Below, piece after piece: positions 1 to 38,785 of a stretch of DNA of 38,785 bases. A model generated the notes under the pieces. That model was not told where the DNA came from and did not search any database. It was given only the letters and a program-made list of their open reading frames with translations. The translations under genes were made by a program, and so were the position numbers. Source of the stretch: a bacterium. Lineage in GTDB: Bacteria > Joyebacterota > Joyebacteria > Joyebacterales > Joyebacteraceae. The stretch lies in assembly GCA_025774645.1 (NCBI GenBank), contig JALGVN010000009.1, positions 1 through 38,785 of the forward strand, written 5' to 3'. Each line of letters starts with the position of its first letter. Position 1 is the first letter of the stretch.

Positions 1-4
1 GACG

Positions 5-1996
5 ATGAGACCCTTCGGTATCCTCCTCGTTCTAGCGCTCGTGTTCGCAATCGCGGTCGCAGCGGCTGCGGAGCCGGTCTCCCTCGTCTGGGTGACCCCG
101 TCGTACGGTGATCACGTCAGATGCCTCGGCACGATCGAGGACATGGACGGCGACGCCTTCCCCGACGTCCTCGTCGAGATCGACCACACGGCCGATCCGG
201 CCGGGCACTTCAAGTGCCTCAGCGGCGCCGACGGCGACGTCGTGTGGGGAGTCTCTCCGCCCGGCGGCGTGAGCGGCGGCTGCGGTTACGGCGACTTCTG
301 CGTCGGGACCGCGCCCGACCTGAACGGAGACGCTCTGCAGGAAGCGCTCCTGGGTACCTCCTGGGGGGGCCGGACCGCGTACGCGATCCTCGCCGACGAG
401 CTCGGCACGACGCTCTGGGACTACGACACCTACGTCGACGATCCTCCCTCCGGATGGGTCTACAGCATCGACTGGATCCCCGATGTCAACGACGACACGA
501 TCCCCGAGATCATCTTCGGCTGCGGGAGCGACAACAACCGGGCCTACTGCATGGACGGCGCGACCGGGACGCTCGTCTGGAAGTTCCAGGCGCCCGATGC
601 CGTCTTCCAGGTCGCTCGGACCGGGGACGTGAACGGCAATGGCAAGGCCGATGTCCTCGTGGCAACCGGTGACAACTCCGATTACGCGTACTGCATCGAC
701 GGGGGGAACAGCGGCACGGCGTCGCCGATCTGGTCGTACGACGCGGGTTCCAGCGTCTACTCGATCTGCTCGATCGCGGACGTCAACGACGATGGGATCG
801 ATGACGCACTGCTCGGGCGCTGGTACTCCTCCGGGTATCCGTCCAGCACGCCGGCGGGCGTCGTGTGCGTGAGCGGGGCGAACGGCTCGTGGATCTGGCA
901 GTACGACACGCCCTACGAGTACGGCAACGTGATGCGCGTCGTCACGACCGACGACCTCGACGACGACGGATCGCCGGAGGTCCTCGTGGGCTCGACGGAC
1001 AACATCATCATCTGCGTGAGCGGGAAGACCGGCGTCGAGCACTGGAGCGTCCCGACGAATGGGTCTGTGAATGGGGGATACGTCTGGGCGATTGATCCGA
1101 TTGACGACGTCGACTACGACGGGTACGACGACGTGATCGCGGGGTCGTTCGACCTGAAGGCCTACTGCGTGAGCGGGCGCAGCGGCGATCTCCTCTGGAC
1201 CTACACGGTCGGGAACCGCGTCTACTCCGTGCGGGGAATCAGCGACGTCAACGGCGACGGTCACGCCGAGGCGCTCGTCGGCACGCAGTACATGGGCGGC
1301 AGCGGGGGGAAGGTGTTCTGCCTCGACGCCGACGGCGGGGGGACGTCCGTCCCGCCGGTCGAGAACGTAACGTGCCGCGTCGAGGGTGACGCGGTCGTGG
1401 TCTCGTGGGACTTCGATGAGACCACCGTCGTCCTTGGGTACAACGTCTACCGGATGGCGATTCGCGAGACCGACGCGCCTCCCGGCGAGCGCCAGGGCGA
1501 TCCCGGTTCCGCGACGGTCCGCGAGATACTCGCGGCGCAGGCGGGCATCGGTTCGGGCGACGGCTTCGTCCGGCTCAACGAGGAGCTTCTGGGCGTCAGC
1601 GAGTTCGCCGACCGGAGCGTCGTCGACGGCACGACGTACGCGTACATGGTCGGAGCGGTACCGGCCGAAGGGGAGGAGACCTTCGCGGGGCCGGTCGAGG
1701 TCCGCGCGGATGTCAGGAAGTCCGCGCTCTGGCTCGCGCCCCCGCGCCCGAACCCGTTCGCGGTCTCTTCCGCGGCTGAGTTCTCCGCGCCGGCGGGAGC
1801 GGACGCGACGTTCGCGGTCTACGACGCGTCCGGCAGGCTCGTCCGGCGCCTCGTGCCCGGATCGTACGGGGGTGAGGGGGCCGTGGTCTGGGACGGCCTC
1901 TCTGAGAGCGGCGATCCGGTCGCGTCCGGCGTCTACCTCCTTCGGATGGAGATCGGCAGCGAGAGCACGAGCCGGAAGGTCGTGGTTATCAGATAA
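5..1996 (+). CDS. Secreted FG-GAP/PQQ-like beta-propeller repeat protein with FN3-like domain and C-terminal FlgD-Ig/T9SS-CTD-like domain
   Basis: N-terminal signal peptide; repeated DxNGDGxxD/E Ca-binding loops alternating with CxSGxxGxxxW blades; GYNVYR...YAYMVGAV FN3-like segment; C-terminal PNPF...VYDASGRLVRRL...WDG...SGVYLLRM...RKVVVIR. Confidence 0.85.
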   Translation: MRPFGILLVLALVFAIAVAAAAEPVSLVWVTPSYGDHVRCLGTIEDMDGDAFPDVLVEIDHTADPAGHFKCLSGADGDVVWGVSPPGGVSGGCGYGDFCVGTAPDLNGDALQEALLGTSWGGRTAYAILADELGTTLWDYDTYVDDPPSGWVYSIDWIPDVNDDTIPEIIFGCGSDNNRAYCMDGATGTLVWKFQAPDAVFQVARTGDVNGNGKADVLVATGDNSDYAYCIDGGNSGTASPIWSYDAGSSVYSICSIADVNDDGIDDALLGRWYSSGYPSSTPAGVVCVSGANGSWIWQYDTPYEYGNVMRVVTTDDLDDDGSPEVLVGSTDNIIICVSGKTGVEHWSVPTNGSVNGGYVWAIDPIDDVDYDGYDDVIAGSFDLKAYCVSGRSGDLLWTYTVGNRVYSVRGISDVNGDGHAEALVGTQYMGGSGGKVFCLDADGGGTSVPPVENVTCRVEGDAVVVSWDFDETTVVLGYNVYRMAIRETDAPPGERQGDPGSATVREILAAQAGIGSGDGFVRLNEELLGVSEFADRSVVDGTTYAYMVGAVPAEGEETFAGPVEVRADVRKSALWLAPPRPNPFAVSSAAEFSAPAGADATFAVYDASGRLVRRLVPGSYGGEGAVVWDGLSESGDPVASGVYLLRMEIGSESTSRKVVVIR

Positions 1997-2046
1997 GGGC
2001 AGCGCGGCGGACGCGCGAGCGTACACCAGCACGAACACGAAACGAC

Positions 2047-2084
2047 AGGCGGCCACCCCGGAGGGTGGCCGCCTCTTCTTTGTT
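2047..2084 (+). terminator. Intrinsic terminator between convergent genes
   Basis: Perfect 12-bp stem AGGCGGCCACCC-cgga-GGGTGGCCGCCT followed by CTTCTTTGTT. Confidence 0.75.
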
Positions 2085-2123
2085 CTCGCTCGGTATCCCG
2101 GCGCTCTGTCGCTGCTCGGGCCG

Positions 2124-2690
2124 TTACTCGTAGAGCCCCTTGATGGAGCCCCACGTGACGTTCTGCACGGGATTCCCGCCGCAGTCACCGAAGACCTCGG
2201 GCTGGCCCACCCCGCCATGGTAGCGGTGGCAGAAGATGTAGACGTACGGGGGAACCTCGCAGTCGAGGAGCACGTGCGGCGAGCCTGGGTGCTCCTCGAG
2301 CCCCACCACGCCCGGGGTTCCTTCGTAGACGAACGACAGCTTTGCGACCGCCGTCACCGGGTCGGCCACGCAGTCGGTCGAGATCGTCACACCGTTGAAC
2401 CAGTCGCCGACGACCGAGGCTCCCGGAAGCAGGTTCGTGAAGACGTGATCGGAGGCCATGCCCGGAGTCGTGGACAGGGCGAACGAGATCTCGGTGAACC
2501 CTCCGGGACCTCCCTCCACGATGTCCAGGACCACGTAGGCGTCAACCGTCGAGAACAGCTCAGGGTACACGCTGTACTGAAGGTTCGGAGGATCGAAGTC
2601 GATGTAGAGCTGCTCCCCAATGATCGGGTTGGCGAGGATGGTGCCGGTGCCGAGAACGCAGAGCACGAGGAAGATCATCGCAGTACGCAT
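2124..2690 (-). CDS. Small secreted hypothetical protein with C-terminal PVxxxTWGxIKxLY tail
   Basis: Strong SD (AAAGGAGGT) before ATG; signal peptide MRTAMIFLVLCVLGTGTILA; ends NPVQNVTWGSIKGLYE. Confidence 0.85.
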   Translation of the reverse strand: MRTAMIFLVLCVLGTGTILANPIIGEQLYIDFDPPNLQYSVYPELFSTVDAYVVLDIVEGGPGGFTEISFALSTTPGMASDHVFTNLLPGASVVGDWFNGVTISTDCVADPVTAVAKLSFVYEGTPGVVGLEEHPGSPHVLLDCEVPPYVYIFCHRYHGGVGQPEVFGDCGGNPVQNVTWGSIKGLYE

Positions 2691-2752
2691 CGATACACAC
2701 CTCCTTTCCGGACGAATCGGTATCGCGCGTGGCCCAGAAGTGCCACACCGTC

Positions 2753-2781
2753 ATTCTACCACCAATCCCCGTCCTGTTCAA
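2753..2781 (-). promoter_or_regulatory. Sigma70-type promoter for the 188-aa gene
   Basis: TTGAAC-17 nt-TAGAAT with extended -10 TG on the minus strand. Confidence 0.6.
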
Positions 2782-2807
2782 CCGAGACCGCGCCGCCGGG
2801 CCTTCTG

Positions 2808-2837
2808 TTGACACGTCTGCCCTCGAGGCGATAGAAT
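2808..2837 (+). promoter_or_regulatory. Sigma70-type promoter for the ABC exporter pair
   Basis: TTGACA-18 nt-TAGAAT. Confidence 0.6.
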
Positions 2838-2966
2838 CTCCCCGACCCACCGACCATAGGCCGGAAGTGTCGCGAGGGTGGCATGAACGTCCGCGCCGCA
2901 GCTCCTGCGGGGCGGATTTTGCCACTCGGACGTTCCGAGGCGGGGGCCTAATGCCTCCGGGTGACC

Positions 2967-4724
2967 ATGGGAAGTCTCAAGAGCCTCCTCAAGTATTTCG
3001 CCAAGTACAAGTGGTCCGTCATCGTCGGCTTGATCTCGCTTCTCATCGTCGACGGGATGCAGCTCCTCATCCCGCGCATCATCAAACGGGCCGTGGACGA
3101 CCTCACCGCGGGCGGAATCGTGCGCGGCGATCTCGTGAGCTACGGACTGATGATCGCAGTCCTCGCGGCGGGCATCGCCTGCCTCCGTTTCCTCTGGCGC
3201 TTCCTCATCATCGGGACCTCGCGCCACATCGAGGAGGACTTCCGGAACGAGATCTTCAGCCACCTCCAGAGACTCCCGGCGAGCTACTTCGCGGTCAACA
3301 AGACCGGTGACCTGATGGCCCGTGCGACGAACGACCTGAACGCCGTGAGGATGGCGTCGGGGATCGGCATCGTCGCCGGGACTGACGCTCTCATCCTCGG
3401 TCTTGCGACGATCGGCTTCATGCTCGCGCTCAACGTCAAGCTCACGCTGATGGCCCTCATCCCGATGCCACTTATCGCGATCTTCACGATGCGCGCGGGG
3501 AGGCTCCTGCACCAGCGGTTCGAACAGGTTCAGGAGTGCTTCGCCGATCTGACGGAGCGCGTCCGAGAGAGCATCTCGGGCATCCGCGTGGTCAAGGCCT
3601 ACGCCCAGGAAGACCACGAGCGCGCGAGACTCGCGGACGCCGGGAAGGAGTACGTCCAGAAGAACATCAGCCTGATCAGGATATGGGGGGCGTTCTTCCC
3701 GTTCATCATGATGCTCTCGAGCATGAGCGTCGTCGTCATCATCTTCTTCGGGGGTAGGCAGGTCATCCTCGGGACGATCTCCACCGGAGACCTCGTCGCG
3801 TTTACGAGCTACCTCGGCATTCTCACGTGGCCGATGATCGCGATGGGATGGGTCGTCAACGTGATGCAGCGGGGCGCCGCTTCGATGGGGAGGATCAACA
3901 AGATTCTCGACACGGTGCCTTCGATTGCCGACGCGCCGGACGCGATCGACCTCGATGAGGTCCGCGGGGAGATCGAGTTCCGGGACGTCACCTTCCGATA
4001 CGAGGAGGGACTCGATCCCGCGCTCGTGGACGTCGACATCCGCGTCAGACCGGGAGAGGTGCTTGGGATTCTGGGCCGGACCGGTTCAGGGAAGAGTACG
4101 GTGTGCAACCTCCTCCTTCGGATCTACGAGCCGTCGGAAGGGCAGGTGCAGATTGACGGGCACGACGTCAGTGCCCTCACGCTCGCGACGCTCAGGCGCT
4201 CGATCGGCTACGTGCCCCAGGACACCTTCTTGTTCTCCGACACGCTTCGGGAGAACATCAGATTTGGGATTCCGGACGCACCTGAGGAGGACGTCGTCGA
4301 GGCGGCGAGGATCGCGGGGATGCTCGGGGAGATCGAAGCGTTCCCGGAGGGAATGGACACGCTCGTCGGCGAGCGGGGGGTCACGCTCTCGGGTGGCCAG
4401 AAGCAACGTATCGCGATTGCGCGCGCTCTCCTCAAGCGACCTGCCATCGTCGTCCTGGACGACGCGCTCTCGTCGGTCGACACGGCGACCGAGGAGAGGA
4501 TCCAGCAGGAGCTCAAGGGCGCGCTCTCGGGCCGGACGACCATCATCGTCTCGCACCGGATCTCGTCGATCAAACACGCCGATCAGATCATCGTGCTCGA
4601 AGACGGCCGCGTGACGGAGCACGGAACGCACGAGGAGCTCCTCACGCTCGACGGCCTCTACGCCGGTATCCACCGGCGACAGCTGCTCGAGGACGAGATG
4701 GAAGCCTCAGACGAGGCGAGGTAG
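2967..4724 (+). CDS. Heterodimeric ABC exporter subunit (MdlA/YheI-like; TMD + NBD)
   Basis: 6-TM N-terminal half; Walker A GRTGSGKS, signature LSGGQKQR, Walker B VVLDD (degenerate catalytic Glu to Asp); alternative GTG start at 2961. Confidence 0.93.
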   Translation: MGSLKSLLKYFAKYKWSVIVGLISLLIVDGMQLLIPRIIKRAVDDLTAGGIVRGDLVSYGLMIAVLAAGIACLRFLWRFLIIGTSRHIEEDFRNEIFSHLQRLPASYFAVNKTGDLMARATNDLNAVRMASGIGIVAGTDALILGLATIGFMLALNVKLTLMALIPMPLIAIFTMRAGRLLHQRFEQVQECFADLTERVRESISGIRVVKAYAQEDHERARLADAGKEYVQKNISLIRIWGAFFPFIMMLSSMSVVVIIFFGGRQVILGTISTGDLVAFTSYLGILTWPMIAMGWVVNVMQRGAASMGRINKILDTVPSIADAPDAIDLDEVRGEIEFRDVTFRYEEGLDPALVDVDIRVRPGEVLGILGRTGSGKSTVCNLLLRIYEPSEGQVQIDGHDVSALTLATLRRSIGYVPQDTFLFSDTLRENIRFGIPDAPEEDVVEAARIAGMLGEIEAFPEGMDTLVGERGVTLSGGQKQRIAIARALLKRPAIVVLDDALSSVDTATEERIQQELKGALSGRTTIIVSHRISSIKHADQIIVLEDGRVTEHGTHEELLTLDGLYAGIHRRQLLEDEMEASDEAR

Positions 4725-4728
4725 GACG

Positions 4729-6843
4729 ATGGCACACGACCACCACGACGAGGAAGTGCTGGGCAAGCCGTACGACGCCCGGCTCGTCAGGAGGCTCCTC
4801 ATGTACGTGAAACCGTACATGAGGCTCGTCGTCGTGGCCGTGATCATCCTGACTTTCGTCGCCGGCTTCGAGCTGGCCCTCCCGTACATCACCAGGCTGG
4901 CGATCGACGACTACATAGTCGCGACGGCGCGGCTCGTTCAGGTGGACGCCGGAGCCGGGGGCGACACCGGGGCCTTCGCGCGCGCGTTCATCCAGGAGCA
5001 CTCCGACGATCTCGTGCCGGTCGACGGCGCCGCCGGGGGAGCCTTCCTCGTGCGTTCGAAGCACCTCTCGGGATACGATCCCCGGGCCGTGGCGCGCGCC
5101 ACGGACGCAGGCATCATCGGAGAGGGGAACTACTACCTCGCGGACCGGGAGTCCGTCGAGAAGTCCGGAGTCGACGACGCCGGGTTCCTCTCCGCCGGGT
5201 CGATGGTCGGGATCCCGATGGAGAAGTTCGGCGAGATCTCGAGCGACCAGATATGGATGATCCGAGAGAATGACTTCCGCGGCCTCGCGCGCGTGGCGCT
5301 TCTCATCGTGGCGATCCTCGTCCTGACGTTCGCGTTCTCACTCTTCCAGATCAACATGATGGAGCTTACATCGCAGAGGGTGATGTACGACATCAGGATG
5401 AAGGTCCTGCGTCACCTGCAGAGTCTCTCGCTCTCGTTCTTCGACAAGAACCCGGTGGGACGTCTCGTGACGAGGGCGACGAACGACGTGGAGGTTCTGC
5501 ACGAGATGTTCACGTCGATCGTGATCATGCTCCTGAGGGACGTGTTCATCCTGATCGGCGTCATCATTCTGCTCCTCCGCCTCAACTGGCGGCTGGCGCT
5601 CGTGTGCTTCGCGGTGCTTCCGTTCATGGCGTGGGCGACGGCGATCTTCAGCGTGAGGATTCGTGACGCGTTCCGTGAGGTGCGCGTCCGCGTTGCGCGG
5701 ATCAACGCGTCGCTCCAGGAAAACATCGGCGGGATGAGGGTGACGCAGATCTTCGCGCGTGAACTCGAGAGCCATCGCCGCTTCGCGAACATCAATCACG
5801 ACAATTTCCTGGCGGCGATGCGGCAGATCAAGGTGTTCGCCGTCTTCATGCCGCTCATGGAGCTCGCAAGCTCAGTGGCGATCGGGCTCGTGATCTGGTA
5901 CGGCGGCGGCAAGGTCATCCAGAACACGCTGTCCCTCGGGACGCTGGTCGCGTTCCTCTCGTATGTTCAGATGTTCTTCCGCCCGATCAGGAACCTCGCG
6001 GAGCAGTACAGCACGATGCAGCAGGCGATGGCATCGTCGGAGAGGATATTCCTCCTCCTCGACAACAAGGAGATCATTCCCGAGCCCTCGGAGCCGCGGG
6101 TGCCGGTCGAGGTGGAGGGGCAGATCGCGTTCGAGAACGTGAGCTTCTCGTACGACGGGAATGAGTATGTGCTTCGGGACGTCTCGTTCGAGGTCGAGCC
6201 GGGTGAGACGGTAGCGATCGTCGGGGCGACCGGCGCGGGGAAGACATCGATCATAAGCCTGCTCGAGCGGTTCTACGACGTCCAGAAGGGCCGAATCACC
6301 CTCGACGGGATCGACATCCGCATGTTTCCCAAGAAGTTCCTCCGTTCGCACCTGGGCCTCGTCATGCAGGACGTCTTCGTATTCGCGGGGGACATCAAGG
6401 GGAACATCAGGCTCGGGAACGACGCGATCACCGACGATGAGGTCCGCGCGGTGGCGAAGCACGTGAACGCGGACCGCTTCATCGAGCGTCTACCCGGCAA
6501 GTACGACGAAGAGGTGCACGAGAGAGGTGCGACGCTGTCGACCGGCCAGCGGCAGCTCCTGGCGTTCGCTCGGGCCCTGGCATTCGACCCGAAGATCCTC
6601 ATACTCGATGAGGCGACGTCGAACATCGACACCGAGACGGAGCAGCTCATCCAGGACGCCCTCGTGAGGCTGATGGAGGGAAGGACCTCGATTGTCATCG
6701 CGCACCGGCTCTCGACCATCCAGCACGCAGACAAGATCCTCGTCATGCACAAGGGCAAGATCCGGGAGGTCGGCTCGCACCAGGAGCTTCTTGCGAAGAA
6801 GGGGTACTACTACCGCCTCTACGAGCTCCAGTACGCTCAGTAG
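4729..6843 (+). CDS. Heterodimeric ABC exporter subunit (MdlB/YheH-like; TMD + NBD) with enlarged first extracytoplasmic loop
   Basis: SD GAGGTAGGA; Walker A GATGAGKT, signature LSTGQRQ, Walker B LILDEATS, IAHRLST; 4 bp after its partner gene. Confidence 0.93.
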   Translation: MAHDHHDEEVLGKPYDARLVRRLLMYVKPYMRLVVVAVIILTFVAGFELALPYITRLAIDDYIVATARLVQVDAGAGGDTGAFARAFIQEHSDDLVPVDGAAGGAFLVRSKHLSGYDPRAVARATDAGIIGEGNYYLADRESVEKSGVDDAGFLSAGSMVGIPMEKFGEISSDQIWMIRENDFRGLARVALLIVAILVLTFAFSLFQINMMELTSQRVMYDIRMKVLRHLQSLSLSFFDKNPVGRLVTRATNDVEVLHEMFTSIVIMLLRDVFILIGVIILLLRLNWRLALVCFAVLPFMAWATAIFSVRIRDAFREVRVRVARINASLQENIGGMRVTQIFARELESHRRFANINHDNFLAAMRQIKVFAVFMPLMELASSVAIGLVIWYGGGKVIQNTLSLGTLVAFLSYVQMFFRPIRNLAEQYSTMQQAMASSERIFLLLDNKEIIPEPSEPRVPVEVEGQIAFENVSFSYDGNEYVLRDVSFEVEPGETVAIVGATGAGKTSIISLLERFYDVQKGRITLDGIDIRMFPKKFLRSHLGLVMQDVFVFAGDIKGNIRLGNDAITDDEVRAVAKHVNADRFIERLPGKYDEEVHERGATLSTGQRQLLAFARALAFDPKILILDEATSNIDTETEQLIQDALVRLMEGRTSIVIAHRLSTIQHADKILVMHKGKIREVGSHQELLAKKGYYYRLYELQYAQ

Positions 6844-6881
6844 GCGGACGGGTCGAACGAAGTGGATTCCGGAAGAAGCGA

Positions 6882-6914
6882 CCCCCGCCCCGAATCGGGC
6901 GGGGGCCTTTTTTT
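6882..6914 (+). terminator. Intrinsic terminator of the ABC operon
   Basis: CCCCCGCCC-cgaatc-GGGCGGGGG followed by CC and T7. Confidence 0.85.
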
Positions 6915-6949
6915 GCGTGAGGAACAGCGGATGTCCTGCTGCGGACGTC

Positions 6950-9900
6950 CTACTCAGTCACGTCGTTCCTGCGGGCCGCCGCCGGGTCGAGCTGCATCCA
7001 GGATCCGTTCAGATAGCAGTAGATGTGCCGGCTGCCCGAATCGCCCATGACGCAGATGTCGCCGTCGCTCGGGCTCGCGGGGAAGTCGGCCCGCGGCTCG
7101 AGCCTGAGGACGTCGCTGATGTGGAGCTTCCTCGCCGGCGACGACGTTCCGACGCCGACGTTTCCGGCGACCGCCGAGTAGACGTCACCTCCTGACACGG
7201 TCCAATCGCCGTCTGCCGGGTCGGTCGCGGCGATCGTGATCGCGTTGCCGATGTCGTCCGGCGTGATCGTCACGTTCGATCCAGCAATGAGATCGATGTC
7301 GCCGCCGTCGTTGGCGACACCGTCGAGGCTCGAGACGACGTCGGTGGAGATCATCGCGACCGAGACGGCGTCGGCCTGGCCCTCGTTGACGTAGGCGTCG
7401 TCGTGCTCGTGCACAGTCGTGGCGAAGCTGGCCGCTTCCTGTCCGTCGAGGAGGTCGGAGTCGAGATTGGCGACGTACGTTGGAGCGACGAACCCGAAGT
7501 CCGCGGCCGTGTCGACCTCGCCGGCCTCGTCGTCGATGTACGCCGCGTCGTGCTCGTGCACAGTCGTGGCGAAGCTGGCCGCTTCCTGTCCGTCGAGGAG
7601 GTCGGCATCCATGTTCGCCACGTGGGTCGGAGCGACGAACCCGAAGTCCGCGGCGGTGTCGACCTCGCCGGAGTCATCGTTGACGTAGGCCGCGTCGTGC
7701 TCGTGCACGGTCGTGGCGAAGCTGGCCGCTTCCTGTCCGTCGAGGAGGTCGGCATCCATGTTCGCCACGTGGGTCGGAGCGACGAACCCGAAGTCCGCGG
7801 CGGTGTCGACCTCGCCGGCCTCGTCGTCGATGTGGGCCGCGTCGTGCTCGTGAGTGGCCGTAGCGAGGTCGGAGGAGTCGAGGCCGTCGACGGTGTCCGC
7901 ATCGAGTCCGCTTCCAGTTCCGTCGTTCAGCGCCGTCCAGGCGGTGCCGCTGATCTTGGCCGGGTCGATGGCTGCGCCTGTAGCGACGTCGGCGTCGGTG
8001 ACCGCACCGTCCGCGATCATGTCGCCAGTGATCGACGAAGTCTGTCCTTCGTTCACGAAGACAGCGTCGTACGCGCTGCCGTCCTGGTAGGGAACGGTCA
8101 ACTCGACCGCATCGGCGAGCACCGTGAGGCCCGCGCCGGTGAGGACGTCGAGCGTCACGTCGCCCTCGGTCCCGCCGCCCGTGAGGCCGCTGCCTGCAGT
8201 GACGGCCGTGATGTCGCCGCCGCCGGTGGCCGCGATCGTGATCGTGTTCCCGAGATCGTCGGGAGTGATGGTGATGTTCGCGCCCTCGACGAGGTCGATG
8301 TCGCCAGCGTCGTTCGCGACACCGTCAAGGCTCGAGACGACGTCCGGGACGATCATGCCGGCCCCGACCGCGTCGGCCTGTCCTTCGTTCACGAAGACGG
8401 CGTCGTACGCGCTGCCGTCCTGGTAGGGGACGGTCAGTCCGAGCGTGTCCGCGACGACCGCGAGACCCGCACCGGTCACGATCGCGAGGTTGTTCGCGCC
8501 ATCGTCTGCCAGCCCCGCGCCGGCGATGTCTGCAGCGACCAGGGAGACGTCGTCGGCCGAGACGCTGATCCCGTCGCCCGCGCCGACGGCGAGATGCGCG
8601 TCACCCGTCTCAGCGCCCCCGGTCAGGCCGTCATCGGCGTACACCGCCGTGATGTCCGAGCTGCTCGGTGCCTCCCAGGTTGCCGCGCCGAACGCGTCGG
8701 AGGTCAGGACGTATCCGGTGGACGCCCCGGTGGGCATCGTGAGACCGGTCACCTGCGCGGTTCCGGCGACGTCCAGTTTCGCCTGCGGGTCGTCGATCCC
8801 GATGCCCAGGTTGCCACCGACGTATGTGTCGTTCGGTGTGTAGACGCCCCAGCCGTGGTAGTCGATGTCCCGGTAGCCCAGCGCGCCCCAGTAGTCACCC
8901 TCGTGCTCCGCCCCGAGCACGCCGCCGGTCAGCTTCTCGTCATTGTAGGAATACCCGGCAACCCCGAACGTGTAGAGGTCGCCCCAGTAGTTGTATCCCG
9001 TGATCGCGTTGTTCGTCTCTCCGACGCCGTATCCGGATCCGTCGTTCGGCACGTCCCACTCCCTGTCGCGGAGCGCGTAGATGGCCGTTCGTCCGTCCTC
9101 CAGAGCGTCCGTCTCCATGACGCTGAAGTGGCCGGTCTCGGCGTTGTCCGCGGCGACGACGAACCTTCTTGCCAGCCGCCCGTACGTCCTGGTGTCCCCT
9201 CTCTTGAGGCGCGGCGAACCGTCGCCCCGGGCCGCGACGAGGCCGATGCTGACCGTGCCTCCGCTCTCGAAGATCGCGGAGTTGCCGAGCGTCTGCTCGT
9301 CGACGAACTTGGGGATCCTGTTGGGGTCCCCTGTTCCCGCGATACTGGGCGGGATCGCCTGCCACGTTCCGGATCCGCCGACGCCCGCGGTCAGGACGTA
9401 GCCCTCCGCTGAGCCCGTCGGGAGCTCGAACCCGGTCATGAGGACGTTCCCTTCGAAGTACCCGGCGTACCCGGTGAGGTTGGAGCCGAAGACGCCGACT
9501 CCGACCGGGCCGCTTCCGATGCCCTGGATGCCGGCCGTGCTGCCGGTCCCCTTGACGCCGATGGCGCCGAGTCCCTCGACGCCGGTGCCGATGGCACCGA
9601 TGCCCATCACTCCGATGTTCTCACCGCCGAGGTAGCCGAACGTCCCGGAGGCCGCGTGTGATCCCTGCACGCCCGCGGCGAAGCCCGTCTCGAGCGTGGT
9701 GTTCGTGGCCCCTATGACGGCCGTGAGGGGAGCGTCGGCCGAAGCGTCGAGCGGGATGAGCACGTCCACCGGGTTCTGCCAGGTGCCGACGCCTGAGGCG
9801 TCGGACGTCAGCATGAGACCATCTCCCGGTCCAGTCGTGAGCTGCAGTCCCGTCATCCGCACGGCACCGTCAACCTCCATCTTCTCGACGGGGGTAGTCA

Positions 9901-12265
9901 CCCCAACGCCGACGTTGCCGGTGACATCGTCCACGAACACCCGGGTTACGTCTCCGGTCTGGAGCTCGAGAGGGCTCATGCTCGAGACCTTGTTCGTGTA
10001 GACCGTCCCCGTGACCTTCGCGTCGCCGGCGACGTGGAGCTTCGTGTCGGGAAGAGGTTCACCGATGCCCACGTTCCCGGGAACCGTTGAGTAGATGTTG
10101 TCTCCATCAAAGGACCAGTCCCCGTCGCCGCCCGCGGCGACCGAGATCGTGATCGTGTTGGCTTCATCGTCCGGAGTGATGGTGATGTTCTCACCCTCGA
10201 CGAGGTCGATGTCGCCCGCGTCGTTGGCGACGCCGTCCAGGCTCGAGACGACGTCGGGAACGACCATGTCGGCCGTGACTGCGTCGACCTGTCCCTCGTT
10301 CACGAAGACGGTGTCGTAGGCACTACCGTCCTGATAGGGGAGGGTCAGTCCGAGCGTGTCCGCCACGACCGCAAGGCCGGGACCCGTGACGACATCGAGC
10401 GTCACGTCGCCCTCGGTCCCACCGCCGGCGAGGCCGCTGCCTGCTTCGACGCCGGTGATGTCCCCGCTGCCTGTCGCGGCTATCGTGATCGTGTTCCCCG
10501 TGTCATCGGGTGTGATCGTGATGTTGTCGCCCTCGACGAGGTCGATGTCGCCCCCGTCGTTGGCGACGCCGTCCAGGCTCGAGACGACGTCGGGGACGAG
10601 CATGTCGGTCGAGACCGCGTCCGCCTGTCCCTCGTTCACGAAGACGGCGTCGTAGGCGGTTCCGTCCCGGTAGGGAACGGTCAGGGTGAGCGTGTCGGCG
10701 ACGACCGCGAGGCCCGCGCCGGTATTGACGTCGATGTTGTTGGAGCCGTCGTCAACGAGACCGGCTCCTGCGAAGTCTGAGACCTGAACGTGTATGGAGT
10801 CGGCGTCTGCCACGATGCCGTCTCCATCGCCGACCCAGAGGTGCGCGTCCGCGAAGTCCGCACCGCCGTAGAGACCGTCCTCCGCGATGACGGCGGTAAT
10901 GTCACCGGAGAGCGTTCCCGCCGCTGCGAAGGTGATCGTGTTCAGCTCGTCGTTGGTGAGGATCTGGATGTTCGATCCCTCGATGAACTGGATCTCCCCA
11001 CCGTCGTTCGTCACGCCGTTGATCCCGCTCAGGATGTTGGGGACGACCATGTCGGTCGTGACCGCGTCGGCCTGCCCCTCGTTCACGAAGGCGGCGTCGT
11101 AGGCGGCGCCGGTCGCGTACGCGTCCGTGAGGCCGAGCGTATCGGCGACGACCTCAAGTCCTGCGCCCGTGACGATCGCGAGATCGTTCGTTCCGTCGTC
11201 TGCGAGGCCGGCGCCGGCCAGAGCGGCCGCTACGACCGACACCGAGTCCGCGGAGACCGCGATGCCGTCTCCCGGGCCGACACCGAGATGGATGTCGCCT
11301 GCGTCACCGCCGCCCGTGAGTCCGTCGTCACCGTAGACGGCGGTCACGTCCCCGTTGCCGGTTGCCGCAATCGTGATGGTGTTTCCGACGTCGTCGGGAG
11401 TGATCGTGATGTTCTCACCCTCGATGAGGTCGATGTCGCCAGCGTCGTTCGCGACGCCGTCGAGAGTCGAGATAACGTCCGGCAACACCATGTCGGCGGT
11501 GACCGCGTCTGCCTGCCCCTCGTTCACGAAGGCGCCTCCGTCGAGGTACGGACCCGCGAGGCCCAGTGTGTCTGCGGCGATCGCGAGGCCCGCCCCCGCG
11601 TTCACGTCGAGCGTCACGTCGCCTTCGGTTCCGCCTCCGGAGAGAGCTTCGCCGGCGATGACACCGGTGAGGTCACCCGTGCCGCCGCCCGGCTGCCAGG
11701 ACGCGACCCCGGCCGCGTCGGACGTGAGAACGTGACCGTCGGCGGCCCCCGTGGGCATCACGAGGCCCAGTACTCGGGCCGTGTCCGCAACGTCGAGGGC
11801 GTACTCCGGCGTCGGGGTCCCGATGCCCACTCTCCCGGTGAGGCGATACACGTCACTCCCCGAGATCACCCAGTCGTCATCCGCCCCATTGTCGGCGTAG
11901 AGAGCGCGCATAGCGTACGGCGCTGCCGTCAGCTCCACGCGCGGCTCGAGCTCCGGGTCCGCTTCGATCGCGACACCCAGCCAGTAGGGCTGATCGAAGA
12001 GGATGTTGAGAGGCGTCGCGCTGCCGAGAACGGCGTTGAAGATCCCGCCGGAGACGGGCAGCGTCTGTGCCTCCATCCAGAGGGCGGCGCCTCCCACGTC
12101 CACGTCGTGGATGCTGAACGTGATGACGTAGTCGTCGTCCGGCACCATGCTCCCGCCGGCGTCCTTCAGCACTCCCTGGTAGCTCATCGTCTGCGGGACG
12201 TCTGCCACACTCACGCTTGCCGTCACCGCAAGGAGCACCGCGCAAACCAGCGTTCTCCATCTCAT
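6950..12265 (-). CDS. Large (1771 aa) acidic, repeat-rich secreted fibre/adhesin-like protein with phage tail-fibre-like GNVGIG modules
   Basis: Likely start ATG 12265 (SD AAGGAAG; signal peptide MRWRTLVCAVLLAVTASVSVA); N-domain PQTMSYQGVL...PYWLG...PRVELTAAPYA; several GxVGIG/VG and VLTSDAxGxxxW motifs; six copies each of two Gly/Asp-rich modules. Confidence 0.85.
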   Translation of the reverse strand: MRWRTLVCAVLLAVTASVSVADVPQTMSYQGVLKDAGGSMVPDDDYVITFSIHDVDVGGAALWMEAQTLPVSGGIFNAVLGSATPLNILFDQPYWLGVAIEADPELEPRVELTAAPYAMRALYADNGADDDWVISGSDVYRLTGRVGIGTPTPEYALDVADTARVLGLVMPTGAADGHVLTSDAAGVASWQPGGGTGDLTGVIAGEALSGGGTEGDVTLDVNAGAGLAIAADTLGLAGPYLDGGAFVNEGQADAVTADMVLPDVISTLDGVANDAGDIDLIEGENITITPDDVGNTITIAATGNGDVTAVYGDDGLTGGGDAGDIHLGVGPGDGIAVSADSVSVVAAALAGAGLADDGTNDLAIVTGAGLEVVADTLGLTDAYATGAAYDAAFVNEGQADAVTTDMVVPNILSGINGVTNDGGEIQFIEGSNIQILTNDELNTITFAAAGTLSGDITAVIAEDGLYGGADFADAHLWVGDGDGIVADADSIHVQVSDFAGAGLVDDGSNNIDVNTGAGLAVVADTLTLTVPYRDGTAYDAVFVNEGQADAVSTDMLVPDVVSSLDGVANDGGDIDLVEGDNITITPDDTGNTITIAATGSGDITGVEAGSGLAGGGTEGDVTLDVVTGPGLAVVADTLGLTLPYQDGSAYDTVFVNEGQVDAVTADMVVPDVVSSLDGVANDAGDIDLVEGENITITPDDEANTITISVAAGGDGDWSFDGDNIYSTVPGNVGIGEPLPDTKLHVAGDAKVTGTVYTNKVSSMSPLELQTGDVTRVFVDDVTGNVGVGVTTPVEKMEVDGAVRMTGLQLTTGPGDGLMLTSDASGVGTWQNPVDVLIPLDASADAPLTAVIGATNTTLETGFAAGVQGSHAASGTFGYLGGENIGVMGIGAIGTGVEGLGAIGVKGTGSTAGIQGIGSGPVGVGVFGSNLTGYAGYFEGNVLMTGFELPTGSAEGYVLTAGVGGSGTWQAIPPSIAGTGDPNRIPKFVDEQTLGNSAIFESGGTVSIGLVAARGDGSPRLKRGDTRTYGRLARRFVVAADNAETGHFSVMETDALEDGRTAIYALRDREWDVPNDGSGYGVGETNNAITGYNYWGDLYTFGVAGYSYNDEKLTGGVLGAEHEGDYWGALGYRDIDYHGWGVYTPNDTYVGGNLGIGIDDPQAKLDVAGTAQVTGLTMPTGASTGYVLTSDAFGAATWEAPSSSDITAVYADDGLTGGAETGDAHLAVGAGDGISVSADDVSLVAADIAGAGLADDGANNLAIVTGAGLAVVADTLGLTVPYQDGSAYDAVFVNEGQADAVGAGMIVPDVVSSLDGVANDAGDIDLVEGANITITPDDLGNTITIAATGGGDITAVTAGSGLTGGGTEGDVTLDVLTGAGLTVLADAVELTVPYQDGSAYDAVFVNEGQTSSITGDMIADGAVTDADVATGAAIDPAKISGTAWTALNDGTGSGLDADTVDGLDSSDLATATHEHDAAHIDDEAGEVDTAADFGFVAPTHVANMDADLLDGQEAASFATTVHEHDAAYVNDDSGEVDTAADFGFVAPTHVANMDADLLDGQEAASFATTVHEHDAAYIDDEAGEVDTAADFGFVAPTYVANLDSDLLDGQEAASFATTVHEHDDAYVNEGQADAVSVAMISTDVVSSLDGVANDGGDIDLIAGSNVTITPDDIGNAITIAATDPADGDWTVSGGDVYSAVAGNVGVGTSSPARKLHISDVLRLEPRADFPASPSDGDICVMGDSGSRHIYCYLNGSWMQLDPAAARRNDVTE
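7401..7852 (-). repeat. Three near-identical tandem 147-bp (49-aa) intragenic repeats
   Basis: Anchor TCGTGCTCGTG at 7401, 7548, 7695 and 7842 (period 147); unit HEHDAAxIDDEAGEVDTAADFGFVAPTHVANMDADLLDGQEAASFATTV. Confidence 0.92.
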
Positions 12266-12715
12266 GGTGTGGGCTTCCTTTCGCAGTTCCGCGGGCGTCG
12301 TGCGCCCTCTCCTGTCACCGTGCTCTCTCATGGACTCTCGTCTCCATAAAACAACGTGCCCCGGGCGTATCCGCACGGGTCGACAGCCGCGGAAAGCGCG
12401 GCTCCCCGTACAGACCCGGAGCAATCCCTAGGCCGTTCAGCACGACCGACTCCCTCTTCTCAGCTGACTCTCCTGCCGTCCCCGGCAGCGGTACGCACTG
12501 GCCGCAACATCATGCTGCGGACCGACTTCCACTCTTCTTGACTACAAGTATGAGCAGTAGGCGATGGCTGTGCGTCCTTTCCGAGCCCGCTCTCCGGACG
12601 GAGCCGGTCGCCGCGCCGGTTTCCCACCGTACGCGGACATAAGACGGCCACGCGGCGGGAGCATTCGCATGCGCCCCGCGGCACGGTGACCGTGAGCTTG
12701 TCCCTCTAACTGCCT

Positions 12716-12744
12716 ATAATACCACTATTAATGCGGTTTGTCAA
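12716..12744 (-). promoter_or_regulatory. Sigma70-type promoter for the fibre-protein gene, implying a ~440-nt 5' leader
   Basis: TTGACA-17 nt-TATTAT with extended -10 TG, inside an AT-rich patch. Confidence 0.7.
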
Positions 12745-12857
12745 TGAATCAGGGAGTTCGGCTGGGGACCGGTGGGAGCGGTGCAGAATGCCATCTGGGG
12801 CGGTTCTTGAGGGATCGGAAGGGAAAGGCGCGGTCGGTTGTTGTCGGGAGCCGGCTC

Positions 12858-14075
12858 CTACTCGTGCCGGAGCGCGTCTATGGGGTTCAGGCGGGCTGCC
12901 TTCCGGGCAGGGTAGTAGCCGAAGAAGACGCCGACCGCCCCGGAGAACCCGAACGCGATCGCGATGACCCACGGGTCGATGAGCGTGGTCATCCCCGCGT
13001 ACTTCGAGAGGAGGGACGAGACCAGGAACGCGAGGACGATCCCGATGATGCCTCCGACGAGCGAGAGGACCACGGCCTCGGTGAGGAACTGCCTCAGGAC
13101 GTCCTTGCTTCGCGCTCCGACGGCCAGGCGGATGCCGATCTCTCTCGTCCGCTCGGTCACCGACACGAGCATTATGTTCATGATGCCGATCCCGCCGACG
13201 AGGAGCGAGACGCCCGCCACCGACCCGAGGAGGAGTGTCATGACGCGCGACGTCTCGGCCGCGGTCTCCATGATCTCGGCCTGGTTGCGGACCCGGAAGT
13301 CGTCCTCTTCGCCGGGGTGGAGCCTGTGAGCCTCCCTGAGGAGGAGCGTGAGCTCCTCCTGCGCGGCCGCCGACTCCTCAGGAGAGAGAGCGCTCGCGTA
13401 GATCCTGCTGATGTGCTTCCCGCCCGCGAGTCGGTAGAGCACGGTCGTCGACGGGGCGAGGATGACGTCGTCCTGGTCGTGACCCCAGGAAGTCTGTCCC
13501 TTCTCGGTGAGCGTGCCGATCACGCGGAACGGCGTGTTCCTGATGCGGATCGTCTCACCGATCGGGTCGCTGTCGGGGAAGAGGTTCTCGACGACGGTCT
13601 GCCCGAGCACGGCTACCTTGCTCTTGGCGCGGACCTCTCTGTCCCCGAAGAACTCACCTGTCGCGAGCGGCCAGCTGCGTATCTCGATGTACGAGGGGTC
13701 GACGCCCTCCACGGACGTGTTCCAGTTCCCGATCCCGCCTATGATCTGCCCCCCCGAACGGACGAGCGGCGAAACGGCCGTGACGAGGAGCGCCTGCTCC
13801 CTGAGCTTCGTGGCGTCGTCGAGCGTGAGCATGTTCCTGGACCCGGCGCCCTGGCTGACTCCGCCGACCCTGCGGTGCATCGGGAATATGACGATGAGGT
13901 TGGCCCCGAGCGAGCGGATCTGATTCTCGACCTCCGCCTGGGCGCCCGCTCCGATGCCCACCATCACGATGACGGCGCCGACGCCGATGATCACGCCGAG
14001 CGACGTCAGGAGGCTCCTCATCCTGTTCTTCGTGAGGCTCCTGAAAGCGATCCTGATGAGGTTCCTGACCTTCAT
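12858..14075 (-). CDS. MacB/FtsX-family ABC transporter permease
   Basis: RSLLTSLGVIIGV; periplasmic domain; GGIGIMNIMLVSVTERTREIGIRLAVGA; FFGYYPARKAARLNPIDALRHE; start taken at MKVRNL (ATG 14075). Confidence 0.93.
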   Translation of the reverse strand: MKVRNLIRIAFRSLTKNRMRSLLTSLGVIIGVGAVIVMVGIGAGAQAEVENQIRSLGANLIVIFPMHRRVGGVSQGAGSRNMLTLDDATKLREQALLVTAVSPLVRSGGQIIGGIGNWNTSVEGVDPSYIEIRSWPLATGEFFGDREVRAKSKVAVLGQTVVENLFPDSDPIGETIRIRNTPFRVIGTLTEKGQTSWGHDQDDVILAPSTTVLYRLAGGKHISRIYASALSPEESAAAQEELTLLLREAHRLHPGEEDDFRVRNQAEIMETAAETSRVMTLLLGSVAGVSLLVGGIGIMNIMLVSVTERTREIGIRLAVGARSKDVLRQFLTEAVVLSLVGGIIGIVLAFLVSSLLSKYAGMTTLIDPWVIAIAFGFSGAVGVFFGYYPARKAARLNPIDALRHE

Positions 14076-14082
14076 CGTCTCT

Positions 14083-14853
14083 CTAGCTCCTTGGGAATCC
14101 GCCCCGGCTCGCGGGGTCACCGATCTCCGGGACATCCAACGCGTCCTTCGCTGCGTCGCGTCGGTTCTGGTTCACGTGGTCCTCGACGACGACCCCGTCT
14201 CTGAGCGTCACCGTCCGGCTCGTGTACCGGGCGAGGTCGTGTTCGTGTGTGACGACCAGGATCGTGATGCCCTGGGCGTTCAGTTCCTGAAAGAGCGCCA
14301 TGACGTCGAGGGACGTGTGGCTGTCGAGGTTTCCGGTCGGCTCGTCGGCGAGGATGATCGAAGGGCAATTGACGAGCGCGCGGGCGATGGCGACGCGCTG
14401 CTGTTCGCCGCCCGAGAGCTCGCTCGGTTCATGCTCGACCCGATCGCCGAGACCGACGCGCTCGAGCGCCTCGATCGCGGCGGCGCGCGGGTCCTCGATG
14501 CGGGCGGAACGGTCGTAGAAGAGAGGGAGTTCGACGTTGTCGAGCGCCGACGTCCGCGCGAGCAGGTTGAACCCCTGGAAGACGAAGCCGATCTTCTGAT
14601 TTCGGATCTCGGCGAACTCGTCGCCCGTGAGCTCGTGGACATCCACGCCGCCGAGGTGGTACTCACCGGAGGTCGCCGCGTCGAGGCACCCGAGGACGTT
14701 CATGAGCGTCGACTTCCCGGAGCCTGACGCGCCCATGAGCGCCACGAACTCGCCGTCCTCCACGACGAGGTCGACGCCGCGCAGGGCGTGCACGGTGACG
14801 TCACCCATGTGGTAGACCTTTGTGACCCCGCGTGTCTCGATCAGACCGGCCAT
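14083..14853 (-). CDS. MacB/LolD-type ABC ATP-binding protein
   Basis: Walker [39 protein letters not shown]; start taken at MAGLIE (ATG 14853). Confidence 0.93.
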
Positions 14854-14893
14854 CGTGTCATCCTTGAACAGCCTCAACGTTCGACCGCCGCTC

Positions 14894-16201
14894 CTAGATC
14901 CCGCGGCGGAGCGCCCTGCTCGCGGTGCTTCCCCGCGCCGCTTCCTCGCTGACCTTCGTAATGACCTGCGTGCCCTCTTCGATACCGCGCCCGCTCACGA
15001 TCTCCGTCATCCGTCCGTCGGTCGCGCCGACGTCGATCCGCACAGCGTCGAAGTCGCCGTCCTCGCCGAGGATCCAGAGCCGCGTCCCGCCCCACTGCTG
15101 GCCGCCGTGGGCGCCCGACATTCCCGGTGGACCACCGCTGTTTCCCCCCGGCCCGCTCTGCCCGCCGTGGCCGCCACTCTGGGCACCCGGTTGCTTCCCG
15201 TCGCCGCGCCGGCCCATCTTCGCCCTTGTGGAGTCGGGGAGGTTCTCCATGCGCTTCTGCATGCGCGCCCGGAACTCCTCCATCATCTCATCGGAAGGCT
15301 GGAACCTGAACGCGGCGTTCGGCACGAGCAGGACGTCGTGGCGCTCGTCGATCACGAAATCGGTCGTCGCTGTCATGCCGGGGTAGAGAAGTCCCTTCTC
15401 GTTCGCGGCGTCGACGACGGCGGTGTAGGTGACCACGTTCTGCACCGTCTGAGGCTGAAGCCAGATTTGCCGGACCGTGCCCTCGAACATCTCGTCGATG
15501 TACGCCTCCACCGTGAACCGCACCTCCTGGCCGACCTCGATGGCGCCGATGTCGCTCTCGTCCACCTGAGCGTGGATCTCCATCTCCGACAGGTCTTCGG
15601 CGATGACGAACAGCGTCGGAGTGGAGAAGCTCGCCGCGACGGTCTGTCCCGGCTCGACGTTCCTCATGATGACAGTTCCGTCGATGGGGGAGCGGATGAC
15701 GGCGTAGCGCAGGTTCGCCCGCGCGCGATCGAGCGAGGCCTTCGCCGAGATGAGGCTCGCGTGGCCGGTGTCGAGGAGCGTCTGGGCGTCCAGGAACTCC
15801 TGCTCGCTGATGAGGTTGCCCTCTCGCAGGTCGTGCTCGCGCCCGTAGTCGCGCGCCATTTGGTCGTACTGAGCCTCGGACCGCATCACCTCCGCGCTCG
15901 CCTGACGGACGCTTGCGGAGAGCATCGTCGTGTCGAGGACAGCGAGGACCTGCCCCTTCCGCACGCTCTCGTTGTAGTCGACGAGAACCCCGCTGATGGT
16001 CCCCGAGACCTGCGTCCCGACCTCGACCGTCCCGACCGCCGAGAGTGTTCCCGTGCTCGAGATGACGTTCTCGAGATCGCCGCGTTCGATCTCGACGGTC
16101 TCGTAGCGGCTCGCCGCGGCTTCCCCGTCCCGCCCGACGACGTACCAGATGACCAGGACCGCTGCCACTGCCGCGATGGCGATGACGATGAGTCTTTTCA
16201 T
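14894..16201 (-). CDS. Efflux periplasmic adaptor (MacA/HlyD membrane fusion protein)
   Basis: N-terminal anchor; VEVGTQVSG, VxKGQVLA, IRSPIDGTV, VEPGQTVAAS, VDESDIG, PGMTA; start taken at MKRLIV (ATG 16201). Confidence 0.92.
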   Translation of the reverse strand: MKRLIVIAIAAVAAVLVIWYVVGRDGEAAASRYETVEIERGDLENVISSTGTLSAVGTVEVGTQVSGTISGVLVDYNESVRKGQVLAVLDTTMLSASVRQASAEVMRSEAQYDQMARDYGREHDLREGNLISEQEFLDAQTLLDTGHASLISAKASLDRARANLRYAVIRSPIDGTVIMRNVEPGQTVAASFSTPTLFVIAEDLSEMEIHAQVDESDIGAIEVGQEVRFTVEAYIDEMFEGTVRQIWLQPQTVQNVVTYTAVVDAANEKGLLYPGMTATTDFVIDERHDVLLVPNAAFRFQPSDEMMEEFRARMQKRMENLPDSTRAKMGRRGDGKQPGAQSGGHGGQSGPGGNSGGPPGMSGAHGGQQWGGTRLWILGEDGDFDAVRIDVGATDGRMTEIVSGRGIEEGTQVITKVSEEAARGSTASRALRRGI

Positions 16202-16411
16202 TTCGGGGAGATCCTCTCTGAAGGTCTTCGTTCGGGAAGGCCCTCCGCGAGCGAGAGCCTCGATGTTCGGCAAGCTACCATCGTACCACACTCCTCCCGC
16301 GGTCAGGACGGAGATTCTCCTCTCGCGGGCCGCGCGAATCTGCTAGCCTCTGCGCGATGCTGGAGGCGAGTCACCACGGCCGAACGCCATCCACCGGAAA
16401 GCGGGTGAAGA

Positions 16412-19057
16412 ATGTCGAAGCCGAAGGTGAGGTTCGGACGCGGGCGCGCAATCCGCTTCCTGATTCCTCTCTTCCTGATGAGCGGGGCCGCGTCCCTCGT
16501 GTACGAGACGCTCTGGGCGCGGCAGCTCCACGTCGTGTTCGGCACCAGCCAGCTCGCGATCGTGACGGTGCTCTCCGCGTTCATGGGGGGTCTCGCGCTC
16601 GGGAGCTTCGCGGCCGCGCGGTGGGCCGAGCGGACCACGCGCCCCCTTCTCACGTACGCCGTCCTCGAAGCGTTCATAGGAGTCTACGCCCTCGTCTTCC
16701 CGTGGCTCGTCCGCGCAGTCACTCCGGTCTATCTCGGGTTCTGGAGCGCGTTCGAACCCGGCCCGGCCGCCTTCGGCACGTTCCAGTTCATCCTCCTCGG
16801 CATCCTGGTGCTTCCGCCCACTCTCTGCATGGGCGCAACGCTTCCGCTCCTGGCGCGGTTCGTGACGTCCGACCGCACGGAGACCGGTTACCAGGTCGGC
16901 AGGCTCTACGGAGTCAACACTCTCGGTGCGGTCCTCGGCACCGCGCTCGCGGGGTTCGTGCTGCTCCCGCGTTTCGGACTCGCAGCGACGACGTGGGGGA
17001 CGGCCGCGGCGAACGGGGTGCTCGCCCTCCTCGCGCTGGCGCTGTCTCGGGCGAGCGAGCCCGTCGCGTTGGTCGCGTCCGAAGAGCGCGGCGTGTCGAA
17101 GCTGAGCCCGGGCCGATCGGGAGAGGGGAAAAGGACCGGCGCAGAAGTGGCCCCGAAGCGAGACTCGTACCTGGGCCCGCTCCTGCTCGTGGCCGCGCTC
17201 GCCGGCTTCGCCAGTCTCCTCTGCGAGATCGCGTGGTTCCGGCTGCTCGCGCTCACGCTCGGCGGGAGCGCGTACGCGTTCACGATCATGCTCCTCGCGT
17301 TCCTCCTGGGCATCGGGATCGGCGGGTGGGCCGGCGGAAGGCTTGCCGACCGCGACCTCGCGAGAGGAGGCCGGAGGCTCGTCCTCGGGCGCCTCGCCGG
17401 CATCCAGGTGGGGGTCGGTGCTCTCTGCTGGTTCGCAATGCTCCTCTACGGACAGCTGCCGTTCGTCTACGTGTGGCTCTTCGACCGCATGGGCGGCACC
17501 GGCTGGCCCTTCTGGTTCATGCAGCTGGCCATTGCGCTCGGAATCATGATCCTCCCGACGCTCTTCATGGGCGCGACGTTCCCGTATCTCGTCCGCGCTG
17601 CGGCGGGCAGGCCCGACCAGATCAGCCGTCCCGTCGGACGGCTGTACGGAACGAACACGCTCGGCGCGCTTCTGGGTGCGGCCTTCGGTGGTCTCGTCAT
17701 GCTCCCGGCGCTCAACATCCAGGGCACGGTGGTCGCTGCGGCTTCGGTCAACATCGTCGCGTCCGTCCTTGTGGCCGCTCTCGCCGTGACCGCCGGGGGC
17801 AGAGTCCGCGGCGCGGGTTTCCTCGGACGGATGGCTGCCGCCGCGGCCGTGATCCTCCTCATGTTCGTCTTCCGTCCGCCCTGGAACCCCCTGCTCATGG
17901 CATCGGGTCTCTACAAATACGTCTCGGACCTCGAGGACCGCTCGCGCGAGGGAGTGAAGGAGTTCGTACTCACTCCGTTCGACCTGCTGTTCTACGACGA
18001 GGGGTTCTCGTCGGTCGTCACCGTCGCCCTGTCCCACGAAACCGGCAACATCTGGCTCGCCAACAACGGCAAGGTCGACGCGTCGACCGACTCCGATCTG
18101 AGCACGCAGATTCTCAGCGCGCAGCTCCCTCTCCTCATGCGTCCGGACGCTGAGCGTGTTCTCGTCATCGGACTGGCGAGCGGGATCTCGCTCGGCTCGG
18201 TCACGTTGTACGATTCGCCGACCGTCATCGACGTCGTCGAGATCGAGCCGGCCGTGGTCGTGGCGAGCCATTACTTCAACGGGCACAACAACCAGCCGCT
18301 CGATGATCCCCGCGTGCGAGTCATCGTGAACGACGCCCGCAACCACCTCATGCTCACGGGGGACGGAACGTACGACGTCGTCAGCTCGGAACCCTCGAAC
18401 CCCTGGCTCACCGGAGTCTCGAGCCTTTTCACGAAGGAGTTCTTCGAGCTCGGGAAGAGCAAGATGACGCCGGACGGTGTGTGGGCTCAGTGGGTGCAGA
18501 TGTACGGCCTGACGTCTTCCGACCTGAAGTCGATCATCGCGACGTTCGGCGACGTCTTCCACTACGTGGCGCTCTTCCGGATCGACGAGGCCGACCTCGT
18601 GGTTCTGGGAAGCGACGAACCGCTCCCGTTCACTGCGGCGAGCATCGTCGATGTCGTCCAGAGGAACCCGCGGGCCCAGGGCGACTTCGCGCGGCTCGAC
18701 ATGAGGAAGTCGGAGGAGATCGTCGCGCTGTACCTGTTCGGCGAGGCTGCCGTTGCCGAGCTCGGCGTCGGCGTCACGCGAAATACCGACGACAACATGG
18801 TAGTGGAGTACTCGGCGCCGCTTCATCTCCACGAGGAGACCCGGATCGACAACATCGAGATGCTCATGGAGCTCGCTGTGTTGCCGCTCGACGCCGTCGA
18901 AGGGCCGGGGGAGCTCAAGACTCTGGCTGTGGCGTACGAGACGTACGACTGGGATCCGAGGCGCGCGATCGCGGCGGCTGCCGTCGGGAAGGAGCTCTAT
19001 CCCGACGACCCCGACTTCGAGGAGCTTCTCGAGGGCTTTCTGGACGACGCCGACTAG
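16412..19057 (+). CDS. Fused multi-TM (MFS-like) / spermidine-synthase-like SAM-binding protein
   Basis: Duplicated TM halves (SGAASLVYETLW / AGFASLLCEIAW; GRLYGxNTLGA twice); C-terminal Rossmann fold LVIGLASG, VEIEPAV, NDARNHL, YDVVSSEPSNPW, TDDN. Confidence 0.9.
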   Translation: MSKPKVRFGRGRAIRFLIPLFLMSGAASLVYETLWARQLHVVFGTSQLAIVTVLSAFMGGLALGSFAAARWAERTTRPLLTYAVLEAFIGVYALVFPWLVRAVTPVYLGFWSAFEPGPAAFGTFQFILLGILVLPPTLCMGATLPLLARFVTSDRTETGYQVGRLYGVNTLGAVLGTALAGFVLLPRFGLAATTWGTAAANGVLALLALALSRASEPVALVASEERGVSKLSPGRSGEGKRTGAEVAPKRDSYLGPLLLVAALAGFASLLCEIAWFRLLALTLGGSAYAFTIMLLAFLLGIGIGGWAGGRLADRDLARGGRRLVLGRLAGIQVGVGALCWFAMLLYGQLPFVYVWLFDRMGGTGWPFWFMQLAIALGIMILPTLFMGATFPYLVRAAAGRPDQISRPVGRLYGTNTLGALLGAAFGGLVMLPALNIQGTVVAAASVNIVASVLVAALAVTAGGRVRGAGFLGRMAAAAAVILLMFVFRPPWNPLLMASGLYKYVSDLEDRSREGVKEFVLTPFDLLFYDEGFSSVVTVALSHETGNIWLANNGKVDASTDSDLSTQILSAQLPLLMRPDAERVLVIGLASGISLGSVTLYDSPTVIDVVEIEPAVVVASHYFNGHNNQPLDDPRVRVIVNDARNHLMLTGDGTYDVVSSEPSNPWLTGVSSLFTKEFFELGKSKMTPDGVWAQWVQMYGLTSSDLKSIIATFGDVFHYVALFRIDEADLVVLGSDEPLPFTAASIVDVVQRNPRAQGDFARLDMRKSEEIVALYLFGEAAVAELGVGVTRNTDDNMVVEYSAPLHLHEETRIDNIEMLMELAVLPLDAVEGPGELKTLAVAYETYDWDPRRAIAAAAVGKELYPDDPDFEELLEGFLDDAD

Positions 19058-19065
19058 GCGCTGCC

Positions 19066-20097
19066 CTACCGTCCGAAGAACTTGCGGCGGCCCCTTCGCA
19101 GGAGCGTCTTCGTTCTCTCGCCGAAAGGACCTTCGACGCCCTCCACGACGGTCGCCACCGAGACGCGAGACCATCGCGTGTGCCGGGAGAACGCGTAGAT
19201 CATCGAGGCGAGTCCATCAGGCACGTTGTGCTGCATCCGAATGGCGGGTCCCCCGGGGAGCCGCCGTTTGTTCTTCGTGAGCGTGAGGTTGAAGCGCTCG
19301 TCGAACCGACCGGTCCACGTCTCGACCAGCCGGATGCTCGTTCCGTCCCAGTCGTAGACGGCGGCCGTAGAGCACCTGAGGCGATCGATCATCGTGTCGT
19401 TGTACGACGGGAAGACCCGGAAGATGAGGTTCCCGAGGGAATAGAGCACGCTCGCGTCGCCGATGTCCTCGCCGCCCCCCGTGACGTGGGTGTGGAGACC
19501 GATCACCTGCGCCGCGCCCTCGCGCACGAGTGTCCGCGCACGTTTCCTGACGACCGGCGACGTCGCCATGACGACCTCCCACCCCCAGTGCGCGTAGACG
19601 ACGAGCTTCTCGTCGGGTCTCACGAACGGCGCGACAACGCCTTCGTCCTCGTCGGCGATGAACCCGCCCCACTCACCTTCGACGCGTCTCGGCTTCGTCT
19701 CCGGATACGTGATGCCCACGACCCTGAGCCCCGGGACGAGCTCGACGCTCGGCTGGGCGACCCACCCGAACACGCGGTTCTCTCCGAACGTGGACTGGAG
19801 GGTCTCGACCGTGTGGCGCGCCGCCTCGGCGCCGAAGTCGGTCACGTGGTTGTTCGAGACCGACACGGCGTCGACGCCGAGTCTCCTGAGCTTGTCGATG
19901 ACGCGGGGGTCGACCGAGATCTGGACCTTCTTGTCGGTGTGGCCGAGGGGCTCGAACTTCTCGCCGTCGATCGCCGATTCGAAGTTCGCGACGACCAAGT
20001 CGGCGCCGAGGGCGTCGTGGAAGTTGGGGACGTCGGCGGCCTCCCACGTCGCGAGATCGGTTTCGAGGTTGATGTCGCCGAGGAACGCAATCCTCAT
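19066..20097 (-). CDS. CapA/PgsA-family metallophosphoesterase-fold protein
   Basis: LGDIN, ANFES, SNNHVTDFG, HWGWE, IGLHTHV, YSLGNLIF; start ATG 20097 overlaps the upstream stop (ATGA). Confidence 0.85.
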   Translation of the reverse strand: MRIAFLGDINLETDLATWEAADVPNFHDALGADLVVANFESAIDGEKFEPLGHTDKKVQISVDPRVIDKLRRLGVDAVSVSNNHVTDFGAEAARHTVETLQSTFGENRVFGWVAQPSVELVPGLRVVGITYPETKPRRVEGEWGGFIADEDEGVVAPFVRPDEKLVVYAHWGWEVVMATSPVVRKRARTLVREGAAQVIGLHTHVTGGGEDIGDASVLYSLGNLIFRVFPSYNDTMIDRLRCSTAAVYDWDGTSIRLVETWTGRFDERFNLTLTKNKRRLPGGPAIRMQHNVPDGLASMIYAFSRHTRWSRVSVATVVEGVEGPFGERTKTLLRRGRRKFFGR

Positions 20098-21410
20098 GGA
20101 GTTCTCTCCTGACCGGGCCGCGGTCCGTGTGTCGTGCGCTGCCTCGCCTGGGGACCTCCGTAGATCCCGAGATCGGAGGGACCCCCGTCGGGGTCGGTGA
20201 AGAGCGGGTTCCCGGCGTCGACGCCGGGCGATCCCTCGAGAAGGCGGAAGTCGAGCGTGTCCGCGAAGAGGGGATCGAGGGAGACGTTCCCGTCGACTCC
20301 CGTCAGCTCGTCCATGTCGCGGTAGTCGCCGCCGGCGTTTCCCCAGACGTCGTTGAACGTGATGCCGACGTTCTCCGGGTTCCCGTTCATCCAGATCCCG
20401 ACCGGCGGACAGACCCACTCTTCCCGCCAGCCGTTCCCGACGACGATGTTGTTCGTGAAGAGCCCCGTCGCGACGTCGCTCCAGAGCGCGAACCCGCAGT
20501 TCCCGTTCCTGGCGACGACGTTGTTCGCCGCCTCCATGAACGACTCGCCCGTAATGACGATCCCCCAGCCGAGGTTGTCGAAGATCGCGTTGTTACGGAC
20601 CGTCGCGCGGGAGCTCCCGAACGTGCCGATGCCCTTCCAGTAGCCGGAGATCCGGTTCCGGAGGACGACGGCCGAGGCGTCCCACGTGATGCCGATGCCC
20701 GCGCCGCGTCCGACGGAGATGTCGTTGTCGGCGATGAACGCGACGGCGCCGCGGTATAGCGCGATCCCGTCCCAGCCGTTGTTCCGGATGACGCAGTTCG
20801 TGACCGTGATCTCGGCGCCCTCGCGTCCCATGACGCCGCCGATCCCGACCACCACGTCCTCCAGTCGGTGGTCGTTGTCGACGATCTCGAGACCCGTGAG
20901 CGTGACGCTGCTCCTCCTCACGACGACACCGGCGTCGGTCGCCATGCCGTCGGGGTCCCGCTTTCCTCCGGTAATCCGGAGGTCCGCTACGTGTGAGCTT
21001 CGGCTGTCCACGAAGAGGAGGCCGTACCCGGCGTTCGTCACGAGCACGGTCTCGTCGGGACCGCTCCCGATGAGGTGGATGCCCTTGCCTTCGACGAGGA
21101 ACCCGACGGTCGCCTGGACGTCCGTCACGTGCTCCTCACAGTTGCCACAGAGTGGCTCGGTGAGCTCGGACGGACTCGCTTCGTAGGTTCCCGGGCGGAT
21201 CACCAGGACGTCGCCGTCCGCCGCCACGTCGATCGCGAGCTGGAGGATGCGATACGGGTTGTCGGCGGCACCCGTGCCGGCGACGCCGTCACTGAGGTCG
21301 TCGACGAAGAAGGTCGCCGCCTGCGCGCCGAGCGGGGCGATAGTAAGGAGCCCGCCCGCGACGACGGCAGCGAAGGCGACCGTGCAGAGAACGGCTGCTC
21401 TCGAAGTCAT
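20094..21410 (-). CDS. Secreted right-handed parallel beta-helix (pectin-lyase-fold/NosD-like) protein
   Basis: SD GGAGG; signal peptide MTSRAAVLC...AQA; GTGAADNPYRILQLAID...PGTY start; Asn-ladder repeats; DPLF...GSPGVDAG...DLGIYGGP end; ATGA overlap with the reductase stop. Confidence 0.85.
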   Translation of the reverse strand: MTSRAAVLCTVAFAAVVAGGLLTIAPLGAQAATFFVDDLSDGVAGTGAADNPYRILQLAIDVAADGDVLVIRPGTYEASPSELTEPLCGNCEEHVTDVQATVGFLVEGKGIHLIGSGPDETVLVTNAGYGLLFVDSRSSHVADLRITGGKRDPDGMATDAGVVVRRSSVTLTGLEIVDNDHRLEDVVVGIGGVMGREGAEITVTNCVIRNNGWDGIALYRGAVAFIADNDISVGRGAGIGITWDASAVVLRNRISGYWKGIGTFGSSRATVRNNAIFDNLGWGIVITGESFMEAANNVVARNGNCGFALWSDVATGLFTNNIVVGNGWREEWVCPPVGIWMNGNPENVGITFNDVWGNAGGDYRDMDELTGVDGNVSLDPLFADTLDFRLLEGSPGVDAGNPLFTDPDGGPSDLGIYGGPQARQRTTHGPRPGQERTP

Positions 21411-22771
21411 CGTCCTCCTCTCGTTGCTCGGGTGAGCTCCGTCTTCTGGTGCTCGAGCTGCCCGAGCCAGGAACCGAACCTCGATGGGGTCTCCGGGTAG
21501 TCCAGGTAGAGGGACTGCGTTGCGCTGATGGACCTGGCCGCCCGCATGAGCGTGATCACGAGCGACGGGCGCTTCGCGATCGTCGCGACGAGCCGGACGT
21601 GGGCCGACAGGCGCGCCCCCGCCCCTCGAGCGCCCATCACCTTCTCCACCGCCCCGCGCTTTGCAAGTTCGTGAACGATGAAGTGGACGTCGCGGTCCGG
21701 GAGCGAGTCGAGGAACCTCCGTAAGACCTCGTGCGCGGCGTGCTGCGCGCCCAGCTCCCGCATGAACCGGAGACCGTAGTCCCAGAGGCCGGCGGTCGAG
21801 GTGTCGCCGGTGCCGAGCGCTGCGACCGCGACCTCGGCGGCGATCCCGCCGGCAAGCACGGACGGAGCGATCCCGCCACCGTGGAGGGGATTCGCCTGGC
21901 GGCCCGCGTCCCCGACCGTCATGAACCGGTCGCCGACGAGAGACGGGAGCGGCCTGCGGAGGGGGAGGAGACCCGCCCCCGCATCGATCGGATCGGCGAG
22001 CGTCATCCCCGGCAGCGAGGCTGCGAACTTCCGGTAGCAGTCCTTGAACCGCGACCCCGCTTCGAGGAGAGTGGTGCCGACTCCCACGTTGACGAGACGG
22101 TCTCCCATCGGGAAGACCCACCCGTAACCGCCGCGCGCGCCCTCCGGTCCGACGACGACAAACACCTGCTTGGGGTCCTCGAGATCCTCCGTCGTCGCGG
22201 CGATCTCGCGGTAGGCGATCCCGACGTCTGAGCGATCGAGCGGAGCCGCCTGATGCGACGGGCCTCCGTGCTGGGTGAGGACTGCGCCGTAGCCGGAGGC
22301 GTCGACGACGATCTTCGCCTTGGCGTCCGCTTCCTTGTCGTCGTTCCACCGGAGCCTGACCGTCGCCGAACCCCGGTCGGTCCAACCGAGGCACGAGCAG
22401 CCGTCGATGAGCTCCACGCCGGCCGCCACGGCATCGGCGAGGAGCCGCTGACCGAACGTAAGCCGGTTGAGGATGACCCCCGACTTGTGAGCGTCCATCC
22501 GCACGCTGCCGCCGCCCAGGATGATCGTCCCACCCCAGACCTGGGTGGCCGCCTCGGCCTCGGTCGGCGCCGCGCCGTACTCGCGCATCGTCTCGACGCC
22601 GTCCTCGGTGACGGCGTTGCCGCAGACCTTGCGCCCGACGTCGTGGGCGGACGACCGCTCGACGAGGGCGACGCGCAGCCCGGCCTCCGCGGCCCGGCGT
22701 GCCAGAACACAGCCACCCGGGCCTGCCCCGATGACGAGGAGGTCGATTCTGTCAGGGAGTGCTCGACGCAT
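21407..22771 (-). CDS. Geranylgeranyl reductase family flavoprotein resembling archaeal digeranylgeranylglycerophospholipid reductase
   Basis: GAGPGG FAD motif; RKVCGNAV; GGYGWVFP; VNVGVG; LPLRRPL; GDAGRQANPLHGGGI; C-terminal RPSL...LYLDYP..P...GSW; start taken at MRRALP (ATG 22771). Confidence 0.88.
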   Translation of the reverse strand: MRRALPDRIDLLVIGAGPGGCVLARRAAEAGLRVALVERSSAHDVGRKVCGNAVTEDGVETMREYGAAPTEAEAATQVWGGTIILGGGSVRMDAHKSGVILNRLTFGQRLLADAVAAGVELIDGCSCLGWTDRGSATVRLRWNDDKEADAKAKIVVDASGYGAVLTQHGGPSHQAAPLDRSDVGIAYREIAATTEDLEDPKQVFVVVGPEGARGGYGWVFPMGDRLVNVGVGTTLLEAGSRFKDCYRKFAASLPGMTLADPIDAGAGLLPLRRPLPSLVGDRFMTVGDAGRQANPLHGGGIAPSVLAGGIAAEVAVAALGTGDTSTAGLWDYGLRFMRELGAQHAAHEVLRRFLDSLPDRDVHFIVHELAKRGAVEKVMGARGAGARLSAHVRLVATIAKRPSLVITLMRAARSISATQSLYLDYPETPSRFGSWLGQLEHQKTELTRATRGGR

Positions 22772-22960
22772 GACCGCCGAGCCTACCAGCGCGCGGGCCC
22801 CGCGGTCAATCAGGGCTCCGTCCGCTCGGGCCGAACGGGCGGACTCTCGGGGCAGCGAGCGGCCCCGGAGAGCCGGGCCGATGCGGGCACCTGGGTTCGC
22901 GCGGAGCATCTCAACAGGTGTGACAGAGCTCGTTTGCGCGTACCCTGCCCCTCGCAGGGC

Positions 22961-22989
22961 TTGTAACCGGGCATGGAGTATGCTATTAT
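22961..22989 (+). promoter_or_regulatory. Sigma70-type promoter for the C1 peptidase gene, in the divergent AT-rich spacer
   Basis: TTGTAA-17 nt-TATTAT with extended -10 TG. Confidence 0.6.
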
Positions 22990-23091
22990 GATATTAGTCA
23001 AGCATGTTACGACCGGTCGTCCCCCCGAGCGGCGCAGGGGAAGTCTAGCCTTGAGCCGCCCGGACGGCGTTTAGCGAAGGAGAGGACGAGA

Positions 23092-26000
23092 ATGCTCGCA
23101 CGAGGAAGATGGCTCGCCGTACTGACGACGGTAGCCTTGACGGCTTTCCTCATCGCGCTCCCGCTTGCGACAGCAGGAGCGAAGATCGAACGTGAGGTGA
23201 CTCCCGAGGAGGCCGCGAGGCTCGAGGAGTGGCGGGAGCAGGTCGAACTGAACGGCTATGACTGGGAGGTAGGCCCGACGTCGGTGTCTGACCTCTCGCC
23301 GGAGGAGTTCCAGCAGCTCCTGGGCGACAGAATTCCGCCTCACATCCAGGCGATCTATGACACGCTGAGGCCCGACCCGACCGTCGAACGGATGCGCTTC
23401 CGTTCCGCGTTCGATTGGCGAGACTACGGCAAGGTCACGCCGGCGAAGGACCAGGGTTCCTGCGGGTCCTGCTGGTCGTTCGCCGCGGTCGGCGCCGTCG
23501 AGTCCGGCGTCCTCATCAACAGCGACGTCTTCCTCGACCTTTCCGAGCAGCAGCTCATCGACTGCAACGACGTCGGGTCGGACTGCGACGGCGGCCACTG
23601 CGCGGTCGGCTACAGCATCCACAAAGACCCCGGGGGCGTCACGGAGGAGTGCATTCCCTACATTGCCGACGACGGGCAGTCATGCCGCGAGCGGCTGTGC
23701 GACAAGGTCGCGATCGTCGACGGCGACTCCTACATCGCCAACACCGTCTCGTCGATCAAGTACCAGGTCGAGAACAACGGTCCCATCTCCGTTTCGATCA
23801 CCGCGTACGGCGACCTCTCCGGCTACACCGGAGGCTGCTACCAGCACGCCGGGAACGACCCCACGAACCACGCCGTGGTGATCATCGGTTGGGACGACTC
23901 GCTGTGCAGCGGCAACGGCGCCTGGCTCATCAAGAACAGCTGGGGTCACGGGTGGGGGTTCGGCGGATTCGGTTGGGTCAAATACGGGACGTGCCGAATC
24001 GGCTCGAGCGCGATGAGACCGATCAACGCGCACGCGCCGACGGAACGCTTCGTACCGACCGAGTTCGCGAGCATCCAGGACGCGATCGACAACTCCGAGC
24101 GGGGTGACGTCATCCGCGTCGCGGGCGGGACCTACACCGAGACGATCACCCTCGAGGACTACCGGACGATCCTCGGTGGCTACGATCCCACGTTCACCGT
24201 GCGCGACCCTTCGCTCTACCCGACCGTCATCGACGGGGGCGGCGCGGGGAACGTCATCACGGCATTGAACCTCGACAACATGCGGATCGACGGTTTCGAG
24301 GTCAGGAACTCGGGGCCGATCGGTTACGGCATCTACCTCAGGAACACTGAGGCGAAGGTCCAGAACTGCTACGTCCACGATTGCTGGCGAGGCATCGGCG
24401 TCGCGCCAGGGACGGCCGGCGCGACGGACGGGGAGATCCTGATCGAGTTCACGAAGGTCTCGAACAACACCGATCACGGAGTCTATATGTCCGGCGCTCC
24501 GAACCCCGTGGTGAAGGTCTACTACACTGCGACCAACGGGAACGGCGGCGACGGGATTCACTCCGAGACCACTGTCAACGCCCTCGAGAACAACACGGTG
24601 GGAGCGAACGGCGGCGACGGCATCAGAATCCTCTCGAGCGACGACACCACGATCAAGAACAACATCATCGCCTCGAACGCGGGCTACGGCGTGGCCTGCA
24701 TGACGTCGACCCCGACCCTCACGTACAACGACGTCTGGGACAACACGGCCGGCATGTACAGCGGGTGCTCGGCCGGCGAGGGCTCGATCTCCGTCGACCC
24801 GATCTTCTGCGACGCGCCGGGGGGCGACGTCTCGGTGCACGCTACGTCTCCCACGCTCGGCGCGGGTGAGTTCGGAGGGAACATGGGCGCCCTCGGCATC
24901 GGGTGTCCGGTCGGTCCGCAGGAGCTCGAGGTGGCTCAGCTCGGCGCCTCGCTCGAGATCTCGTGGAGCCCGCCGCCCCCCGAGGAGAGGGCCGACGTCG
25001 ACTACTACATCGTCTACCGCGACACGATGCAGATCCCGAATACCGAAATCGGCACCGTCGACGCTCCGGACACGATGTTCAACGATATCACGATCCCGGC
25101 GTGCATCCCTCACTACTACTGGATCTCGGCGGTCGACACCGAGGGACTCGAGGGCGCGCCCTCGAACAAGGTGAGCGGTGAACTCTGCTACATCGGTCCG
25201 ACGGGCCTCGACGTCACATTCGTCGAGGGGGCGAACGAGATGGCGTGGTCGAGCGGCGACGGTCCGATCGACTACTACGTCGTAGAGCGCTCGACGATCG
25301 TCGATCCGCCCGACTCGGTCGGGTCGGTTCCAGTCGGGGTGACGGAGTTCACCGACCTGTCGACGCTCGACTGCCCGCGCGACAACTACGCCTACCAGAT
25401 CCTGCCCGTCTACGACACAGGCTGGCGGGGCGCCATGTCGGAGAAGGTGACGATCGATCCCGCGCCGTCGCCGCCCTCGGGCATCGTGGCTGAGTGGGTC
25501 GGGAACGACGTGGTCCTCACCTGGGATCCGAACTGCGAGAGCGACTTCCGTCGGTACTGGATCTACCGCGACACGGTTCCGATTGCGCCGCCCCTCAGCT
25601 CCGAGCTGCTTGTCGGCTTCCTGCCCGACACGACGTTCGTAGACGAGGGCCTGAATCCCGAACTCACGTACTTCTACCGCCTCGTCGCGAGCGACGCGGA
25701 CGCGCAGAAGAGCGTCTACTCGGAGCAGATCTACCTCGGGACGGGTGACGTCCTCACCGTGCCGTCGCCCTACGTGACGATCACGGAGGCGATAAACGCG
25801 GCGTCAGCGCTCGACACGATCTTCGTCGGTCCCGGAACCTACAACGAGTCGATCACACTCAAGGACGGCGTTTTCGTGATGAGCACCGACGGCGCGGCGA
25901 CCACCACGATCGCGTGGCCTGGCGGCAACGTTGTCACGGGAGGCGGCCTGAGCGATCTCTCGCTCCTCGAGGGGTTCACGATCGACGGCGGCGGCATCGC

Positions 26001-26742
26001 CTCGAACGGGATCGCGGCGTGGGGAACCTACGTCAGGATCTCCGACTGCGTGGTACAGAACGCTCAGTCCGGCGTCAGCTGTCAGTTCGGCGGGGCGCCG
26101 CTCCTCTTCGGGAACACGTTCACGGGGAATCAGAACGGCGTGTCGGTTGCCGACTCGGCCAGGCCGTTCCTCTCCGGCAACACGTTCAGCGGCAACACGT
26201 TCTGCGGTCTCTACAACGCCGGCGACCCCGGACCGACGATCGGGAGAACGCTTGAGGACGCGAACGACTTCCTCGAGATCGGGCTCTATCACGTCTTCAA
26301 CCTGAGCACCGCCGAGGTCGACGCCGACTACAACTACTGGGGCGACATCTGCGTCGACGACGCGTGGTTCTACGGCGCGGTCGACTATCTGCCGTGGACC
26401 GACGCCGACCACACCGGAATCTACACGGAGTGTTCCAACTCCGTGCCGGAGGACGGACAGGACAAGCCGTTCGTGAGCTACAACTACCCGAATCCCTTCA
26501 ATCCCTCGACGGCCATCAAGTACTCGGTGCCGTCGTCGGGAGGCCGCGTGCGTCTGACGATCTACGACCTCGCGGGCCGCAAGGTGAGGACGCTTGTCGA
26601 CACGCAGCAGGCGCCCGGCGGTCACGTGACGGTCTGGTACGGCCGCGACGACCAGGGGAGGGACCTTGGTTCGGGCGTCTACTTCTACCGTCTCACGATC
26701 GGCGACTATCAGGTCCAGCGGAAGATGGTCATGCTGAAATAG
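23092..26742 (+). CDS. Secreted papain-family (C1A) cysteine protease with two beta-helix domains, FN3 repeats and FlgD-Ig/T9SS-CTD-like C-terminus
   Basis: SD AAGGAGAGG; signal peptide; FDWRD, DQGSCGSCWSFA, LSEQQLIDC, NHAVVIIGW, WLIKNSWG; two VPxxF/YxxIxxAI beta-helix starts; YxVYR/YxY FN3 units; NYPNPFNP...SGVYFYRL...RKMVMLK. Confidence 0.92.
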   Translation: MLARGRWLAVLTTVALTAFLIALPLATAGAKIEREVTPEEAARLEEWREQVELNGYDWEVGPTSVSDLSPEEFQQLLGDRIPPHIQAIYDTLRPDPTVERMRFRSAFDWRDYGKVTPAKDQGSCGSCWSFAAVGAVESGVLINSDVFLDLSEQQLIDCNDVGSDCDGGHCAVGYSIHKDPGGVTEECIPYIADDGQSCRERLCDKVAIVDGDSYIANTVSSIKYQVENNGPISVSITAYGDLSGYTGGCYQHAGNDPTNHAVVIIGWDDSLCSGNGAWLIKNSWGHGWGFGGFGWVKYGTCRIGSSAMRPINAHAPTERFVPTEFASIQDAIDNSERGDVIRVAGGTYTETITLEDYRTILGGYDPTFTVRDPSLYPTVIDGGGAGNVITALNLDNMRIDGFEVRNSGPIGYGIYLRNTEAKVQNCYVHDCWRGIGVAPGTAGATDGEILIEFTKVSNNTDHGVYMSGAPNPVVKVYYTATNGNGGDGIHSETTVNALENNTVGANGGDGIRILSSDDTTIKNNIIASNAGYGVACMTSTPTLTYNDVWDNTAGMYSGCSAGEGSISVDPIFCDAPGGDVSVHATSPTLGAGEFGGNMGALGIGCPVGPQELEVAQLGASLEISWSPPPPEERADVDYYIVYRDTMQIPNTEIGTVDAPDTMFNDITIPACIPHYYWISAVDTEGLEGAPSNKVSGELCYIGPTGLDVTFVEGANEMAWSSGDGPIDYYVVERSTIVDPPDSVGSVPVGVTEFTDLSTLDCPRDNYAYQILPVYDTGWRGAMSEKVTIDPAPSPPSGIVAEWVGNDVVLTWDPNCESDFRRYWIYRDTVPIAPPLSSELLVGFLPDTTFVDEGLNPELTYFYRLVASDADAQKSVYSEQIYLGTGDVLTVPSPYVTITEAINAASALDTIFVGPGTYNESITLKDGVFVMSTDGAATTTIAWPGGNVVTGGGLSDLSLLEGFTIDGGGIASNGIAAWGTYVRISDCVVQNAQSGVSCQFGGAPLLFGNTFTGNQNGVSVADSARPFLSGNTFSGNTFCGLYNAGDPGPTIGRTLEDANDFLEIGLYHVFNLSTAEVDADYNYWGDICVDDAWFYGAVDYLPWTDADHTGIYTECSNSVPEDGQDKPFVSYNYPNPFNPSTAIKYSVPSSGGRVRLTIYDLAGRKVRTLVDTQQAPGGHVTVWYGRDDQGRDLGSGVYFYRLTIGDYQVQRKMVMLK

Positions 26743-26889
26743 CGCCGAGAGGCTCGAAGTTCACGGGCGCCCCCGAGGCTCAGGCCGCGGGGGCGCTCTG
26801 CGTTCTCGACCGGAGCATCGGGAGGCCCTCCGCGAGCCGCCGTTCACCCCGTCCCACCCCTCCCCGAGCCTTCACCTGAGCGAAGGTCA

Positions 26890-26918
26890 TTGACAAACAG
26901 GGCAAAGCTGCGTACCAT
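26890..26918 (+). promoter_or_regulatory. Sigma70-type promoter of paralog 1
   Basis: TTGACA-17 nt-TACCAT; same flanks as the promoter at 29052. Confidence 0.7.
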
Positions 26919-27066
26919 CGCATCCTGTAGACGTCATAATTCTGAACTGGATCCCGCCCTCGGGTCGTGTCGATAGTGTACCGTGCTTCTGCAGCACCCG
27001 CGGCGCCGGGGGACACTACCCGAGGGCCTTTGCCTTCCGGGCTGAGGTCGGGAGGGGAGGAAGCCG

Positions 27067-28947
27067 ATGCGAGTCTGCTATGGAGTGCTGTTCGCGATCG
27101 CGTTCATTCTGGCCGCGCCCTCGCTCTGCGCCGCCCAGGTCTACGTCAGCGACTACTACAGCGGGTACATCTGGAGCTACGCGGACACCGTCGGGACGGT
27201 CATCAATCCCCAGCTCCAGTACTGGGGCCTCAACGACATGGCCCTGAACGAGGACGGGAACCTCATCATCGCCGACGGAAGCCGCGTCATCCTCTACGAC
27301 GTCTCGGAGCAGTTCGAGACCGTTCTCGACGACACGATCTATCTCTTCCCGGCGTACGATGCCTATCCGGACGCGATGAGCGCGGACATCTACGTGGTCC
27401 GCGACTGGACCGGCGAACGCGAGGACGAGACGGCGAGGCTCGAGCCCGAGCTCCAGTATCTCCCGGGAGGCACCGGGCCGGCTGTACCCGCCTACTACTT
27501 CGGCAGTACGGAGCACCCTCTCGAGGTGCAGGTCTGGCCGTTCGGCAACAGCGCGGGGAACATCCTCGTTCTCGGCTTCGACTCCTCCCAGGGGTACTTC
27601 CTCGCGAACTTCGAGCGCACGGATCAGAACGAGTTCAATCGCCTCGATGACCTTTTCAGCGGGGAAGAGCAGACCTTCCACAGCTTCGCGATCACGCCGG
27701 ACGAGGACATCCTCGTTCTTGAAGAGACCAATGGTCTGTACATGCTCGACGACGGAGGACTGGCTCCGTTCGGGCAGCTGCCTCATCTGCAGTGGGCATA
27801 CCAGAAGGTGTCGGTCGGTTCCGACGGAACGATCTACGTGACGGACAATTACACCCTCGTCACTCGGCGCCTCGACGCAGACGGGAACCTCGTTTTCCCG
27901 TCTCTCGACGACGGCATCAACTTCCCGAGTGTTGTCGAGGCCACCGCGTTCACGCCCACGCATCCGGGCGAGGACGTGACGGTCAACCCGGCCGAGGGTG
28001 TGGAGATCCTCTTCGAGGAGGTCCAGGAGGGCGGCTACACGAGCGCGACGCTCACTCCGAGCAACAGCCACACGAGCCCCAACGGGAACAACCTCCCGGC
28101 GTTCGCGAGCCCGCCGGGAGGGCGCGAGGACTTCACCTACGTCGACATCGCGACGGAGAGCGTCTACAGCATGCTCATCCAGGTCGACCTGTACTTCCCG
28201 GGGAGTCGCTTGTTCTACGCCCACGGCACGCAGGACACCTTCCGAGACAGGACGGTCGTCGGGTCGATCGAGGATGCGCGAGGCGTGATCTCGCGCTTCA
28301 GTGAGGTCGTCCTAGCCGAGGACACGCGTCCGCTCTCGACGGTGATCGCCTACAAGTTCGAGAGGCTCATCGGCCTGCTCACGCTGCCGCCGCCGCTCGA
28401 CGACAGCTACTGCCCGTTCGGCTCGATACTCCATCTCCAGCAGCTCGCCGTCAGGGCGGAACAGCTCTACGACACGGTGAGTGCCGACGACGCCATCGAG
28501 CAGCTCGCTCGGATGAACGGTCTCGTGAGGAATCAGTCAGCGTGGTGTCTTCCCGACACGACACCGGACAACGTGGCGGGGGAGATCCTGGCGCGCTCGA
28601 AGACGCTCATGTTCAGCCTGGGTCTCGTGCCCGGCGCGTCTCATGGGACCCGAGGCGATCTGGATGATGTGGTCAAGCGTCTCGCGCTATCGGCGAAGAG
28701 CCCCGCACACGGCTCGTCGACGATCGAGTTCTCGGGGCCGGCGAACGCCGAAGTCACGGCGCGGATCTACAGCGTCTCCGGGCGGCTCGTGACGACGCTC
28801 CACGAGGGACGCTTCTCCGGCGGGTCGGAGAGAGTCGTCTGGGACGGCGCGGACAGCTCCGGACAGCGCGTCGCTGGGGGCGTCTACTTCGTACGGCTCG
28901 AGTCCGAGGACGAGAGCCTTACGTCGAAGGTCGTCCTTCTCAAGTAG
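27067..28947 (+). CDS. Secreted protein: NHL-like beta-propeller, beta-rich middle domain, FIMAH-like helical domain, FlgD-Ig/CTD (paralog 1)
   Basis: SD GGAGG; signal peptide ending AA-QVYVSD; VGSDGTIYVTD NHL-like blade; C-terminal SGRLVTTL...WDG.DSSG.RV.GGVYFVRL. Confidence 0.85.
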   Translation: MRVCYGVLFAIAFILAAPSLCAAQVYVSDYYSGYIWSYADTVGTVINPQLQYWGLNDMALNEDGNLIIADGSRVILYDVSEQFETVLDDTIYLFPAYDAYPDAMSADIYVVRDWTGEREDETARLEPELQYLPGGTGPAVPAYYFGSTEHPLEVQVWPFGNSAGNILVLGFDSSQGYFLANFERTDQNEFNRLDDLFSGEEQTFHSFAITPDEDILVLEETNGLYMLDDGGLAPFGQLPHLQWAYQKVSVGSDGTIYVTDNYTLVTRRLDADGNLVFPSLDDGINFPSVVEATAFTPTHPGEDVTVNPAEGVEILFEEVQEGGYTSATLTPSNSHTSPNGNNLPAFASPPGGREDFTYVDIATESVYSMLIQVDLYFPGSRLFYAHGTQDTFRDRTVVGSIEDARGVISRFSEVVLAEDTRPLSTVIAYKFERLIGLLTLPPPLDDSYCPFGSILHLQQLAVRAEQLYDTVSADDAIEQLARMNGLVRNQSAWCLPDTTPDNVAGEILARSKTLMFSLGLVPGASHGTRGDLDDVVKRLALSAKSPAHGSSTIEFSGPANAEVTARIYSVSGRLVTTLHEGRFSGGSERVVWDGADSSGQRVAGGVYFVRLESEDESLTSKVVLLK

Positions 28948-29051
28948 GGTCGGTCGCGCTCAGAACAACCTGTTTGGCAAGGGACCGGGTCTGCACCCTT
29001 GATGCGGTCCCTTCATCACAAAGATGAGCAGTCGCTCATGAATGTAAAGCA

Positions 29052-29080
29052 TTGACAAGTGCAGAACTTATGCGTACCAT
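29052..29080 (+). promoter_or_regulatory. Sigma70-type promoter of paralog 2
   Basis: TTGACA-17 nt-TACCAT. Confidence 0.7.
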
Positions 29081-29308
29081 AGTGAGGTGCTAGGGCAATA
29101 GTTTGTCACGAACCGCGCCGCGCTGGATCGTCCGGTGGTTGCGCAACAACCACCCGTGGCGGTTCGGTGAGGGGCGGATGTCGCCCCAAGTACCGGCGTC
29201 GCTCTCGACCGGAGGGTCTCCGGGAGCCGGCGCCGCCGACGGCGACATTTCCGCATTTAAGGATGGAACGCCCCCAATGCTGGCAGGCGTTCCCGAGAGG
29301 AGAGGCAT

Positions 29309-31186
29309 ATGCGAGGCCGACACTTCACGACAGCGACCACGGTCCTGGTCGCCGTCCTGCTTGCGGCATCCGTGGCAACGGCACAGGTCTACGTGAGTGA
29401 CCAGTTCCGCCACCGCATCTATCAGTTCAGTCTCGGCGAGACAGCGGGCGTGCACGTCAATCCGGACATGCCACAGCCCGGCATCGAGGACATAGAGCTC
29501 GACGCCGAGGGGAGTCTCCTCCTCGCTCGGGGCGGGAACGTCGTCCTGTTCGATCCCGAGGACCAGTCGGTCGTTCTCCTCGATGAGGCCGGGTGGTGTT
29601 CTCCGACCTTCGCGACCTACCCGGATGCCGCGTCCAGCGACATCTACGTCGTAAGAACGGTTGGGGTGGAGGCAGACACGGTCGACTGTGTCCATGGGAC
29701 GCCAGAACTGCAGTTCCTCTCTGACGGGACCGGACCGGCGCAGACGGCCGTGGTCTTCGAGGACAGCGACAAGCTCAGGGACGTCCAGGTTTGGCCGTTC
29801 GGCGAGCGGGCAGGCAACATCATCGTGCTCTCCGTGTCGCCTCCGTTCATGGCAGAGGTCGAGCGGACGGGACCGGAGACGTTCGAGCGATTGGACAACG
29901 TCTTCGACTCCGAGCGTTTGAATCTCCGGGCGTTTTCGATTACGCCTGAAGGCGAGATCCTGGTCATCGACTTCAACGCCGGGATGTTCCTTGTCGAGGG
30001 CGGGGACCTCGTCCCTTACGGTGAGCCGGTCGGTCCCGGGCTTCAGGACATCTCGGTCGGCGCCGACGGGATCGTCTACGTCTCCGACTCCTACGACAAC
30101 GTCATCCACCGCTTCGACGCGGACGGAGCGGTGATTCTCCCGCCGCTGGGAGTGGAGCAGCTCGTCACGCCGCGGGCGGTCGTGGCGGCAGGATTCACGC
30201 CGACGCCTCCGGGCCAGAACGTCCCGACGAGCCCCGCCGAGGACGTTGACATCATCTTCGAGGAGATATTGCAGGGCGGATACACCACCGCCACTGCGGC
30301 GGTGAGCACCGAGCGCGTGAGTCCCGGCGGGAATTTCCTGCCGGACTACGTCGACCCGCCGGGGGAGAGAGGCGAGTTCATCTACTTCGACGTCGACACG
30401 GAATCGATCTACAGCCGCCTCATCCAGGTCGAGATCTGGATGGAGGGGGCCCGGATGTTCTATGCGCACGGAACGCAGGACACGTTCCGGGACGTGACCA
30501 TCGAAGGACCGATCGAGGACGCGCGCGGGACAATCGGGCGGTTCAGCGAGGTCGTCCTCGTGGAGGACATGCGTCCGCTGCAGGTAGTGGCGGAGTACAA
30601 GTTCCAGCGCCTGCTGACCGGGGTCACGACGCCGATGCCGATAGGAAGCCAGTTCTGTCCGGACGGGGGACTCACGCGTTTTCGCAGGTACGCGGGGCAG
30701 GCGAAGGAGCTGTACGATGATGGCCGCGTGGATGAGGCGCACCGGATTCTCGAACGCCTGAATCTCACGGTTCGCTCTCTTGCCGGATGGTGCACTCCTG
30801 ACACCTATCCGAACAACGTGGCGGGAGAGATTCTCGCGCTCTCGAAGACGCTCATGTTCAGCCTCGAGAAGATAATGTCTCCGACGGAGCGCGGCGAGCC
30901 GGTCGAAACCGTGGCGACGCTCGCTCTCTCGGCGACGAGTCCCATGGACGACCGGTCTCTGATCGAGCTGACCGGCCCCGTTGGAACGGAGGTGGCGGCG
31001 CGCGTCTACAACGCGAGCGGGCGTCTCATCTCGACGCTCTTTGAGGGGCGGCTCCACGGAGGCAGTGAGCGCCTCATCTGGGACGGCACGGACAGCAACG
31101 GACAACGTGTTTCGTCCGGCGTCTACTTCGTGCGCCTTGAGTCGGAGGGTGAGTCCAGATCGTCCAAGGTCGTCCTGATCCGCTAG
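29309..31186 (+). CDS. Secreted protein with the same architecture as 27067..28947 (paralog 2)
   Basis: SD GAGGAG; colinear with paralog 1 (QVYVSD, PELQ, VQVWPFG, FYAHGTQDTFRD, IEDARG, RFSEVVL, NVAGEILA.SKTLMFSL, GVYFVRLESE). Confidence 0.85.
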   Translation: MRGRHFTTATTVLVAVLLAASVATAQVYVSDQFRHRIYQFSLGETAGVHVNPDMPQPGIEDIELDAEGSLLLARGGNVVLFDPEDQSVVLLDEAGWCSPTFATYPDAASSDIYVVRTVGVEADTVDCVHGTPELQFLSDGTGPAQTAVVFEDSDKLRDVQVWPFGERAGNIIVLSVSPPFMAEVERTGPETFERLDNVFDSERLNLRAFSITPEGEILVIDFNAGMFLVEGGDLVPYGEPVGPGLQDISVGADGIVYVSDSYDNVIHRFDADGAVILPPLGVEQLVTPRAVVAAGFTPTPPGQNVPTSPAEDVDIIFEEILQGGYTTATAAVSTERVSPGGNFLPDYVDPPGERGEFIYFDVDTESIYSRLIQVEIWMEGARMFYAHGTQDTFRDVTIEGPIEDARGTIGRFSEVVLVEDMRPLQVVAEYKFQRLLTGVTTPMPIGSQFCPDGGLTRFRRYAGQAKELYDDGRVDEAHRILERLNLTVRSLAGWCTPDTYPNNVAGEILALSKTLMFSLEKIMSPTERGEPVETVATLALSATSPMDDRSLIELTGPVGTEVAARVYNASGRLISTLFEGRLHGGSERLIWDGTDSNGQRVSSGVYFVRLESEGESRSSKVVLIR

Positions 31187-31395
31187 TCGCGGTTCACACT
31201 CTGACGATTCTGCACCGGTGCCGGCGGGGCCTCCCGCCGGCGCCCGGGCGTCCGGGCCGAGGAGCGGCTGCCGAGGACCACGGGCCTGCGGTCAGGGGGA
31301 ACGCTGTGGTCTCGCGGTCCCTCATCTGCTAGCCTAGGGCCTCGGACATCCGCCGCCGGGCACCGCTCCCGGCGGGATTCTCTCCAGCACACGAG

Positions 31396-34300
31396 ATGGA
31401 TCCGGTCGACATGGTCGGGCAGACGATCACGCACTACCGCATCATCGAGGAGGTCGGTCGCGGCGGGATGGGGACCGTCTACGCGGCCCAGGACACCAAG
31501 CTCGGCCGGAAGGTCGCCCTCAAGGTCCTCTCCGAGGAGGTCGCGTCCGACGAGGAGCGCGTCCAGCGTTTCGTCAGGGAGGCGCAGGCGGCCTCCGCCA
31601 TCAACCATCCGAACATCGCCACAATCTACGAGATCGACGAGTCCGACGGAACGACGTTCATCGCCATGGAGTTCGTGGAGGGCGGCACCCTCCGCGACAG
31701 AATGGCGGTGGGAGCGATGCCGTTCCCGGAAATCGTCGAGGTCGCGACCCAACTCTCCAACGCCCTCGGCAAGGCGCACGAGCTCGGGATCATCCACCGC
31801 GACATCAAGCCCGAGAACATCTGCGTCCGGCCCGACGGCCTCATCAAGATCCTCGACTTCGGTCTCGCGAAGCTGATGCCCGGCGCGTCGGGACAGGAGG
31901 AGGACGCGACGGTCGTGGCCCTCACGGCCGAGGGCGTCGTCATGGGCACCGCGCGGTACATGTCTCCCGAGCAGGCGAGGGGGAAGGCGGTCGACGCGGC
32001 GACCGACGTCTTCTCGGTCGGGGCGATCCTCTACGAGATGATGACCGGAAGACCCGCGTTCCCCGGGAACAACCACTTCGAGATCCTCTACGCGGTGGTG
32101 AACTCCGCTCCCCAGCCGATCCCCGACGAGCTCGGCGTCCCGCGCGACTTCCGGGACGTCGTGGCGCGGGCGCTCGCAAAGACCGCCGCCGACCGGTATC
32201 CCGACTGCGGAGCGCTCGCGGCCGACCTCGCGGAGCACTCAGGTGCCGGAACGCGAGCCGAGGCGATCCCCGGCGCCCCGAGCGTCTCGCCCGCGGCAGG
32301 CGGGGCAGGCGCCGGAGGCGCGCCGACCGGCGCCGCCACGCAGGACACCGTGTGGGCGAGCGCGACGGGCATCGTCTCGGGACCCGTCGCTGCGAAGCCC
32401 GGCGCCGAGGGGCCGGTCACGGCGATCGTCGTCCTCCCGTTCAAGAACATGACGAGGAACCCGGACGCAGACTGGATGAGCGCGGGTATCCCGGAGATGC
32501 TCACGAGCGACCTCGCGCGCATCGCCTCGCTGCGTGTCGTTCCCTCGGGGCGGCTCGCCGAGCTCATGACGGACCTCAAGCTCGGTCCGGACTCGACGTT
32601 CGACGAAGCGACACTGAAGACGGTAGGGGAGTTCCTCTCGGTCGACACGATCGTGAGCGGGAGCTTCGTCAAGCTCGGCCCCGCCGCGCGGATCGACGTG
32701 TCGATCCGGCGTCCGGCCACGGGAGAGGACGTCGGCGTCAAGGCGGAGGCGAAGGACGAGGCCGATCTCCTCAACGTCATCGCGCACCTGACCGCCGAGG
32801 TGCGCCGTGCCGTCGAGACGGAGGGGGCGCGGGATCTCGTCACCACGATGGTCGGCGAGAGGGGCTCACAGAGCCCGGGCGCGATCCGCGCGTACATCGA
32901 CGGGCTCTCCAGGCTCCACGAGGGGAACAACCTCGAGGCGATCACCCAGTTCACCGAGGCGATCGGCGAGGACAGCGGCTTCGCCCTTGCGTACACGTAT
33001 CTGGGCGAAGCGCTCGCGAACTCCGGCCGCATCCAGGAAGCGAGAGAGAAGGTCCACAGGGCGCTCGAGAAGATCGGCAACCTCTCGCGTCCCGACGCGC
33101 TGTTCGTGACGGCACGCGACGCGATGATGTCGGGCGAGATCTCGCGCGCGATCGAGTCGCTCGAGCAGCTGACCGAACTCCTTCCCAACAACCTTGGCGC
33201 GTTCTACGAACTTGCGCAGGCCTACGAGCGAGAGGGGCAGTGGGACGAGGCCCTCGAGAACCTCGAGCGCGTGATCGAGCTCGACCCGAAGTTCGTCGGC
33301 GCGCTCTTTGCGCTCGGACGCGTCCACATCAAGCGGGGGAGCTGTCAGGAGGCGCTCGAGTTCCTGTACCGCGCCCTCTCTCTGAACACGCTCCTCGGCA
33401 ACGAGGAGGGACGCGCGACCGTCCTGAACGCGATCGGCCTCGCACACTTCTGGATGGACAAGTACGACGAGGCCGTGAAGTTCTACAACGAGTCCCTCGA
33501 GATCAAGCGCAAGATCGGCGACCGCCGGGGGGAGAGCGCGACGCTCTCCAACATGGCGGTCGTCTTCCAGGTGAAGGGCGACTACGAGCGCTCGGTGGCC
33601 ACCTACAAGGAGGCCCTGGAGATCAGTGAGGACCAGGGCGACGATCAGGGCACCGCGGAGAACCTGATCAACATCGGCACGGTTTGCGAGGAGCAGGGCC
33701 TCCTGGACGACGCGCTCACGAGCTACAAGAGGGCGCTCAAGCTCGAGCAGGACCTCGGCGACAGGATGGCCGAGATCCTCTGTCTGAACGACATCGGCAA
33801 CATCTACCTCAAGCAGGCGAAGCTCGACGATGCCGAGGTCTACTTCGATCGCGCGCTCGACGCCCGTCGGCAGCTCGGCGAGCAGAAGGGGATGGCCGTC
33901 ACGCTCAACTACCTCGGAAACATCGAGCGCCTTCGCGGCCGCTACGACAAGGCGATGTCCCGCTATCTCGATGGGCTCAAGATCACGCGCGAAAGCGGCT
34001 GGAAGAACGGCGAGGCCGAGACGCGCGGCTACATGGCGGCCGTCATGTCGGCGCAGGGACGGTACCCCGCATCGCTCGAGTCGTGGAGCGAGGCTCTGCG
34101 CATCTACGAAGAGCTTGAGGACAAGAACGGCATCGCGACGACGCTGGCCGGCCTCTCGAAGGTCCAGTGCGCGCTCGGTCACTGCGAGGATTCCTCGACG
34201 TCGACGGAGCGAGCGCTCGCGCTCGCCCGGGAAATCGGGAACGAGGAGCTCGTGGCCGACGTGCTGCTCGCGATGGGACGCGTCGAGCTCATGAGGAAGG

Positions 34301-34935
34301 AGGGCGAACGTGCCCTCGAGCACCTCACCGAGGCGAGGGAGTTCGCCGCACGGTGTGGAGGCCGCGTGACGCTCCTGATGGTGCAGTCGGCTCTCGGCCG
34401 CGCCCTCGGCGAGAGCGGGGACTTCGAGCAGGCGCGGACGATGCTCAGAGAGACGGCCGACGAGGCCCGGAAGCTGGACCTCGGGACGATTCTCGCCAGG
34501 ACCGATCTCCGCAGGGCCGAGGTGCTCCTCAGGATGGGAGAGCACGACGAGGCGCTCGAGGCGGTGACCGAGGCGGCGGAGGCCGCCCAGGCCATGGGAG
34601 AGCGCGAGGTGGTGCTGAGGGCACACTGCCTTCGCGCCGAGCTCTCCCGCGCGAGCGGCGACGCGACACGCTCCGAGGAGCAGGCGCTCGCCTGCCTCGA
34701 GCTCGCATCATCGCTTTCGGGCGAGATGGGCGACTCCCGCGAGTCGTTCCTCTCTCGCCCGACCATCGCGAACTCGGTCGCGAAGTCGTGCGACATCCTC
34801 GCGGAGGGCGGTCGCGGCGAAGAGGCGGAACGGTTCGGCGTGCTGCGCGCCGGGAGCTGCGGGGGATCGCCGGTGCCCGGCGGCGGAATCACGCCGGCGG
34901 AGGAGTCTCCGGAGGACGAGACGCCGTCAGAGTGA
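31396..34935 (+). CDS. Hanks-type Ser/Thr protein kinase with TolB-N-like middle domain and long TPR array
   Basis: GRGGMGTVY, VALKVL, HRDIKPEN, DFGLAK, GTARYMSPEQ; IVVLPFKN...GIPEMLTSDL; many A..LNxIG..Y TPRs; no TM segment. Confidence 0.93.
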   Translation: MDPVDMVGQTITHYRIIEEVGRGGMGTVYAAQDTKLGRKVALKVLSEEVASDEERVQRFVREAQAASAINHPNIATIYEIDESDGTTFIAMEFVEGGTLRDRMAVGAMPFPEIVEVATQLSNALGKAHELGIIHRDIKPENICVRPDGLIKILDFGLAKLMPGASGQEEDATVVALTAEGVVMGTARYMSPEQARGKAVDAATDVFSVGAILYEMMTGRPAFPGNNHFEILYAVVNSAPQPIPDELGVPRDFRDVVARALAKTAADRYPDCGALAADLAEHSGAGTRAEAIPGAPSVSPAAGGAGAGGAPTGAATQDTVWASATGIVSGPVAAKPGAEGPVTAIVVLPFKNMTRNPDADWMSAGIPEMLTSDLARIASLRVVPSGRLAELMTDLKLGPDSTFDEATLKTVGEFLSVDTIVSGSFVKLGPAARIDVSIRRPATGEDVGVKAEAKDEADLLNVIAHLTAEVRRAVETEGARDLVTTMVGERGSQSPGAIRAYIDGLSRLHEGNNLEAITQFTEAIGEDSGFALAYTYLGEALANSGRIQEAREKVHRALEKIGNLSRPDALFVTARDAMMSGEISRAIESLEQLTELLPNNLGAFYELAQAYEREGQWDEALENLERVIELDPKFVGALFALGRVHIKRGSCQEALEFLYRALSLNTLLGNEEGRATVLNAIGLAHFWMDKYDEAVKFYNESLEIKRKIGDRRGESATLSNMAVVFQVKGDYERSVATYKEALEISEDQGDDQGTAENLINIGTVCEEQGLLDDALTSYKRALKLEQDLGDRMAEILCLNDIGNIYLKQAKLDDAEVYFDRALDARRQLGEQKGMAVTLNYLGNIERLRGRYDKAMSRYLDGLKITRESGWKNGEAETRGYMAAVMSAQGRYPASLESWSEALRIYEELEDKNGIATTLAGLSKVQCALGHCEDSSTSTERALALAREIGNEELVADVLLAMGRVELMRKEGERALEHLTEAREFAARCGGRVTLLMVQSALGRALGESGDFEQARTMLRETADEARKLDLGTILARTDLRRAEVLLRMGEHDEALEAVTEAAEAAQAMGEREVVLRAHCLRAELSRASGDATRSEEQALACLELASSLSGEMGDSRESFLSRPTIANSVAKSCDILAEGGRGEEAERFGVLRAGSCGGSPVPGGGITPAEESPEDETPSE

Positions 34936-35793
34936 GATCAGGACGACACCTGCCGTCATGAGAAGCGCGCCCGCCAGCCGGGCGCGTATGTGTCTCTCAC
35001 CGAAGAGGAAGTACCCCAGGACCACGCTCAGGACGAGGCCCGACCGCTTGATCGCGATGACGTAACTCGCGACCGTGAGCTGGATCGCGGTGAACTGCGC
35101 GAGGATCATGATCACCGAGATGAGTCCCAGGAGGAAGAGCCTCGGCCAGAGGCGCGGGGTCTCGCCCGGGACGTTCCGCGTCTTCCGGAGACCGACCACG
35201 AGAGCGGGGAGGTAGAGGATCGCGAAGCCGATCCCGAAGAACGTCGTGTAGTACGCCGTGGAACTCTCGACGCTCGCGACCTTGTCGTAGACGGCCGTGA
35301 AGCTCCAGATGAACGCGGTGAGGATCATCAGGAGGCTGCCGCGCTCCCTCGCGATCGCCTTGATCGGCGCGAGGAACCCGCCCTTGATCTTCTCCAGGTT
35401 GATCGCGTAGGCGCCGAGAGCGACGAGGATGATCCCCGCGAGTCCCTTGGCGTCCGGGTACTCCCCGAGGATGAGCGCGCTCGTCCCGAGCATGAAGATC
35501 GGGGTGAACGCGAGGAACGGCATCGTGAGCGACAGGGGCGAGAGCCGGACGGCCTGGACCGAGATCGTCGTCGAGAACAGGTTCAGGACGATCGAGATCA
35601 TGGCGGCCTTCATGAACCCGTCGCCGACCTCGGGAATGCCCTGAGCGGCGAGGATGGCCGCCGAGACCGGGAGCCCCAGGACCATCATCGCCCACGTCAG
35701 GACGAAGACGTGCGTGTGCTTCGTGAGCGCCTTCGCGTAGCTCGACGAGAGGGCGAAGGTGATCGCTGTGACGATGGAGAGGGTCAGCCACAC
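34927..35793 (-). CDS. EamA/DMT-family transporter
   Basis: About 10 TM helices in two repeats; SPLSLTMPFLAFTPIF, LGE, VIAIKRS, FGER; GTG start with SD CAGGAG. Confidence 0.88.
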   Translation of the reverse strand: MWLTLSIVTAITFALSSSYAKALTKHTHVFVLTWAMMVLGLPVSAAILAAQGIPEVGDGFMKAAMISIVLNLFSTTISVQAVRLSPLSLTMPFLAFTPIFMLGTSALILGEYPDAKGLAGIILVALGAYAINLEKIKGGFLAPIKAIARERGSLLMILTAFIWSFTAVYDKVASVESSTAYYTTFFGIGFAILYLPALVVGLRKTRNVPGETPRLWPRLFLLGLISVIMILAQFTAIQLTVASYVIAIKRSGLVLSVVLGYFLFGERHIRARLAGALLMTAGVVLISL

Positions 35794-35832
35794 AGGTCTC
35801 TGTTCTCCTGCTGCAGGGGCGGGGGTCCGACC

Positions 35833-35861
35833 ATGCTATCGGGCGTGAAGGCGCAAGTCAA
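35833..35861 (-). promoter_or_regulatory. Sigma70-type promoter for the EamA gene
   Basis: TTGACT-17 nt-TAGCAT on the minus strand. Confidence 0.55.
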
Positions 35862-36010
35862 AGCCGGCGTCTGACTGCTCGGATGACTCCTCGTACTCCG
35901 GTTGTCGAGTCCGGTTCGGCGTGCTACCCTTCACGGGCCGTCGGCCACCCGGCGTCGTGCCGGCGTCGTGGCGGGCGTGGTAGACAGGACGCGGCAGGCA
36001 GGGAGGGTAC

Positions 36011-37207
36011 GTGAGCGGTTCGCGTGAGCACGATTCCCCCGAGAACGACCTCCGGATGACCGTCCTCGCCATATACTCGTGGCCCGCGTTCTGGTCGATG
36101 GGCGAGGGAAGCGGCGCGCCCTCCTTCTTCCTCTCCATCACGAGTTTCCCGAAGCACGGACACCGGATGCACGTCCTCATGCCGGGTGACCGCAGCAAGC
36201 CCCGGGAGGAGGACTACCACGGGGTCATGCTCCACCGCTTCCGGAGCGGCGTCGACTTCAATCCGGACGTCGGCCCGAGCAAGGTCGTTCAGCACCTCCG
36301 GATCTTCTTCTCGTATCTCTACTGGTACCTGCGCGCCGTCCCGGTGCCCAACGTGACGAGGCTCTTCGGTCAGGGGCTCGGCCAGGTCGCAGGCGACCCT
36401 CTCAGACGCGCGCTACGCTACCCCGAGATCAACGCGTTCCGCACCCCCTCGAGCTACCTCGTGCTCCACAACGACGGGTCGGGCGGCGACGAGGTGGCGC
36501 GAATCGAGGGCGTTCCGGACGAGAAACTCCGCTTCTGGCCGAACGGGATCGACAAGGCCGCGTACACGGCCGGAACCGAAGACGCGGCCGAAGAGGACCG
36601 GCGATCGCTCGCCGTCGAGCTCGGCGTGCCTGAGGGATCCCGCGTCGTCCTGAGCGTCGCCCGCCTCCATCCGGAGAAGGGGCTCGACCGTCTGATCGAT
36701 GCGGCGCCGAAGGTGGCCGCCGCGCGTCAGGACGTCGTCTTCCTCGTGGTCGGGGACGGTCCGCTCCGAGCGAATCTCGCCGCCCTCGCCGCGTCCCGGG
36801 GCGTCGCCGACCGTTTCCTGTTCGCGGGATCGCTCCCGCGCGAGAGGCTGCCGCTCGTCTACGGGTTCGCCGACGTCTTCGTGGCGCTCTCGAACAGGAC
36901 GAACATGGGGAACCCGCTCGACGAAGCGATGACGTCGGGGCTCCCGGTCGTCGCGTTGAACACCGGACGGACGGGGGACGTCGTGAAGGACGGGGACACG
37001 GGCGTCCTGCTCGAGATGGAGGATCTCCCAAAGCTCGGGAGCGTCCTCCTCGATCTTCTCGCGGACGACGAGCGGCGCTCGTCGCTCGGGGCCGCCGCCC
37101 GGATGAACGCGGACGAGCGGCTCCCGACGGTAGAGGAGCGCCAGGCGATGGAAGTCGGGATCGTCGAGCAGGCCGTGAAGGAACTCCGGGCCGGACGCTC
37201 GGGGTGA
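36011..37207 (+). CDS. GT4 (GT-B fold) glycosyltransferase, possibly with an internal in-frame deletion
   Basis: WPNGID, LSVARLHPEKG, VVGDGPLR, ADVFV...GNPLDEAMTSGLPVVA; SD GGGAGG before GTG. Confidence 0.88.
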   Translation: MSGSREHDSPENDLRMTVLAIYSWPAFWSMGEGSGAPSFFLSITSFPKHGHRMHVLMPGDRSKPREEDYHGVMLHRFRSGVDFNPDVGPSKVVQHLRIFFSYLYWYLRAVPVPNVTRLFGQGLGQVAGDPLRRALRYPEINAFRTPSSYLVLHNDGSGGDEVARIEGVPDEKLRFWPNGIDKAAYTAGTEDAAEEDRRSLAVELGVPEGSRVVLSVARLHPEKGLDRLIDAAPKVAAARQDVVFLVVGDGPLRANLAALAASRGVADRFLFAGSLPRERLPLVYGFADVFVALSNRTNMGNPLDEAMTSGLPVVALNTGRTGDVVKDGDTGVLLEMEDLPKLGSVLLDLLADDERRSSLGAAARMNADERLPTVEERQAMEVGIVEQAVKELRAGRSG

Positions 37208-37212
37208 GAGAC

Positions 37213-38580
37213 ATGAGCGAGGTGTCGATGGAAGAGGAGATCGAAGGCCGACCGGTCGAGAGCGTCGGAAGGGCGGTGTTCCGCGGGAGCCTCATGACGT
37301 TCGGGACGAGGCTCGCGATCGTTCTCGTGAACATCCCGACCTCGATCCTCGTGGCGCGGCTCCTCGGCGCCGAGGGTCAGGGGCTGTACTCCTCGGGCAT
37401 CATCATGCCGACGCTCTTCGCATTCGCGGGGCTCCTCGGCATCGACACCGCGCACACCTACCTTCTCTCGAAGAAGCAGTACCGGCCGTCCCAGGTAAAC
37501 GGGCAGACGCTCATCCTCGCGGCCGTCCTCTCCGTAATCATCGCGGCGGCGTACCTCGTCTTCCTCCGGTTCTACGGACCCGCGCGCGATCCTGAGCTCG
37601 GGCCGATTCTCACGCTGGGGGTCGCGCTCATCCCGGTGCTCCTCGTCAAGTACCTCGGCGTCGCGTTCATGCTCGGACTTCAGAGGATCAGACACTTCAA
37701 CCTCGCGAACTTCGTTCAGGCGGCAACGCTCCTCGTCTTCATGTGCGTCAACTTGTTCGTAGTGAAGGGCGGGGCGCCCGGCGCCGTCGTCGCTTACCTG
37801 GCGAGCGAGGCGACGGTCACGGTGATCGCGTTCTTTGTCGCGCGGCGCGAGGCCGGCTCGGGCCGGCTCGTCGAGATGCCACCGGCCGGGCTCTTCAAGC
37901 GGTCGGCGATCTACGGACTTCAGGGACACCTCGGGAACATCCTCGTCCTCTTCACGTACCGGTTCGACATGTTCCTCGTGCTGTCGATCGCCGGGATTCG
38001 CGCTCAGGGACTCTACTCGATCGCCGTCATCCTCGCGGAGAAGCTCTCGCACATCCCGGACTCCGTGAAGGTCGTGCTCTTCCCGAAGCTCGCGTCGCTC
38101 GGCACGGAGGAAGCGAACAGACTCACGCCGCGCGTCACGAGGAACGCGCTCTTCCTGACGGCCGTCTCGGGTCTCGCGCTCTACATCCTTTCACGGCCGC
38201 TTCTACTCCTCTTCTACGGGACCGAGTTCAGCGAATCGCTCAGGGCCTTCCAGGTCCTGATCCCCGGGGTCGTCTTCCTCGCGGTCGCCAAGATCCTGTC
38301 GACCGATTTCTCCGGCCGCGACAAGCGGCTCTACTACACCGTCGGCACCGCAATCGCCTTCGCGACGAACGTCGTCCTCTGCCTCATCTGGATCCCGAGT
38401 CACGGGATCGTCGGCGCCGCCTGGGCCTCGACGGTCGCCTACGCCCTCCAGGCGGTCGTCATGCTCGTCTTTTTCCGGAAGCTCTCCGGGCGAGGGATTG
38501 CGGAGACGGTCTTCCTCCGGGGCGAGGATTTCGCCCTCTACGGGGAGCTTCTCAAGAAGCTCCTCAAGCGCGGGAAGTAG
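37213..38580 (+). CDS. Wzx/MOP-superfamily polysaccharide flippase
   Basis: 12+ TM helices; ARLLGAEGQGLYS, RFDMFLV...GLYSIA, LFPKLA, WIPSHGIVGAAWAS; alternative GTG start at 37204 overlaps the GT4 stop (GTGA). Confidence 0.88.
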   Translation: MSEVSMEEEIEGRPVESVGRAVFRGSLMTFGTRLAIVLVNIPTSILVARLLGAEGQGLYSSGIIMPTLFAFAGLLGIDTAHTYLLSKKQYRPSQVNGQTLILAAVLSVIIAAAYLVFLRFYGPARDPELGPILTLGVALIPVLLVKYLGVAFMLGLQRIRHFNLANFVQAATLLVFMCVNLFVVKGGAPGAVVAYLASEATVTVIAFFVARREAGSGRLVEMPPAGLFKRSAIYGLQGHLGNILVLFTYRFDMFLVLSIAGIRAQGLYSIAVILAEKLSHIPDSVKVVLFPKLASLGTEEANRLTPRVTRNALFLTAVSGLALYILSRPLLLLFYGTEFSESLRAFQVLIPGVVFLAVAKILSTDFSGRDKRLYYTVGTAIAFATNVVLCLIWIPSHGIVGAAWASTVAYALQAVVMLVFFRKLSGRGIAETVFLRGEDFALYGELLKKLLKRGK

Positions 38581-38626
38581 CCCCCCGCACGTCCGTACTG
38601 CCTTCCCGAACCTCCACTTGCCCCGC

Positions 38627-38656
38627 TTGCCCGGAGCCTCCACTCCGTGGTAGAAT
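38627..38656 (+). promoter_or_regulatory. Probable promoter for the next gene
   Basis: TTGCCC-18 nt-TAGAAT with extended -10 TG. Confidence 0.5.
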
Positions 38657-38727
38657 CCCACGCCCCATGAGAGTCACACCATGGCCCAACCCGGCCCACT
38701 CACGGTTCGGGGAAGAGGAGGGAGTGC

Positions 38728-38785
38728 ATGATGTTGAGGACAAGGACCACGCTCGCCGTTTTCCTGGGCGTCTGCGTGCTCGCGG
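38728..38785 (+). CDS. 5' fragment of a secreted protein (signal peptide), truncated by the window edge
   Basis: SD GAGGAGGGAG then MMLRTRTTLAVFLGVCVLA... Confidence 0.6.
   Translation, partial: MMLRTRTTLAVFLGVCVLA

Follow-up and report, generated by a model that had tools for sequence, protein, structure and literature searches.

The lipid divide, which separates archaeal membranes of isoprenoid ethers from bacterial membranes of fatty-acid esters, is central to ideas on early cell evolution, and among natural organisms known so far, bacteria of the FCB group are the leading candidates for mixed membranes. The locus described here raises the question of what role an archaeal-type geranylgeranyl reductase (GGR) may have in an uncultured bacterium of the candidate phylum Eisenbacteria (source genome G000). 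The reductase gene is located on a contig of 38,785 nucleotides, which was analysed over its whole length and is referred to as the window (Table 1). A preliminary description had placed the gene product closer to the enzyme of Sulfolobus acidocaldarius (SaGGR) than to ChlP/BchP or MenJ, and had proposed that the bacterium may saturate isoprenoid, possibly ether, lipids or had acquired the gene from archaea.

Table 1. Features of the reductase locus and of putative partner genes elsewhere in the genome (window positions unless a contig is named)
Feature	Position	Strand	Basis
Long-type geranylgeranyl reductase CDS	21407..22771	(-)	454 aa + stop; stop-free translation
FAD-binding GxGxxG (G15-G20), start of Rossmann domain	22712..22729	(-)	G15, G17, G20 invariant in alignment A1
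Cys50 (SaGGR Cys47), KxCG motif	22622..22624	(-)	Aligned to Cys of KPCGDAV
YGWVFP...GVG (Y216-G232)	22076..22126	(-)	Y216, W218, F220 = SaGGR Y215, W217, F219
NPLHGGG loop (N294-G300)	21872..21892	(-)	N294, H297 = SaGGR N294, H297
C-terminal three-helix extension, ~residues 388-451, with RPSL, LYLDYP, W435	21419..21610	(-)	Model and SaGGR alignment to residue 450
Intergenic region between reductase gene and divergent 1216-aa gene	22772..23091	.	ORF map
418-aa right-handed beta-helix protein	20094..21350	(-)	Pfam Beta_helix 98.7 bits; 56 bp downstream of reductase
1216-aa secreted-type protein: papain-family C1 peptidase, beta-helix, fn3, FlgD_ig C-terminal domain	23092..26742	(+)	Pfam; divergent neighbour
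Group II GGGP synthase	C233:20389-21147	(+)	TIGR01769 199.6 vs 161.55; NF003198 280.9 vs 247
DGGGP-synthase-like UbiA enzyme	C88:5428-6270	(-)	Best full-length: NF009523 201.5 (cut-off 269), NF009521 179.4 (cut-off 296)

Judged from its sequence, the product is a long, Sulfolobus-type GGR flavoprotein that is distinct from ChlP/BchP and MenJ. An upstream ATG at 22909, which would give 500 amino acids, was rejected as the start, because close homologues have 443-456 amino acids and, when aligned, start level with the Met at 22771. The protein scores above the cut-offs of TIGR02032 (188.6 bits against 158.8) and Pfam GGR_cat PF22578 (42.6 against 27), and far below those of TIGR02023 for BchP-ChlP (72.3 against 343.3), TIGR02028 (23.8 against 505.3) and NF045655 for MenJ (48.4 against 700). 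The preference for the Sulfolobus type was borne out by NF041080 ('digeranylgeranylglycerophospholipid reductase'), the model that corresponds to SaGGR (PDB 3ATQ, 3ATR, 4OPC and others), on which residues 9-445 cover model positions 2-442 of 447 with 282.6 bits, compared with 72 and 48 bits for the other two families. The equivalog cut-off of 580 bits is missed; among the controls it was passed by Sulfolobus acidocaldarius only, and just 20 of 101 sampled Thermoproteota genomes pass it, so that it marks a narrow core and not the whole long subfamily. Full-length Thermoproteota proteins score as low as 288-320 bits, near the value of the Eisenbacteria protein, and the 72 of the 101 genomes that match at E<=1e-60 have exactly one match each to the long subfamily. 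HMMER aligned query residues 8-448 with residues 6-450 of PDB chains 3atq/4opu (SaGGR) at E 2e-58 to 3e-58, which is far beyond chance as a sequence match, and the two proteins (454 and 453 amino acids) align end to end. The Sulfolobus blocks cited in the preliminary description (KPCGDAV, DVAYREV, GGYWWYFP, VPTRRPL, NPVHGGG, GDFSASGLW and RPSL...LYLNYP...GSW) proved correct in this alignment and keep their order, and the translation contains all of the motifs listed for the new protein, namely GAGPGG, GRKVCGNAV, DVGIAYREI, GGYGWVFP, VNVGVG, LPLRRPL, NPLHGGG, GDTSTAGLW, RRFL and RPSL...LYLDYPETPSRFGSW.

The motif set of the superfamily, which we take to be GxGxxG, a Cys that follows the first beta-alpha-beta unit, and YxWxFP with a GxG after it, is complete, and Cys47 of SaGGR presumably sits next to FAD. 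The GxGxxG motif, C50, Y216-G-W-V-F-P221 and G230-V-G232 are invariant in alignment A1 and in all 22 Eisenbacteria rows, and the Cys is also found in 96 of 97 archaeal rows. Equivalents of SaGGR C47, Y215, W217, F219, P220, the Arg of RRP and H297 are likewise kept in 22/22 Eisenbacteria rows, and position 294 is occupied by N in 16 rows and by S in the other 6. According to excerpts of PMC9385802, Y215, W217 and F219 of SaGGR separate its two lipid pockets and hold the double bond in place, N294 and H297 contact phosphate, and the anionic head group is contacted by H55, N294, H297, Y340 and K343. The G000 reductase retains N294 and H297 and has G, L and Q at the H55, Y340 and K343 positions, which are replaced throughout the 22 Eisenbacteria rows (G/A, I/L/M/V and P/R/A/Q/Y, respectively); Y340 and K343 vary in archaeal members too, and H55 is His in 68/97 archaeal rows. 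The replacement of Pro by Arg in PxxYxWxFP, from which a different substrate preference had been suggested, is real and clade-wide, as the position is R in 10, E in 5, G in 3, A in 2, L in 1 and C in 1 of the 22 rows, compared with Pro in 94 of 97 archaeal rows.

The AF2 model (pLDDT 87.3, pTM 0.89) has the two-domain PHBH-like fold of SaGGR together with its C-terminal three-helix extension (Foldseek against 3atq: TM 0.88, rmsd 2.8 A, 28-29% identity). Helices span residues 388-398, 402-423 and 429-451, and P426 and W435 in this tail are invariant among the aligned homologues. The extension is a mark of the long, SaGGR-type subfamily; in SaGGR the 60 extra C-terminal residues form three helices (PMC9385802, in part). 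It is lacking in the short archaeal GGRs, such as Thermoplasma acidophilum Ta0516 (PDB 3OZ2; TMq 0.73, sequence match E 1e-27) and Methanosarcina acetivorans MA_1484 with its ferredoxin MA_1485, which share the superfamily and the catalytic motif and carry out the same reaction on DGGGP-type lipids, as described in portions of PMC9385802 and PMC8941075. ChlP/BchP (geranylgeranyl-(bacterio)chlorophyll / GGPP reductase) and MenJ (menaquinone reductase) share the TIGR02032 superfamily, the FAD Rossmann domain and the reaction type, but their profiles align to about residue 350 or less, leaving no counterpart of the tail.

Genes that might supply an ether-lipid substrate are present elsewhere in G000. 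The best solved relative of its GGGP synthase (GGGPS) is an archaeal group II GGGPS (4mm1, E 2e-53), heptaprenylglyceryl-phosphate synthases reaching 6e-4. The UbiA enzyme on contig C88 matches the M. jannaschii DGGGP synthase (DGGGPS) 6m31 over its full length (E 1e-31 over 8-280; next match 2e-6), and by sequence its closest family is that of DGGGP synthases, but it scores under the curated cut-offs. Another UbiA gene, 3.3 kb from the GGGPS gene on C233, was discarded as a DGGGPS candidate, being of the decaprenyl-phosphate phosphoribosyltransferase type (NF008977, 271.6 against 234). Of the four pathway enzymes to which the preliminary description had pointed, GGGPS and a candidate DGGGPS are represented, and the other two, CarS and G1P dehydrogenase (G1PDH), were not found: in this genome, which is 80.6% complete, the sole CarS-like match is CdsA, and there is no Fe-ADH_2 match. 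Across 31 Eisenbacteria genomes a single Fe-ADH_2 match is over the cut-off, in G002, and it was rejected as G1PDH since it is an AroK-AroB fusion. G000 also encodes CdsA, Dxr, two polyprenyl synthases and a MenA-like prenyltransferase, and neighbouring PlsY and GpsA genes on C169 provide the bacterial ester-lipid route. Orthologues of the reductase are found in 31/31 Eisenbacteria genomes, the UbiA enzyme in 29/31 and GGGPS above cut-off in 24/31. One exception is genus g4, all five genomes of which (87-97% complete) have the reductase and the UbiA enzyme, whereas GGGPS is found in 0/5 by TIGR01769 or Pfam PcrB; the reductase is therefore not strictly dependent on GGGPS. A crude screen of G000 for a tetraether synthase (ORFs of at least 420 aa, CxxxCxxC, low Arg) left eight, and none of the four compared with NCBIfam was so named; a search for large radical-SAM genes beside archaeal GGRs gave only four ORFs of about 402 aa.

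Given these genes, the reading we favour, at slightly better than even confidence, is that the product is an active geranylgeranyl (polyprenyl) reductase which depends on FAD and whose most likely task is to saturate geranylgeranyl chains in ether lipids. If it works as SaGGR does, reduced FAD in the GxGxxG Rossmann domain would hydrogenate isoprenoid C=C bonds. The isoprenoid chain would thread into the catalytic pocket, where W218 and F220 may position it, and Y216 and the N294-H297 loop may part this pocket from a second one for the other chain of a two-tailed lipid. The substrates would be ether lipids that the cell builds with its group II GGGPS and DGGGP-synthase-like prenyltransferase; the saturated product would then be activated by CdsA, and the cell would make archaeol-like lipids alongside ordinary PlsY-made ester lipids. 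The data show the fold, the catalytic residues, conservation throughout the phylum and the joint occurrence of the pathway genes. We infer the substrate and likewise the glycerol-phosphate stereochemistry, the search for a G1P dehydrogenase having found none, and the electron donor, as no ferredoxin gene adjoins the reductase. No ferredoxin motif (C..C..C...CP) occurs in the window, on C129 or on C88; the nearest one is on C233, about 10 kb from GGGPS, and a match on C282 lies within the region of the frr-uppS-cdsA-dxr cluster, outside all plausible genes listed there. The suggestion of ether-lipid saturation is strengthened by the presence of GGGPS and the DGGGPS-like enzyme, and excerpts of PMC9385802 report that SaGGR fully reduces ether-committed geranylgeranyl groups.

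Several observations count against this role, and some of them would suit a genuine long-type polyprenyl reductase that acts on another substrate, for example GGPP (converted to phytyl-PP), the side chain of menaquinone, or a phosphate carrier of a polyprenyl or dolichol-like kind; this serious contender falls clearly short of an even chance. GGRs are promiscuous (PMC9385802, in part), and archaeal GGR paralogues have been proposed to act on quinones, polyprenols and carotenoids (excerpts of PMC10821996). The reductase is retained by g4, and long GGRs occur in two unrelated bacterial genomes, G179, with no PcrB match, and G152, with only a 40-residue partial one (24.8 bits). The H55, Y340 and K343 contacts are replaced, the NF041080 score lies well below its cut-off, and G1PDH and CarS were not found. 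The three lipid genes are scattered over three contigs (C109, C233 and C88), and beside them no lipid or ferredoxin gene was found except that for BacA/UppP (undecaprenyl-diphosphatase), directly after the DGGGPS-like UbiA gene; this gene and the MenA-like prenyltransferase would fit another substrate. On the other side, the subfamily, with its one match per matching Thermoproteota genome, includes the characterised lipid reductase SaGGR, and the GGGPS and DGGGPS-like enzymes accompany the reductase in the majority of Eisenbacteria genomes. A further GGR-family paralogue of the short kind, present in 29/31 genomes, bears on both readings: it could be the lipid reductase instead, but it scores better than the long GGR on BchP-ChlP (115 bits against 72) and MenJ (89.5 against 48), making the short enzyme the more natural candidate for other substrates.

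That the protein is a generic PHBH-fold flavin monooxygenase or halogenase merely resembling GGR is very improbable. The Pfam and PDB matches to FAD_binding_3, halogenases and FixC on which such a view would draw are weak (E 1e-6 to 1e-10 and TM 0.5-0.69, against 3e-58 and 0.88 for SaGGR), GGR_cat is above its cut-off, and the protein has the Cys, the YxWxFP motif and the C-terminal tail that are specific to GGR. Weaker still, an archaeal contaminant or chimeric contig misbinned into a bacterial MAG might be suspected from the fragmented assembly (365 contigs, 2.5% contamination) and from the best 80 loci, of which the 59 outside the Eisenbacteria clade are all archaeal, but it is for practical purposes refuted by the orthologues in every genome of the phylum, which stem from many independent studies, and by the same divergent neighbour in 19/21 loci, and it is further opposed by the window itself, which has FlgD_ig C-terminal domains in four proteins, ABC transporters, a Ser/Thr kinase, no archaeal signature genes seen, and a GC content of 0.70 at the gene against 0.62-0.70 across the window and 0.666 in the genome, and by the just 29-37% identity of the clade to archaeal proteins.

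The divergent neighbour, the 1216-aa gene, is 39-89% identical among the Eisenbacteria loci in which it adjoins the reductase, and its conservation is taken as a sign of stable vertical inheritance, without implying that the two genes share a function. The region between the two genes presumably holds the promoters of both; it has one sigma-70-like site, on the plus strand only (22961-22989), a consensus match that carries no evidence of function. The 418-aa beta-helix gene, which directly follows the reductase in 10 of 21 Eisenbacteria loci, is possibly co-transcribed with it. The beta-helix protein has no known link to lipids.

Outside Eisenbacteria the long-GGR family is mainly archaeal (Thermoproteota, Asgard and Undinarchaeota). 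In a tree of 78 rows, which is without named ChlP, BchP or MenJ sequences, 66 rows form the long-GGR clade (support 100/99), which contains the Eisenbacteria clade, and the short GGRs that these archaeal and Eisenbacteria genomes also encode branch outside it. A long stem leads to the single clade that the Eisenbacteria proteins make up; with weak support (75/78) this clade is the sister group of the sampled archaeal long GGRs as a whole, and it lies within no archaeal phylum. The AU test rejected a tree that grouped Eisenbacteria with every Thermoproteota and Bathyarchaeia row (delta lnL 257, p 1.4e-40), but the group was chosen after the tree was seen and forces non-clade archaeal rows together, so that the result says little on a donor. 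The earlier suggestion that the gene was acquired from archaea thus stands as plausible and is undemonstrated, given the phylum-wide occurrence and the un-nested, long-stemmed sister clade. A more far-reaching scenario, which as a whole appears unlikely, would have Eisenbacteria vertically keep a GGGPS/DGGGPS-like/long-GGR route and make fully saturated archaeol-type diethers beside ester lipids, probably on a G3P backbone because no G1P dehydrogenase was found. The reductase would have parted from the archaeal long GGRs before those sampled from Thermoproteota, Asgard archaea and Undinarchaeota diverged from one another, as an ancient bacterial lineage or by very early transfer and not as a recent import, and independently of the Euryarchaeota-like GGRs of Cloacimonetes.

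[quoted passage not shown] 2021 (ISME J, PMC7852524); according to excerpts of that paper, GGGPS, a DGGGPS homologue and GGR accompany the bacterial fatty-acid lipid route there too, CarS and G1PDH are missing and CdsA is a possible stand-in. The two cases differ in that the Cloacimonetes GGGPS and DGGGPS genes are co-localized, compared with separate contigs in G000, and in that the Cloacimonetes GGR is Euryarchaeota-like, whereas that of Eisenbacteria is of the long type common to Thermoproteota and Asgard archaea. 'Eisenbacteria' is absent from the main text of that paper, the supplementary trees and tables of which may include the phylum. The trait is therefore already published for FCB-group bacteria, and Eisenbacteria, itself an FCB-related candidate phylum, add one more phylum to a concept that is not new.

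What is added is a further candidate phylum with the saturating enzyme in every genome examined, and that enzyme belongs to the 'long' type of TACK/Asgard archaea instead of the Euryarchaeota-like type. A long GGR can, moreover, persist where GGGPS is missing, and genus g4 compared with the rest of the phylum offers a natural comparison for reductase function in bacteria. The protein is also a concrete enzyme with which DGGGP and other prenyl substrates may be compared, with or without ferredoxin.

A real, well-conserved long geranylgeranyl reductase (long GGR) of archaeal type is encoded in a bacterial phylum, the Eisenbacteria (GTDB Joyebacterota). The copy in the window belongs to a metagenome-assembled genome of 2.85 Mb in 365 contigs (GC 0.666, 80.6% complete, 2.5% contamination). 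The motifs listed in the preliminary description are all found in the 454-residue translation, and the blocks that it listed for the Sulfolobus acidocaldarius enzyme (SaGGR) were right, as they occur in identical order in a HMMER alignment of residues 8-448 of the window protein with residues 6-450 of the PDB 3atq/4opu chain (E 2e-58 to 3e-58). An alternative start at an ATG at 22909, which would give 500 residues, is unlikely because the first Met of the homologues aligns with the Met at 22771; the nearest homologues are 443-456 residues long. The features discussed here are compiled in the table below.

Coordinates of the reductase genes, their neighbours in the window and related loci elsewhere (the host genome is G000; G152 and G179 are bacterial genomes of other families)
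Feature	Location	Strand	Description
Long GGR	window, 21407-22771	-	open translation, 454 aa
First ORF of window	window, 5-1996		FlgD_ig at its end
Long ORF	window, 6950-12424	-	1824 aa, without Pfam family
Long ORF	window, 12738-14204	+	488 aa, without Pfam family
Long ORF	window, 14822-16408	+	528 aa, without Pfam family
881-aa protein	window, 16412-19057	+	long N-terminal part and spermidine/spermine-synthase domain (Pfam 64 bits)
1216-aa protein	window, 23092-26742	+	papain-family C1 peptidase, two beta-helix regions, fn3, C-terminal FlgD_ig
Two tandem paralogues, ~625 aa	window, 27067-28947 and 29309-31186	+	DUF6689 and C-terminal FlgD_ig each
Long ORF	window, 37204-38580	+	458 aa, without Pfam family
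Short GGR paralogue	G000 C129:4575-5756, locus L021	-	394 aa, TIGR02032 195.6 bits
DGGGPS-like UbiA and BacA/UppP	G000 C88:4584-6270, locus L022	-	same strand, adjacent
Long GGRs of G152 and G179	G152 C160, C325; G179 C41, C35; loci L181-L184		NF041080 195-243 bits

Family models place the window protein among the geranylgeranyl reductases. Pfam returned GGR_cat at 42.6 bits (cut-off 27) along with generic FAD-domain matches, and the superfamily model TIGR02032 was passed with 188.6 bits (cut-off 158.8). The digeranylgeranylglycerophospholipid reductase model NF041080 aligned over positions 2-442 of 447 with 282.6 bits, against an equivalog cut-off of 580. This cut-off is narrow, since it was reached by S. 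acidocaldarius alone among 14 control genomes and in 20 of 101 sampled Thermoproteota genomes, 72 of these 101 having a single match at E<=1e-60; full-length Thermoproteota scores reach down to 288-320 bits, and the window protein falls at the low end of the archaeal scores. The NCBIfam models for BchP-ChlP and MenJ gave 72 and 48 bits, and the separation from these families rests on model scores, as the tree described below holds no named ChlP, BchP or MenJ sequence. An AlphaFold2 model, built from an input alignment of 16 sequences, had a mean pLDDT of 87.3 and a pTM of 0.89, with disorder confined to residues 376-392 and three predicted C-terminal helices (388-398, 402-423 and 429-451). In a Foldseek search the top ranks were taken by six SaGGR entries (3atq: TM 0.88, rmsd 2.8 Å over 454 columns), followed by the short Thermoplasma GGR 3oz2 (TMq 0.73) and then by FixC and halogenases (0.5-0.69). 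We conclude that the window protein is a member of the long GGR subfamily.

Two genes only pass TIGR02032 in the host genome, the long GGR of the window (contig C109) and a short paralogue on C129, which scores 115 bits with BchP-ChlP and 89.5 bits with MenJ. The GTDB phylum comprises 31 species genomes of one family, and the long GGR was found in all of them at 42-86% identity, its gene being split in three (over two contigs in G024, in two frames in G004, and in two segments of one frame in G021). The short paralogue is present in 29 of the 31, and nine genomes have both genes on one contig with 22-26 kb between them. A search of a 5.8-billion-protein collection gave at least 43% identity in 82 of the 120 matches listed, the named organisms here being "Candidatus Eisenbacteria" (5) and "bacterium" (1); the matches listed then show a gap from E 1e-104 to 1e-63, below which identity is 28-35% and the names, where given, are Asgard archaea and once "archaeon". 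The species-representative genomes yielded 585 confirmed relatives, of which the best 80 comprise 21 bacterial loci at 41-86% identity, titled Candidatus Eisenbacteria (10) or "bacterium" or "uncultured bacterium" (11), and 59 archaeal loci at 29-37% identity from Bathyarchaeia, Thor-, Prometh-, Hod-, Hermod- and Helarchaeota, Undinarchaeota and plain "archaeon".

The divergent gene for the 1216-residue protein adjoins the long GGR in 19 of the 21 Eisenbacteria loci, and a beta-helix gene lies downstream in 10 of the 21. With this shared neighbour, a reductase in every genome of the phylum and a GC content of 0.70 in the gene region, inside the range of the window, an archaeal contaminant or chimeric contig can in practice be excluded. 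The 1216-residue protein is better conserved than the adjoining reductase, with 50-89% identity in 18 of the 19 matching loci. The recurrence of FlgD_ig suggests that the window may encode a protein family, secreted or exposed on the surface, with a common sorting domain. In the 881-residue protein the N-terminal part looks hydrophobic, and a relative from the same genus (locus L050) has 64% identity. Pfam at E<=1e-4 found no family in the four long ORFs, bar one sub-threshold match, and some of them may be spurious frames, given the 67% GC of the genome.

The origin of the gene was approached with a tree of 78 rows. Besides the window protein it contained Eisenbacteria loci (16 of 21), named archaeal loci (26 of 59) and three sets of Thermoproteota sequences: 9 of the 20 that exceed the NF041080 cut-off, 6 of 10 taken from just below it, and 9 further low-scoring ones. 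The outgroup consisted of 11 short paralogues drawn from the same genomes of archaea and Eisenbacteria. In the careful run (IQ-TREE, LG+C20+F+G4 PMSF) the long GGRs formed one clade of 66 rows (support 100/99), within which the 17 Eisenbacteria rows formed one clade (100/100) whose stem measures 1.15 changes per site. The archaeal long GGRs of the tree, taken together, came out as its sister group with a support of 75/78 only, and a quick tree did not separate the three deepest lineages, which formed a polytomy. When 90 bacterial genomes of other families were surveyed, G152 and G179 each proved to carry two full-length long GGRs, and nine more genomes matched model positions 1 to about 330-367 only. 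The four full-length copies formed a long-branched clade of their own (99) between Eisenbacteria and archaea in a quick tree, a placement with values of 87 and 82 by SH-aLRT only. The long GGR tree is at real risk of long-branch attraction to its distant outgroup. We conclude that the Eisenbacteria copies have a single origin. The acquisition from archaea put forward in the preliminary description remains the simpler reading, as the sampled family is mainly archaeal, but no donor lineage can be named from the 78-row tree or the quick trees.

Residue roles described in the review PMC9385802, in the sections on SaGGR, were mapped through the alignment (SaGGR numbering) and counted over every available row, 22 from Eisenbacteria and 97 from archaea, the latter including two genomes twice (L070=L149, L082=L152). 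C47, Y215, W217, F219, P220, the Arg of RRP and H297 are conserved in all 22 Eisenbacteria rows, and the N294 position holds Asn in 16 and Ser in 6; by these counts the catalytic machinery is intact. The phosphate contact H55 is Gly or Ala in all 22 rows and His in 68 of the 97 archaeal rows; Y340 is replaced by I/L/M/V and K343 by P/R/A/Q/Y, both positions being variable in archaea too. The lost first Pro of PxxYxWxFP, already noticed in the window protein, is real and clade-wide, the residue being absent from all 22 Eisenbacteria rows and present in 94 of the 97 archaeal ones. The head-group side of the pocket has a make-up specific to the Eisenbacteria clade.

Among the partner genes named in the preliminary description, GGGP synthase (GGGPS) was recovered on contig C233 of the host genome, between alaS directly upstream and a nucleotidyltransferase gene, and adjoins neither reductase. 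It passes TIGR01769 and NF003198, and its nearest solved relative is the archaeal group II enzyme 4mm1 (E 2e-53), whereas heptaprenylglyceryl-phosphate synthases match at about 6e-4. For DGGGP synthase (DGGGPS) there is a candidate: of seven UbiA-family matches over the Pfam cut-off, the C88 protein can be aligned from end to end with the DGGGPS models and matches the M. jannaschii enzyme 6m31 at E 1e-31 (next, chlorophyll synthase at 2e-6), but its 201.5 and 179.4 bits are both below cut-off. The gene directly after it encodes BacA/UppP (undecaprenyl-diphosphatase, 264 bits), a pairing that hints at polyprenyl-phosphate metabolism. Another UbiA gene, near the C233 GGGPS, is of the decaprenyl-phosphate phosphoribosyltransferase type and was rejected as DGGGPS. 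CarS was not found in the host genome, where the sole CarS-like match is CdsA within an frr-uppS-cdsA-dxr cluster, nor was an Fe-ADH_2/G1P dehydrogenase (G1PDH) gene in this 80.6% complete assembly; the lone Fe-ADH_2 match over cut-off among the 31 genomes of the phylum is an AroK-AroB fusion. The genome also carries two polyprenyl synthases, and PlsY and GpsA genes adjacent to each other. Over the phylum, GGGPS exceeds its cut-off in 24 of the 31 genomes and the DGGGPS-like enzyme is present in 29.

The saturation of isoprenoid ether lipids is, by a modest measure, the favoured role of the long GGR, and action on another prenyl substrate is a less probable though serious alternative. These weights reflect several observations against a simple ether-lipid reading. 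One genus of the phylum (G012-G016, five genomes, 87-97% complete) has kept the long GGR, the short GGR and the DGGGPS-like UbiA, and GGGPS was found in none of the five by TIGR01769 or Pfam PcrB; either a different enzyme opens the pathway there, or the reductases and UbiA serve another product. A clear GGGPS is likewise missing from the two genomes of other families with full-length long GGRs, as PcrB had no match in G179 and a partial one of 40 residues in G152. The remainder of the window holds nothing lipid-related among its annotated ORFs and no ferredoxin motif, and the head-group contacts are changed. Finally, GGRs are described as promiscuous in PMC9385802, and archaeal paralogues have been proposed to act on other terpenoids in PMC10821996.

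In the passages of Villanueva et al. 2021 (PMC7852524) that deal with these genes, Ca. Cloacimonetes carry GGGPS, a DGGGPS homologue and a GGR next to the bacterial route to fatty-acid lipids and are without CarS and G1PDH, and GGGPS and DGGGPS homologues with TACK affinity co-occur in further FCB-group and related candidate phyla. The name Eisenbacteria is absent from the main text of that paper, whose supplementary trees and tables may include such sequences. Full-text literature searches gave nothing for Eisenbacteria together with geranylgeranyl; with "ether lipid" they gave a clubroot rhizosphere metagenome only, unrelated by its title and abstract, and among the papers listed for GGGP, DGGGP, isoprenoid or archaeol none names Eisenbacteria. 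The kind of finding made here has been published before for Cloacimonetes. What is notable is the type of reductase, the Eisenbacteria long GGR differing from the Euryarchaeota-like GGR reported for Cloacimonetes in PMC7852524, and its persistence in one genus without GGGPS.
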